This document shows positions 1-64,000 of a stretch of 64,000 nt of DNA, one piece after another. The notes beneath the pieces were generated by a model. It did not search any database. It was given only the letters and a program-made list of their open reading frames with translations, and was not told the DNA's origin. Numbering within the stretch: position 1 is the stretch's first letter; each line of letters starts with the position of its first letter. Source of the DNA: Phallusia mammillata (Eukaryota); NCBI GenBank assembly GCA_965637545.1, contig OZ281500.1, positions 8,866,001 to 8,930,000 on the forward strand, written 5' to 3'. The translations under genes were made by a program, and so were the position numbers.

Positions 1-118
1 TCAGTCCTGAATTTAAGGCTGTTTGTTGAATACCCGAACCCGGTCCGACGTACAACTCAGGTCGACGCTAATACCAGTGCTCAAATCCCCACCGTTAACT
101 GACCTATATTGTATAAAG

Positions 119-444
119 CTGACAACGGCACGATCCATATGTGGGACTGGCGAACGGGATACAACTTTCAACGTACGAAAGCCCCAGTGCAGCCTGGATC
201 CCTTGATAGCGAGAGCGGAGTGTTTGCGATGGCTTTCGACAAGAGCGAGAGTCGATTAATCACGTGCGAAGCCGACAAAACCATTAAAATCTACAAAGAA
301 GATGACGAAGCGGTAAGCAGCACCAGTATTTGTATCACCAAAATGGTGAAATTTCGTCAAAATTGTGTTTTGTTTATCTCGTAGAGTGAAGAAACTCATC
401 CCGTACAGTGGAAACCTGAAATCCTGCGCAAGAAACGCTTCTGA
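119..444 (+). CDS. PLRG1: Pleiotropic regulator 1 (PRP19/NTC WD40 protein), last two exons (119-312, 385-444); 5' part outside window
   Basis: Exons translate to [65 protein letters not shown]|[19 protein letters not shown], the characteristic PLRG1/Prp46 C-terminus. Intron 313-384 is GT..AG and in frame. Confidence 0.95.
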
Positions 445-845
445 GGAGAAATGTATTTTTACGCATTCTTTCCATTGGAAATGCCAGTCGCTGGAGTGAC
501 GTTTTACGGCCACCTTACAAACTTTACAAGCCTAATGTTGTGCGACATGTTTGAGTGACAGTTGGGTTCAAACTTTTGTGGTCGTATATTGCACTGTCAT
601 TGTGGGGGAGGTCAACAATTTCCCGATCCTGGTAATCGTTGGTTAGGGGACAATTGACCTAACATTGATGACATTAGCCCATGTCTATAAAATCACTTTG
701 TGAATACCAAATACCGTACATTTGTTTTATTACAATATCTTGGCGACGCCCAGCAAATACCGCGTTTTACGTGCAGTCGTTAAGCAGTGTCAGTTCCAGT
801 TCAAAAAACTCATTCCACATTCTTTTTTACTTGCGTAATCCTGTG

Positions 846-2249
846 TTAGTTGATGATGGTGCAAGTGCGACAGGCCATTCGACCCTCCTTCAGGTTAAGC
901 GAGGCAAACAAAAGGCGAATCATCCAGTGGTAGTTGTTAATAAACGCTAGAGGTGGGTTGGTGTTTTGAGACTTCAATTCATCATCCCACCTATTTAAAA
1001 ACTCTGCTTTATCCGTGGTATCCGCCGGCTGTTCTTGAACCTGTGCCACCAATGCTATCCGTACCTTGTTGGTAACGTTTTGGCATGCGTGTTGACGCTG
1101 TCCATTTTTAGTCTGCTTTTGTGATTGCTTTCGACGGTTAATACAGCGAATGCATTTTGGTAAACAACGCTGACCTGCGTCGCCCTTGCCCTGCAGATGT
1201 CTGTACTTGGCTTGGGTTTTATTTCCGTTGACTATTAACTGTCTATAGTCGAGAATATTTGCGGGCCATTGTGCATCTTCAGCAACCAAGTCACACAAAT
1301 TAGTTTGAATCGGGATCGAGCCCACAATTTCGCGAAAGTGAAACAAATAGTCACGCCCTTCAATAGGTTTCGGAGGACTCATTTTCAAATTCCATTTTTT
1401 GCTAGGTATATGAGGCACAAAGAATACAGTTTTTGAACCCGCATTATAGCTTGGATTTAGTTTCGTGTCCGGTTTTGGGGCTTTAGTTGTTCTCAACCGT
1501 AATTGTTCGCAAGATGATTTCTCTGCAATGTTTGCAAATAAATTTTTGCTCTTTAAGTCTTGCTCTTTGGATTTCTTACACAGCTGAAGCGTTTCTTCAG
1601 CATCATGATTATTACTTTCCATATTGATATGGATCCGTGCAGGACGCTTTACACCTCTTCGGAGCATAGACATAACTTTCGTATGAAGCCGGTGCATGGC
1701 CGTACGACTGTCAATACACTCTGATACGCCGTTATTGCTTTTGCCTGGCTTCCAACATCGACCCGGAGGCGAGTATAGTGGCTTTCCGGCCTTGTAGTCC
1801 ATGAGTAGTTTTGTAATTCCCACCGGTTCTTCGTTAGCTTTAAAAGCACGAAAACAGCGTGGGTCTGTAGCTGAGGCTCTAACTACAGCTGCAAACGTAG
1901 GTTTTGTCTCTTCACTGCCAGTATTCTTTTCTTGCGTAAGAGAACACTGCGTGTGATCCCAAATCGATTTTAGGGTAGTCAATCGACGTTGCTCTGGGCT
2001 AAGTTGGGATGGGCGACTAATATTTATCGTTGAGCAGTCATTTTCAATTTCGACGTCTTTTTTAAGGATTGACCTTGCTGGTTTCATTGTTTTAAGATTT
2101 CTAATTGGGTCATTTTTGTTCACAAACATTGTGTACCGTTGCTTCCCCTTCGTGATGGATACCACTTTAACTTTACAATCACCTGAGCAGGAATTTACTT
2201 CAGGTACAGACTTGTAGACTGAACGCTTAGATTTAGCCATTTTTGTCAC
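846..2249 (-). CDS. Uncharacterised basic protein, long single-exon ORF (467 codons; ATG at 2240 or, if 2183-2271 is a 5'UTR intron, at 2129)
   Basis: 1.4 kb stop-free frame in AT-rich DNA; minus-strand AATAAA at 726-731, about 115 nt past the stop. No family recognised. RSILKK and KTVFF resemble PP1 SILK and RVxF motifs. Confidence 0.7.
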   Translation of the reverse strand: MTKMAKSKRSVYKSVPEVNSCSGDCKVKVVSITKGKQRYTMFVNKNDPIRNLKTMKPARSILKKDVEIENDCSTINISRPSQLSPEQRRLTTLKSIWDHTQCSLTQEKNTGSEETKPTFAAVVRASATDPRCFRAFKANEEPVGITKLLMDYKAGKPLYSPPGRCWKPGKSNNGVSECIDSRTAMHRLHTKVMSMLRRGVKRPARIHINMESNNHDAEETLQLCKKSKEQDLKSKNLFANIAEKSSCEQLRLRTTKAPKPDTKLNPSYNAGSKTVFFVPHIPSKKWNLKMSPPKPIEGRDYLFHFREIVGSIPIQTNLCDLVAEDAQWPANILDYRQLIVNGNKTQAKYRHLQGKGDAGQRCLPKCIRCINRRKQSQKQTKNGQRQHACQNVTNKVRIALVAQVQEQPADTTDKAEFLNRWDDELKSQNTNPPLAFINNYHWMIRLLFASLNLKEGRMACRTCTIIN

Positions 2250-2811
2250 TTAAATCAAGTCGAAGACTTACCTTAATAGACAACAAAATTTCATTTACTA
2301 AAAAAATACGTTCTCACGTGCAATAAATAAACCTGTCACTTATGCCCAGCTATAAACTTTTTGACTGTCTTAGGAAAACCATTGTTATCTTTTGTTTTTG
2401 TGCATTTGCCAAAACAATCATCACTTAGTGACGACAGACAACAACGAAACACGTTATTTGCAGATGATTTCTAAGTTAAATGTAGCGGAACGGCAACCTT
2501 TGAACCTTTAAACTTATGTTTTGATGCCGGGACATTTAATCTTGGAGTTTTGTTTTGTTTAAAGTGATTTTCATTGCTCTGATTTTGTCAGTTTTTAAGC
2601 CAGGATTTTCTAAGTTCGCATTTACTGTAAAGTTTGCTTACATGATTGGAATTGTAGGACTTTTTGTTTACTGTTAGGAGCATAAGTGGCAGTAATATCT
2701 TTTATTCGATGTGATTCAACTAAAGCAAACTGTGTGTGGCGTTTTTCCACTGTGCATGTTGGAGAGTTTTTGCTTTTTTTTGAAGTTTACCATTCTACAT
2801 GCTGCAAAACA

Positions 2812-5800
2812 ATGTCTGGAATCACCAAAGAGCAACAGGAAAGGATGGAAGCAAGTCGACAACGAGCTTTAGCCATCAAGGCTGCTAAATTGGCAAGTGC
2901 TGACAAACACACAAACCAACTGAACACTCTTAAAGCAAAAACTGTTGCTAAAAGTCAAAGTATTGCTAAAAGCAGTATTGCATCTCCATTTAAATGTTCT
3001 GCAATTGGAGGAAACAGGTTTTTGGTGTGCTGCGCTTACAATGCAAAGTATGTGACCATCTTCAAAAGCATATCATCCAGGCGTTTTGATCCCGAGTCAA
3101 AAGGATGGTCATTTGATATGGATGATTTTACAGCCCTTGGTAAGTTAATGTTTCAGCCAATGCATGCATACTTTGTAACACTATTGCTTTTCAGAAAATA
3201 AACTTAAAAACATTGGTCAAGTTTTGCCAAATTTGAACAATGGGGTTCTGGTAAAATCTACAGAATCAACATTGTCAACAGTTCCTTTAAATGATGTCTG
3301 TAGAGGATTGTAAGTAAAATTATCAACCTTATCTTTCTGATGTTGTTTTTTCAAATAGATAGCTGCAACTCATTTTATAAAATGATTTTTAGGTGTGTTC
3401 TAATATGTCGCCAAAGATTTGAAATTGATATTCCCTATAACAACATATGTATTGAGATGTTTAAGACTCAACCATCAAGGGAATATGATGCCAAAACACG
3501 AAGATGGAACTTTGCTTTATCAGATTATCCTAAACTTAGTACGTAGCCTTTTTGTCTCTTTTCTTATATTTGCATTCATCACAGATGACATACTAACTTG
3601 TTTTTAGTGTCTGGTCTTGCAAAAGAAGCCAGCATTTATGTTGAACCACTTTCCTCAACTGTTCTTCAAGTCTTTAAAGATCAAATGTTGGGAAAACAAG
3701 CAGAAATATCTAAACCAGAATTTGACCTTTTTGATATAGATCAGAAAATTGTGTCTTCACTGATGCCATTTCAAAAAGATGGTGTTAAGTATGAGTGTTT
3801 TGTTGTGGCATTAATAATAATAATCTAGAAACTAGTCTGAAGCCATGTTGATTAAATATTGCAGCTTTGCAATATCAAGAAATGGAAGGATTTTGTTGGC
3901 TGATGATATGGGTTTGGGCAAAACAGTTCAAAGTATCTGCATTGCAGCGTACTACATGGAAAAGTGGCCCTTACTTATTATTTGTCCTTCTTCTGTGCGA
4001 CTTATGTGGAAAGAGGTATAACGATCTCATAGAAAATAAAGATTATACTTTTTAAATGCTTTTTCACTTGTTTTTACAGGCATTGCTGAAGTGGTTGCCA
4101 AGTCAGGTTTTTGATGATGATATTCAGCTTGTCCTTACTGGCCGAGATTTTACATCAGAGGAATACAAAGTTACCATAGTTAGCTATGATCTACTGAACA
4201 AAAAGCAAAAGCAGTTTGCATCAAAACAATATGGAGTTGTTATATTGGTAAAAATTGTTTTTGAGAAATGTTTGAGCATTAATGCAAGGTCAAGAAATTG
4301 TGTTCCAAGTTCAACATCCTATTATCGTTTTGATTCTTTCTTTCTTAGGACGAATCCCACTTCATCAAGAACTTTAAAACAGCTCGAGCCAAAGCTGCTA
4401 CAGCTGTATTGAAAAACGCTCAGCACGTTTTGCTGCTGTCTGGAACACCAGCTTTATCACGACCTGCTGAACTTTACACTCAACTTTCTGTTGTGCGTCC
4501 TGATTTATTTCCATACTTTCATGATTTTGGTGTTCGGTACTGCGCAGCCAAAAAGGTAAAGTAGAAACGGAGGTTATTATTTTACTATACAGTAAACATC
4601 CTTTATAAAGTTTTGTTAAGAATATATAATGCACGTTAAAATGCATTTAAGCTAGTATTAAATGTAAGCAAACTTGTATTCTCCTTTGTGGTAAGAATAT
4701 GTAAACAACATTTCTTCCTGTTTTAGATACATCTGCTCACACAAAACCCTTTCAAAATTGCAATACCCAGTTTGGTTAAATTTGCCTTTCTTGGTTTCTA
4801 TAGAATCCCTGGGGTTGGGAATACACGGGTTCTTCGAACATGAACGAGCTTCGTCTGGTCTTGCAAGAAACGATCATGCTCCGTCGCACCAAGGAAGACG
4901 TTCTCACACAACTTCCTCCTAAACTTCGACGCTCTGTGGCATTAGATGTGGGCAAAGTGAAAACCTCGTCACAACAACAAAAAGCAATAGAAGAAGTAAA
5001 AAATGCAGTAAAACAAAAAGGATTGTCGGTGAGAATACCGTTTGATTTGACTGTGATTTCTCAACCTTTTTTCCTGTACTGCCCCTTTTACGTCAACGTA
5101 ATTAATAAACGCCCACCATAAAATTTCACGATAGACATCAAATCGATAATATTACGGATAATGAAATATTGGAGATAATCGTGTACTCCGTTTAATCCAA
5201 CGTTCGTTTATTCCGGATAATCAAATATTCCGTTCAATCGAATATTCCGGAGAATCGAATATTCTGTTGAATCGAATATTACGGTTAATCGAATATTCCG
5301 TTTATTTGAATATTCCGGATAATCGAATATTCCGTTCAATCGAATATTCCGTTTAGCCGAATATTTTGGATATTTGAAAATTCCGTTCAATCGAATATTC
5401 CGGATAATCGAATATTCCGTTTAATCGAATATTCCGTTTAATCATATTCGAATATTCCGGATAATCGAGTATTTCGTCTAATCGAATATTCCGGATAATC
5501 GAGTATTCCGGATAATCGAATATTTCGGTTGATCAAATATTCCTGATAATCAAGTATTCTGTTTAAACGAATATTCCGGTTCGATATTTGAATAGTCCGT
5601 TTAATCCAGTCTTTCTCAACCTTTTTTCCTCTACCGTCCCCTTTAGGTCTGCATAATTTATAAACGCCCCCCTTATAGCTGACAAAAATCAAAACGATTT
5701 TATTTCACGTACAATATAAATGCGATAATTTAGAGGCAACTCTTTAATCTATATTTTGGCACTTATAATAACATGCTAATGGTTAATCAACATGATATCA

Positions 5801-8800
5801 CTGCAGACAGTGCTCATTGCTTTTAACTTGGTTCCAGTGATGGGCCAAAACTGCAATTGTTTGGTCGAGCATCTTATTTTAACGCTTGGTGCCCGGTCGA
5901 ACACGCTCGGTGTATTGTGACGGTCACACACCTTTACACGGTGGTTTTTACTTATTTTAAGGCCCCTTTCTAGCCCTTCTGCGTAGCATATGACTGATGA
6001 GGTTAGCCGACGATAAGTGAAATAAACAGAAACTAATTGAAAGCACTTTTGAGTAAGCGTGTTCCCACTATTCGACAATTTTAAAAACAGTCACGTTTAT
6101 TCTTGGGGACCCAACTTTGGTATGTCAGCAGTGAACAAATCACACGTTGAATTGTGATGTCACCAAACCCGTTTGTGACTTGCCTGTTACACTATTGTGT
6201 AATAAGTAGGTAATCCATTCATATTTGCAGTGATTGTCTAACGCTCGGCTTAGTTACTGCGACCGAGCACAAGCCAAGCACAACTCAATTACTACCTGCA
6301 AATTTTGACCGACAAATAACGCACTGTGATTTGCACAAAATGCATTATGACATCATCGTGATCTGCTCTATCTTTTCCCAGCGCCCCCTAATCGCCCATT
6401 TATTCTGCAGCGCCCCCTTGTTGATAGCAAACGCCCCCAGGGACACGCCGGCGCCCCCGTTGAGAACTACTTGATTAGACGTTTATTTACATGTACAAGT
6501 GTGTATTGTTGTTGTAAGTGCCGTATATCATACAAATTAAGCTACTATGTTGGAAATGTATTTTCTATTTATACATTCACGTAAAAGCTCGGTAGCGCAA
6601 TAACAGTCACGAATTATAGGTTTTAGCCTATCGGTATTTAAAAAAAAACAATTAAATTTGGCCCGGGGCCCGATACAATACAATTCATATACGTTTTTGT
6701 CAGTTATAAAAAGTTATGAACGCGAAACCACTTTATTATATTATGATAGTCTAAAATACCCTCTACACTTACAGGCGCTTGAAAAGCATGGCATTCTGCT
6801 ACAATACTTCAACGAAACAGCTCATTTGAAGTTGCCAGCTGTCAAGGCGTATGTCGTGGACATGCTTGAATCTGACAGAAAATTTCTGCTCTTCGCGCAT
6901 CACAAGATGGTGCTAGACAGCATAGGTCAAGACCTAGACAAAAAGGTATGACCTCAAGTACCTGTATTAATTTACTGTAATGGTCATCTAAATCTGTTAA
7001 CTGTTTTTGGTTTGTGTGTGTTCTACTTAGAAATGCGAATACATACGTATTGACGGCAACACTCCTTCCGAACGGCGCCAAAGGGAAGTTACAAGATTCC
7101 AGGAAAAGTCGTGCTGCAAGGTGGCGCTCCTGAGTATCACAGCTGCAAACATGGGAATTACCCTGAACGCAGCGTCCCTTGTTATTTTTGCCGAGTTATT
7201 TTGGAATCCTGGGGTACGCAACGTTTATTGTGGCTACGTGTCGTTTACTTCTTTGTTGTGCCACTATGTACATGCAGTGTTGCTTTTTGTGTGGTTGTTG
7301 AAGATGATAATCTGCTTCCACAGTAAGTAGTAGCTATGCAGTTCTCCAGCAATTAAGCAAACCACCTTTTTTAAAATATTTGTTTGTTTGAAAACCAGTC
7401 AATATGTAGCTTTTGAAAAGTTGATATAACGTGCCTATTGAGGTCCAAATCGCTGTATGTGTCAAATCATTAACCATGGCTTTATCACAAAGGGTCTAAC
7501 GATTGAGTCATAACATCAACACAAAGTTGCCTATTTTTCTCTCTCATAGATCCTGGTTCAGGCGGAGGATCGGTGTTACCGCATCGGACAACGAGACGTG
7601 GTTAACGTTCATTATCTTGTTGCGAAGGGAACGGCGGATGACTACATTTGGCAGGTGCTGGCGGTGAATCATGCAAATGTTTTTGCCCGCGGTGAAAACT
7701 ATGTGTTAAAACACTTTAGCCTAAGTCGATACACCACCCGATGAATAATCATGTACAAAATATAATGTTACCTAGATAACTTTTGTCAAAACTATCCGTA
7801 CGTCTTTTGTATCATTTTGGCTTCGTTTGTAAAAATGCAAGTGGTTTGAAGAATTATGTAGGCACACATGTAATTTTGTTAATAAACAAATGCACACCAT
7901 AAAAGGCAGCCAAAGCTTGAAGTGTAGGTAACTAGGACATCTTTATCTTTTATAGACAGAAATCAACATATAAATTTACACTGTTTTATTATGCAGATGG
8001 TCAAAGACAAACTGGAAGTGTTGGGCAAAGCCGGTCTCAACAAAACCAACTTTGAAGACGCAGAAAGCCACGTGGCGAAAGTTCCCAAGCAAAATGACCT
8101 TCTCAACTATTTCCAAGTACGGCTCGCGTAATCGAAAAACTAAATTTGCCAAATCTGGTGATTTCCGAATTTGCGTTACAAATGATGCACAGGAAATCGA
8201 CTATGTGATGGAAAATTAGTTTCAAGAAATGTCATGCGTTGTAGTCTTGTCGAAGCGCTTTTATGATCACAATCACAAAAAATCTGTTGGACTCCATTTT
8301 TAGGTATCACGTGATGCGAATGAAAATCCTGCCGAGGTTGGTGATGACGTCACAGATGAAGATCTTCTGCTTTTGGAGGCATTAGAAAAAGTTGAATCGA
8401 ATTCAGATAGGTATCGAATTTTACCCATGTTGTAACACAGAGGTTCTCAACCTTTTTCGTCTTATACATCTTTTGCGAAGACAAAATCTTGCCTTCATGG
8501 TTTACTGAAAGAAGTCATGTCTTAGGGAATGTCAATCTCATATTCTTATAGTTACATCCAAGAAATATTTACCCTTCTCCGGTGTAACACGTGAAATACG
8601 ATTTTACCCTTTCATTAGCCTGCAAAAGTGATTCTCAAACGCGGCTCAGGGCCACATGCGGCTCCCAACTACTTATTTTGCGACTCGCACCAGACCTCAG
8701 AAAACCACCAAAGATTGCTATTTTAGCTTTCAAGGAAATTATCTTTAGTGATTTTCTGAGGTCTCGTTTTTTTTGCGGCTTCTTACAGACTTAAAGAACT

Positions 8801-9204
8801 ACCATTTCACCCAAAACAATAAAAAAGTTTGAGAACCACTACTCCAACTGAACCGAAATGACTTTTTACAATTGTCACGTAACTATTAAATGACGTTTAA
8901 CCACCGGGCACGTGTTGTGACTTGCTTCCTCTGATTATTACATCACTGTGTACGCGCGGGTGTTTGGCGTCAATGATCGTGATGTATAAATAACACGGTT
9001 TATCGCAGCACACCTCTGACGACGTCTGAACATGGCCGCAAGGGTTGTGACGTCATCGAGACGGACGACCGCCCGCGGCCACAAACGCTGAAACGGGAGA
9101 AAAAGATAAACGGAGGCCAATCGCGGGAAAAACGACGAAAAACACGGAAGTCACCCGTAAAGAACAATACGGCCTCAGCCAAAGTACCACCTACATGGCC
9201 TTAG
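2812..9204 (+). CDS. SMARCAL1: SWI/SNF-related annealing helicase SMARCAL1 (HARP), multi-exon
   Basis: N-terminal RPA-binding motif [21 protein letters not shown], two HARP domains, and SNF2 motifs [42 protein letters not shown] across GT-AG exons. Last exon 9009-9204 is in phase with donor 8410/8411 and followed by AATAAA at 9272. Unspliced read-through would stop at 8435. Confidence 0.95.
5052..6472. mobile_element. Old/composite hAT-type non-autonomous element (CAGTGTTTCTCAAC-type ends)
   Basis: Two left-end-like sequences (~5052 and 5607) and a right end GTTGAGAACTAC (6459-6470). Flanks GATTTGAC/GATTAGAC match 7/8. Confidence 0.45.
5185..5606. repeat. Degenerate ~14-17 bp tandem array (AATCGAATATTCCG core) in a SMARCAL1 intron
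   Basis: About 15 GAATATT cores plus variants; each unit contains the palindrome GAATATTC. Confidence 0.9.
8438..8841. mobile_element. Degraded hAT MITE
   Basis: Ends CAGAGGTTCTCAAC ... TTTGAGAACCACT; no intact TSD. Confidence 0.55.
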
Positions 9205-9460
9205 GATTTGACTTTTTTTTCTTTTGGTTACACGATTATTCCACTTACTTCCACTGTCTTTCGTTATAATGAATAAAGATCACCTTTCTGCACCGCAAAA
9301 TTGCTTTATTGTGTGGTTTCCCATAGAGAATTGCACAAAAAGAAATAACATTTAAAAGCGAAAAAATAATCAGTTTCTAAAGCAGTCAACGCTCTGCTGT
9401 TGCGCACTGGTCAATATAGCGAAAGGGATTTTAAAGGAACAAGAAATACGACCTTGTCGG

Positions 9461-12400
9461 TCATCCAAGAAACGCACAACGTCCTTGATAACACCGGTTG
9501 TTCGTGACCCGCGTTCTAAACCCTCCAATGCAATTCCTCTGGTTCGGTTTGCACCATATCCGTTCGATAAAGCGACAATACGTTTGGTCGCAATGCGTGT
9601 GTACTATGTCGCTTTCACATGGCCCCTTGCAGTCGTCAGTTTCAATTTCACTGCCATCTTGACACGGAAGGTGGCTAACCTGGAAACACCGCCTGTGCCT
9701 TGTTTTGGTTCCATCTTTTCTGCATTCCGCGCTGCAAGCCGTCCACGCCCCCCAATTAGAGTATAATGGACAAACTCCGGAATTACAGGGTTTTGATTCC
9801 TCTGCATTCCCGGGACATTTTCCTGGACCACCCGGGCAAGTACGAATTCTCTTCTGTTCACCGCCGCCGCACGACTTACTGCATTCGCCCCACGGTGACC
9901 ATGTTACCCAGCCAGTGCACGATTGTGTGTTGCAGAATTGACTCTCTTCGTCAATCGACGCGCAGCTGCCACCAACACAGCGTCGTTGCCTTGTGCTGGT
10001 GCCGTTACCACACGAAAACGTGCACGGACCCCATGATCCCCACCCGGCCAGATAGGAAGCAACCCCAGATCGTATCGTACCGGAGAGTTCTTCTTTGGGG
10101 ATGTAGCACAATGGTTTATCGCAACAAGTCTCATAGCTACCCTTCAAAACAGGAAAAAAAGTCCATTGAAAAGGAAGGTACGGACATGGTAGGACTATAG
10201 GCGGCGGAATTTGGAGCTGCAAGGGACTGTTAAAGAAATTTAATAGTAAGGCTGATGTTGCAAAGCCCGAACCGCTTAAACTGGCAGTAATCGACGCAAG
10301 GTTGGCCCCAGGTGGAAGTTCATCGTCGCCTCCAGTATTCGGAAGGTTTCCGCTTCTTCCTGATACTTCACTGGCATTGGTGCCTAGATCTGGGTACACT
10401 CCATTGCCCGTGTATCTTGGACCACTTGCAGCTTGAAACAAACCAAACCGTCTTCCCACTGGTTCGGAAGCCGCCTCGGGTGCTGGGGTGGTATGGTCCG
10501 AAAGGTTGAAAGCAAACGGCACAACCCTTATCCTGGCACCTTCCGGGAGGTTGAGCTGACTGCCAAGGGGAAACACGGCACCAAAAAACTTCTCAGTTAG
10601 ATTACGTTTATCAGCAATTACCTCGTCCGCTAACTTTTTCCAGTTATCGGCGCGGACTTGGCCAGATTTCACCATTTTCCAAAAGTGAAACTGTAAATGT
10701 AGAGGAAGATAGGAAAATACAGTGTTTATGATTTCTTTCTGGACGCGACTACCAGCAACACCAACGGCACAACCTGCTGATAAACATGAGTTGTATTGAT
10801 CAAGAAAGTATTCTGCAGCAGAATCGTCTTTCAGTTCTTGGCACTTGGGCTGCCCTGATGGCAAAAAGATTTCTGGGATATCTGTCTTATTGTCGTTTAG
10901 AGATCTCGTTGTTGTGATTTCTGTATCCATTGGGTACACACATATGTTGTTTCGCCAACATCCGTCGATTAGGTAGCAATCCGTTTCGTTGATGCCTAGA
11001 CAGCAATAACTCGCTTTTATATACTGTTTCAACTAACTTATGTTTTACGATGAAGAATAGTGTTTGGAAACTTATGAAAAAAAACCTAAACCCCTAAAGT
11101 CAATTTTAAGTACATTTTGAAACCATACTTGTAAACTAGTACAAGAAATGTTTCTAAAACCAAAAAATAATGAAATACCCTTAAAACATATATATTGGTA
11201 AATATAATCAGCGGTTAAATTACAGACAAAAAAACCTGGATCAAGTAAAAGATAGCAACAAATATATTTTGGGTGTTTTTAATTATAGCCCACGTATTCA
11301 AGTTCTTACTTGGCCATCCTGCCAGTTTTGGTTTGATACCAAAATGTTCCAGGACATTGATCATGTAACATCCAGGTCTGTTAGCCATCGTCTCATTACG
11401 GAATTCTTTAAGCACGCACTTCGCCAGCGACGGTGCCCAAGGTCCATGCTGTGCAAGTTTTGTTTTTGTCAGAAAATTTAATTTGACAGTCTTTTTACTA
11501 CAGGAAACAGTAAAAACTTGTTGCCATCAAATTTGGTGTTTTATATCGCCGTTATCAGAAGGTTTTACATCCTATTTTCATGCTCCCTCAAACATGTTGC
11601 AAATATTTCAGCACATTTTTTCGAACTAAACTAAAGTCTAAACCGGTGCTGGGACGGTATCAACCTCGCGAATACATATATTTAACTTTGTCAAAAAGGT
11701 AAATGAAGGCGTCCGTTTTGGTTAGGGTCAAGAATCATTTTGTTAGTTGTTTATGGAATGTTTTTGTCCAGATTTTACACAGTAGATGTATCTTCATTAT
11801 AAAACAGGTTCGTTTACCTCAGCAATGTATTCTTGAGCCCGTTTATGAAACGCTTGGTTTCTGATGGCAAGGTGACACACAGGTACACCTGGTACGACAG
11901 CATGTCCAACCGACTCGCGATGAACAAAAAGCTCGAAGTCGAACGCGCATCCAGGATTAAGCAAACACAGTCCAAAATCGCCATCTAGAACATCATTGGT
12001 TGCAGAACAAGGAATTCTGCATTCAATAAAAGCGAAGTCACACAACAATTTTATTTTCTGTGGGAGGTAGTTTTTCAGGGGGTACTATCTTGTTTCTGTC
12101 TATTCTAGCATTGAACTATAAAGAAAACGATTAGGTATCATGATTTTTGTGCGTTTAACTTACTGAAGCCAAGGAGCGGTATTTGGAATTTTCAAAAGGA
12201 AATCTTCATTGATCAAATTACCTTTGACAGTATGGTATGTTGATAGGTGGCTCGATATCAAAAGTCGGCCCTTGCGAATTGCAGTTATCTGGATATTTGA
12301 CGCATCCGATTGGTGGTAGAGGGACAGCTGTTAAGAATAAATGTTTTTCTGCCTGAGGCTATTTGGTTACAGCATGTCGAATTAAAGGTCAGGTATGTAG

Positions 12401-13053
12401 CAACAACGTTTTCCGAAGGCAAGTTGTGGTATTGGAATTAAATTGACACCTCGACAGACACGAGATAAACTATAAACAAGTTGCTTTCCCTTTTTGTGGC
12501 GGGAACTACAACAGCAAGAGCATTAATACAATAGAACACAATCAAATAGCTTACAATTGCGGCAAATTATTGTGAATGATAGCATATTATTGTGTGTCCA
12601 TAACTTACTGAGACTGCGCTCTGCGATGCCAAGACGAGCAAAAATATCTTGTGTAGTAATTTCTGGTTTTGATGGCCTTTCTGCGGAAAAATAGGAAATC
12701 TTAAAATCTCATAGCTGCTTTACAAACTGCAGGACTAATGCCACATACTCGGTATTTTAAGTTGACACTTGTTTCTTTTCCAACAACAATGCTTGGCTTT
12801 GGCACAGTTTGCTGCTCCTTGGATGGCATCACCGGTGCAAACATTTCTGCATTGCAGGGGCGAAGCTAAACCAAAAAGCTCGTTTTATCATCAATTAGGT
12901 TTGAATGTATTAAATAAAAAACTAAAACTTACTGTCTGAACAAGTTCCTTGCGTTTCCAATAGTTTTTGTGCTGGTGATTCGCATGCCTTGCTAGCAGAC
13001 AGTATGGCAAAAAAGACTGCCGTTAAAAAACATAAACGCTCTACCGCGCTCAT
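9461..13053 (-). CDS. Secreted Cys-rich protein with trefoil-like modules and 3 thrombospondin type-1 repeats (paralog A)
   Basis: Exon 1 (ATG 13053) gives signal peptide MSAVERLCFLTAVFFAILSASKA. Internal exons give CRNVC..C..CCW..C, PINIPYCQR, PGCAFD..GVPVC and PGCYMI..PKLAGW. The large last exon carries three WxxWxxCSxxC..R.R.C TSRs. Minus-strand AATAAA at 9305-9310. Confidence 0.88.
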
Positions 13054-15186
13054 TGCTCCTATACAGTTTGGTGTAATAACCTAAGCTGTAAGCATTCGAA
13101 TAGGTTGACTTTGGCAATGGCTTGGCTCAAACTTCGTGCCGCCGGGAATGCTCAACTTCAGCTCAAACCACAGCCGCCCGCGGTGTTTTCCGGATGTATA
13201 TAAATATATGTATGTATGTACGGTGTTTAGCGACGAGGAGTCAGAACGACATTCGCATACATTCACGACTTATTTTTAGCCCCCGCGTACACAAACACCT
13301 TGTTGGAGAAATCTGTACGTGGACATGGCGGTCTACACAGTAATGTCTCATATCGTGACCAATCTTTCGACATGAATCATAGACAACAGAAGGACTTAGT
13401 GGTCACACAATAGGCCACGTACAGATAGGAGAGCCATGCTAACAGGTTTGGGCAACATCAAGGCGTAATTAAGCGGTAATTTGCATTTAAACAACAATAA
13501 AGTGCTTAAGGCATCTGTGATTCGGTGGCACGTTTGTATTGTTTGGTCACATCAATTTACACCATAACATCGTAATTTAATGCTGTCACGACATAAAAAA
13601 GTTTGAGAAACCAAATTTAGGTTGTAGGACAAAGGAGTTTCAAGTGGCCAGTACAATTACGGGTATTTTAAACAAAATGTGAAGCACTGCCACACCTCCA
13701 ACGTTTTTTGCAAGAATGCGCGAAAAGACAATGGGCGACTGCAAGTACCGGACCGGTAGCGTACAAAAACATTTTCAGAGACAAAAGTAAAAATGGCAGA
13801 AGCTGAGCAAGAAGTATCAATTCGGGATCATCCAATTGAAAAAACGGTATTTACCACGTAAAAAAGTTAAATTGAGCGACTTTGTCGAGCTAAACGACTT
13901 GACAAATCATGAAGTGGGTGCACAATTTGAGGGAAACTACCCTGAACTATTAACAGCGGAAATGGACAGTTGATTGACATCACACATGGTGTAGAATCAA
14001 CTCACGTCCCCAAAGTGATGACACCCACGTCATGAATCATTTTGTTAGTTTGTTGCGAATATGACTCAGTTTCCCAAGAAATGTTGCGCTTCGTATAACG
14101 CCATTGGCGGAAAAAGAGCATTCCAAATATGGCTATAAACAGTGACGCAGCAAGGAAACCCAAACGCTATAAAGAGTGCATTTTGAGCAGTTTTTATTGG
14201 GCCTAAATTTGCGCAGAAGTAGGCTGTGGCAATTCTGGGCCATCACTATAGTTTGAAGTGCAGCTTAAACTGTAGCATATATGGAATAAATTCAGCTTTT
14301 AAGGAGCCTCCATCAGTGTGGTCAAGGGTATATTAGGGCGTATTTGTTGTGGCAAAACTTACTTAAATATGTGAACTGATCAAAACATAGTTAGGCTTGA
14401 GCGACTACCTTACTGCCTCAGGCAAAATGCTAAATTTGTGACGTGGCTTCAAAAATGGCTGCGTGCGAATCAATACGCTTTTTTATAGGTCTCACACTTA
14501 GCTTAACATTCAACTAGACCTAGCAATTTTTAACACTTTTCTGTACGTAAACAACTGACATAACAAAAAATCAATCTTTAGCCAAGTCTTGCATGCCTAT
14601 ATGCAACAGGACAATCTAAAGTATATAACTCCGGCAGCTAGCGCAGTTGTTTTCGACTGATGCCGTAGTTTGACGATTATGGTCGCTACCGCAGCGTGCG
14701 TCCGACGACAGGTTTTTCTGCGAACCCGAAGAGTAAAATCATCGGTGATGCCTTATAACATTAGGTTATTAATGTCAAAATTCACGTTGCAATGCATACA
14801 TAGTTGGAATACATAGTCCAGTTTTGTTGTGTCAAAAATAGTTTTGCATACACCTTGTACGATGTAATCTTTAATAAGGCGAACGAATGAAGTTGTCCAC
14901 ACCATGTGTGTTCGTTCGACAATTCGCGAAACTGGCTGGCTAATTGTGTAAATGATCTGAGTACAACTAACTATGCGAGTATACAACGAGATACAAGCAA
15001 TTACTGATGAATCCTTCCAGCTACATCCTGCATTTTAACAACACAAATCGCAACGAACTGATCAATTATACACGTACGATCAGAGCCTTATAAACGACCC
15101 TCTAGTATTCGTACTGTTATTTCTGGATTGATTCAGACGATCTGAGCAATTCATTGACCTCTGGGCAGTTTTTGTTTTCAGCAACG

Positions 15187-18100
15187 ATGTTGAAAGTTTT
15201 CGCACTGACTGTGTCATGTGTGGTGATAATATTTCTTGGGTTTGTACGAAGCTTACCGTGTGACGATGCAAGACAAAATCTCGCAGTTAACGGGACTTAC
15301 AACTCAGGTGGGAACGACTTGATTAAACGACCTTTGTATGTAGAAAACAATGACTAACGAGTAAAATTGTTCACCAGCTAATTCGGGCCTTCATTGTATT
15401 GACCCCTGCGACGAATCTGGTCAAATAATTTCAACACAAATTGACTGTCAAAACCAGACGTTTTGCCACTGGAACGGAAGCTTCTGCTCATTGAAAACAG
15501 GTATTTAAAAGTTTTGACGTTTGTATTGACCAAATTAGTTTTGGTGATTTAAATGTTGTTGTTTTTGACAAAATAGTTACGACGGTGGTGCTCGACAAGA
15601 ACAGCAACCTCAGTCGGGGCTTGGCAGAAAAGCTCAAAGAAGACGATGGCGGCAGATTTGGGCCTGGTAAGTTACAGACCCCGTTACAGACTTGTAAGTT
15701 GGACCAGGTTCGTGCTTGATTCGGGCCAGACTTTATCTCGGCATCATTTTTTCCACATTTTTACCGATTGTTGGGTCGGATTGTTGTTTTTTGAAAGGGT
15801 TTATGACAGGTTTCGGGCTTGTAGGCTATTCTCGGTTTCGGGCGCCAACTTCACGCCCACTTAACTCCATTATTACTTAACTCCAGGTCCATTATTATTT
15901 GAGTTGAATTAATTAGTGTTTTACCATTATTCTGTTCGCAGGATTTAACCCACTGACTCCACCATGGTGCCTGAAATTTCCTGCTTCGTGCCAAATAGAA
16001 CCATTCGATCCCAACAATTTGCATTTGCTCGATCCCCCAGTTGATATTCCGTATTGCCAGAGGTAGGAATCTTCAATGGCACAATTATCTTCAACATCAA
16101 CAGCGCAACAACTGTTGTGTTTTTGCACAGAATACCGTGCCGTAACACCGATCCTAGTCTTGAGTTTGACGGGATTGCTTGCCACTCAGTGCCCGGGTGT
16201 TACTTCGATGTGGAGCTCTACAATCTGAGGCACTACTTCGGTCACTCAATCTTGTCAGGGGTGCCAGTTTGTCAAATGGCAATCCGGAACAGGAAGTTCC
16301 ACGAGCTGGTTAACGAGTACACAGAAAACGTGAGCATTTGTGACCAGTCCTGATGCGTTATTTGGAATTTCCTTAAAAAGACCCGTTTGTTCTTAACCGT
16401 TGTGTAGTATAAAATCATGAGAAATCACGATTGGCATTACACAAATTTAGTCGATGTTTCAAATACCATTTGTGGAAAGACAAATGCCTCTTAAAAAATC
16501 TTGGCTGAGTTTAAACCCTTTATTTTATCCTAATCGTGATTGCATGTTCATTTGTAGAAGTTGTATTTTTTGTTAAGTAACAAACACAATGTTTTTAATG
16601 ACTTCAAAATTTATGCAAAACAGGGTGCAAAACCGTGGAATGGTCTCTTTACAAATTGCTTTCTTGAAGAAAACAGAAAAAGCATTTACTCCCCTGATCC
16701 GGGTTGTTTCATGATCGATGTGCTGGAATACATGGGAGGTCAACCGAAACTGGCTGGTTGGGAAAGTAAGTCAGCCATACCAATAAAAGTGAGCCAAAAC
16801 GGTTTATGCAGCTTACTTACAAGTCTATCATTTTTTCAGATATCACTAAAACGGACTGCGACTTGATTGGAGGATGCATGAGACAAGACTGTTACGCGCC
16901 AATGAAAACTTATGCAGTAAATTTGCGTGCCGAACCGGAAGAACCGACCTATCAAGTACTTGAAAGCATTGGGGCACAGAGATGTCAAGCTCTTGACCGA
17001 TCGTCGACTCCGGAGCATTTTCTTAGCGCTTACCACCAATGCAAGCAATCAGGCTGTGTTGTGGACAGAGGCGTTGATATCGAAGTCAAACAGCATCTAT
17101 TGAATGTTACTTTGACCTACTTGCCGCCAGACCTACGCCTGTTATTTTGGTATCTTGTGCAGTCGAAAATCATCGGACCCGACAATTGGCAAAGCAAAGC
17201 TGATGAGATTATGAGAAATCCGTATGATTTCGTTGAGGTGTTCCGAAGTGTTGATTGGATGCATTTCAAAAATCGCCTTGGTCAAATCATGAATGAACGG
17301 CCTTTTGTGGACGACTCAAGAGGAGATAACACAAAACCTGAACTAACCGCTAGTGACCGATTTTTGTTGCTTCATCCCGAATTTGCTTCTGCAGAACCAT
17401 CAGACGTACCTAAACCTCCAGTGCCTATTTCTTTACTTAACTTTCCTACAGGCCCAGTGCAACCTTTCTGCCCCTTTCAGATTTTCAGCTTTCACGGTCT
17501 TTTTCCGCTTAAAGGTACCTTCGCAGGGTGTTGCAAACAGCACCTTTGCTATACGCCACGTCACCGCATATCGGGTCGAACATCAGGTGTAGCTTCATAC
17601 TGGGCCGAGTGGGGAGCCTGGGGTAAGTGTTCAGAAAAGTGTGGACCTGGAATCAGACCATCTACAAGACGTTGTGTGCGCTTCAGGGAAAGCGACACCT
17701 GCGAAGGCTTGGAGGAACGGCAGCAGGCTTGCTTTATCGAAAAATGTCCAGAATGGGCCGCATGGGGCAGCTGGGGCTCGTGCAGTAAAACATGCGGCGG
17801 TGGAATGTCGATAAGAAACCGAGAATGCGAAGAAGACGGCTGCAGAGGAGAATCGGAGGAAAGCAAAATCTGTATGACGGAAGACTGTCCGGTGTTAGGC
17901 AACTGGACGGAGTGGAGTCAATGCAATGCATCGTGCTCTTCAGGACTTCAACATCGCAGCCGTACCTGTGATGACAGCCAGACGACTCTCTCCTGCCCCC
18001 TGCCGGAAGCTCTTGCAGAGGTTCGAGTTTGTGACGACTTTTGCGGCAGTATTGTGGAAAAGAGCAAGTCAAAGTGCCAGGGTTTTCCCACCTGTGCGAT

Positions 18101-18254
18101 CGTTCGTAAATATGAGTGCAAGATGAAAACCTCACGTGGTTACGTCGACGGTCACTGTGAAAACTTTAAAGCCGAGAGAAAACAACGATGCTTTGGAAGT
18201 TTCCGATGCCGACTTTGTCGTTGGTGGAACGATTGCGATGAAGTCGATATGTAA
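15187..18254 (+). CDS. Secreted Cys-rich trefoil-like/3xTSP1 protein (paralog B)
   Basis: Signal peptide MLKVFALTVSCVVIIFLGFVRS; same exon series as A (PVDIPYCQR, PGCYFD..GVPVC, PGCFMI..PKLAGW); last exon with three TSRs; TATAAA about 100 nt upstream of the ATG. Confidence 0.9.
15675..15870. repeat. Degenerate dispersed repeat (copy 1 of 3)
   Basis: GCTTGATTCGGGCC core and TCGGG-rich motifs shared with ~45540-45745 and ~47985-48200. Confidence 0.5.
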
Positions 18255-18654
18255 TTAATGTATACAGTAAAAAAATATGTTATGTTTGCTTTCAAAATAA
18301 ATCACGTTATTACCGTATTTGATTCTGCGTGCAATTGAAGTTATAGATGAAAAAAAAATATAGGCTATAATCAGGCAAGCTCCAGCAGGCTAAAACACTT
18401 TCAATACCCCGCTTGTAGGCTATTTACCTTTTAGAACACATTTAAATACAAAACACATTGTTTATAATCTAAACACATTACATGAGGACACCAGCCCTAT
18501 TAAAGGCGTGATACCGAATCAAGCCCGTCTCCCAAGCAATTCACGAATGTATTCACCTTAGCACATTACATAAGGAGTTTAACCTAAAACAACGCTATGG
18601 CAAAACACGAGTCATATGCTCTAGTAGCAAAAGACACTACTTCAGCCAACATCC

Positions 18655-18875
18655 GACGTCACACCGTTTTCAAACACAGGTAAATCGCAAACAGATTTTT
18701 ATTGAACCCACGTGACATCGGACAAGTGACGCAATTAAAGTGGCAAGGCAGGGCAGTTTAGCGCTATAAATAGTGGCGAATGCAAAAGGGTGGTGTCGTT
18801 GACGCGACAATTAGTGCTTGTTTCGCTTTCTAAAACAAATGCATGCAGGGCCTGTGACGTAAGTTGTTGTGACGC
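18655..18875 (+). promoter_or_regulatory. Putative promoter of paralog C: TATA box plus clustered TGACG (CRE/ATF-type) half-sites
   Basis: TATAAA at 18765-18770; TGACG or its complement at 18657, 18727, 18800, 18855 and 18870. Confidence 0.45.
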
Positions 18876-19157
18876 AGTTGCCATAGGTGGCGTCTGCCCT
18901 CAGGGATGGGTGTCGAAGTAAATGTTTTTGACCCGAATACAATATATACGGGTGTCGGCCGTCAACGGTCATCATATTCGCTTGTTATTGCGAAGGATAA
19001 CTACAAGCAAACAGGTAAATGTATTTATGTGTGGTGACATGTAAATAAGTTACATGTTAATGCAAAACGTGTGATATTTGACTAGGTTTAGTGTGGCAAA
19101 ATTTATTTAGTGATCTCGCATTGGACAAATCTAATTTATTTATTTTTTAGATTCAAA

Positions 19158-22100
19158 ATGAAATTTCTTGTTTGTGCACTGACCATATTATTGCTGAAAA
19201 CTGCAGTGAAGGGCGATGGAGGTAAGAAACCAGACAATTTAGTAGCATGTTTGCGCTGACATATAAAGCCATGAAAAAAAAGATAATAGACACTATTGCA
19301 CTAAAGTAACTTGAATCGCTTATCTCGAAAAAGCTACATAAAAAAACATTTTTGCAGACTGCCGGGCGAACGCGAAGAGCCTCGCAGCTTCAGGCGAAAA
19401 GCATGACAGTAAGCATAAAGTTTTACAATAGCTGGTTTTTTATTACATTTATCAACAACATGTTTTTTAGATATAGTTGAGTGCATGGACGACCCTTGTA
19501 ACGCGAGCTCCGCGGTGATCAGGGACCTCGCGTCCTGCCCTAACCACTGCTTTATCCACAAAGGAAACTGCAACCTGAAAATGCGTAAGTGCACATTCCT
19601 TTTCGCACACTATAGGTGCAATTAAAACGACTGTTGCTAATATACAGAACTTTCAATTTCAATTTAGGTGTTAACTAATGCGGCACTTTGTTTTCAGTGC
19701 CACTACCTAGTGAGGAGGGCCCAGGTGTGGATGCAAGACTATTTGGTAAGCTTAAAATGCTTGCGCAAAAGTTGTATGATAAGTTTAGGAAACTCTAACA
19801 AATATTTTAAAGGTACTGGAAACCCGTTTCCAAACAACGGCTTGTTGCCACCAGGCTTGCTACCACCGTTTGGCCCCAACACACAGTGCCCGACTTTTCC
19901 CAACAACTGTGGTCTCAGCCCATTCAGCTTGGATTGGAACAGCTTGACAATTCCGCCCGTAAATATTCCCTACTGCCAAAGGTAATTTTATTCTGACGAT
20001 TCCACAAATACATCTCAAAAGCAGTTTATTTTGAATCGCTTTGTCTACTCTACAATTAAGTGTATAATCCCGTACTGCAGGCAGCAGGTACCATGCGCAT
20101 TTATTGGTAATTTACTGGTCAAGTTTGGTGACATATAAACAGATAGTTACGCGTCCTTAAATTTTATTTTTTGCTTTTGAAGAATACACTGTTCGATGTC
20201 CGACCAATCATTAGAAAGTAACCCGAATGCTTGCCACGCCACACCGGGTTGTTACTTCGACCAAGAGTTGCACGCCTATCGCCTTTCGTTCGGATACGCT
20301 ACACTGCCGGGTGTTCCTGTTTGCCACAAAGTTGTACGCAATGCCAGATTTCACACCCTTGTCAACAAATATCTACAAACGGTAATTTTTGCCCCCTTTG
20401 GTAGGCTATTGGATTTTTTTGCCCCAGATGTTAAGTGTTTATTGGCTTGCAGAGCAATCAACAGTGGAATATCGCCTTTACAAACTGCATGATTCAGCAA
20501 AATCTGGAAGAGATTCATGAGCAACCAGCTGGTTGTTACATGGTTTCAGCCTTTCTTTACATGGGGATTCGACCAAAAGTTGCTGGATGGCGGGGTAAGA
20601 CAACTGATATTTATTAGCTTTGGGAGATATTATCTGACCCTCAATATGGTTGCATATAAAATTGGAATTTAGAAAAACAATATAATACCATTCCGTAACA
20701 CTAATCAAGTTTTAGCACCACGATATGCGTAAATCTTTTTTTAACTAAAAACAAAAACCTATGTGACCAAGCTATAATGTGTTGAAGCAAGCCACAGTAC
20801 TGACACTAGTGCCAGGCGAATAACAACGAATGAGAAGTCAATCTACTTTTACAGGTATCAGTAAAACCGAATGTTCGTTGATCGGCGCCTGCTTTGACCA
20901 AACCCTGGGTTGCTTTTACCCATCAGAAGTGAACCAAGTTACTGTGCGTTCTGGAGATGATCCCGAAAGAAGAATGATTCCGTCAAATGGCAACACCTTT
21001 GGTCAACCACTATGCCAACCATTAGACATCAACTGGCCGGCCGCGAAATTTCTCGACGCTTACCACAGCTGTCGTCAATCGGGCTGTGTTGTCGATCCCA
21101 TTATCAATGAAGGCGTGATTAAAGAGAACCTGTACAATATTACAATGACAATGGTTCCTCAGCACCTCCGCTACAGATTTTGGACGAAAGTGCAGCAAAA
21201 TCAGATCTCGGCCGACAACTGGCGTTACGAGTTGAACAAAATGAAACGCCAGTACCCAAATGCGAGCCCTCTGTCCCAGTTAACCTCCAATCCGATGAAC
21301 TTACTAGCCTTTACGCTTGCATTGCAAAACAACCAGAATTCTAATACAGCGGGAAGATCATTTACGCCCGATCAAGGTTCAAATGCAAATAGCGGGGAAC
21401 AGTCAAGACTCGGCTTGAGATTTCCGGGCAATCCAAACCCCTTTTCACCAAACTTCGGTGGTTTTCCTAATCCTCCAAGCTATCCTAACATGGGCACCGG
21501 GTTTCCGATGCGACCATATACAAACCCATTTTCGCCGTTTCAGCCATTTCCCGGTACTGGCTTCCAACCTCAATGTCCATTTTACAATCTCGGCTACAGC
21601 GGTTTTCCCCAACTAACAGGAAGTTTCGAAGGTTGCTGTGAAAGAAACCTGTGTTACATCCCGCGTAATCAAATTGTCTTGCAACGCTCTGGCGTATCTC
21701 CTTACCTGTCCGTTTGGGAAACTTGGAGCAAGTGCTCAAAGTCTTGCGGGGGCGGAGTTCGTACCAGAACCAGACGATGTGTCGCATACAAACGGACCGA
21801 CAACTGTCCTGACGAAAATCAAGAGGAAACGGAGTCTTGTGGTAACGAACCTTGCCCTTTTTTCACACCCTGGGGTCTGTGGGCAAGCTGTAGTGAATCG
21901 TGCGGAAACAATGGTGTCGAAATTCGCGAGCGCGTGTGTCAACCCAATGGTCAGGGATGCGCCGGAAAACAGAGAGAAGACAGACCTTGCAAACGAGGTG
22001 CCTGTCCTACCTTAACCCAATGGTCCGGATTTAGCCGCTGTGACGTGAAATGCGGTGTAGGGTCAAAGCAACGTATGCGAGAGTGCATATCCAGCAACGC

Positions 22101-22308
22101 GTTTTCGTGTGAAGGCGTCAGCGAACCGCTGGTGGAATCGAAACAGTGTGAAGTGTTCTGTGGCAAGCCGGTGCGAATCTCCAGTAGTCCTTGCGACATG
22201 TACACCTGCACTAGCACCGAGACCTGGGTTTGCGAGTATAACGGAGGCACTCCGCATTGTGCAGATTTTAGTCCGACTAGAGTGGTAAATTGCTGCTTTG
22301 GAAAATAA
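19158..22308 (+). CDS. Secreted Cys-rich trefoil-like/3xTSP1 protein (paralog C)
   Basis: Signal peptide MKFLVCALTILLLKTAVKG; same exon series (PVNIPYCQR, PGCYFD..GVPVC, AGCYMV..PKVAGW); P/G/F/N-rich linker; three TSRs; AATAAA at 22389. Confidence 0.9.
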
Positions 22309-22744
22309 GTAAAAAGAGCAAAATAACTTTTATTGCTGTATAGTACTAAGCGCCTTTTTGTCCTTGGTGAAGACTCTACCAGTTTTGCAATAAATTACAC
22401 TTGTGTAATAAAGCGTGTTTTTGGTTACAATGAGTCAGTGACAACCACAATTGCTGTACACAACAGGCTGAGCAGAAACTCAATAGTGCGAACAATTGAA
22501 AAGCTAGTCAAATATGCCTTTTCCCAGCAAAGCCTAGCCAAAATCAAATTTATTTACATGTGCTGTAAAATGCTACAAAAAACCTTTTATTGAACTTTTT
22601 CTGCAAACTGCCTTAGACTACCACACTTGGCTAAATTAATTCGCAGCTTACATTATACCTTCAAACTGTACCATCTGTTTTGCTAACAAAAACATTCACC
22701 CGCCTTTATTGTTTTCTTTGAATGTATTAGAACAGTTTAGTGCC

Positions 22745-25402
22745 TTAACTTCCCTCTTCCTCCTCAACTATGGTCTTTTGTGACACATAGATACCATCCA
22801 AAAACTTGCGGATGTCCTTGTTCTTTACGGTTGTGGACTGCTGGATGAGCGCAGCTAAAATACACATTAGGAAATTTAAGAAATATTTATAATTTTTTTA
22901 TACATTTCCCCACAAAACCAAAAATGCAGGTTTAAGGGTATTCATGAAATGAAATATACAGTTTAGGTGAGTTTGTTGAAAATGTTTTTCAAAACATGTG
23001 CAATAAATTTATTTCCAAAATATGTTTTCAATCGAAAGGTTATGTATGTCGATTTAGTCAAGAAGTGCAAGTTGCATTGTGTGACCTCAGACTGACGTAC
23101 AAATGCTCATCATTTGATCAGAGTGAGCTGAGTTAATCATCATGGATCACACATATAGTTTTGATTTGGAAAAAAATGATGTACACTATTGTGTGGGGGA
23201 AAAATTGATTTGTAAGACCTTGTCTTAAATTCACAACAACATAGTTCAATATTTTGCAATTAAATAATAACCACAAACCTGAGAGGGAAACTTGTTCAAT
23301 GTCATTTCCTTGCAAAATGAGCTCATCCTTTTGTTTTGGGGAGGCAGACACGACCACACCTTCCTTCATGTTCACTCGCCTGACAAACTTCTCACCGAGG
23401 AAATTCCTAATCTCAATTTTAGTTCCTTCATCAGTGATGTTACAGTTGATGGGAAAATGAGCATAAACTGATCTCATTTTGTATTTGTATCCCTAAAAAT
23501 GGAGAAAAGTCAATTTAATTTGAAAAGAACAAAAAAGGTCAACAAAATTGTTTTATGTAGAAGTTTGTTACTTAAGCCTTAAAAAAGACAAAACACTAAC
23601 TAGAAGGGTGGCTCAGCACATATTGCCATTGCACATACACTACATACACTTTATTTAATAGGTCCCATATCAGCCACTGTCTTTTATAGCCTTAGTTGTT
23701 TCTGCAAGCAGAAACTCATGGGTCCCCCACACATGCAAAGTTGTAAATAATGCATTTTGCAAAAAAAAAACTATGATAAATTTTGGTGCTATCTGTTTAA
23801 ACAGGGCGATAAAAAAGTCTGCAGACACAATCATGCTATATGAGGTACAAACTATTCAAGTCACATTCAATTCGGCAATTGTTTGCAAAATTTAACCATT
23901 GCAGGGGTTAATGGGGTAAATGGTGGGACTGCAGAGCAAAACTCAACAATCAACACCTCAAAATAGAATATTATAAAAAATTTCTAAATTTCATGACATT
24001 GTTTAAAAAGTTAACCCTTTTCAAGGGGCTAGTGGGGTACTGATCGGACTACAGGGTAAAACGTCAAATTCGACACCTAAAAATGCCATATTGCACAAAC
24101 TGTCAAAATTTCATGCAAGTTGGCCAATGTTTAGAAATTACACCCATTTAGGGGTTACTGGGGTGAAGGTGGGGCTCACAGGGTAAAAGAGATCAATGGA
24201 TGATGTATTTTATAAACTGTCAAAATTTCATCCAATTCAGACATTGTTTAAGAAATTCACTCATTTTAGGGGGCCAGTGGCATTAATCTTGGGGATGCAG
24301 TGTGAAAAACTACAATTAACACCTAATTATGGCAAAATGAACAAACTGTCAAAATTTCATCCCATTCAGGCATTGTTTAAAAATCACCCTTTTTGGGAGG
24401 CTGGTGGGGTAAATATTGGGGCTGCAGGGTGAAACACAATAATCAACACCTAATTATGACACAAAGAACAAACTGTCAAAATTTCATCCAATTCGGACAT
24501 TGTTTAAAATTTTACACATTTTAGGGGGCTGGTGGGGTAAATATTGGGGCTACAGGGTGAAACACAACAATCGAGGCCTTAAAATGGCAAAATGAACAAA
24601 CTGACCAAATTTCATCCAATTCGGACATTGTTTAAAATTTTACCCATTTTAGGGGGCTAACGGGGTAAATATTGGGGCTATCGAGTCAAACAAACCAAAA
24701 GGCACATCTACATAACCATATCTTCCATCTGTGAAAGTTTCATCCAAATCCAACAAAGATTTGTTGCCAAAAGTGCATGGACAAACTTCACGACGGAAAA
24801 AAGAAAAGAAAAAAACATAGTGAAATCAAGATGCATCCCCTTCAGGGAAGGGGACCCATAATTACTCAAAATGACCGATAGATGAAAAACAGGAAAGTGG
24901 TGTACAAGACAAATGACATTGTTGGATCACAAATTTGTTCATATGAATGACAACCAACACAACATACTCAAAATCTCAAAATTGCTGCAAAGGCTGGTTG
25001 AGCAGAAACTCCATGTTGTAAATACTTTTCTTTACATCATTTTTCTTAGCGCTCAATTACTATAAAACACTAGTACAGACAGTATCATACCTTTGTGACA
25101 CCAGTAGCCATGTTTTTAATATGACTGCAAATTGTACGCACACATGACAGGTCCTTGCGTGTTCCAAACCATTTGTCCACCCTGACACTGTTCTTGCCGA
25201 CCTTTGTCAGCTCGACCTAAAACAGAATTATACGGTAAATAAACTATGTTAGCTAATCTGATATAAAGCAACTTACTTTGAGATGGCCAAAGTTTTTTAC
25301 AAGACGACCCCTTGGTCCTCTGACGGTGACAATGCGCCCTTTTACCCAGACACTCACGTTATCTGGAAGCGTAACAACTTCATTCGAGTGAATGTTCTTC
25401 AT
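22745..25402 (-). CDS. RPL9: 60S ribosomal protein L9 (uL6); coding exons 25277-25402, 25091-25216, 23281-23493, 22745-22854
   Basis: [87 protein letters not shown]; all junctions GT-AG and in frame. Confidence 0.98.
23081..23150 (-). ncRNA. Box C/D snoRNA, SNORD29/snR71-like (copy 1, last RPL9 intron)
   Basis: Box C ATGATGA, D' CTGA, C' ATGATGA, D CTGA, terminal stem GTGATC/GGTCAC. D' guide AACTCAGCTCAC is complementary to conserved LSU rRNA GUGAGCUGGGUU. Confidence 0.88.
23599..24862 (+). mobile_element. Helentron-associated/DINE-1-like non-autonomous element with an internal ~120-bp tandem array, in RPL9 intron
   Basis: Starts ACTAGAAGGGTGGCTCAGCACATATTG and ends with the hairpin TCCCCTTC-AGG-GAAGGGGA (24836-24854) then CCCATAATT. 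About 6 units of 116-129 bp (AAACTGTCAAAATTTCAT). A second copy lies at 43549-44796. Confidence 0.7.
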
Positions 25403-25496
25403 GGTGGCGCTCACCTACAAAAAATCCATTGCTGTCTTTAATTGTTGTACATTTACAATGAAGAATGTGGTTTTGACTTGCAACACAACGGCTGAT

Positions 25497-25566
25497 TGAG
25501 CTCAGATATGTATTGTTCATCACTCATGAAGTTCTCAGAGTGAGCTGAGTAATATCATCACAGATC
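25497..25566 (-). ncRNA. Box C/D snoRNA, SNORD29/snR71-like (copy 2, first RPL9 intron)
   Basis: Box C GTGATGA, the same D' guide ACTCAGCTCACT+CTGA, C' GTGATGA, D CTGA. Confidence 0.85.
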
Positions 25567-25868
25567 ATCAAAAAAATCAAATTAGCCGACATTGATTGTT
25601 AAACTAAGGTTAGAACTGCTTTGTGGGTTACAATGCCGTGTAATATGAATTCGGGCCCTATGACCAACATATAATAGCAACAGAATGTAAAAGCCCTAGA
25701 ATAAGTCGTGTTGGTTATCGAACATAAATGCCCATGATAACATACCAAACGTGGAAAGTTACGTACCAACCTGTTACTAAAGCCATGCCACTTAATTTAC
25801 TGTAACTTTTAACCCTATTTCTTCAATTACAACGATGATTTACTCAGATCTTTCTCAAAACAACTTAC

Positions 25869-25894
25869 CTCACTGCCACACACTAGAAAAAGAC
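25869..25894 (-). promoter_or_regulatory. Non-coding first exon of RPL9 with 5'TOP-like pyrimidine tract
   Basis: Minus strand TCTTTTTCTAGTGTGTGGCAGTGAG|GTAAGT: a pyrimidine start followed by a canonical donor, typical of ribosomal-protein genes. Confidence 0.6.
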
Positions 25895-27306
25895 CATTGC
25901 TCGATTCGGCGATTGTATGGTATCCGGCTTATAACATACCGCAAGAGAGTGCACTTCGGAAAAATTTGTGATTTTTAACAGGAATTTTTCTTTTTTTAGG
26001 GAATTATTATAAGAAGAGGCCATATATTGTAAAAATAACCGAAAATGGTACTTTGAGAAACTTATGTGAAAAAAGCTATTCTGACTGTAGATGAAAGTTC
26101 AACAATTAACAATTATCAATTTACTGCAACATTACAAAACTGCACCCTTAAAAGTCCTGGATTAAAATCGAGTAAGGTACGCAAAAATTTTCCTTACGTA
26201 TCGAAAGGTCATCGAATTTTAGAACAGTCCGATTGCGTACGGTTTTACCGGCATGGGCCAAAAAAGTTGTAAATTAAATGTGATTTTTTGTCAATGTTAT
26301 TTATTTTGCGAAAATAATCGCTGGTAAAAAGGGTTTGACATGACAACGGCAGTAATATGTAAAATGCCGATGTAAAAGCAAACGCATTTTGCAGAGAAAT
26401 AGCAAGAGTAACAGATTCCCCTATATTAGGCCTATAGGCTGTAAAATGTAAAAAAAAACTTTATGGGCCAAGTTTGTACCTCTCCCCAAGATGATTGTTT
26501 TTGATAGAAATCCGGGTTCTGGCCACAAAATGGAGCAGTGAAACTGACCGTTCTGGGTGGGGCATTTAGAAGCGGTTTACTCGGAGAGCAATTTCCATGT
26601 TTATTGCTTAACATTTAGGCTATAAAGCAAACTGATGGCCAGCGTATCACCAAATGGGGAACTGCTATATTTTCATTTCGTGATGCTTAGCTACGCAAAC
26701 ATCATTTGACATCTAGACTTCGCTATTGATAAGTGTCGACATTTCACATATTTTTTAGTCATCTGAGCCGAAAACATTTCACATTATCTTTCAGTCATTT
26801 GAGCCAAAATGTGTAAAATATGTCTCTTAACCTTCAATGCGAGTCTTACGAGGTTTAGGAGCATTTCTTTAAGGCAAAATTAGCATGTGGGTTGGTAGTA
26901 CACGTTAATACACCATTCAATGTTGGTTTGTAATACATGATTCAATAAAACTTTGTAATGCATTGTTCAATGTTCGCTAAGGCCTTAATATTTTATCTGA
27001 TTATTTCTGTCCGCTAAATGTCGCACTGTCGCTGTCAGTTTTGTTCTCTGCCTATACATATTTTGTGAAACAAACCCTCCCGTATAGCAAAAAATACAGA
27101 ATTTTGTAATGATCAGCACGTACGACCCAAGAACTACTTTTATTAGGCAGGTACAGCGCAAAATATATTGTACCGCACACCACATGCAAAGAAATCAAAC
27201 ATTAGGCTCGCTATTGGCTCATGACAGAACCTATCCCAGCAACACAGCCATGGATTTAGTCGAATGGCATCAACACGAGAAGCAAAAATAGTGGTAACAA
27301 TTGAAA

Positions 27307-30300
27307 TCATGATCTTCGAGGAAAATTTCGTGTGTTCACAGCAACTTTTGGTTTCTTTTCCGTAGAAACCGCCTTAGCTTTTGTTTCATTTCTTTTAGTG
27401 GAAGAAACTTTAACGCGGCTTGTGGATGCTTTAAATTCGGGTTTTGCTGTGGGACGTTGCTTGTTTCGAAACATGCCTGTAATCGAGCGACGAAGCGAAG
27501 AATTCCTCGCAAGTGATTGAGGTGGCTTGTTTATGTCTTTTTCCTTAGAAGATGACGGCTTTGCCGCAGCACGTTGTTTTTTTGATTGGCGATTTTGTCC
27601 TACTGGCGAAGTAATGTTTACTGTAGTCGACCGATCAGCAGACTGATTTCCCTTTTTCTTTCGAAAAGACAAAGACTTCCATCTTTGGGTGCTAGAAGAT
27701 GGACGAGAAACATCCTTTTCTGGCTGTTTCGTCGCCAATTCGCGATTTGTTCTTGATAAAAACGAAAGCTTTCCGAATTTCCTTTGCGGTGATATAGGAA
27801 TCTGCGAGGGCCTGAGTTTACGCTTTGAAGTTGGATTGTCCGAAGTGGCGTCGCCTGACTTTTCACCTAGAAAATGTTGGCAAACAAATTAAAACACCAA
27901 TAGCACAACACCCTTTTAAAAGTTTAACTATACATAAAAGAACCCAGATGGTAAAAGAGCAGATGGAAAAACAACAACAAAGCTAAATGCAATCTAGTAA
28001 TGCAGCATGAGCACTTTGTTACGCATGCAAGGTTTTCGGGCATGAATGATGAAACTACTCTACAACATGCAGTGGAGCAAAACCCGCCGGCAGGAAACTT
28101 TATGTGTTAGTTGTAAGTCAACACCCAAACGCTAGCAAACAATCGGTGCGCAGTAATGCTATGGTGAACTCGGTTAGAAGCACGTCAAACTATCGACCTG
28201 GTTTGTTATGTACATAGAATTACCGACCTGTCGGTTCGATAAAACCGACACGGCCAAGCGAAGACGCCTTACGGCAAAACACACTGATGAAATGCTGGTC
28301 GACATAATGATTACACTGGCGAGATAAGACGACCAGAACGCACACAGTGGAACATAGCCAGGTACCGACGCCTGCTACTATTTACTGTGTGATGCGAAAG
28401 TGAGGTTGCTTAACGCAACGAGCGCAAACGCTACAACGTGCGCAAACAGAATTTCAAGATCTCTTGTGATGTACACACCACTTACAAATTCCTAAACCAA
28501 TGCTTGATCTTTATCCATGTTTCTGTAAAAAACAGAACAACCTTTTGAGCATATATGCTTCTCTGGACATGCGGTTATCGTGTATCTTGTGATAGTGATA
28601 AATTGTTCCTTAATGACAGTTGCCTACCAGCAGCTTTTAAAGCAAGCAAAGCAAGACAATAATTTTTGTCCAGTAGCAGTTCTTGGTGTGTCAAGAACCG
28701 CGTTGCTAATGTTTAGCTACAATCATCACCGTGTGAATTACATCGCTAGAAATTAGAATCAAGCGAAGCCATGGCTGTATACAGCAGAGCGTTCGGTTAT
28801 CGCTCATTCTTGTGGTGAGTAAAGCAACCGTAAATGAACTTTACGACATTGCGTTTTTAATGAGGGTGGCAATTTTGCAAGCCCATGAAACCAACCCCGC
28901 TTTTACTGCAGCGCGCAGTGTTGCTTCTTTTTATCTGCAGCCAGCTTAGATATGTGGTTGCTTTTCGACGCCACTCTGCTGCCTTGAGTGCTCGAAGCAG
29001 GGAGCCGAATTGCTGCCGGTGTGTCGTCCATTTCTTTACATATACAACAAACGTGGCAGTTCGAACTTAGCAAAATACAAACACGTTCAAAGCAAAATTC
29101 ATGCTAACCAGTGCAACAGACCAACAAGCCGCAAAGCGCATTCCGCGGCTGTGGCAGTTTACAACTGGTGCGATAAAAAAATTTCAGCCCTTCGGAGTCG
29201 CTGATTCAGTAACGTGCGTGATTTTGTTATGATTCAAACTTATACAACAGACCAATACCGGTTCCTGTACTGACCAGGAACGATCGAAACGGGCTAATCA
29301 ATATAATCAAGCGCGTCCTCAAATTCTTCGTCGTCGGAAGAGCTCTCGTTGAAAAACGGTGGCTGGTTGGAGAGCGGCGAGACGAAGTGTGATTTTATGG
29401 CTACATGCACTTGATCAATGCCTGAAAACAAACCGGGCCATGAAACGTTAAGGCGCTGTACGTCCGCTATGGACATCGATCCACGTTTGCCTTTCTAAAA
29501 TATTTTCTGGGATTTCAGGCGAATCAAAAGGCTTGTGACAAATGATGGAAATTCCCAGTTAACATTTGCACTGTTTTACGATCAGAGACGCCCGATAACC
29601 GCATTCGCCGCCTAAATCGACACAAATGAAACGAAGTTACGTCACAAATGTCACATCTGTCAATGGCATCGAGAATTTACGATCACGCCGTGCGGCACAC
29701 CCCAGTAACACCTACACCATTAATGCCAGGCTGCAATTTGCTGGCATGAACATGTTGTTAATGGTTAAAAATGTACTCGCTATTTTAGGTTATTATGGAT
29801 GACTATGCTATAATGCAATAGGGACTCGTTTGGTAAACCAGTCTTCACCCATCCTTTTTTTACCGATGTTGTATGCGTACCTTATTATTGATGAGATTAT
29901 TTAAGACATTCTGTAAAAAACGGTTACTAAGTTAGTTAAATCCAAGGGAAATAAATAAAACAAGGTTTATCTTTAATGCATAAAGTTTCAGGTTTGAATC
30001 GTTAAGTCAAACCAGAACGTTTTGCAACACGCAACCAAAGGCTAAAGTGAAACAAAAGTGGTTTTGCACAAACTTTACGCTATTTGCGACAAGCCGCTAC
30101 TCAAGACACAGAACATCGATCATCAGCCTGTGCTTCTTGGTGCCTCTGTTGGCGAGCTAGGAAAGCCATAACCAAAACAGGAAAAACAGTTATTTTTATA
30201 GATTGCTATAAAATAGAGCACAGCCATTTTAAATGAGTTTTGCAAAAACAAAAACTTAACATACCAAAGTAAATATTAACCCTTTCTGCAAGGTCGTTTT

Positions 30301-33300
30301 ACATAAAAACCATTCAAACGTTGGAAAGACATTTAAATATAACGTATTTAACGGTTTTAACCTTTGTGTGGCAAGAAATATTTAACACGATTTCATGCAG
30401 AAAACCTACCAGCAATTTGTGGCGTGTCCTCGCTATCACTGTTGTTCGATGCCACACTTTTTGCTCGAGAATCTACAGACGAACCACTGGTCGGTACTTG
30501 AGTATCATGAGACGTGTTGACTTCGGTAGTAACTGCGTCTTGCTTTGGTTTAAAGGCTGCGAGGACTTTGTTTAATGTGGGAGAGACGTCTTTGGGTGGT
30601 TCAGTCGGAATGTCTTTCGAGCTCTCTGGTAAAGTGACTGGAATTGGGATTTTTCCGTTTGACATAGTTGTGGTTTCCATTTCAAGCATTTCTTCGACGA
30701 TAAGACCGATATCGTTGGCCGACAAAGGTTCTTCATTGCCTTGAGGAATATCTTCGGAACGTGTTTTGGGTTTCTCAACTTCTATGTACTCTTCTGGGGT
30801 CTCTATATCAGGCGAAGGAACCGCAGCCGTTTTGTCCAGGCAAATCTGACTCATGACGTCGTTAAGTTGACCAATTTCTTTAACGGTTAAGTCATCACTC
30901 ACCGTGCTGCAAGTTTCTGTATCACTAGACTGGTTTGATTTTGAGTGGGCTTTCACATCAACTTCAAGAATTTTAATGTCATTTGTTTTGTCGGAAGTGT
31001 TAGTTTCCACATGAACATCAGCTTCAGTAGTTTTCACATTGTTCGGTTTGTCGATAGAGACATTAGCTTCAATGGGAGGTTTGGCAATTACATCAGCTTC
31101 AACAGTTTTAACATTGTTGGGTTTGTCGATAGAGACATTAGTTTCAATGGGAGCTTTGGCAATTACATCAGCTTCAACAGTTTTAACATTGTTGGGTTTA
31201 TTGGTGCAAGCGTTTTTATGACTGGCCTCCGCAACTGGAATTGAATCAACAACGTCGGTCGGCTGTTGGCTTACGGGGTCAGGTGGGTTTGGTGTTTGCT
31301 GACGGTTGCTGGTTTTTTCTCTGTCCTCTGTGGTTTTTTTAGCGTCAGGGAGTTGATCTACAGAAGACCGATCAAGGGGCGTTACTGATGTACTATCAGC
31401 AACCTTTGGTTTGTCGACATCAGCTTCTGTACATAAAGAGTTATCTTTGCTGGTAGTCTGTTGGTTTTGCTTCGATTCAGCTTCGGTAACTTTTGTTTGA
31501 CTTTGACTAATATCGTCGTTTATCGCTTTAGTAGCACTCATCTTGCGTAGGGCATCGGTTCTGGGACTTCTGCAGTAACAAAAATGAGGAATGTAATGTG
31601 TTTGCGAACGTTAATAGGCTTCTGTTTACAAAACAAAAATTCATGCAAAACAAATAACATATTGTACGTTTTTGGAGAAGCCGGTGCATGGTCTGGTGAA
31701 GATTTCTTCAAATTAAATCCTTTCCTTATGTCTTTCAACAAGTTGTCGATAATATTTTCCTGCAAAGACAACACACAAACAAACGGTATTTTCGACAAAA
31801 TAGTAGTACAAAACTGTGTAATACGATTTCCAAAATCGAGACGCTACAAAATAGTTGACTGTAGGGGGTTATTTCAGGCTTTGTACCTCAGCAGGTGGTG
31901 GAGCGTGTCTTTTGCTCTTGGGTTTCCCGCTTTTAATTCTTTCAGCCTCCTGGGCTTCTCTTTTCTTCTTCTTTTCTTCGGCAATGGCGCGTTCCTTATT
32001 CTCTTTGATTGCTTTCTTAATCTTTAATTCAAAAAATGTGATCAATGACTCCCAAAAAAATGGTTTGTCTTACCATTATCAAACAGTTTAACCATGTTAA
32101 TTAAGTTTAACCCGCAAACAAGCACATGTCCTTGTTACACGCTTGACAGGCGAAAATCCAGCGATCTGTTGCAAATTAGCAATTCCATGCCGAAAAACAA
32201 CAGGTTACCTTATACAGGGATCTATTTGCAAGGTATACAGTACCATAAAACGAATGGCGACGGTTATCTGTTAACAAAACCGCGCATTTTCTGAAGCAAA
32301 TTAATGAAATGTTAAATTTCTAAACCGTGTCAAGCTAGGGAAATTGGCAGCCCGGTAATTGATAGTGCTGGGTCAAAACAGTTAACAAACACTCCACTAG
32401 GTTGTCTGATGACAAAACGCAATTAGAGACCGCTACAACAAATAGCGATGATTTACTGCTTGTAAAACCAGTACGTGTATTTACAGACCAAACATACCAA
32501 TTCTATTTCAGAGTGGATTTATTGGTTTTTAAGGGTTTGTGTATTGGCATGTGCCTGGCGATGAAACGACTACAGTACCTGGTTTGAAAATTTAGCAAAG
32601 GTCGAGATTCCATCTTCCAATCTGAATTTCCTTTCATCTTCGACAAGGTAGTTTGCCAAATCAGTTCGTAACACCTCGATTTCATCCAAATTGTCTTCAA
32701 GCAGTTTTACGCGGTCTGCTGCATTGCCAAGAAATTCTTCAAACTGCTTCTTTATCTCATCTGATGCTTTATCGACCTAAGAACGTTTAGATATGAAAAA
32801 AGTGATTCTGACATTCGAAATAACTCCAAAGTTTAATATTTGTACATGGACGTTTTAATTAGTGGAATGACTAATTTGACAAAACATAGTGCCTACACAT
32901 CGAGAAACTGAGGTGGCCTACATGTACCTAAATATGAAACAAGTTTGCTTTTAGCCACTAAATGCAAATTTGATGTAACGACATAAATACGTCGATAAAC
33001 CGCTTCCTTTAGTGGTTAGTAGTATGATGTACAATGTGGTTAAAATTATATTAAAATAGTTGGACTATCGACCGTAACCAGAAGTGTGAATAACCTGACG
33101 TTGCAGCTTGCTGATAACGCCGGTCAAGCGCTTCACGTCCTTTTGTATCTGCTCGACCGACACATTTTGGCATTTCTCGACACCGATTAGATCTTCAGGC
33201 AAGGTGAGAAGTTCTGGGTGCTTTTTCTCCGCTTCCATCACCACGTAATGGAGCAACGTCATACGAGGTTTGTTCGCTTTAGTTTCAGCCAACTGCGAAT

Positions 33301-36300
33301 AATTAACTTTATGTGTACGTCACCGCAAGGTTAATTGCTTTTACACTCTTAATCCAAGCCACGAGGGGAATCAATCACGTTGTACCAGCAAACCAAGCCA
33401 AGTTACCGCTTTGACATTTGATGTTTATCAAGTTCAACCGGCCTGTTTACTTTAAGCATCAACCCCTAGATCCGGGGTACCAGGTGCTTGTCTGAGCTTG
33501 GTTGATCCCTAATAAGAGTGGCATTTCCCTGGTTGACGGCTACCAACCAACTATTCAGCTTTGTGACATTTGATGACATTATATTTGGTGTGTCACTGCT
33601 TTGGTTGATTACAACCCGTACGATGGTTTCATTCACTGTTGAGTGTCATGAATGCTCACCATTGTTATTGGTGCTCATTCAACGACATATGGTGCATTGT
33701 ATACAGTGAAAGTAGTGATTGATTCTGCCGTTACGTGAAAATATCAATCCGTTCAAATTCTGGGTTGTATTAAATCTTTCAATTCGGCGCGATAAATAAA
33801 GGGTTTACCTTCAGCAGTGATGTTATTTTGAAACCTTGCGCGTCACCCGAGTGTGCACCGAAGTTCATGAAGTTGCCCGTTTTGAGAATAAGCAAGAGAA
33901 AGTCTTCTAACTTCTTGCAAGAACGAATTTCTACATAAAATATTGATGCCATACAAGGTTAGGTAACTTTGCGCAACAAGTTTTTTTTATACAGGCACAC
34001 TGAAGTCAGTAAATTACAGAAATTGCCTTGTCATGAAAATGCATTGTTCACAACGTTGTCGAAACAACGGTTTTGTTTGGAGACCAAGTGTGACATTTTT
34101 TTGCTAATCTGATGAAAAAGATTTGAAAAGCCCATCTGACCTTTACACGCCTTTTTGACGTCACGCATTGTGGGCTCGATATCTGACATCTCGTCTTCAA
34201 AACTCTCACGGATAATGGAGGCTTCAATGCAAAGTTGATAACTGGGAATTTGCGATAGGGCAAGGAAATACTTCTCAACGTTGCCCAAAAGAGCCGGGTC
34301 TCCAGTATAGGCGTGAATCATCTCAATTTCGGATTGTTCGGGAAGGAATTTCAGCATGTTGCGTAATTTCTCTTCGGCTGCGAGAAAATCGTTCACGGAT
34401 GAATTCACTTGCGGTCACGGGCACGCCTTTTGCGTAAGCAGTTTTTGTGCCAAAAATGAAATTCCACAAAGAATGCCCGCCCATAAAGTAAAAACTGAAA
34501 AAAACTTACCTATCTTTAGTTTAAGTTTAGAAAACATACGAAGAATATTTCCTAGCGCTATTTAGTATATTGTTCCTACAAATACTGTGACTAGGCAGTG
34601 AAATAGTGCCAGTAATAAATATCGACTTTCACATTTACTTAAGCTATGAAGTATTGCTGCTGCAAATGCGACTAGAGTGCCGTGGAATGAGTGCTACTAA
34701 TAAAAGCTTCTTATTTTCACTAATACTGTTAAACCGTTTTTAAAGCACATATAAACTGGCTTCACATCCAAATGATAAATAATTCATCTCCCCACTTAAG
34801 ATTTCTCTGTTTCCTTCCTTCAGCGCTTGCACGATCACGTCGTTACTGAGTCGAAATTGACGCAGAAATATATTGATGTTGAGACTGCGACGGGAATCTA
34901 CCAGACTTACCTTCGAAAAGAAATAAACATTATGGTGTTTTTGTCATCATTAAGGCAACAATGCCAAGCTAAACCAGCAAAAAATGTGTTTATATACATA
35001 CTTCAGTTGGTGCCGATTTTTTTGTTTCCTTTGCCGGCGCTTTGGAAATAACTTTTTGCGCAAACAGCTCTTCAATAGCTTTGTAGTTCGGTTCGACATC
35101 TGTCGCTCCTTGCTGGCCGAGTGAATCCCACACACTGTTACTTCTGCAGCAACCATAAAACGTTTCAAATACACCCAGTTTAAGGAAACGTTGAATTTAT
35201 TATTGAACTTTACCTTGTTCGCAGTGTGTTGCTGGGAATCTTTTGCCAATTGAACTTACGTAGCTTCGAACTGGGTTTAGGTACAGACACAGAGCGTCGG
35301 ACTGGGAGAGTGCTGTAAGACTGATTTGCTGTCATTGGGATGATTCCCCCTGGTGGTGGAGGGATACCTCCCATAGGTGGAGGTGGTGGAATTCCCCCCA
35401 TAGGTGGAGGTGCTGGAATTCCTCCCATTGGAGGAGGCGGAGGAATTCCACCCATGGGTGGTGGAGGAGGGATACCTCCCATTGGAGGAGGTGGTGGAAT
35501 TCCTCCTACAGGAGGAGGCGGAGGAATTCCCACCATAGGTGGAGGTGGTGGAATTCCTCCCATGGGAGGAGGCGGAGGAATTCCGCCCGAAGGTGGAGGT
35601 AGCGGAATTCCTCCTATAGGTGGGGGTGATGGAATTCCCCCAATAGGTGGAGGTGGGGGAATAACTCCCGTTGGAGGCGGTGGAGGTATCGTCCCAGCAG
35701 GAGGGGGCGGAGAAATTCCTTTGATTGGGGGTGGTGGAGGAATACCACTTGCTGCAGGAGTAACACTTCCCGAGGGTGGTGGTGGTGGTGGAGGGGGAAT
35801 GTTGCCCTGGGGCGGTAAGGATGAAACAATACTTGAAGGAGTTGGTATTGGAGGTTGCGGGATGACATTTGTCTTTTCCTGGGGAGCGTCTGTCTGGATC
35901 TTGACGTCTTTCTTAGGAGCACGCCGCGTCGAATTTTCTCTCCCTTTTGCCAATTTTTTTCCTTCTTGTGCAGTTTTTATAACCACTGCCTTTTGCACCA
36001 GGACCTCAACAGCTTCCCATATTGAGTCCGCCAATGGATCTTCCGTGTTAATCTGGAGAAAACTTTGAAGCACGGCAAGAAGATGGTTCCCCTGCGGCCC
36101 CGTGCAAACCTGAAGACCATGTAAGTTCCAATCGGTCTATGTGAATTCAAATTACCCACAACAACGTACGTACTTTGTTGAAAACCGCCGAAAACACGTC
36201 TTGGTGGTTGTTAAGGTCGATGCCAGAGGCGTTTGTTAATTCAGCTATCTCTTCATCGTCAACGAGTTTGCGCTCCTCAAACACTTCAAGTTGAATTAGC

Positions 36301-38680
36301 AAATCCTCGGATTCGCTGTGACTGAGAACAATATGAACTCTCGTCTCGTAACCACCAGCGATTAAAATGCTTTGCGACTTCATGCAACGCTGAATAAACC
36401 ACAGTGAAAATCACGGCAACACGAACATGCAATTTTTGCCAAACATTTGTAGAGCGAAAAAGCAATTCAATAAATCAGATTTTTGCGTTAGGTTCTTCAC
36501 AAGATTGTGCAATATGTAGGAAGGGATTTTCTCATTGACCAGTTTATCCTATGAGTTGCAGTTTAATGCCAAACAATTACCAATAACTTATTACACTTGA
36601 TTAACATTTCAAACAATAACAACAATATACTCCAACATCCAGTTTACGGCAATAAACGCGGCTATTTGCAAATTCTTTTTCCAGAAATTGCAACTTGGCG
36701 CAAAACCAGCCTCAAGCGTTATAAATTTTAAGCGTAAAAGTTCAAACATGTTTTACCAACTGTCGGGCTCCTGAAACGCTTTGGTTCTAGAAAGTAACAA
36801 AACCGTTTGCTTTCATGATATATATTGGAACTAATGATTCGTACAATATTTAGATAATATTGCATCAATTAAGAAGTTATAATGCATCAGGAATGTTATA
36901 TTTTTGTAATTTTCAATCAACCTGTAGATAAGATAATGCAAGATTAATACTGGTAAAGTTTACATATGCTGTGAGTGAAGTTCAACCAAATATGTTGATG
37001 CAGTCGTCGTGCAGCATAAGCATGTTTACAACTGTTAGAAATTCACGGGAAGCAACACACACACCGCCATGCACCGTATGACACGCATGCAGCCCCAGTT
37101 CTCCGACAAACCAATGTCGAAGAGTGCAAAAGTGCCTAACAACGCACACAGGAAGGGGTATGGTGAAGGACATGCGAATGTTCTATATAATAGGGTTAAA
37201 AAGGGGAGTATATTGCTGTGTGAAATGGGCGTTAGTAATATGGTTAGCAGAACCCGTGAAAGCCAACATCTAACACACAATGCTACTGAGCGTTCGCCAG
37301 AGCTGCAACTTACAATTCGGAAACGAGCTGAGTTTCCCTGTGGTTGAGTGAAAGCAGTGTTACTGTTAACCAAATGCAGTGCAGTAGTTATACCCTGGTA
37401 TAAAATGCCATGCCGTGTGCACTAGCACCTGGTCAACATTCAAAGCGTTAGTCACGCTTCGTAAACAACAAATAAACCAATATGGGCCCAAAGCAACTGC
37501 AAGCGTCTCCACCGTTAACGGATATTACGCTAACAAAAAATGCCCATGCACATGTTTGTGCCCAAAATCGATACAAGCTATTACAACAAAGCTTACCGAA
37601 GCTGGGAAAATGTATCCAAGATTTGCAAACCTAAATATGACAACAAAAGCAATTTTGAGTACGGGGTTACAATTTTTCAACATACTCGTACCTACCAATA
37701 AATTCGTTTCGCAACTGAATTCTGTCATGTAGTGAATCTGTCGACAGTATGACCGCATTAACGAAAGAGAGCACTGCGGTTTGATAAGGGGCGTTTTCGG
37801 TGGCCTTCAGTTCATTTACAGCCACGCTGAAGCGATACCGTTGCGACTTGGATTGCTGTAAAACAAACATACAGTGAAATTGATGTTAATTTATTGTGTA
37901 GCAGGGTCACAGGAGCATAGTGGCCGCCAACTCTACCTTATAATGTTCCATGGCATCAATAGCCCGTAGTTTTCCATCAGCTGAGTAAATACACATAGCA
38001 GCAAGCAGTTCAAACACCTGCTTTTTTACCATCACGTTGCTGCTGTCCAGGGCTGAATACAAACAACGAAATGTAAACTTAGATGGGTTTATTACATATG
38101 CTTGGCGCATTCGCACATACCAGTAGATAGCATTCGGGTGTAATCGTTCTTTGAGATCACGTGATCCAGCCCTGTGCGAGAGTTCATCACGGACTTGACG
38201 CACCTAATTGGACAGGCATGTAATTAGTCTTCGCAAAGCAACTTACAGCGTAACAACCGGACAGGTATAGTTGACACACCCAACGCAGTGCAGCAACTCC
38301 ATGGATTTGAGTATCGACGTTTTTGACGATCGGGCTGTTTCGTTTGAAAGCCGTTCCAGGGTGGTAAATAGAACACCCAGTCCGTCCAAGTCCAAAAACC
38401 CCTAAACATATCATGGTACGTAACGTATTATATTTGCCATATCTCTTGAATACGTTGTTTTAAATACGGTGTGAAGCTATATGCTTACAAGCATCCATTC
38501 TTCTGAACACTCCTGAATTTTTCTTCTTAATCCAGAAAAGTTTTGCACTGATGGAAAGTGCAACAGTTTAATGCAGAGTTCTGGTTCTGCATTTTCTAAG
38601 TTTGAGAGAGTTTCTTCGGCCTCTGTCCTCTCTTTTTTCTGGGCCTGGGCAGCAATACTAGACCAACGTTTTTTAAGCAT
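27307..38680 (-). CDS. INF2: Inverted formin 2-type formin (DID-FH1-FH2-WH2/DAD) with several candidate alternative terminal exons
   Basis: DID: [65 protein letters not shown]1: GGIPPPPPM repeats. FH2: [56 protein letters not shown]: [17 protein letters not shown]. Confidence 0.93.
30960..31200 (-). repeat. 75-nt (25-aa) coding tandem repeat in the formin tail
   Basis: [15 protein letters not shown](A/P)PIE(T/A)NVSID twice, plus two decayed units. Confidence 0.85.
35345..35760 (-). repeat. FH1 polyproline coding repeat (~27-nt GGIPPPPPx units)
   Basis: More than 10 GGIPPPPP-type units in ORF 35210-36073. Confidence 0.9.
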
Positions 38681-40720
38681 TTTCTTGTACAAAAATCACC
38701 ACACATAAGTCAAGTTAATGTTTTGAATAATCTTAAATAAAACAGCTAGTGCCCTTGTTTTGAACTCATACTAAAAAGTGTCACATTGTACAGTAACTCA
38801 TAACATATTAACCTCGTGAAGTTATTGTCCCTTTCAACTAGTCAACTATTTACGACCGTAATTCAAATATTCACGTTCTGTGTCATTGTATTCAGAGTTC
38901 TATCTGTGTTATTGTCTTTAACAATAAACAACCCTGTAAAATGAAAACTAAACGTTTTACCACTACAAGTGTACACAGAAACAAATAAGTTTATACTAGG
39001 CGTTTTTGAAAGTTTGAGCTGAAAATACTAATTGCCGACATGACAAACGGGCGACAAAATGAATAAAAACGTGATGAATTAATCATCACAAACCAAGCTG
39101 CGCTATTCATCACTTTATCTCTCGCAGTTACAGAAAGTAAAGTCAACTTATCACAGTGCACAAAACAGAATGCCATCTGGTTTGTTTTTCAATAATCGTG
39201 CTCTTAAAGAGCTAAAGTTACAAATCAGCTAAAGCCGTGCCCACGGCGATTACAAATGGGCGAAAAATTTTAGCTGTCGTCGCGGATTTTCTCTCACGCA
39301 GAGAAAGGATGTCTTTAGTTCGTCGCCCAGCGTTAACATCTACGTGTTCTTCGTCGCTCAGGCCATGTGATTATATCCAAGCAGGCCAAATTGCCTTGCG
39401 TCAGCACTATCAGCGAAACCATAGCTGACCAGCAACAACGCCACAAAGATCAGCAAACACCTTACAAAGGAAACTGTTTCAACCAAAGGAGCAATAAGGC
39501 TGAGTCATTCTAAAATACACATACTGGTTCAGAAATTCTACCAACACAATAGTTTAAACAACCAAAACAAAAACTTCTGGTTGATTACAATTCTAAGTAA
39601 AACGACTGGTTTCAAGTACTGAAATGACACGGCAAATAATATACTGTCAGACCGATATTGCTTTCTATACAGACCCAACAATGTGCACAAATATGGTCAC
39701 ATCACAAAGGTATCACAAAGCGACGTTTGTCTGTGTTAAAACCGCCCCTCCCCGATGTTAAACATTGCTCTAATGATGCTACGCTCGGCCACAACACGAA
39801 TACAGTAGCCAAACTTGTAATGTCGTATCAAACGACCAAATATCAAACTTCACGGCAAAAATGTACGGCAAAATTGCATACGCGTCATTTTTGCCAATGC
39901 GTTAATGAATATTTACAACAGTCAAGACCCGTGAAGTACCACGCCTGATCCAAAATAACTATTGTCCGGCGAAATGCCCGTCGACAGACTTTTTCGGTCG
40001 CCGCCAAAGTAAACTTTTCTGTGGTCGCGCTTGAGTGATTGTGAGTGAAGAGCGCAGCTTACCAGTAGTGGGCCCAACAACCCTCAGTAATTAACCATTT
40101 GTCCTGTTAACAATAAACTTATTTGACTGTACCAACACACGGTAATTTGGCTTGTTAACAGGAATGGTAATTTGTTTTAATGTGAGATATTATCGCTTAT
40201 CTAGATCTAAATATTAATCGTTTATAGGAAATATGAAGCATATATAGCTTATTATGTTTTAAAGAAATGACCCACATATCTTGGCATATAATGCTCCTCA
40301 TTTTATATTACTTCTCGAAACTCTGAAAAAATGTATATTAACCAAGAATTCATGTTGCGTATGCTAAGCATACTATGCTTACTTTATCTTTACTTAAAAG
40401 TGAAATGATTCACAAGCTGGAGTTCCACTGAGCGAAACGTGTCTTAACAACCGTTGTGGCCGGTATGCGATATCCCATCTTTTACATTTTCGGTAATCAT
40501 ATAACGTCAAAGCCTTGGTATTGTTTGTTGATAATTGAGATTTGAGCGTGACTGACTTTGGTTATATTCGTGACTGGAATGTTAGGGGGCAGCACACATT
40601 CATTAACTGACCGACCATGTATTGTCGCCTGTCGTGAAAATTTTTAAACTTGACGAAATTTCAAGGACTGTTTTTGAAAATAAAAAATCAAATTGACGCT
40701 AATCGTCAGTCGCACTTAAA

Positions 40721-41109
40721 TAGGCCTACCATATTTCCATGCCCAAAAAGGAGGACACATTGTTAAAAAGAACATAAAAAAACAATTTAAGGCCCCCTAA
40801 AAAATAAAAGCTTCAGAAATTAAATGATATACAATATAGTTTGGATAAAGTTTGGCGTTTATCACACCACAACATTAAAATAAGCTTGTATTTTTAAAAA
40901 GAAAAACCTGTATTCTTTAAAAAAATATGCTGAAGATCTATATTTTGCTGTTTTGAATAGCACAATTGTCACATATGTATTTGATAAATCAGAAATTCCT
41001 TCAAAAGGAGGACATTTGGGCATTTTTTCTTGTTCTCGGAGGTCCTCTTGGTTTTTGTTAAAAAGGAGGACATGTCCTCCAAAAAGGGGACATATGGTAG
41101 GCCGGCCTA
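40721..41109. mobile_element. hAT-type MITE in the INF2/KIF4 divergent intergenic region
   Basis: Ends TAGGCCTACCATAT ... ATATGGTAGGCC(GGC)CTA, internal GGAGGACA motifs, ACTTAAA direct repeat on both flanks. Confidence 0.7.
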
Positions 41110-41390
41110 ACTTAAATCAAGGTTGTTCCCCACTGAAAATATAAAAACAGGAAAACTGTTCACGCTTCAGTGAATATTTGATGACGCATATTTTGGCTCG
41201 ACTTTTGAAGCGCCAATCTTGAACTGGTAATGTATTGTTTTGAAAACTTAGCAAATGTGCTCGATAGGAATGTCATGCATTTTCGAAGTGTATTGTTTCA
41301 TTGTTTGTGTAGTATTTATTTTTCTGTCACTTTTATTGGCGGTACATAAAATTTATAACATTTTTTGCAGAAGAAACAACAGTAGGTGTA

Positions 41391-44300
41391 ATGTCTGAGT
41401 TTACAGCTGGAAAAGCAATTCCTGTTCGCGTTGCTTTGCGCACTCGCCCACTGCTTCCATATGAACTTAATGAAGGCGCAAAGGAATGCCTAACATTCGT
41501 GCAAGAAGCACAGCAGGTGATTTATTTGCTGCACTTTAACATTTTTGCTGTTATTTCAATGCTTAGTATTGTAATTTTGTTTTATTTTCAATAGTGTTCT
41601 TATATAATTATAATTACTGTTTGTCTTAAAATTTTTTGGGTTACAAGTTCAGTTAATGGTAAAAATAACGGCCCAAATAGACGTAAAAAGCGACATGCTT
41701 TATTGTTCAAACGTTTCACTGATGATGGCATGAGCATTTGCCGAAACGGTTGAACAATAAAGCATGTCGCTTTTTACGTCTATTTGGGCCGTTATTTTTA
41801 CCATTAAACTTATGAACAGATCCGTATATAGTGTTCCAAAGTTCAGTTAAAGTAATGAAACATTTTTTAAAAAATTAATTTTTTAAACTTTTGATCTACA
41901 AGTGTCAAAATATCAAATCTAGTAATAAACACAAAATTTAACTGCCTACATGGAAAGAAACAGTGAACGAATTTTTGACAGTAAAACAAATGACTTGAAA
42001 TTTAGGTATAGTTAGCAGCACTAAATTTACTGTAAGGTGCTTGTTTCAAAAATTCAAACCCCAGCTTCAAATGAGTGACATTAAAGTGTTGAATCAAGGA
42101 ACTGTCGATAGGCAGATGTTTTGCACATAGTTCTTGGCTTCAGTTCACTACTTTTAGGACACCATACTCAAATTTTACTGTCTTTTTCACATACTTCATA
42201 GTGCCGAATAAGCACGATCTTTTGGGTTTTTTGTAGGTAGTTGTCAACAGAAACAGAGCATTTACCTTTGACTATGTATTTGATTCCACAATTAGTCAGG
42301 GAATAGTATACAAGACCAGTGTTGCCCCTTTGATTGATGGAATATTTAAAGGTATTGTTGAGTATTTGTTTATTTTTGTATGAAACCAATTGTTAATACT
42401 TATTTACTCAATACTTATTATAATGAACGTGATTTATTTAGGATTCAATGGGACGGTAATCGCGTATGGTCAAACTGGTAGTGGGAAAACTTACTCAATG
42501 GGATCTGCCCACTGTGTGTCACAGTCTGCTTCTGATGAAGGAGTTGGCGTTATTCCAAGGGTCATAAATGACCTATTTAATGGAATAGAAAGTCGTTCTA
42601 AGTTTAAATTTTGTATCAAAGTTTCTTATGTTGAGGTAATTTTAAATAGATCACTGTGAATGTCTGTGGAATGGTGTCTTATTGTTTTGTGTTGTTTTTG
42701 TAATTAGATTTACAAAGAAGAGTTAAAAGACCTTCTTGCACCAGAACAAAATCGTCAATCAAATTTGGCCATTCGAGAAAACCCTGATGGGTCAATTAGA
42801 ATAGCAGGTTTGTTTCGCTTTTGCACGAACGAAAAAAGCCATCACATACATAATTAAATTATTTCTAGCTGATAACTCTTTAAAGCAGTACTTATAAACT
42901 TTTTCTGTCACAGAACTAAAAATACTTGCAATAGGGTTTAACTGTAATGTAAAGCATTTCGTTTTTTTTTTTTATCCACACAGAGAAATAACATGTCCAG
43001 AGAGATGTGAGGCAAAATGATACCACTTTCGAGCCCTATCCCCCCAAAGCAATGTAACTGCGAGAAATAGTCTTGAAATTAAAATAGCCTAAATTTCTTG
43101 GACAAATTGTTACTAATGATAATTGATAAAACAAACGTTTTTTGACTGTAACTCAATGTTTAATTTGTTTACAGGTCTAACAGAAGTAACAGTTTCCAGT
43201 CCATGTGAAACTCTTGAGTTCATGGAACAAGGTAACTCCATCCGGTCAACTGGTTCCACTGCAATGAATGCAACATCATCTCGTTCCCATGCAATTTTTA
43301 CAATCAGTTTAGAAGATTTGTAAGTATTAAAATTAAACAAAATAGTGGTTTTAAACTGATGATGGTTTAAGGACATCCTTGAGTGAAAAAAAATATTTTT
43401 TTAATGGAATACTTATCATATTTGCATACTCTATCTTACTAGTCTGTTTTAGTTTTATTTCACTTGTTATGCCATTTATATCTGAAGTACAGCAGTAAGT
43501 TTGAGATTTAACACCACTTATTGAATTGCATTTAAACTGTTGCATCTTAATTATGGGTCCCCTTCCCTGAAGGGGACACATATTGATTTTACTCGAATTT
43601 GTTTTTTTTCTCTGTTTTTCTTTGTTTGTTTTCTTCCCAAAGTTTGTCCAACTCATTTTTCCATCAAATGTTTGATGGACTTGGATGAAATTTACACAGA
43701 TGGTAGATGTGCATACCACTTTGGTTTTGTTGATCCCAGTATAATCCCAGTATTTACCCCGCTAGCCCCCTAAAATGGGTATTTTTCTTCCCAAAATTTG
43801 TCCGACTTGTTTTGCCATCAAATGTTTGATTAATTTGGCTGAAACTTACACATATGGTAGATATAGGTATGTAGATATGCATCCCACTTTGTTTTTGTTG
43901 ATAACCCCAGTATTTATCCTGCTAGCCCCCTAAAATGGGTGAGTTTGTAAACAGTGTCAGCATAGGCGCCCAGTGGGCGGTGGCGGGTGGCGTCGCCACC
44001 TTGGATTTGTAAAGCACGGTGGCGGCCACCGCGGATATTTTGATTTGTTTGTAGCGGTATCGTACGAAACATCGCAAATTCAGGGAGCATTTTGGCTTTT
44101 AAACAAGCGTACTGCCGAAACTGCAACCTGTTTTGGTTAGTGTCTCGTTTATGACGTCAAACACACAATTGTTGGCATTGAATGTATGGCCATTATTGTG
44201 TACAATCCTATTGTACTGTTATAAATAGTTATTTTGGTGATACGAGAGCAACAACTTGACGAAACGTTGCTGAACCAAAAATAACGTTAAAGCAAAGTGT

Positions 44301-47300
44301 TTCAAATGAATATTATTTCAAAATTTTTTGACGAACGTTGCATTCTATTTTTTAATTGGAGCTCGTGTGGTTGTACGCATTGGTGACGTCACTTTATGTG
44401 ACGCCATAATTTACGTCCGCCACCTTGCATTTTTGTAAAACTCGACGCCTATGAGTGTCAGAATTGGCTGAAATTTGGAGTATGCCATTTATAGGTGTCG
44501 ATGCCTGATCCAAAATAACTATTGTCGGGCGAAATGCCCGTCGACAGACTTTTTCGAATTGGCTATTGGCTAAAATTTGGGTAGCATGTGGACTATGGTT
44601 GTCTCTTGAAATGCACTATTTTTAACTTTACATGTGTGGTGACCCATGAGTTTCTGCCTGCAGAAACAACTAAGGTTGTAAAAGACGATGGCTAATATGG
44701 GACCCAATACAAAATAAGCATAGGAAATATATTTATGTTTTAAAACAGGTTATAGTGTAAATGCAACGACAAAATGTGCTGAGCCACCCTTCTAGTTAAA
44801 ATAGCTTCCCTTTTTCGTCCTAATCCTTTGATATTTATTGTTTATTTGTTGCATCTTTGCAGAGATGAATACACATGTTCAAAGTTTCACTTGGTGGACT
44901 TGGCCGGTTCAGAAAGACAAAAACGCACCAAAGCCCAGGGTGAGCGCCTACAGGAGGGAATCAAGATAAACGCTGGTCTTCTGGCTTTGGGCAATGTCAT
45001 AAGTGCCTTGGGTGAAAGGCGAAATGCTGATCAACACATTCCATACAGGGATTCCAAACTAACGCGTATTCTTCAAGGTGAATGTCTTATTTTTTTATTA
45101 GTTAGCCAAAGTCTATGTCGGAAAGAAAATGTAAGTATATATTTGCATCACAACGTGAAGCTCGTATGTGAGATGCAACTCATGCGAGAAGGTATGTTGA
45201 TAAACAGGGTCGTGAGTTCGGTTGCAGATTTACTGATACCGACTTATTCTACACTAATTTGCCGATTCCGTCTTTACCCTAAAGAAAAGTTTTTTGTTAC
45301 CCTCGCACATTTTAGTGAGAACATTTGAATCACAACGTAAACTTAGTTTGCTTGAGGTAGATTAACATGTACGGCACCAAAAGAGTAACTTAAGTCACCT
45401 CCAATAATACGAAACAATGGTGCCTTCGGAATTGAAAAAAAAATACTTATTTCATTGTTATCGTTAAATAGACGACAATCTGTGTGAACCTTACTAACTC
45501 CTTCAGTACTATCGACAGCCTATAAAAAGAATGAAAATTATAAGTCGGGTCGGGCTTTTCGAGTAAGGTTCGGACAAGAATTGAAATAAAAAAGGCTTGA
45601 TTCGGGCCTGAATTTAGACTTGGCATTTTTTCACCAACTTTCGGGACTGTTTCAGGCTTTGATTATAAAAACGTACGTTTCCAGGTTGTACTTCGGATTC
45701 TGACCGGGTTAGGGCCCCAATTTTAGCCCCGCCTGCAACTTTTTGCCGACAATCTGTATCATAAGTATTTGCTTGTTGTATTTTTCTCACAGATTCCCTC
45801 GGTGGTAACAGCCTGACAGTTATGATCGCTTGTGTGAGTCCTGCCGACTGCAATGTGGAAGAAACGATCAACACACTTCGTTATGCTGACCGAGCGCGAA
45901 AGATTAAGAACAAACCAATGGTGAATCGCGACCCGCAAACCGCTGAACTGGTGTCGCTTCGCAAAGAGGTAAAAATCCTCATTTATAAAATATAGACCGA
46001 AAGGCCTTTGTCGTTGTGGTAAAATTAAAGGCATCTGATAACACTAACAGTTGTTATCGCTGGCAAAGTTTACCTGATAAAATTTATAAACAGATTCTTG
46101 CTGTTTTACACCATATTGCAGTGGTTCTCAAACTTTTTTGACCGCGACCCAAATCTGGGTTTTATGAACATCTCACGACCCAAGCTTCAAACATCAAAAA
46201 ATGTATTAACGAGACGGACTGCAATTTTCGCCGCCGCATAGGAGTCTGCCCAGCATGTCAAAATGGCGGCAGGCTTAATGAGGTCGAAGCCGATTCGTTC
46301 GACAATTGCATAACACACATTGTGGGTTTGCAGCGCCATGATCACTGATAGAAGTGAATCCCAAATCTAAAAATGTTTCCTTCTACGAATACTTACACAT
46401 CCTTTAACGCTAACTGTTACATCTCCCGTTCAGTTATGCAAGATTAACTTGTCCTATTATTTCCCGTGCTATGACGTTACAATCGCCATGTGCGTAACAA
46501 TAAAATTAGAAAGCTATTGTCTGTATGTTGTAATAATTGGTTTTACTGTACAACGTAGTCGAGTGAGGCGACTTTATTTCTGCATTAAGTAAATTCGTTT
46601 GTGTTTACTGAATGCAGTAATAGTTTGTTTGGGCAGAACTGAATCACCATAGCACGACCCATTTTTGGACCCTGCGCGACCCATGTTTGGGTCGCGACCC
46701 ATACTTTGAGAACCACTGCCATATTGCAATACAATTTTTTTGAGTTCGCTGATACCTATAATATACCGAGTCAAAAATTGTCCGATACTCAAAGTAGTTG
46801 AGAAACACTGCTTTGAAATATCGTTGGCACTTGTACGGATATCTTAAAAATCAGTATCAGTGACTAATTATTAAAACGTTAGTATTAAGAAACAAGGTAT
46901 ACCTAAGACAACCCTTACTTCATTATTATTTTTTTACTTTGTTTATCGTGCACTATGTAATACGCGCATTTAGTGTTATTTGCCCCGATGAACCTGTACC
47001 TGTACAAAAATGCAATTGCCAGAAGAGCTCTGTAAGGTTAAAGTTCACTTGATGTTTTTGTTTTCAGGTACAACAACTTCGACTTAAACTTCTTCAAAGT
47101 GGTGCCAGCACAACATTCAGTGAAACAAGCACACCGCGGGAGTCGTTTGCTGATCGAGAGAAACTCAACAGTCTGGAGGAAGAGAATCGCCAGCTCGTAT
47201 CAGAGATGCAAAAACTTGTGGACAGTAACACGGAGATGTGTGAGAAGGTAAATGTGGAAGAGTGAGAAAAGTATACCAGATCGAGCTTTTACATAAGTCC

Positions 47301-50300
47301 TGGACCCGAATAGCCCATTGTTTTGTTCTGAAGGCCTAAAAATGAAAAAAGCTTAAATTCAAATCACACCTCCACCTTTTTCATCGGTTTTACTCACACA
47401 AAAAAACTGAAATCACATGTATTTATGCATATAAATTCCTATTTAAAAATTAAATTCCTATTTAAAAACATAGCTTTTGATTTGATCTTAAATTGAGGAC
47501 TTCTGAACAGCTTAGATCAAGTTTACAGTCATTGCTATATACGTAGGCCATTACTACGGACCTGGTATGCGAAGAGCTCCAGGGCAAATTGGTTGAGCTG
47601 CGTACGGAAGCCGAAAAGGTGGCGAACGATCCACACGACTTATCTCTTGCCGAGGAAGCGATCTCAGAAGAGGAACAACGTGAATGCATCCACAACCTTC
47701 GCAACCTGCATAAGAAATTGCTTGATGTTCAGGTTTGGTGTTGTCAATCTGTGTGTTATACAAAAAAATAGGCATTAAAAAGTGTAAAAAAGTTTACATG
47801 GCGTGTTATACCTTTTCTGACAAGTGCAGTCATGTTTCATCAGGTCAATGGCAACGAAGACTCCCCGGGAAATATTATCACCAACTTGACCACTGTTTTA
47901 CATGCGACAAGGCGCGATTCTGAAGAGGGAGCCAGTGCCAACAGTAAGTAATATCATGGAATTTTTGAACGCTTCGCACGCCACTTCAGAGTTGAAATCG
48001 ATCGCGCTCTTCAGGCCTTACTCGTGCTTGAGCATGGCTGGCTTGATTCGGATCTGAATTCACACCATTTGTGCTGTAATTTTACCGACTTTCCGGCCTA
48101 GTTTTAACTATGCTGTTTATAATGAAAGGTGGTTCAGGTCGGATTTCGAACTTGCACATCCAAGTTCAGGCCGGTTAGCGCCCAATTTTAAACATGCATA
48201 CACCTTGTGCCACTTATCGTGCCAAAGAAAAAAAATGCACATTACATGTACCAGCATATTGTAAAACGTGCCAGCAAAAAGGAGTAAAAAATTAAGTGCT
48301 TAACATGCCTCTTGCAGATTCAATGGCAGATGAGACCGGAATGGACACAAGTCTGAAAGCAGAACACATCCTTCGGACTGCTAAGTTGTCCAACCAGCTA
48401 CAGGAGTTAAGTAAAGCACTCGCTATGAAGGTATACCAGATTTGACCGCCAGTTTAAACTATAGTCATACCCGATTCGCCTTAATTGGGCTCGGACCAAA
48501 ATCTAATGTTCTGCGATTATAAATTAGCCGAGAAATACGCATTTTGTGCGCTAAATAGATACTTTGTCTCAGCAATGGCATTTAGAAATAAGGCTAGGCC
48601 TTTATTTTGGTGTTACAGAAGGTTGTTTTTGTGTGTAAAAGATTTGGTTTCGGCCGAATCAAAACAAACTTTTTGGCTAAAGTTAAATCTTTGTCAAAAT
48701 CGCTGGTTCAACCAAACGAATTCGAAACAAATTTTGGTTTGCTGTTCGACAGGAGGAGCTGGCGAAACGAATGTGTGCAGGTGGTGAAGACATGGGAGTG
48801 TTGAAGTCGCAATACGAAGATAAACTTTTGAAACTGGACAAACAGATCGACAGTTTGCAGAAGGAAAAGGACGCGCTTGCTACCGCTCTTGAAGTCGCGG
48901 TAAAAAACAACGAGAATCGAACGTGAGTAGAATAAAGAATCTATTGGCCTGTATCACTTAACTATAGTTTCACTTTCATCTTACACTTAGCTGACAAGTG
49001 TAAAAAAATACAAAGCAATGTTAAAAAAGTGTAGCTCAGTTGGTACAGCGTTAGGCCTGGAAAGGCTTGTGTCATGGGTTCGAACCTCACTGAAGGCTAG
49101 ATTTTTCTTGCCTTGCCATATGGGAATGCTTAGTGGTCTGCTGGGCCTGACACACAACGATTTCGAAATAAGTGTACCATGATCGCTGGTCAGCACGAAT
49201 GCGTCAAGGCTGATCCCAGTTATGAATTTATGTTTAACTTAACAAATATATGTTATGTTTTATTAATTTGTGACATTGCGTTTCCGTGCAGAATTAGCGA
49301 ACAACGAAGACGGCGATTGCTTGAGCTCGAGACGCAAATCAAGGAATTGAAACGGGAGAAGAAAGAGAAGGAAAAAGTTTCCAAGTTGAAAGCACAAGGC
49401 GACCAGAAAATCACAAAACTCAACGGGTAAGCAAAATCTGTAAAAACTACTTGGGTTTTGGAACCCGCAAAAACAAATTAGTTTTGCCTTGAACTTGTCT
49501 TTTTGTTTTACAGCGAGATCCAAGCGATCAAAAGTAGCAGAGTAAAACTGATGCGACAGATAAAAGAGGAAAATCAAAAGTTTCTTGCAATGAAAAAAGA
49601 GAAGGAGCGGGAAGTGAAACAACTCAAGGAGAAGGTGATTACCATCTTTGTGAATTTCACGTAAAGCTGTCTCATTTTTGTGTTGCACAACTGCACAGTA
49701 AACTAAGGTCAACAGTATAAGCTTTTGCACCGGCATGACCAGTGTTTTTTTTAAAGTGTTTTTTCGGTCCCCCAAATTTCTCCAGCGGTTTCCCAAAATG
49801 GCTATTTAAGCAAATATGGCTATTTTTTGGTATTTAAATGAAACACTTGCGGTCTCTTAAAACTACTTAGCGGTCACCCAAACCAAACCTTAAAAAAAAA
49901 CCTGGGCATGACCATCATTCAACAGTAGGGTTTGCGTAATAGTCAAGTTATTTTATTTCATTAAGACTCTACAAGTCTGGTTGAACATTGTTGCACCGTT
50001 TAATCACGCCCGACTCGTGTTTTTAGCAAAGGTTTACCAATGGTAATCGTTGACCAAGAGAATACAACTTTTCTATACTGCATGTGCTGTAGTGTGAAAA
50101 ATCATTTATTGATACATGGCTGCCAGTATACAGGGTTTTATATGCATGTGGACAGGGGCATAGATTTGTGTTGTGCATACTTGTTGAAGTTTTAGGCATG
50201 TTTTGAAAGAATGACTATTAGTATTGACCATCTATGATAATATTATACAGGATCGTAAGCGCCAATATGAAATTGTGAAGTTGGAACGAGATTTTGTCAA

Positions 50301-53300
50301 GCAAAAGAATGTCCTGCGTCGCAAGACCGAGGAAGCTGCGGCATCCAATCGAAGACTAAAGGAAGCTTTGAGCAAACAGAAAATGGCAGCCGCAAAGCGT
50401 CAACAGTCACAATCGAGAACCTTGGATAGCGCCAACACTAAAATGCGCGTAAGTTGGCAGAACAATGACACCAGTAGTTTTTTTAAGGCAATGCTCCAAA
50501 TTAGTGATGGGACAAGTACCCGGTACCCGGTACTCGGTATCGATGGTATCGAACGATTTCAGTGGTATCGATACTCGTACTCGGTATCGAAATATTTTGT
50601 CTCAGTTTTCGATACCAACGTGCGAGTACCGAAGGCCGATTTACACCATAAGAATACGGGCAACTTTTGGCCAATATTTGCTTCGGACAGTACAAAATTG
50701 GAAAAAAGTCCCGCCAGTTTACGTACGCCTTTTTCGCTATCACGTGGTGATTACATTTTTCGGCATGTGTGTGCGCACGCCTTTACCCCGAGCATGGCAG
50801 ATAAATTAGCTAGTGATATACAACTAAGTACAACACTACACTTAAGTACTCGGTAATCGTACTCGGTAATCGTACTCGGTAATCGTACTCGGTATCGAAG
50901 GTATATACATGTGGTACTCGTACTCGGTATCGGTACTCGCTTCAAAATCTGGTATCGTCCCATCACTACTCCAAATGCATGTGCGGTTTTCGTGTCACAC
51001 ATTGTAGACCGCAGTCCTACCCATCAGCTAACTGGGACATGTTGCACTTGCTGACAGTAGTGACAGGGCCTCGGCAATTTTTAACCTTTGCAAAAAAAAA
51101 ACTAAATAGATATAAGCGTTTTTGTGGCAGTAGATAAGTGTCATTGCACGGGTATTGTGTGTAAACTTGAAATTTACTTCTGTGTACTGTTTATAAAGTT
51201 CCGAAAAAAGGGGAATTCCGGTTAATTGCAACAGAGCTTGGCAGTTTGGAATTGCGTTAAACAGGAATCGAAATTTGTAAAGTCTGCTTATTGTGTTTCC
51301 TATCTACAAATGCCATACCACTTAAACTGTCAGTGTACAATGTGTCATGGTAAATCCAACACATAGTTAAAAACCTCAACTGCATGGTTTGTTGGATTTT
51401 TACAACCAGTTGATCACATCATATTTCGCATACAGTTTTGGTTGGAGGAAGATATCGAGATTGCAGTTCGGTCGAAAGAAGCTAAAAGACACTTGGAAGG
51501 ATTGGAAGAAGATCTAAAAGTTCTGCAAGAGGATTTACAGAACATGGAAAATAGTGATTCACCAAGCAAGCGGGTAAGCAGTGTACTGTTTTTCGGTGTA
51601 TGAGCAAATGAAATAGTGGTAATGTGACTTCGTTCAACTTTGTGAAAGACACTAGCACCTACGTTGTTTTGAGTAACAACCGCAACTAATAAAAAACGCG
51701 CGTTTTATTTCCGCGATTCTCGATATCACACGTGCTGAGATCGTTCAAAGCATATTTTCTTAAATACTTCTTTCAAGGTCGGCATTAACTCGGTACCGAG
51801 TACTCGGGTTTTGGCTCGGTTCGACCCATCCCTAACCATTACCACTTTGCAGAGACGAACGTTCGTGAAGTCGGATGCCGACGATCTTGTGAGGCGAAAA
51901 CGGGAGCTTGAAGACGAAGTGGAGCTCAAAGAAGCACAAGTAAAAGATCTAAAAAGCAAGCTAAGCGATGCGAAAGACGCGCGAACACGACAACAGACGC
52001 GATGGGTTCAAATCACCAGCATCGCTGAGGCCAGAGCGATTATGAAACACCTTTTTGGATTGGTGAGAGATCGTGGCGTTCTAAAACTTTGGGTTTGAGA
52101 CCTTTTTATTATGTTTATCACATTTAAAAACAAAACTATTGAAAACCAAATTTGGCCTGTTGAAAAAAATGTTTAACGTGATTTGTTATCGAGTGTTTTC
52201 AAAAGTGGTTATAATATGTGCAATGTAGGTAAAATGTGTAAATAAAACAAATGTGTAAATAAGAACATAGAAGTAATATAGAGTTGGTATTTTTTTCCTC
52301 TGACAAACTTGTTTTGTTACCACTTTATTAAAAATATCCAAGTGGTAAATGTTATTTAAAAACACGGCGGGACTGGCGACTGCTCGCTTAAGCTCGTAAA
52401 AGATTTCAAAAATCGTTTGTCCCAATTTCCCACAACCGAATGTAGTATTTGTCAAATTTTTGCTTTCATGTACCTAAATTTGTTAGGGGAAGATGTTCAG
52501 AATTAATTGGGAAATGTAGGAAAAAGTACTTCTGTGATAACATACTTGTACTCACAGATTGTTGCTTCGCGTATGTCCGAGGAAGAATGTTTGGAGGCGA
52601 AAAAACGTGCGATAGAGGAAGGCAATAAAGCGCGCGCTGTATGCAGGGAGTTGGAGAACGAGATAGAGCAAAATAAACGAGACCAGGAACACAGTATTAC
52701 TGCCCTTGAGACCACATATCACGAACAAGTAGGAAGGATATATATATGCGAATTGTTTTAAAAATGTTAATTTTGTGTTCTGGAAACTTTTTATGATTGC
52801 TTTATGTCGCAAAAGCAAATCGAAAAATGTATGCGAAAAATGAACTTTTCTTTATCATAGACAAATCGTATTCAGTAAACCTCCGTTAATCCGGAGCCGT
52901 TTGGGCTAAAAACAAATTTCTGATGTGGCGAGGTTCCAGATGGACCGATGTCGATTACTTAAAGCCTTACTGCATTAAAAATCATGTATATCTCAAGTTT
53001 GTCTAAATTAGGCGAAGATCCGAATTAACCGAATCCGGGCCGAGGTTTACTGCACATGTACTACGATTTTTGCTTCATGATTGTGATGCATTTGAAACGT
53101 AACATGCGACTGACCGGCATACAATTTACAACATTTGATTACATATAAAAAGCCATCTTTTTCATTGTCCTCATAAGCTGAGTTGAAACTCCTTTCAAAC
53201 CCAGTTGATTTTAGATGTTGTTGCTCACGAGCCAGCTCAACCAATCGTCGTCGAATCGAACTTTGGTGAATCCGACGCAGCGTGAGGCAAACTTGGAGGC

Positions 53301-56300
53301 GCAAATTAAAATACAAGTGAGTTTCGTGACAAGGACCTGCAAGATTTGTGGCCTTCATGCTAAACGGTTGCGGTCCCAAATGCCTCACTTAGTTCACAAA
53401 CCTTCTAAAATTTAGTAATAAAGAATTAACAAATGTGTGAACTTATTAAATTTAAACCGCTTGTGCAACATGTCACTTTGTTGTAATATTTGCTATGGTT
53501 AACTCTACAACTTCAGACAGTGTTTCGCGTTTTCTATAGAACTCGAATTAACAACTTTGCATGTGTGTATATCTGCCTGCAAAAACAACAACGCAGCAAC
53601 GTAAATAAATGTCCCGACGTTTATCTCAGTGTAGTAGATGTATGTGTTGGTGAAAGTCAGCCCGAAAACATCGTTTTTTGTCATGACTGTAAAAACATGT
53701 TTTTTTTTTTGCTTTTTTTAAAAGCTGTGCTAATCGTTTTATTTTTATCTATAGGCAAGTGTTATCGAGGAAATGCGTAAACAGCAGGAGAGTGAAATGG
53801 CAAGAAGAGATTCGTACATTGGCGAGGCGGGAGACAAACAAACCTTCTTTCAACCACTCGACACAACCTTCAAAAAACCAACCAAACCGAAAATTGAGGT
53901 TGGTGACAACACAACGTATTACCCTACTAAAAAACCTAATCCACCAGCCTTTCACCCAACAAACTGGTGTTTTTCAGTCAAATAAAATGTTTCCTCTTTA
54001 CCATGTTGATCACATACACATTAATAATGTGGACCTTTCGTTTTAACACTTTTGATATACCTGCCTTACACTTGTCATAGCACCACTGCAGTCAACACCA
54101 ACTTGGAGGAACCGGTTTATTTATATCAGTTTAACTCAGACATCATAAAATCGTTTTCCTCCAGGCCCGAAACTACGGGGTCTACGAATCCGAAACCGAA
54201 GACGATGGCGACGACGATGACGAAGAAATATCCGACTACGAATCTGAGTCGGAATCGGAATATGAACCGACACCTAAACCAAAACGAACGAAAAAAAGAA
54301 CCGGGTGCTTTTGTTCCAAGCTACATTGCTCGACTAAACATTGTCCTTGCCGCAAAGCTGGAATAATTTGTTCCGACGCCTGTGGCTGCGACAAAGATAG
54401 CTGCTGTAATTCTGAATCGAAAGATAAAACCTGGGTATGTACTGCACTAATCATGCAACACAACACGTTATTTGCTTATACAGTAAATCACGGTTAATCT
54501 GGATCCGTTTGGACCCCCAAAAATTTCCAAAATAGGAGAAGATCCGGATTAACTGAATCCGGTTTAACTGTATTAGTTAAATAAAAAAATCGTTTCGAGT
54601 GTTTTTGACTTCATGTCTAAAAATATTTAAAGAATACTGCTAGCTCAGTAGATCTCACTCAAGCAGCGCCACATCACACTAACACTCGAATAGCGCCTGG
54701 ACTTAAACTAGTGATGGGACGATAACAGATTTTGAAGCGAGTACCGAGTACGAGTACCACATGTATATACCTTCGATACCGAGTACTTAAGTGTAGTGTT
54801 GTACTTAGTTGTATATCACTGGCTAATTTATCTGCCATGGCCGGGGTACAGGTGTGCACACGCACATGCCGAAAAATGTAATCACCACGTGATAGCGAAA
54901 AAAATGTACGTAACCTGGCGGAACTTTTTTTTCTAATTTTGTGCTGTCCGAAGCAAATATTGAAGTTGCCCGTATTCTTATGGTGTAAATCGGCCTTCGG
55001 TACTCGCACGTTGGTATCGAAAACTGAGACAAAATATTTCGATACGTAGTACGAGTATCGATACCACTGAAATCGTTCGATACCATCGATACCGGGTACC
55101 GGGTACCGGGTACTCGTCCCATCACTAACTTAAACATTGAATTTGCTTTAAACAACGTTGAAATTCTAAGGTTGGTCTATCACTGCGTTCTGTTCTGCAG
55201 CGTGTATGCATGTTAGGTACAGACAATACAGCATGCTTCCAAGAGACTTTGTTTTGAATAAATTCAGTCTTCTCAACATTTTAAACATTAAAAAGCTAAT
55301 TCAGATCAAAATGTTTGCTGTCAGCTTTGGGTAACGTTTGCACGAATCGTATGTTTTAAAACACTATTCCCTAAATAAAAGGGGAAGTTTATTTTTGGGA
55401 GGGGGGCAACGCTTTTGCATTTTGCTAACATTTATTTTATCTGTAGGACAGCAACGAAACTACAAGCAGTACAGGAGAGAAAACACTGGAAGACGCCGAA
55501 ACATCAGAGAACATGGCTGCTCCATACTACGCAAGAAAAACTGGCCTTTTCGAATCAGGTACTTGGATATGGCTTTTGTGATATATAATGAAAAATAAAA
55601 GTAAACCGTTTTACTGAAGATTAAGTTTGTGTGTGTTCTTGTTGCAAGTCGTTTGTGTATATGCTTCACGCGTAATTTTGTTTTGAACAAGATAAACGAC
55701 TTAGGATACACGCAAAGCCTTAGCCTTAATATGGGGCCAACTGAGTCTTTATCCTTCCAATGATTTTCTTTTCGTAATTTACTTTATGTACGCCTCTCTC
55801 CGCAACAGTGACCTCCAATCACATCGACCCCCAATATTATTCGTTTGCTTATGTAACTTGCTTTCAACATTTTTTTTATAACTTGGGGAACATATGGTAA
55901 CTTTTTACAACTTATAGTCGAAAACCACTGCTCTTCTCGGAGCAATATTTTTGTAAGGCCTTTTTTTAACTTAGCACGTTGCCGGTGTACAAGATTGCAT
56001 GTTAACTGCTGAAAAAAAGTTAAAACCGTTTTGTACTGTCACAAAAAAAAACATATACCGAACGAGAAATATTTTTACAGCAGAGAACAGTCCTGCTTTA
56101 TCGCCAAGCAAAGCTCCAAACGGAAAGAACAGCGCGGAAGTAAAAAAATACAAACCAGTGTACTTCGACTCGCCCTTACAGGAACGTCAGCAGAACATCA
56201 GCGATATGTCCACGGACGAAGATGTAAAGTCTGGCTCAAAACCACGACCTTCTGTTGCGCCTACAAAACAAAGAAAGAGGCGACTCCTGGAACCTGTGGA

Positions 56301-56313
56301 CTTTTTGGGATAG
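41391..56313 (+). CDS. KIF4: Chromokinesin KIF4 (kinesin-4), multi-exon
   Basis: [90 protein letters not shown]; long coiled coil (QEIVKL-like region, [12 protein letters not shown]); C-terminal CXC cluster [28 protein letters not shown]. Confidence 0.96.
41653..41807. repeat. Palindrome with 65-bp arms (1 mismatch) around a hammerhead-ribozyme-like core; probable Penelope-like element relic
   Basis: Arms 41653-41717 and 41743-41807; 25-nt spacer A-CTGATGA-T-GGCA..TGCC, followed by GAAAC at the start of the right arm. Confidence 0.85.
43549..44796 (-). mobile_element. Second Helentron/DINE-1-like copy, in KIF4 intron, with nested insertions
   Basis: Both ends are the reverse complement of the 23599-24862 element (AATTATGGGTCCCCTTCCCTGAAGGGGA ... 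GCTGAGCCACCCTTCTAGT). Subterminal inverted repeat CACAT(A/T)TTG / CAATATGTG. Confidence 0.72.
43961..44453. mobile_element. hAT MITE nested in the Helentron-like element
   Basis: TIR CATAGGCG..CGCCTATG; perfect 8-bp TSD AGTGTCAG (43953-43960 / 44454-44461). Confidence 0.92.
45540..45745. repeat. Degenerate dispersed repeat (copy 2 of 3)
   Basis: GCTTGATTCGGGCC at 45595; TCGGG motifs as at 15675-15870. Confidence 0.5.
46119..46718. mobile_element. hAT MITE (CAGTGGTTCTCAAA TIR)
   Basis: TIR CAGTGGTTCTCAAA / TTTGAGAACCACTG; perfect TSD CCATATTG. Confidence 0.93.
47985..48200. repeat. Degenerate dispersed repeat (copy 3 of 3)
   Basis: GCTTGATTCGGA at 48041; similar layout to the other two copies. 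Confidence 0.4.
49029..49240 (+). mobile_element. tRNA-derived SINE (degenerate)
   Basis: Pol III A box TAGCTCAGTTGG (49032-49043) and B box GGTTCGAACC (49077-49086), no intact cloverleaf, AT-rich tail. Confidence 0.65.
49740..49904. mobile_element. Short hAT MITE
   Basis: Ends CAGTGTTTTTTTT / AAAAAAAAACCTG; perfect TSD GGCATGAC. Confidence 0.88.
50502..50968 (+). mobile_element. hAT MITE (TAGTGATGGGAC TIR), copy 1
   Basis: 12-bp TIR; perfect TSD CTCCAAAT; internal ACTCGGTA repeats. Confidence 0.94.
52873..53052. mobile_element. Tc1/mariner(pogo/Tigger)-type MITE
   Basis: TIR CAGTAAACCTC / GAGGTTTACTG; related to 54481-54570; TA flanks not preserved. Confidence 0.65.
54481..54570. mobile_element. 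Short Tc1/mariner-type MITE
   Basis: CAGTAAA...TAACTG flanked by TA on both sides; shares internal GTTAATC..GA.CCGTTTGG and GATCCG.ATTAAC.GAATCCGG with 52873-53052. Confidence 0.7.
54709..55127 (-). mobile_element. hAT MITE (TAGTGATGGGAC TIR), copy 2, inverted relative to copy 1
   Basis: 12-bp TIR; perfect TSD ACTTAAAC; internal sequence is the reverse complement of 50502-50968. Confidence 0.94.
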
Positions 56314-56594
56314 AATTTATGGAGTATTACAGAACATCGCTGGATTCTCGTTCCTCTAACAATTTCGCTTATTTTTGCTAAACTTACTTGTGTGGCATTC
56401 TCCCATTTCCTTCAATTTGGCAAAACTAACTGATCTAATGTTCGTTGCCATTAGCAACGTTAACTTAATGTAACGGTTTATGTCGCTTGTAATTTGTAGA
56501 GTGGCAATAAATTTGTAATGTTGGCAAAAAAAACACTTTTGCCGGTCGACCCAAGGTTCCAAACGAGTTTTGTATTGGATATGTTTGTGCCATA

Positions 56595-56853
56595 CATGGG
56601 CGCCGCCACGTAGGGGCAAGAGGGGGCACTTGCCCCCCCTTGGAATTTCAGTGTACCTCAATTTAACATATTTAGCAGCAAACCTAATTAACTTGGCAGC
56701 GTGGGGATTTGTGACATCGTTCAATGCTTTAACTTTTAGTCAACTCAATTGTGAAGTACACGATTTATGGCTTCATATGTAACAAATTCTTGATGCGGTA
56801 AAGTATCAGCCAAAATTTGCCCCCTCTTGCAAAATTTTCTGCGGGCGCCCATG
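56595..56853. mobile_element. hAT MITE (CATGGGCGCC TIR)
   Basis: TIR CATGGGCGCC / GGCGCCCATG; perfect TSD GTGCCATA. Confidence 0.93.
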
Positions 56854-57537
56854 GTGCCATACTGGACTTTGTGGATCAAGGGGACCGGTAAATTATGCCA
56901 GGAGGTTCTGTACATAAAACAGAGGGGACATCATTTTTATAATTGCAAACACTCGTACATGAAGTTTGAAAAAATTTGAACAGTCTTCAAATGCCATTGT
57001 TGCTATGCAACTAAAGTAATTTTTGCCACATCTATTTTAACTGAGAGATATTAAACTCAGCTCTTTTGAAGAGAAATAGGTTAGGGTTTGTAGTTTCAAA
57101 ACATTATGTCAAAGTAGCTACAGTATTTTTTTCCACCACCGATCCAATCTTTCACAAATAACGAAAGCATCTTAGTCCAGCCTCCAATAATTACAAAATC
57201 ATTTCTGGTGTCAAACAACAAATATAGCGAAGGTGAGTATGAGTTTGACATTACTAGACAGCACATAACACTAGCTGTCAATTAAATTGCGTTCACTTAG
57301 TGATTGGTTAAAGAACACGCCCCTCGCGACACTATTCTCATGAGAACTGTATGGATCGATCATTACTATCATTTGATTGCGGTAATCTGCTTTTTGCCTG
57401 CGTCTCATTAGCAACCAATGCAATGCCACTTAATTAGCTTTTCACCTCAGTGCGGCCAAAAGTCAAATGGGTTGTTTCACTGTCTTGATAAAGGAGTTGA
57501 AGGATTGTGATTTTATTCTCTGAAATTTTACTCTACA

Positions 57538-59216
57538 ATGGTGTATCTATCTCGAGTGTCCAGCAGCCAGTTACTAGGTTTTATTTTGCTTTTGTTTGCT
57601 TGGGCAGCATGTATATCGTCAATAGCGATTTCCGATTGGTGTCGAAGTGTTGTTCGACTTCAAGAGGTTAGCGTGTCGTATCATAAGTTGAATACCTATG
57701 CCAATCCGACTTTAACGAATGACAACGGAACAACTTCTCACTACGGTAAGTAATTTTTTAATCTATGCGTACTTTTTTAGATGATTGTGGACAATATAAA
57801 TTAACAGACATTTTTCAGGGATTATGTTGCCACTTTTATTTTAAATCTGTTTTATAAAGTTTTTGCAAAGATTCTTGTCATTTATTTTGCAATCAAGTAA
57901 AGCTTAGTGGTAAATGATAAAGCCTGTCAAGTTATTAATCAAAACTTCAGTAAATTAACCATTTAATCCATGTATTTACATTCTCCAGTTTGAATTTACT
58001 CAATTTTCTTAGTTGTGTACTTATGTGTGTAAATTATGTGTGTTAACAGGAATCATTTCTGAGAAAAATACTTCCCATCACGCAGCAAATCAAACCAAAT
58101 TGACTCGTCTAATCAAGCGTTGGCACACACTTGGCCACAAAGGGTTATGGAAAGAATGTATCAACCTGCCTGTAATAAGCGTTGATCGTTTCGAAACAAT
58201 GCCAGTTCGCTATAATACGAAGAACATATCTGTAACCTATGGAATAACGACTCCACAAAACACGGGAGAAAGCGAAGCCACTACTGTTGGTGGGTTAGAG
58301 GAAAGCGGCAGAAACGTTACGAAACCGCCGAAGAAGACTGTTGTGATCACGCCTGATCAGTTCTACGACAGCAGAGAGAAAATTGCCACGACCAGCAACT
58401 GGAAACATATTCAAGATTGTACAAAAATTGTGATGGAAAAAACTTCTTGTCTGCTTCTGGTAAATTGGTTATGTTATTTGTAAGTTTTATTCATTTAAAT
58501 GCCACCCTTAATTGTAATGGTTTGATAAAAATATCAAATTAAATACCTTTCGCATGTCTTAGTTTTAAAGTTATGAAACACAGCAAACTATAAAAACGTA
58601 CTGCTGAAAGCATACAATCGGTAACTTTCTGTTAAATGTAGAGCATTCGCACAATGTTGATGCTGGGACTTCTGTCCGGAGGGTTGTGTGTCGTGGTCAC
58701 ATTGATGTCAATTATAGCCGACAAGCGAATTCGAGAACGTTCCATATCCCATCCAATGCGCCATCACTTTCACAGTCGGAATGTTCTTTCTGTATTGGCA
58801 AGTGCGATGTCAATGATTAGTGGGATACTGGTGCTGGTCAGGTTGGTCCTTTTTGTTAATATTGGTAGAAATATGCACACCAAGGTTACAACCAAATATG
58901 AGTAGGTTAGCATTTACAAAATATATATTACATTTTATCTGTCCCAAACAGTGAATAAACATAGTCTTGGTGTATTGTACTCAATTCGTCGATTTTTTGC
59001 AGTTGTTGGTGGTTTACACTGGACACAAACCTTTTATTTCTGATGCCATCCTACCAAGAATTCCACTCCAAAAATGGTGCTTTTTTCATTGCTGGGACCG
59101 GCATTTACGCCTGCATTACATCGGGTGTGACTTTTGTGATTGTCGCAGCCCTGCTCGGTTCCACAAATATTGTGCAACGACCCATTGACTTACTGGAGAT
59201 GAAAGAGTTTGAGTAA
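57538..59216 (+). CDS. Claudin/PMP22/EMP-superfamily four-TM protein with long first extracellular loop (4 exons)
   Basis: TM1 LLGFILLLFAWAACISSIAI, then W...GHKGLWKEC...C; TM2 MLMLGLLSGGLCVVVTLMSII; TM3 VLSVLASAMSMISGILVLV; TM4 GTGIYACITSGVTFVIVAALLG. The last exon is read in a frame not listed in the ORF track; stop at 59214-59216. Confidence 0.75.
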
Positions 59217-60148
59217 AACAATACGTTGCATTCAAATTAGTGACCATAGCAGGCTTCTTGTAACTTTAATGGCTACATCAATTTACACAATTATTTGTTT
59301 TCTATCAGATCTGCCCTTACGAACAAACTGATCATCATAACCCGCTTTTGTACCCCAAACTATTTCCAGTGATCAACAAAAAACTGTAATGTGTTGTTGT
59401 TGTCGTGGTAGACTGTATAGACCAGCATTGTGTTGGGTACACGTTTTGTAGCTCTGAACGTGAAGGTGTACGTCTCGTAATACTTGGTCACACTATCAGT
59501 CTTTAATATGCGTATGCCTTTACTGGCTTAATAGTTGGTTAAAAATAACAGCAATGATCAGTTACCCTAAACCATTTCTGACATGCATACCGTGAGCTGA
59601 TACTTTATTCATAACATGCTGTTACCAGCAATAAAGGTCTAGTTATGTGCGAGGATATGGTGGTTCTTCAGCTAGATTAAGTGGCAACGACAAACCGAAC
59701 ACTTAAAAGGAAATAGCGAGAGCAGAAAACTGTTTGCAACTAATAATGGAGGCAAATACGACAATTAAGAGAAATAGTGACCATGCAATAACAGTAACCA
59801 TACAACGAAACTTGACATCTGCTCAACGGACGGGAACCGCAGAAACAACATCGTACCGATTGTCAAAGATTTTGTCAAAGAATCCCAGTACGTTAGTTAA
59901 TTGTTGTATAAAAATGTCCAAAAGCAAGAAGCAGCTTGTTCGATAAACTGCAGGTTATAGAGAAGTTGCAAATGCCGGACGGGCGCGCAATGATAAAAAC
60001 AAAACAAAGCCGCGTACAACGACTCTACAACATATGATTTGTCTCAAACAGCAACAAGCGAATCCACTGGGACGCTGTCGTCGATATTATTCACCCACGT
60101 GACTCCTCCATTCACGCGTGACGTCACAGTTAAGCCTTTCACCTTCGT

Positions 60149-63100
60149 TCAGTATACTTCGTCGTCATCGGCCCATATATCGGCGGGGGGCGTATTTTGG
60201 GCGGGGTTCGGGCTGGAGTTCGCGAGGGGCGTTAATTTCGGTGATGGTGTGTGAGTTGTGTTCAGTTTGCTGGAACTGCCGCTGCTTTGCATGTACTTCA
60301 TGCTGGTCGAAGTCTGGCTCGGCCGCGGAAGGCTGCGTCGTGCCGGCTGTTGTGACGTCATCGGTGATTTGGAACGTGGCGCTGGAATTGAACGTCCTGC
60401 GAAACACGTGAAAGACTGTCCAGCAATGGTGTCGTAGAAGGGTTTGGATTTAACATGAGAGAATGCAAATATTGTTTTGGTCGAAACCCGAATAATAGTA
60501 TGTCCTAGTTTCCAAATCTAAAAGCTGCGTATGTCCCAAATCAATTTCATAAATCAAACAAATAATAAAACGCTTGTTTAAAACAGTTGAATTAGTATGT
60601 TTCTATATGGCCTTAAAGGCTATAGCAATGTAAAAGATTGACATATATTCCACCAACCAAAACCTGATAACTATAACACTATGCCAAACAGTAAAACCTG
60701 ACAGTTATTTTCTCCAATTATAGTCCTATTGACCAAACCATTTCTACGGTTGAAAGATCATCCAATCACAAAATGTACAACTGCGGATTTTCTTTGACAT
60801 GCATGCTGAATACCAATTCGAACAAATTAATAGAAGTGGGTCAATAACAAAAGATGGGTTATAGCAGTGGTTCTTAATCTTTTTGTAGTCACGGACCTCT
60901 TTGAATTTTGTAAGTCTGCGGACCCCCAATGCAATTTACCATAAGTCTTTTTATGTTTCACGCTTCTTCCATTATACCCTGCCATGCTTTTGAAGCATTT
61001 AAATCCGCCCTTACAGTCCTTTAAAATCAAAGACGTTTCTGTATAATAGTGGCCAACGCTTCGAATTCATAATATTTCTGGTAAATATAACTTCACAAAT
61101 CACTTGTCCTACTAAGTTTATTGTCCATGTGTGTTATGATGTCACAATAGGGAAGACAATCACAAAAAGTAATTGTTCTTGGCATTATTAAGGTGTAATA
61201 AACAGAGTACACTCGTATGCAGGATTGTAAAAACGGTTGAGAAACTTAAAAATATTCTTCTGTTGGTTAATGATACTTAACATATTTCCCTCCGTGGACC
61301 CCCTGGAACTATCTCACCCCAGGTTAAGAACCACTGGGTTATAGGAATAAAAACAATGGTTAAAGCAATACCTCTTAGTGAACTGGGCAAGTTGCTCTTG
61401 GTGGCAAGTTTTGATAATCTTGATGGTGGAGCACTTAACGCTGATTTGATAAGAGGTTGGTTGGCTGAAGAGTAGAAACACATTACCAACACACACAAAT
61501 AAATGTTGGATGTTCGTGAAATCAACTGATTAAATCCTATATGATCTGTTGCCATGTTACTTAATTTCCTTAGTCCTGTAGTTTCCACTTAAAAAGGCAC
61601 ACAAGTATAGAAATTCAAGTGTCATAGGACATACTTTAAGTTCATCTTTTGGGTTCATAAAAACGCATCTAGTGTCAAATATGATACTCAGAGATGAGTG
61701 CAACGTCCATAACATCTAAACCCAAGGGTTCGTGAGCTGTCCCACTTCAAACAAGAAACTTACGACTAGGAGTTGTGTGATCGTTAGACAAAGCGGCAGT
61801 TCTACTATTGTTGGGTGAAAAGTCGCCTGGGAGGGAGTTTGTGACAAGGTTTGAATTTGTTCGTGTGGATGTCGGGGTTTGCGTTCTTGTAGGATTAGGT
61901 AAGCTCCTTCGCACATTATTTCTCACTGTAAAAAATTATTTGGTTTCTGAAATTTTGTTAAAACTAGTCTAGCAGGTAAAAGGCAAAGTAGGTTTCTTGC
62001 ATTTTCATCATTTTGGTATTCTAATCCCAGCAACTTTAATACAGCTGCTCTCTTATGACAATTTAATACAAATCCTGCACAGGAAAAATGTTAATTTGTC
62101 TCACATACTACCTTACATCTGGTAACTTTAACAAGACTTTTCGACTGAATTTACTTTAACAATCACTGTCACTAGTTTGTACAAGGCGATGCTCTTGTTT
62201 CTGTGGTAAATATTGACAACACAAACATTAACGAACCATCAAAATGTTTTACACATCTCCAAATCACTTTTAGGTTTCTGAATGAGTTCAATACTGACCT
62301 GCAGGCTTCTGGGCAGGACTTCGAGCACGAGGTGAAGATCCTCTTCTCTCCACATGCACATTATGTGACCTTTCCATGCGCGTTGGAGTACGTGGCCCTA
62401 TTTAGAAAGATGATATTTGATAAGGTGTAGCAAAGTGGTTCTTAACCTTTTCAAGATTGCAGACCACCTAACAATTTTTCATGTCCCTTTGTCCCACCTA
62501 AATCTTTTTGTAATGGGTAGACCATCAGATAGGCCCATTTTTTGATTAGCTAAAGTAGTTATTTCCACAAGTTTAGTTTCAAAACCAAAGCTATTTATGT
62601 ACTACATGATACTGTTTAAAAACCTTGTTAGTTGGAAAGTTATGCCAATCTCTTACAAAAAGTTCTTTCATAACCCCTTCCTGAATTGATACAAACTTAA
62701 TACAGCAATAGTAATTTCATAAATAGCTTTTAGCCCAAGTAAAAGAGACTTATTTAACCAACCCAATATTAATAGCGATTCTTAATGCAACCTCAATTCA
62801 TTGCATTGGAGTGCCACTGGCAAAAGTCTCCACATACCACAGGTTGCCACCACTGTTGTAGCATGATAACATATATACAGTAGCAGTAATATCAGTAGCA
62901 AAACCAAAACATTGTTTTTGTGCACATAATTTTTTTTCTGTGCATATGCACTATTTAGACTCACTTCTTAATGTGTTTTGTTCTTCATCCACACAGGCGG
63001 AAGGGTAGAGGCCATGTGCTGTAGTCATGGTCTGACTTGGAACAGGAAGGTGGTGTGTATGGTGTGGAGACCCTGTGCATGTAATTCCAGTTTATAATGA

Positions 63101-63821
63101 TTTAAAAAGACATTGTAGTAATGTGTAAGAGCCAAGGTTCCTGGCCCAGTCAGTTAAACTAAACTTATTGTTTTTGCAACGAGAAATATTATTAAATTTT
63201 GAAAAGGCAGTATTTGCTATGGCATTTTACATTGTAAATTTTGTTGGTGTGGACGCATTTTTGTAGCATAATTGTTTTAGTTGTAAAAGTTGTAATTGAG
63301 CACTTCATATATCCAACAGGGTGTTCCCGGATCAAACCCAGCAATTGATGCACTCCCATTCCAATTTGCTTTATCTTGATACGAAACCCATTTTTGATGC
63401 AACATAATATCATAGTGTAGTTACCAGAAGATGAGGAATTCCATTCTGTTTCATCTTCTACTGAGCCATGTTTTGGTCTGTGCGAAACCGGTGAGGCATC
63501 TGGCAATAGTAGAGATATTGAATTCACCACACATTCAAACACAGTCCGTGTTTACTCAACAAAGTATGTGGTATGAAAGCCAGCAACAAAAGAATTGGAA
63601 CTGAATAGATGAAATGCTATTGTGTGAGAAGTTGTAGATACTTTAGCTGGGGTGGAAATAGTTATATTGTTATCTGATAATGTGAATGAATATTACTCCA
63701 GTAGGTTGTAGAAAAACGTTGCTTGTGATTTTCGGTGCTTTGCGGTGCTTTGTTTTTTTAAAAAAAGAACACTTACCAAAGCTGTTTTCACGGGGGTATG
63801 ATGGGCTTCCTTTTCTTAATT
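60149..63821 (-). CDS. SLAIN-like microtubule plus-end protein, 3' exons (63777-63821, 63425-63499, 62965-63072, 62299-62397, 61764-61925, 61372-61464, 60149-60396); 5' part outside window
   Basis: Seven exons join in phase 1 without stops. S/P-rich, with VRRSLPNP and RSIPAPRSK..QPARRSLPRP (cf. vertebrate SLAIN IPVPRSKLAQPVRRSLP, from memory) and an acidic C-terminus W..DDDEVY* ending in Tyr. Confidence 0.62.
60865..61336. mobile_element. hAT MITE (CAGTGGTTCTTAA TIR)
   Basis: TIR CAGTGGTTCTTAA / TTAAGAACCACTG; perfect TSD GGTTATAG. Confidence 0.93.
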
Positions 63822-64000
63822 CTAAAAGTCAAGGTTAAGAATATATATAAAAAAGTAGTAGGCTAAACAAATGTGTAAGTAAAATACAGTGGTAATTTCT
63901 TGATCCGTTTTTAATCACAAGCATACACCACATATGACAAGGCATACTGGTGATCAATAATAAAAATAATAAATACACACCATCTTGTTGAAGACGTGCA

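Follow-up and report, generated by a model that had tools for sequence, protein, structure and literature searches.

Analysis of a 64,000-nucleotide stretch of the Phallusia mammillata genome (positions 8,866,001 to 8,930,000 of contig OZ281500.1, assembly GCA_965637545.1; here called the window, whose first nucleotide is position 1) revealed three paralogous genes. Gene A is located on the minus strand (9461..13053) and is oriented divergently from gene B (15187..18254), which is followed on the same plus strand by gene C (19158..22308). This layout, proposed in an earlier note on the same DNA, was confirmed by pairwise tblastx comparison. The summed E-values of 1.9e-78 (A-B), 3.8e-68 (A-C) and 8.8e-101 (B-C) show a similarity far above chance expectation. 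Each gene comprises six exons, all introns are of the GT-AG type, and the intron phases (1,1,2,0,1) are common to all three. The open reading frames are intact and encode 738 (A), 706 (B) and 699 (C) amino acids. The gene models match depositor-spliced homologs from end to end; for example, residues 13 to 704 of B align with residues 10 to 767 of Clavelina P0005 with 38% identity. The joined exon models were used for local frame checks, BLAST against fetched proteins and alignment, and the searches and fold predictions were performed with single exons or with depositor-spliced homologs as proxies.

The deduced proteins share one domain order: signal peptide, cysteine-rich head of about 330 residues, low-complexity linker, CC-containing module, three TSP1 repeats and cysteine-rich tail. 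A hydrophobic N-terminal leader was detected in A, B and C, and no further hydrophobic segment of 19 residues was found in them. The head has no Pfam model. It is probably a disulfide-stapled unit in which three degenerate modules derived from the trefoil (P-type) fold alternate with helices. These candidate modules lie in exon 2 (T0), at the end of exon 3 together with exon 4 (T1, containing block 1) and across the junction of exons 5 and 6 (T2, containing block 2). The linker is variable and of low complexity and is probably mucin-like in part. Three motifs are conserved family-wide: IPYCQR at the end of exon 3, C..PGC.FD...GVPVC in exon 4, and AGW/I..T.C.LI..C....C.YP, in which the slash marks the exon 5/6 junction. 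The shared signal peptide, the IPYCQR motif and both blocks quoted in the earlier note are thus all present.

Exon 1 carries the start codon and the signal peptide in gene A (12933..13053; ATG at 13053, hydrophobic leader, GT donor, phase 1), gene B (15187..15307) and gene C (19158..19221). Exon 2 encodes T0. In gene A (12749..12865; AG/GT borders, phase 1/1), this module has six cysteines including an HCCW pair and was compared with bona fide trefoil repeats in family alignment A8, and in genes B (15378..15500) and C (19471..19584) a single cysteine stands in place of the CC pair. Exon 3 ends with IPYCQR, the putative start of T1, in gene A (12222..12327, which also encodes a C..FP..C segment), gene B (15942..16062) and gene C (19855..19981; the acceptor is ambiguous, as 19813, 19789 and 19711 would keep the phase as well). 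Block 1 is encoded by exon 4 of gene A (11818..12016, T1 with an inserted helix and then a further helix, the fold evidence coming from the model of B exon 4), gene B (16131..16329, folded directly with AF2) and gene C (20183..20381). Exon 5 is predicted to be helical, contains two cysteines and ends with AGW, the first part of T2, in gene A (11310..11448), gene B (16624..16765) and gene C (20453..20594). Exon 6 encodes the remainder of T2, block 3 with helices, the linker, the CC-containing pre-TSP1 module, the three TSP1 repeats and the cysteine-rich tail up to the stop codon. It spans 9461..10995 in gene A (repeats at about 9608-10060), 16840..18254 in gene B (about 17589-18041) and 20855..22308 in gene C (about 21700-22161), where the linker is rich in Pro, Asn, Phe and Gly. 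The repeats were assigned by Pfam TSP_1, and the three exons were compared in alignment A1.

The three genes are present as described, but they are not the whole set, as at least 12 copies of the family were found in the P. mammillata genome. Further members occur in Ciona, Clavelina and Styela, all named "uncharacterized protein" except for one Ciona member that NCBI names "SCO-spondin-like". Among the named database matches, the family was restricted to tunicates. Together with the leaders and the copy number, this distribution bears out the proposal of a lineage-expanded family of secreted type. In Ciona, a three-gene cluster of the family (AP043580.1, 2.60-2.64 Mb) is located between the same neighbors, an SNF2/HARP helicase gene and RPL9. 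A and B each cluster with orthologs from other ascidian orders, which indicates that both have been retained since before the split of those orders. It is very improbable that any of A, B and C is a silent or decaying duplicate of a birth-and-death cluster, even though no database protein is 50% or more identical to any of them, duplication in the family is lineage specific and at least one copy elsewhere has an in-frame TGA. Such decay is opposed by the intact reading frames of about 700 codons in six exons with canonical splice sites, by the retention of all invariant family cysteines in A, B and C, by the clustering of A and B with orthologs of other orders and by the cluster position kept in Ciona.

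Pfam analysis assigned TSP_1 to the last exon of each gene, in three stretches each, with 70.8 (A), 77.5 (B) and 72.9 bits (C) against a cutoff of 21.6, so that the three repeats per protein proposed earlier were recovered. The WxxW and CxxS/TCG motifs of TSP1 repeats are present. No Pfam model other than TSP1 was found in A, B, C and their homologs. Three canonical TSP_1 repeats are what the proteins have in common with the TSR superfamily (properdin, SCO-spondin, ADAMTS-like proteins and thrombospondins), whereas EGF, type 3 repeat, LDLa, VWD and protease domains are absent here. Thrombospondin proper (THBS1-5) was rejected as an identity, as the EGF-like domains, the type 3 calcium-binding repeats and the C-terminal lectin-like domain are all missing according to Pfam, and SCO-spondin was rejected since its other domains are missing.

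The Pfam Trefoil check (PF00088) was negative: no exon of the window matched at an E-value of 1 or below, and the best family member reached 16.9 bits against the gathering threshold of 21. This member, Clavelina P0018 (E-value, 0.0058), has cysteines at both equivalents of trefoil C2 and C4 in block 2. In a set of 31 distinct sequences, cysteine occupies both positions together, as in P0018, or neither of them, and never just one. T2 of the window genes lacks C2 and C4 and has AGW and GGC where trefoils have CGW and GCC. The invariant non-cysteine residues of block 2 are G and W. A search of 1.84 billion proteins with the exon 6 profile (A1) revealed ten matches, at profile positions 1-23, in one pipefish protein with 10 Pfam Trefoil domains; its E-value of 2.5e-7 sums ten weak repeat matches. 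That HMMER search also gave E-values of about 1e-4 for P0073 and P0071, two translated simple repeats that were discarded as junk. Comparison of the block 2 profile (A4) with the PDB sequences revealed TFF2 (E-value, 2.4e-5) and TFF1 (about 0.09), and five of the six matches were trefoil proteins. Alignment of T2 with trefoil repeats by hhalign gave a probability of 68% and an E-value of 4.8e-5. The fold evidence for block 2 comes from an AF2 model of the head of a homolog (pLDDT, 85.9; pTM, 0.60), not from the joined sequences of A, B or C. In this model, residues 123 to 177 matched TFF3 best, with Z 4.9 and 48 of 53 residues aligned.

For T1, the evidence comes from predicted structures. When the whole head model of the homolog was compared with 48,161 chains, the top match was the N-terminal trefoil domain of acid alpha-glucosidase (GAA; Z 5.0; rmsd, 2.1; 46 residues; 26% identity), and the aligned stretch runs from the IPYCQR motif through block 1. 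The AF2 model of B exon 4 (pLDDT, 94.9; pTM, 0.76) matched only four of the 48,161 chains at Z 2 or above, and the top three were the trefoil domains of GAA, ntMGAM and MGAM (Z 2.8 to 2.5; rmsd, about 2.0; 37 to 38 residues). A shape search of the ESM Atlas placed a Trefoil cluster in row 1, matching model residues 52 to 185. At the sequence level, the block 1 profile had no match in the PDB sequences at an E-value of 10 or below, and hhalign comparison of block 1 with trefoil repeats and with block 2 was not significant. T1 has a single cysteine at the trefoil CC position and a helical insert of roughly 12 residues; the lack of the CC pair noted earlier for the blocks was thus confirmed in T1 and, as GGC, in T2. 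The invariant non-cysteine residues of block 1 are P, G, D, L, R and P. The GH31 trefoil domains of GAA and maltase-glucoamylase, the best structural matches of the T1 models, share with T1 a long stretch from the (C)C position to the last cysteine. The GH31 enzymes differ from the family in that their trefoil domains keep the full six cysteines, and the proteins studied here have no glycosidase domain and no significant sequence match to these enzymes.

The small N-terminal cysteine module was present in all three proteins as claimed, but its separation from the trefoil blocks did not hold, since T0 itself is trefoil-like. Alignment with trefoil repeats by hhalign gave E-values of 8.7e-5 and 1.1e-4, the latter for family alignment A8 with a probability of 56%. 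T0 of gene A retains the CC pair among its six cysteines, with a C1-C2 spacing of 3, and B and C have one cysteine at the CC position. No match of the exon 2 modules to Pfam Trefoil was found at an E-value of 10 or below. The best subthreshold Pfam match of T0 was TMEM190, with E-values of 0.011 and 0.035 for two family members at profile positions 15-54. TMEM190 is a sperm membrane protein described as a trefoil-domain protein; it differs from the family in being small, membrane-bound and without TSP1 repeats. A search of the PDB sequences with the exon 2 module profile yielded a nonsignificant VSG match and nothing else.

Trefoil domains have the disulfide connectivity 1-5, 2-4, 3-6, for which the joint presence or absence of the C2 and C4 equivalents in the 31 sequences gives indirect support here. 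The modules share the cysteine register of PF00088 (TFF1-3 and the Xenopus and fish multi-trefoil mucus proteins), C-G-aromatic ... I-T...C....(C)C-aromatic ... C-aromatic-P. The predicted secondary structure also agrees, with a two-strand hairpin that comes after a short helix. Both profile and fold comparisons align T2 with TFF2, TFF1 and TFF3, and none of the six cysteines is missing from T0 of gene A. In contrast to PF00088 domains, loop 1 has 3 to 4 residues in T0 and T1, and the modules form part of a larger helical head instead of standing alone. Six canonically spaced cysteines including an adjacent CC pair were found in none of T0, T1 and T2. Among the predicted structures, helix-strand-strand arrangements were obtained at T1 and T2, and trefoil domains ranked first in VIA (Z 4.9, 5.0 and 2.8) and in the Atlas. 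All structural Z-scores are 5.0 or below, a range in which chance arrangements occur, and Foldseek against the PDB gave neither model a significant match. None of the fold searches returned PAN/apple, kringle or saposin-type folds, which had been weighed as alternatives for the head.

The presence of trefoil-derived modules in the head is thus supported by sequence evidence and by predicted structures, which are independent of each other. Of the unannotated trefoil-derived fold proposed in the earlier note, the derivation stands on profile, hhalign and predicted-structure matches, whereas Pfam Trefoil membership does not; block 3 and its subsequent helices are not trefoil-like. A lineage-specific cysteine-rich fold unrelated to trefoils, in which short C...GC.(F/W)D...C hairpin motifs have converged, appears quite unlikely. 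Such motifs are common in small disulfide-rich domains, and convergence would agree with the missed Pfam threshold, the lack of a sequence-level trefoil link for block 1, the nonsignificant Foldseek result and Z-scores of at most 5, the repeat-inflated junk matches in the HMMER search and the C1-C2 spacing of 3 to 4, compared with 9 to 10 in trefoils. However, five different searches blind to trefoils ranked trefoil proteins first or among very few matches, the cysteine register is identical in all alignments, the C2 and C4 positions covary, and three modules of one protein indicate the same fold. If the trefoil derivation is correct, trefoil modules have entered a new partnership with TSP1 repeats, and the fold can do without one disulfide, the positions of which covary. 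No papers on trefoil and TSP1 in tunicates were found.

These results suggest that A, B and C are probably old paralogs of a secreted multidomain family, so far found only in tunicates, that joins a head with three degenerate trefoil-derived modules to TSP1 repeats and would most likely function as an adaptor in the extracellular matrix or the tunic. The analysis provides a first account, at the level of domains, of proteins entered as "uncharacterized protein" in every ascidian annotation. It shows their gene structure, domain content, trefoil-like sequence and predicted fold, distribution and synteny, from which we infer that they are secreted, that the repeats are glycosylated, that ligands are bound and what the biological role may be. 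In the adaptor role, the protein would bind a glycan or glycoprotein partner through its trefoil-derived head and matrix or glycosaminoglycan partners through its TSP1 repeats, so that a single molecule could cross-link two kinds of extracellular ligand. The lectin residues of TFFs are an Asn/Asp before C2 and a Trp before C6 (PMC7221086). At the sugar-contact positions of block 2, N was found in 1 of 31 and W in 0 of 31 sequences, and in block 1 the Trp position is taken by V. Without the Asn/Asp and Trp with which TFFs bind sugar, a lectin function of the head is speculative, and its specificity would be unlike that of vertebrate TFFs. The same lack of TFF3/TFF1 sugar-contact side chains would fit a purely structural role, in which the trefoil-derived modules pack a rigid, ligand-free head and the protein acts through its TSP1 repeats and linker only, for example as a matrix filler or spacer. 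The packing of modules and helices as one predicted unit (pTM, 0.60) points in the same direction. We regard this role as possible but the less likely one: the invariant non-cysteine residues of blocks 1 and 2 suggest constraint beyond the disulfides, and trefoil domains are commonly located at glycan-handling sites, as in TFFs and GH31 enzymes.

The adaptor reading may extend to a known metamorphosis marker. Ci-META2 of Ciona (KH.C6.197; UniProt F6V1M6) is described in the published account as secreted, with three TSP1 repeats and up-regulation at metamorphosis (PMC13225635). A signal peptide and exactly three TSP1 repeats are also present in A, B and C, the likeness being one of published description and mass. 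The reported mass of Ci-META2, 85.494 kDa, is inside the family range, and the nearest member is Ciona XP_004226907.1 with a computed mass of 85.583 kDa. The name META2 was not found among the Ciona family members retrieved, and no paper naming the LOC identifiers of these members was found. A word-based protein search with residues 1 to 260 of B exon 6 had no match. The same kind of search with Ciona P0011 and with the 20-sequence family alignment A6 returned six proteins each, none of them META2, TSP1 words having swamped the candidate selection. It is doubtful, though conceivable, that Ci-META2 belongs to, or is a sister of, the cluster between the SNF2 helicase gene and RPL9 and that tunicates have invented lectin heads of new specificity, with one disulfide and the TFF sugar-binding residues lost, which link glycans of the tunic or the adhesive papillae to TSP1-bound matrix at settlement and metamorphosis. 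If so, these heads would represent a natural trefoil fold surviving on two of its three disulfides. The trefoil derivation, if correct, would provide a concrete glycan-binding hypothesis for a group of proteins to which Ci-META2, a marker never analyzed functionally, may belong. As synteny is kept with Ciona, this hypothesis is testable in an established model organism.

Six-frame comparison of the three gene regions (window 9461-22308) revealed tblastx blocks in identical order in A, B and C, with summed E-values of 1.9e-78 (A-B), 3.8e-68 (A-C) and 8.8e-101 (B-C). Exon models were built from open frames, AG/GT sites and phases. Each gene has six exons with common intron phases (1,1,2,0,1), all introns are GT-AG, and the joined open frames encode 738 (A, minus strand), 706 (B, plus strand) and 699 (C, plus strand) amino acids. 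The acceptor of C exon 3 is ambiguous (19855, 19813, 19789 or 19711, each in phase). All three proteins carry a hydrophobic leader at the N terminus, and no second 19-residue hydrophobic segment was found in them. Pfam TSP_1 matched three stretches in each last exon, at 70.8 (A), 77.5 (B) and 72.9 bits (C) against a cutoff of 21.6, and WxxW and CxxS/TCG motifs were seen in these repeats. Residues 13 to 704 of B align with residues 10 to 767 of the Clavelina family protein P0005 at 38% identity; this end-to-end alignment of spliced models with depositor-spliced homologs supports the exon models. No database counterpart of A, B or C at ≥50% identity was found. Single exons or database proteins were the inputs to searches and folding, and the joined models were used in local scripts only. 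These results bear out the earlier note, which described three paralogs with a leader and three TSP1 repeats. Since every motif that it quoted is present in A, B and C, the observation is confirmed, and the A-B-C cluster is real and intact.

A and B are positioned head to head, and about 2.1 kb (window 13054-15186) separates their start codons. This interval may hold a shared bidirectional regulatory region. A four-cysteine module (CP.. then L.G.F.GCC...CY.PR) lies directly N-terminal to the first TSP1 repeat and is kept in A1, the profile alignment of nine exon-6 heads (columns about 295-330; in B, window about 17430-17560, plus strand). The Cys-rich tail after the third repeat is also conserved in the family. 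Pfam has no model for either the four-cysteine module or the tail.

The position of the cluster is conserved in Ciona. In assembly GCA_018327825.2 (AP043580.1, 2.60-2.64 Mb), three family genes are bordered by a HARP/SNF2 helicase gene on one side and by an RPL9-type (Ribosomal_L6) gene on the other, with genes for Fringe and a formin lying beyond the latter. This arrangement recurs in the window: exons of a SMARCAL1-like HARP/SNF2 helicase (3598-8119, plus strand) with up to 92% protein identity to the Ciona flanking gene, among them an SNF2-related exon (4804-5118, plus strand); A-B-C; an L6/uL6 (RPL9) type ribosomal protein gene (22751-25589, minus strand) with its Ribosomal_L6 exon at 23136-23492 (minus strand); and the FH2 exon of a formin gene (34034-34414, minus strand). 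The middle gene of the Ciona cluster encodes XP_004226907.1, the closest Ciona member by mass to Ci-META2 (KH.C6.197, UniProt F6V1M6). The two masses are not identical: 85.494 kDa is reported for Ci-META2, and XP_004226907.1 has 85.583 kDa. Ci-META2 is described as secreted and as carrying three TSP1 repeats (PMC13225635); its expression rises at settlement and metamorphosis, and no functional analysis of it has been reported. None of the retrieved family proteins bears the name META2.

When the genome was searched with B exon 6 minus its TSP1 repeats, at least 12 family copies emerged: A, B and C, three upstream copies on the same chromosome, and a tandem array of six genes, all on a single strand, on another chromosome (G000:C5:7048626-7102493). 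Two of the upstream copies (L004/L007 and L005/L008, at G000:C7:8841255-8842118 and 8852689-8853552, about 11.4 kb apart) have identical 487-aa last-exon frames, pointing either to segmental duplication in the very recent past or to duplication in the assembly. One array member bears an in-frame TGA, and two cDNA-derived P. mammillata database proteins match array copies at 99.6% and 100% identity, which identifies the genome as that of P. mammillata or of a species very close to it. In the paralog L002 (G000:C7:8831769-8835563, minus strand), the exon 5/6 intron is open in frame, placing both exons in one 536-codon frame; a coincidence or an isoform that retains the intron could explain this.

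An HMMER search with A1 against 1.84 billion representatives gave 74 matching proteins, of which 32 had E-values below 1e-30. All named matches are ascidian (Ciona intestinalis, C. savignyi, Clavelina lepadiformis, Phallusia mammillata and Styela clava) and titled "uncharacterized protein" or "SCO-spondin-like"; the others are unnamed metagenome or metatranscriptome contigs. No non-tunicate protein with this head was found in this search. As judged from sequence, the family is multi-copy and so far seen in tunicates only, in line with the lineage expansion proposed earlier. Maximum-likelihood analysis of 28 rows covering the exon-6 portion grouped A with two Ciona cluster genes and one Clavelina gene (support 95/86), B with Clavelina LOC143467999 (99/94), and C with Ciona LOC108949537 together with the Phallusia copies that lie upstream (89/89). 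The other-chromosome array formed a Phallusia-specific clade (100/100), and two Styela proteins and one unnamed contig formed a clade (100/100) at the root, where they had been placed as outgroup. Branches are long (median terminal length, 0.86). These groupings indicate that A, B and C are old paralogs, retained since before the split of the ascidian orders, with lineage-specific expansion later.

The earlier note had also proposed a trefoil-derived N-terminal half. In T2 (block 2, exon 5/6 junction), positions 1 to 23 of A1 matched one pipefish protein with ten Pfam Trefoil domains ten times; the E-value of 2.5e-7 (whole library) is a sum over ten weak repeat matches, and this search also scored two junk repeat proteins at about 1e-4. 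Comparison of the block-2 profile (A4) with all PDB sequences gave six matches at E≤10, five of them trefoil proteins, with TFF2 best at 2.4e-5 and both TFF2 domains aligned in the expected cysteine register. Alignment of T2 with the pipefish repeats by hhalign gave a probability of 68% (E 4.8e-5). In one Clavelina member, CGW and GCCW replace the AGW and GGC of the other sequences; this member thus has the two cysteines that form the 2-4 disulfide in trefoils, and it alone scores Pfam Trefoil (E 0.0058, 16.9 bits). Among 31 distinct block-2 sequences, Cys occurs at both of these positions or at neither. The AlphaFold2 model of the Clavelina head (21-sequence alignment; pLDDT 85.9, pTM 0.60) matched human TFF3 best over residues 123 to 177 (Z 4.9, rmsd 3.0, 48 of 53 residues aligned), and among 48,161 representative chains the MGAM trefoil domain matched T2 at rank 15.

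For T1 (IPYCQR at the end of exon 3 plus block 1 in exon 4), no sequence-level link to trefoils was found. The top match of the whole Clavelina head among the same chains was the trefoil domain of human acid alpha-glucosidase (GAA), at model residues 28 to 89 (Z 5.0, rmsd 2.1, 46 residues aligned, 26% identity). The model of B exon 4 (22 sequences; pLDDT 94.9, pTM 0.76) matched only four chains at Z≥2, the top three being the trefoil domains of GAA, ntMGAM and MGAM. In an ESM Atlas shape search, row 1 was a Trefoil cluster (model residues 52 to 185). T0, the exon 2 module, which had been treated separately before, is present and is itself trefoil-like, a third module: hhalign against trefoil repeats gave E 8.7e-5, or 1.1e-4 with window exon 2 sequences added. 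T0 of gene A retains an HCCW pair. In two members, TMEM190, which has been described as containing a trefoil domain, was the Pfam model that came closest without reaching the threshold. For block 3 and its following helices (model residues 199 to 275), generic helical fragments were the only matches.

Pfam Trefoil (PF00088) did not match any window exon at E≤1. Foldseek gave no significant match for the Clavelina head or B exon 4 model, whereas the other structure searches put trefoil domains first, with all Z-scores ≤5. The folded sequences were the Clavelina head and the window's B exon 4, and the fold evidence for T2 comes from Clavelina. Given that several searches converged on trefoils without steering towards them, and with these caveats, T0, T1 and T2 are read as modules derived from trefoils that fall outside PF00088 in the formal sense. 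The trefoil proposal was substantially right in derivation and predicted fold, but not in Pfam membership or TFF-type lectin residues.

Mutation of the TFF sugar-contact residues, Asn/Asp before C2 and Trp before C6, abolishes mucin binding (PMC7221086). In block 2, the former position is N in 1 of 31 sequences and the latter is W in none; in block 1, V occupies the place of the Trp. With these residues missing, TFF-type sugar binding would not be expected. Binding of a different ligand by the head is possible, because both blocks contain invariant non-cysteine residues. From the architecture, these proteins would most likely act as secreted matrix or tunic adaptors, in which the trefoil-derived part would be the binding head and the TSP1 repeats the binding tail. 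No publication was found that describes this family or the head; its components, the trefoil-derived modules and the TSP1 repeats, are each of a known kind. Across the family, the linkers vary and are of low complexity: that of C is Pro-, Asn-, Phe- and Gly-rich, that of one upstream copy has PQPNPY-type repeats, and those of the other-chromosome copies have mucin-like Thr runs and PQYP-type repeats.

Follow-up and report, generated by a model that had tools for sequence, protein, structure and literature searches.

A putative splicing-operated switch of C-terminal tails at the 3' end of the INF2 formin gene of an ascidian

The 3' end of an ascidian INF2 formin gene probably works as a tail switch operated by splicing (we put the probability at about 0.75), with collinear exons for an FFAT, a polybasic CaaX and a Trp/Lys-rich (W/K) tail whose functions we infer. 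The original prediction, made on the window (the whole 64,000-nt stretch of Phallusia mammillata DNA analysed here), had read this region as a bank of four frame-compatible terminal exons, lettered a to d, reached from the last large exon of an INF2 formin. The idea of a switchable C-terminus and the conservation of tail classes b, c and d hold, whereas path a, a 21-nt microexon and the terminal-exon architecture are unsupported. The coordinates, frames and peptides of all four paths were correct (retranslation was identical), and the poly(A) signals lie where they had been placed (ATTAAA at 29977-29972 and 28861-28856, AATAAA at 27144-27139).

The identity of the gene is also borne out. Pfam searches found Drf_FH3 and FH2 on exon ORFs and a poly-proline FH1 ORF lies at 35210-36073, giving the INF2 order of DID/FH3, FH1, FH2 and then a C-terminal WH2/DAD motif. 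The best long matches of the FH2 piece were INF2 isoform X8 of Ciona intestinalis and a C. savignyi protein (54-58% identity), and the top relatives of those two Ciona proteins were, every one, named inverted formin-2. On its domains and closest matches we class the P. mammillata gene as an orthologue of INF2 (inverted formin-2).

The RNA data consisted of assembled Logan contigs from four runs, including X1, X2, X5 and X12. Such contigs drop rare variants and carry neither strand nor local depth, so they yield no isoform ratios, and they demonstrate presence, not absence. The features of the gene's 3' end that precede or leave the last intron by RNA evidence, with the motifs that they carry, are as follows.

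31753-31715, minus strand: WH2/DAD motif, recognised as a sequence motif
30410-31541, minus strand: large low-complexity exon 3' of the WH2/DAD exon, from its ORF and donor (31541 is the limit of the ORF, not a proven 5' boundary)
29881-29910, minus strand: 30-nt cassette (ttttttacag/...AAG/gtacgc), from junctions 30410 to 29910 (X1, X2) and 29881 to 27866 (X2)
28486-28522, minus strand: 37-nt cassette microexon, from junctions 30410 to 28522 and 28486 to 27866, both in X1
27116-27866, minus strand: default terminal exon (path d), from junction 30410 to 27866 and contig ends
27810-27787, minus strand: SxIP in path d, a sequence motif
27681-27652, minus strand: conserved block of 10 residues in path d, from sequence comparison
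27507-27484, minus strand: conserved block RNSSLRRS in path d, from sequence comparison

The large exon ends at 30410 in a phase-1 donor (G/GTAGGT), which is the departure point for all tails and the start of every RNA junction path; a phase-1 G donor is likewise present in Ciona (AGAGAAG/GTAAGT) and in locus L002. RNA junctions here are limited to path d and the 30-nt and 37-nt microexons, and the skipped stretches in the junction contigs are all bounded by GT..AG. In the contigs, each microexon is linked with 30410 on its upstream side and with 27866 on its downstream side, which makes both of them stop-bearing cassettes, and the RNA-verified alternatives are thus cassettes joined to exon d and not terminal exons of the independent kind originally envisaged. 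The X1 contigs leaving 30410 have similar depths (16.5 to 27866, 11.3 to 29910 and 12.5 to 28522).

Path d is the dominant tail in the runs examined, its predicted junction from 30410 to 27866 being present in three of the four (X1, X5 and X12). Its coding part (27866-27307) specifies 186 residues, basic and Ser-rich, and its transcripts end at 27116-27131, in contigs that stop just past the AATAAA. Exon d has orthologues in locus L001 (41% identity) and in L002. The SxIP signal claimed for it agrees with the published nine-residue rule, X1-X2-[ST]-X3-[IL]-P-X4-X5-X6, which requires K/R at one or more of X1-X4 and excludes D/E from X1-X6 (PMC3649978), in three loci: the window, L001 (KP-S-R-IP-VSP, within PSRIPVSP) and L002 (RS-S-Q-IP-VSP, within SSQIPVSP). 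A search of the long tails of Ciona and Clavelina revealed no SxIP, a motif confined to part of the tunicates. As in the signals of CLASP, APC, MCAK and STIM1, S-Q-I-P stands in a basic, Ser/Pro-rich and acid-free context; it differs from them in having no equivalent in Ciona or Clavelina, and binding to EB proteins, which this tail would provide, is only predicted. We know of no INF2 shown to bind EB proteins via SxIP.

The tail classes follow the same order in every locus, with FFAT, CaaX and W/K all present in the window, Ciona and Clavelina, and FFAT and W/K without a polybasic CxxQ end in L002. The Ciona isoforms X1-X15, which are computed and unpublished NCBI models (XP_026693250-65, XP_078494216-30), have four end classes after ...STSRE (long basic, FFAT, CaaX and W/K). 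The models thus already contain the tails, FFAT included. In the Ciona genome the order is FFAT (18912-19016), CaaX (19285-19410), W/K (19712-19747) and then the long tail, so that the four classes, their order and the phase-1 G donor match those of the window, and in Clavelina a long basic ORF likewise follows the FFAT, CaaX and W/K tails. Ciona differs in that its tails are only ~40-60% alike to those of the window, its long tail has no SxIP, its W/K stop lies within the exon, several alternative FFAT acceptors are present and no 30-nt ECLK exon was seen.

Frame compatibility gives no weight to a terminal path, because any AG runs on to some stop, and the last intron (2543 nt) contains 118 of them. 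Its ORF lengths do not exceed those of dinucleotide shuffles (longest 69 aa versus 104 +/- 25), and its four CaaX-like ORF ends (CSIL, CSVS, CIIA and CALQ) compare with 0.65 expected from shuffles for a pattern defined post hoc, on data already seen. Chance is exceeded by the motifs that b, c and d carry, together with the conservation of these paths. The exons for the first two of these, with associated elements, are:

29294-29494, minus strand: FFAT-tail exon (path b), from translation and conservation
29329-29306, minus strand: FFAT core EEFEDALD, from translation
29296-29294, minus strand: stop of the FFAT exon, from translation
29275, minus strand: candidate donor of the FFAT exon (CTG/gtcagt), from a splice-site scan
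29580-29611, minus strand: exon b1, 32 nt, a possible but unsupported exon with splice-like contexts only
28903-29033, minus strand: polybasic CaaX-tail exon (path c), from translation and conservation

FFAT motifs have the consensus EFFDAxE with an acidic flank (PMC8306308) and are scored on seven elements, a candidate having at most two suboptimal ones and the F3>K of protrudin being tolerated (PMC3261905). By a hand count against these published rules, the core E-F-E-D-A-L-D with its flank SSSDDE is off at position 3 only, and it sits in a low-complexity tail that its composition suggests to be disordered. The FFAT tail ends ...SSSDEFEDAQDFW in the Ciona isoform models, and ...SSDDEFEDALEYI and ...SSEDEYEDCYEFI, each followed by a stop, in Clavelina and L002; four tunicate loci keep, at the C-terminus, [DE]-[FY]-E-D-[AC] together with a Ser/acid flank, bearing out the expected conservation of EFEDALD as a class, and the exons with FFAT and stop are collinear in Ciona (annotated isoforms), Clavelina and L002. 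At the DNA level, the core is 85% identical to that of Clavelina over 33 nt amid intron that cannot be aligned. FFAT plus a stop turned up in 0-1 shuffles out of the 1000 for each species interval, and the motif in none of 1000 for the window. The tail resembles FFAT and FFAT-like motifs such as those of OSBP/ORP, CERT and protrudin (EFKDAIE) in its core E-F-x-D-A-x-[DE], its acidic Ser-rich flank, its disordered cytosolic setting and its conservation across species and, like protrudin, has a non-canonical residue at position 3 only. It differs from them in the Glu at that position in all four tunicate loci and in its place at the extreme C-terminus of a formin, in one splice form only, where VAP binding is predicted. 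Our literature search found no paper on an FFAT-tailed formin.

The FFAT-like tail thus appears real and conserved, whereas the two-exon structure proposed for path b is unproven: no contig in the four runs follows 30410 to 29611 to 29494, and b1 showed neither a junction contig in those runs nor conservation in the tunicate DNA comparison. Stronger than the b1 route is the best direct acceptor, which lies at 29421 and leads straight into the FFAT frame to give a 42-aa tail; bounded by the candidate donor, the exon would span about 29421-29276. Since no poly(A) signal occurs within 260 nt after its stop and the donor candidate lies ~20 nt past it, exon b is probably a cassette like the RNA-verified ones, and exon c may be one.

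Path c has a Cys fourth from the C-terminus, a terminal Q of the kind that directs farnesylation, as in the CVIQ of INF2, and a polybasic stretch upstream, followed downstream by an ATTAAA. Its annotated Ciona counterpart ends ...DKKKKSLCRVQ (42 aa from the acceptor versus 43 in the window), that of Clavelina, at the equivalent relative position, ...RKRKRKPSLCSMQ (...KRKPSLCSMQ), each before a stop, and vertebrate INF2 tails end ...KTKKGCVVQ. This resemblance puts the path c exon in one orthologue class with the CAAX exon of vertebrates. The conservation predicted for CALQ holds as a polybasic CaaX class with terminal Q in Ciona and Clavelina, but a search of the L002 interval found no recognisable polybasic CxxQ exon. 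A polybasic CxxQ before a stop appears in 2-6% of shuffles.

In P. mammillata, INF2 might be made with just the long tail d or one of the microexon tails, and the exons for FFAT and CaaX would then be inherited relics that splicing no longer uses. In none of the four runs does a contig link 30410 with the FFAT exon or with 29033 at the CaaX exon; both exons lie under low-depth unspliced contigs that span flanking intron, have intron-like depth and cross the proposed acceptors. An X5 contig over path c has 4 SNPs in 131 nt, a density like that of the surrounding intron, versus none over 734 nt of exon d, and the seeming lack of the CaaX exon in L002 implies that loss occurs in the group. We nevertheless regard this as unlikely, because each ORF is uninterrupted and keeps its stop, its motif and plausible splice sites, two of the SNPs in path c are synonymous and two conservative, the identity of the FFAT core to Clavelina is unlike that of an unused relic, and contigs cannot prove absence. 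Under the tail-switch reading, and going by the conservation of the FFAT and CaaX exons, P. mammillata would splice them in.

The most conserved alternative by sequence is the 37-nt W/K exon, absent from the original prediction. Its inclusion shifts the frame so that the first bases of exon d complete a stop (TT+G, TGA), leaving a 13-residue Trp/Lys tail. It is the best-conserved DNA of the last intron (32/37 nt identical in L001), and the 13-aa tail is kept in L001 (ETWIKIKRWFKNL), L002 (DTWNKIKKWFKAF), Ciona (annotated isoforms, EPWTKLKQWFKSL) and Clavelina (ETWTKLKKFFRVF), that is, in five loci with the window; the motif arose in 0-2 of 1000 shuffles. The net charge of these tails is +3 to +4 and their hydrophobic moment 0.57-0.81, and they may bind membrane or a partner as a basic amphipathic helix. 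Ciona, Clavelina and L002 have the stop within the exon, and the window and L001 reach it by frameshift into exon d; conservation of the peptide, its length and its terminal position, with the stop reached in two ways, points to selection on the protein tail.

The 30-nt exon holds an in-frame TAA, and its inclusion (...QIA-ECLK and stop) gives in effect a tail-less isoform with a four-residue stub. No conservation of this exon was detected in the tunicate DNA comparison and it could be splicing noise; as it is k-1 long, the assembler cannot phase its two junctions. The original prediction had overlooked this stop exon, which has junction contigs. That both microexons are 'poison' exons or noise lowering the output of full-length INF2 is quite improbable: both do truncate the reading frame, and the 30-nt exon is unconserved and encodes only four residues, but across five loci the 37-nt exon varies by conservative changes alone and retains its peptide, its length and its terminal position. 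Decay that depends on exon junctions follows a mammalian rule, which, if carried over here, would not be expected to act, both stops lying in or within ~20 nt of the last exon.

Two further elements of the original prediction lie in the 5' part of the intron.

30265-30285, minus strand: 21-nt microexon candidate, unsupported
30101-30156, minus strand: path a (...RCSVS and stop), translation correct

The phase-neutral 21-nt candidate was rejected as not above chance, with no junction in the four runs, no counterpart among the Ciona isoforms and, nearby, only two non-significant T-rich matches (E 0.74, at 30260-30226). For path a, no junction from 30410 to 30156 appears in the four runs (one X1 contig runs unspliced across its acceptor), the Ciona isoforms and the Clavelina interval lack a counterpart, and the DNA comparison gave no significant similarity; instead of a CSVS prenylation tail, path a is most likely a chance intronic ORF. 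Four independent terminal exons (a, b1+b2, c and d) with their own cleavage sites are the least probable arrangement, since, despite four correct frames and peptides, the ATTAAA after a and c and the excess of CaaX-like ends noted above, path a has neither a junction nor conservation nor a Ciona counterpart, exon b has a donor and no close poly(A) signal after its stop, the direct acceptor surpasses the b1 route, and the RNA-seen alternatives are joined to d, as in mammals.

Mammalian INF2 is spliced to CAAX and non-CAAX forms (RT-PCR products of 477 and 420 bases), of which the CAAX form is farnesylated and bound to the ER, and its CAAX exon is a stop-bearing cassette, the default last exon staying in the mRNA (Ramabhadran et al. 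2011, PMC3237625). The ascidian arrangement is alike in the equivalent position in the protein, in the small stop-bearing cassette 5' of a default last exon kept as 3' UTR, in a CaaX end with terminal Q after a Lys-rich stretch (...KTKKLCVIQ in the mammal) and in a basic default tail. It differs in offering four or five options instead of two and a default tail of 186 residues instead of 9; no mammalian counterpart of the FFAT or W/K tail or of the four-residue stub appeared among the best 120 proteins inspected.

In the tail-switch model, the large disordered exon stops at 30410, where a codon is split after a single base (G), and small optional exons would follow one another in fixed order in the 2.5-kb intron, each ending translation on its own: the 30-nt exon (ECLK), about 29421-29276 (FFAT), 29033-28903 (CaaX) and 28522-28486 (W/K). 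With all of them skipped, 30410 would join 27866 and yield the 186-residue tail. The FFAT tail would dock INF2 on VAP at the ER, and the CaaX tail would be farnesylated and hold it on the ER membrane as in mammals. There are roughly even odds that tunicate INF2 has at least four C-terminal options, two of them unknown in any formin (an FFAT tail docking on VAP at ER contact sites and a W/K tail with its own target), with CaaX as the sole member that vertebrates kept. If true, the FFAT tail would be a protein-based alternative to a lipid anchor, and splicing could swap the address label of INF2 in a larger version of the mammalian two-way switch.

The minus-strand gene has the following domain layout:

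36147-38203, minus strand, Drf_FH3 (Pfam domain on an ORF piece)
35210-36073, minus strand, poly-proline FH1 region (ORF piece)
33065-34408, minus strand, FH2 (Pfam domain on an ORF piece)
31753-31715, minus strand, WH2/DAD motif of 13 residues

These domains, together with the nearest long relatives of a 93-residue FH2 piece (Ciona intestinalis INF2 isoform X8 and a C. savignyi protein, 54-58% identity), identify the gene at the sequence level as an INF2 orthologue. A large low-complexity exon ends at 30410 with the donor G/GTAGGT, leaving one base of a split codon; a homologous-protein search with the 377 aa of this exon found no relatives. It includes three tandem 75-nt copies encoding ...KPNNVKT[VT]EADV... 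(31029-31199), a recently expanded low-complexity repeat inside a disordered region.

Splicing from this donor was followed in Logan contigs from four runs of RNA or probable RNA (X1, X2, X5 and X12) rather than in raw reads; such contigs lose rare variants, and a missing junction in them is absence of evidence only. The default junction, 30410 to 27866, occurs in X1, X5 and X12, and contig ends fall at 27116-27131, just past an AATAAA at 27144-27139, so that path d, which encodes a long SxIP tail, is the main terminal exon. For a 30-nt exon (29910-29881), the junction with 30410 is found in X1 and X2 and that with 27866 in X2; the exon brings in an in-frame TAA (...QIA-ECLK-stop). A 37-nt exon (28522-28486), both junctions of which are present in X1, shifts the frame into a stop supplied by the opening bases of exon d, yielding a 13-residue tail rich in Trp and Lys (W/K). 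The three junction contigs leaving 30410 in X1 have similar depths (16.5, 11.3 and 12.5), and the alternatives are therefore not rare in that sample. The original prediction had placed four independent terminal exons behind this donor: a (ending CSVS), b (two pieces, b1 and b2, with an FFAT motif), c (polybasic CaaX) and d. All four translations agree exactly with it, and its three poly(A) hexamers lie where it had put them. Path d is indeed terminal, whereas both RNA-verified alternatives are cassettes joined to d. Contigs linking 30410 with a, b or c are absent from the four runs, and these stretches are covered solely by unspliced, low-depth contigs reaching into the adjoining intron.

RNA coverage within the intron is uneven. 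Its first 500 nt (29911-30409) are far less covered in X1, X2 and X5 than the following 1950 nt (27958-29910), which reach ~20-40% of exon depth in these runs; in X12 the intron is without coverage. This step could reflect early removal of the first part of the intron through the 29910 acceptor, with the choice of tail still pending, but contig filtering could just as well have produced it.

The last intron (30409-27867, 2543 nt) holds 118 AGs, and its ORF lengths are not above those of dinucleotide shuffles. Since any AG followed by any sequence yields a terminal path, frame compatibility is no evidence for one. Paths a, b and c were at first all read as chance intronic ORFs, from these ORF lengths, which fell below those of shuffles, and the missing junctions, and the dense SNPs in c also fed that reading of b and c. 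It was dropped for b and c because matching tails, arranged in an identical order, turned up in the Ciona isoforms and genome. The Ciona INF2 entries, NCBI models belonging to two annotation releases, include isoforms with four endings after ...STSRE: a long basic tail, ...GPYICAEFSDEFSSSDEFEDAQDFW, ...SSIDKSDKKKKSLCRVQ and EPWTKLKQWFKSL. At the Ciona genome locus (L004), a phase-1 G donor is followed by the tail exons in the order of the window:

FFAT exon: Ciona L004 18912-19016; window path b, 29494-29294
CaaX exon: Ciona L004 19285-19410; window path c, 29033-28903
W/K exon: Ciona L004 19712-19747; window 37-nt exon, 28522-28486
Long tail: Ciona L004, end at 20724; window path d, 27866-27307

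INF2 of Clavelina lepadiformis shows this series again, ...SSDDEFEDALEYI, ...RKRKRKPSLCSMQ and ETWTKLKKFFRVF, each ending in a stop, then a long basic ORF. Another tunicate contig, L002, encodes ...SSEDEYEDCYEFI and DTWNKIKKWFKAF, again each with a stop, and an exon d with SSQIPVSP; a polybasic CxxQ exon was looked for in it and none was found. The sole relative found with tail d (41% identity) is the Logan contig L001, which shares one 10-residue block and RNSSLRRS with it. L001 also has a 37-nt exon, located ~580 nt upstream of exon d and flanked by AG and GTAAGT; this exon is identical to that of the window at 32 of 37 nt and encodes ETWIKIKRWFKNL followed by a stop. A further contig, L003, stops 2 kb past the FH2 exon and is uninformative on the tails.

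In 1000 dinucleotide shuffles of each species' interval, the FFAT-plus-stop pattern arose 0-1 times and the W/K pattern 0-2 times per 1000, and the polybasic CxxQ-stop pattern in 2-6% of shuffles. When the window intron was compared with the other species as DNA, only the W/K exon and the FFAT core aligned, the former with matches in all four other loci and the latter in Clavelina only (85% identity over 33 nt). By these comparisons b, c and d qualify as genuine conserved tail classes, bearing out the concept of a bank of tails, and the W/K exon, absent from the original list, is the best conserved of all. For path a, exon b1, the 30-nt exon and a proposed 21-nt microexon, conservation was not found in the tunicate loci compared; path a also lacks an RNA junction and the 21-nt microexon any RNA support, which leaves both proposals unsupported.

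Several side observations concern these loci. Exon d opens with GTGA in the window (27867-27863) and in L001 (668-671), and the frameshift of the 37-nt exon therefore hits a stop immediately; in Ciona, Clavelina and L002 the stop lies within the W/K exon itself, so that the 13-residue tail is terminated in two ways. Four intronic ORFs in the window have CaaX-like ends, CSIL (30229-30209), CSVS (30124-30104), CIIA (29826-29806) and CALQ (28923-28906), where 0.65 are expected from shuffles; four were reached in 1/500 shuffles, for a pattern defined after seeing the data, and only CALQ is conserved. Clavelina has two INF2-like genes in tandem (L006:1-3170 and 10001-15377), with the FFAT, CaaX, W/K and long-tail series only in the upstream one, and a Ribosomal_L6 gene comes after INF2 in Clavelina and Ciona alike. 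The INF2-like gene of Styela clava (L005:10001-13081) is intronless, a single uninterrupted 3081-nt ORF ending directly after WH2/DAD; this structure suggests a retrocopy or a paralogue without a tail, the gene is uninformative on tail exons, and no multi-exon INF2 orthologue was found in this species.

As for exon boundaries, the first acceptor opening the ORF of c is 29033, which gives 43 residues; this is near the 42 of the annotated Ciona exon and the 40 of Clavelina, making the originally proposed boundary plausible. For b, the FFAT stop can be reached from several phase-1 acceptors. The strongest, ggtttgttttcag/GC at 29421, resembles the annotated Ciona acceptor cag/GC and gives a 42-residue tail, whereas the b1+b2 route is possible but unsupported; a look-up for proteins exactly matching the 60-aa ORF of b found none. 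The 260 nt after the b stop contain no poly(A) signal, and a donor, CTG/gtcagt, lies ~20 nt past it, with TTG/GTCAGT at a comparable distance in Ciona. The intron probably holds stop-bearing cassettes in a row, not independent terminal exons, as the two RNA-verified cassettes and the mammalian precedent suggest. RNA shows only the two microexons as such; analogy makes the same arrangement likely for b, and it may extend to c.

Each choice of exon would give INF2 a different tail. Skipping all optional exons would leave a 186-residue basic, Ser-rich SxIP tail, a candidate for binding EB proteins: its RP-S-Q-IP-ISP passes the 9-residue rule for EB binding (PMC3649978) and is conserved in L001 and L002, but SxIP is absent from the long tails of Ciona and Clavelina. 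Inclusion of the CaaX exon would produce a Lys-rich tail ending CALQ, which by its sequence belongs to the class of vertebrate ...KTKKGCVVQ/CVIQ tails and may be farnesylated and anchored in the ER membrane as in mammals. With the FFAT exon, docking of INF2 on VAP at the ER is predicted. By hand count, the motif is optimal in six of its seven elements and off only at position 3 (Glu), and a single position-3 deviation is tolerated in protrudin (PMC3261905). The W/K tail has a conserved length and terminal position, a net charge of +3 to +4 and a hydrophobic moment of 0.57-0.81, which suggests, as the most tentative of these assignments, a basic amphipathic helix binding a membrane or partner. 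The 30-nt exon would remove every tail, leaving the ECLK stub.

The location of INF2 determines the role of its actin: in mammals the farnesylated ER form drives mitochondrial constriction and calcium transfer, and the non-CAAX form supports the Golgi. The mammalian two-way CAAX/non-CAAX switch is well described, with a farnesylated, ER-bound CAAX form (PMC3237625). Among the best 120 INF2 proteins inspected, vertebrates have the CAAX and non-CAAX classes only, and neither FFAT nor W/K tails are seen in echinoderms or amphioxus; tunicate-derived patterns, maybe too narrow, also detected no FFAT or W/K exon at the INF2 locus of amphioxus, the one outgroup searched. A full-text literature search combining INF2 with FFAT yielded nothing but reviews naming each separately, and the four tail classes, although public in the computed NCBI isoforms of Ciona, are apparently undescribed. 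Contig-level RNA evidence can miss short conserved tail exons of this kind. If the proposed switch is true, a single intron gives INF2 VAP-binding, lipid-anchor, basic amphipathic and long microtubule-type tails in the sister group of vertebrates, and ER targeting of INF2 would be reachable in two independent ways. The tails would then be natural "address swap" reagents, and Ciona, in which such fusions are easily expressed, would allow tests of how the two-way switch of vertebrates evolved.
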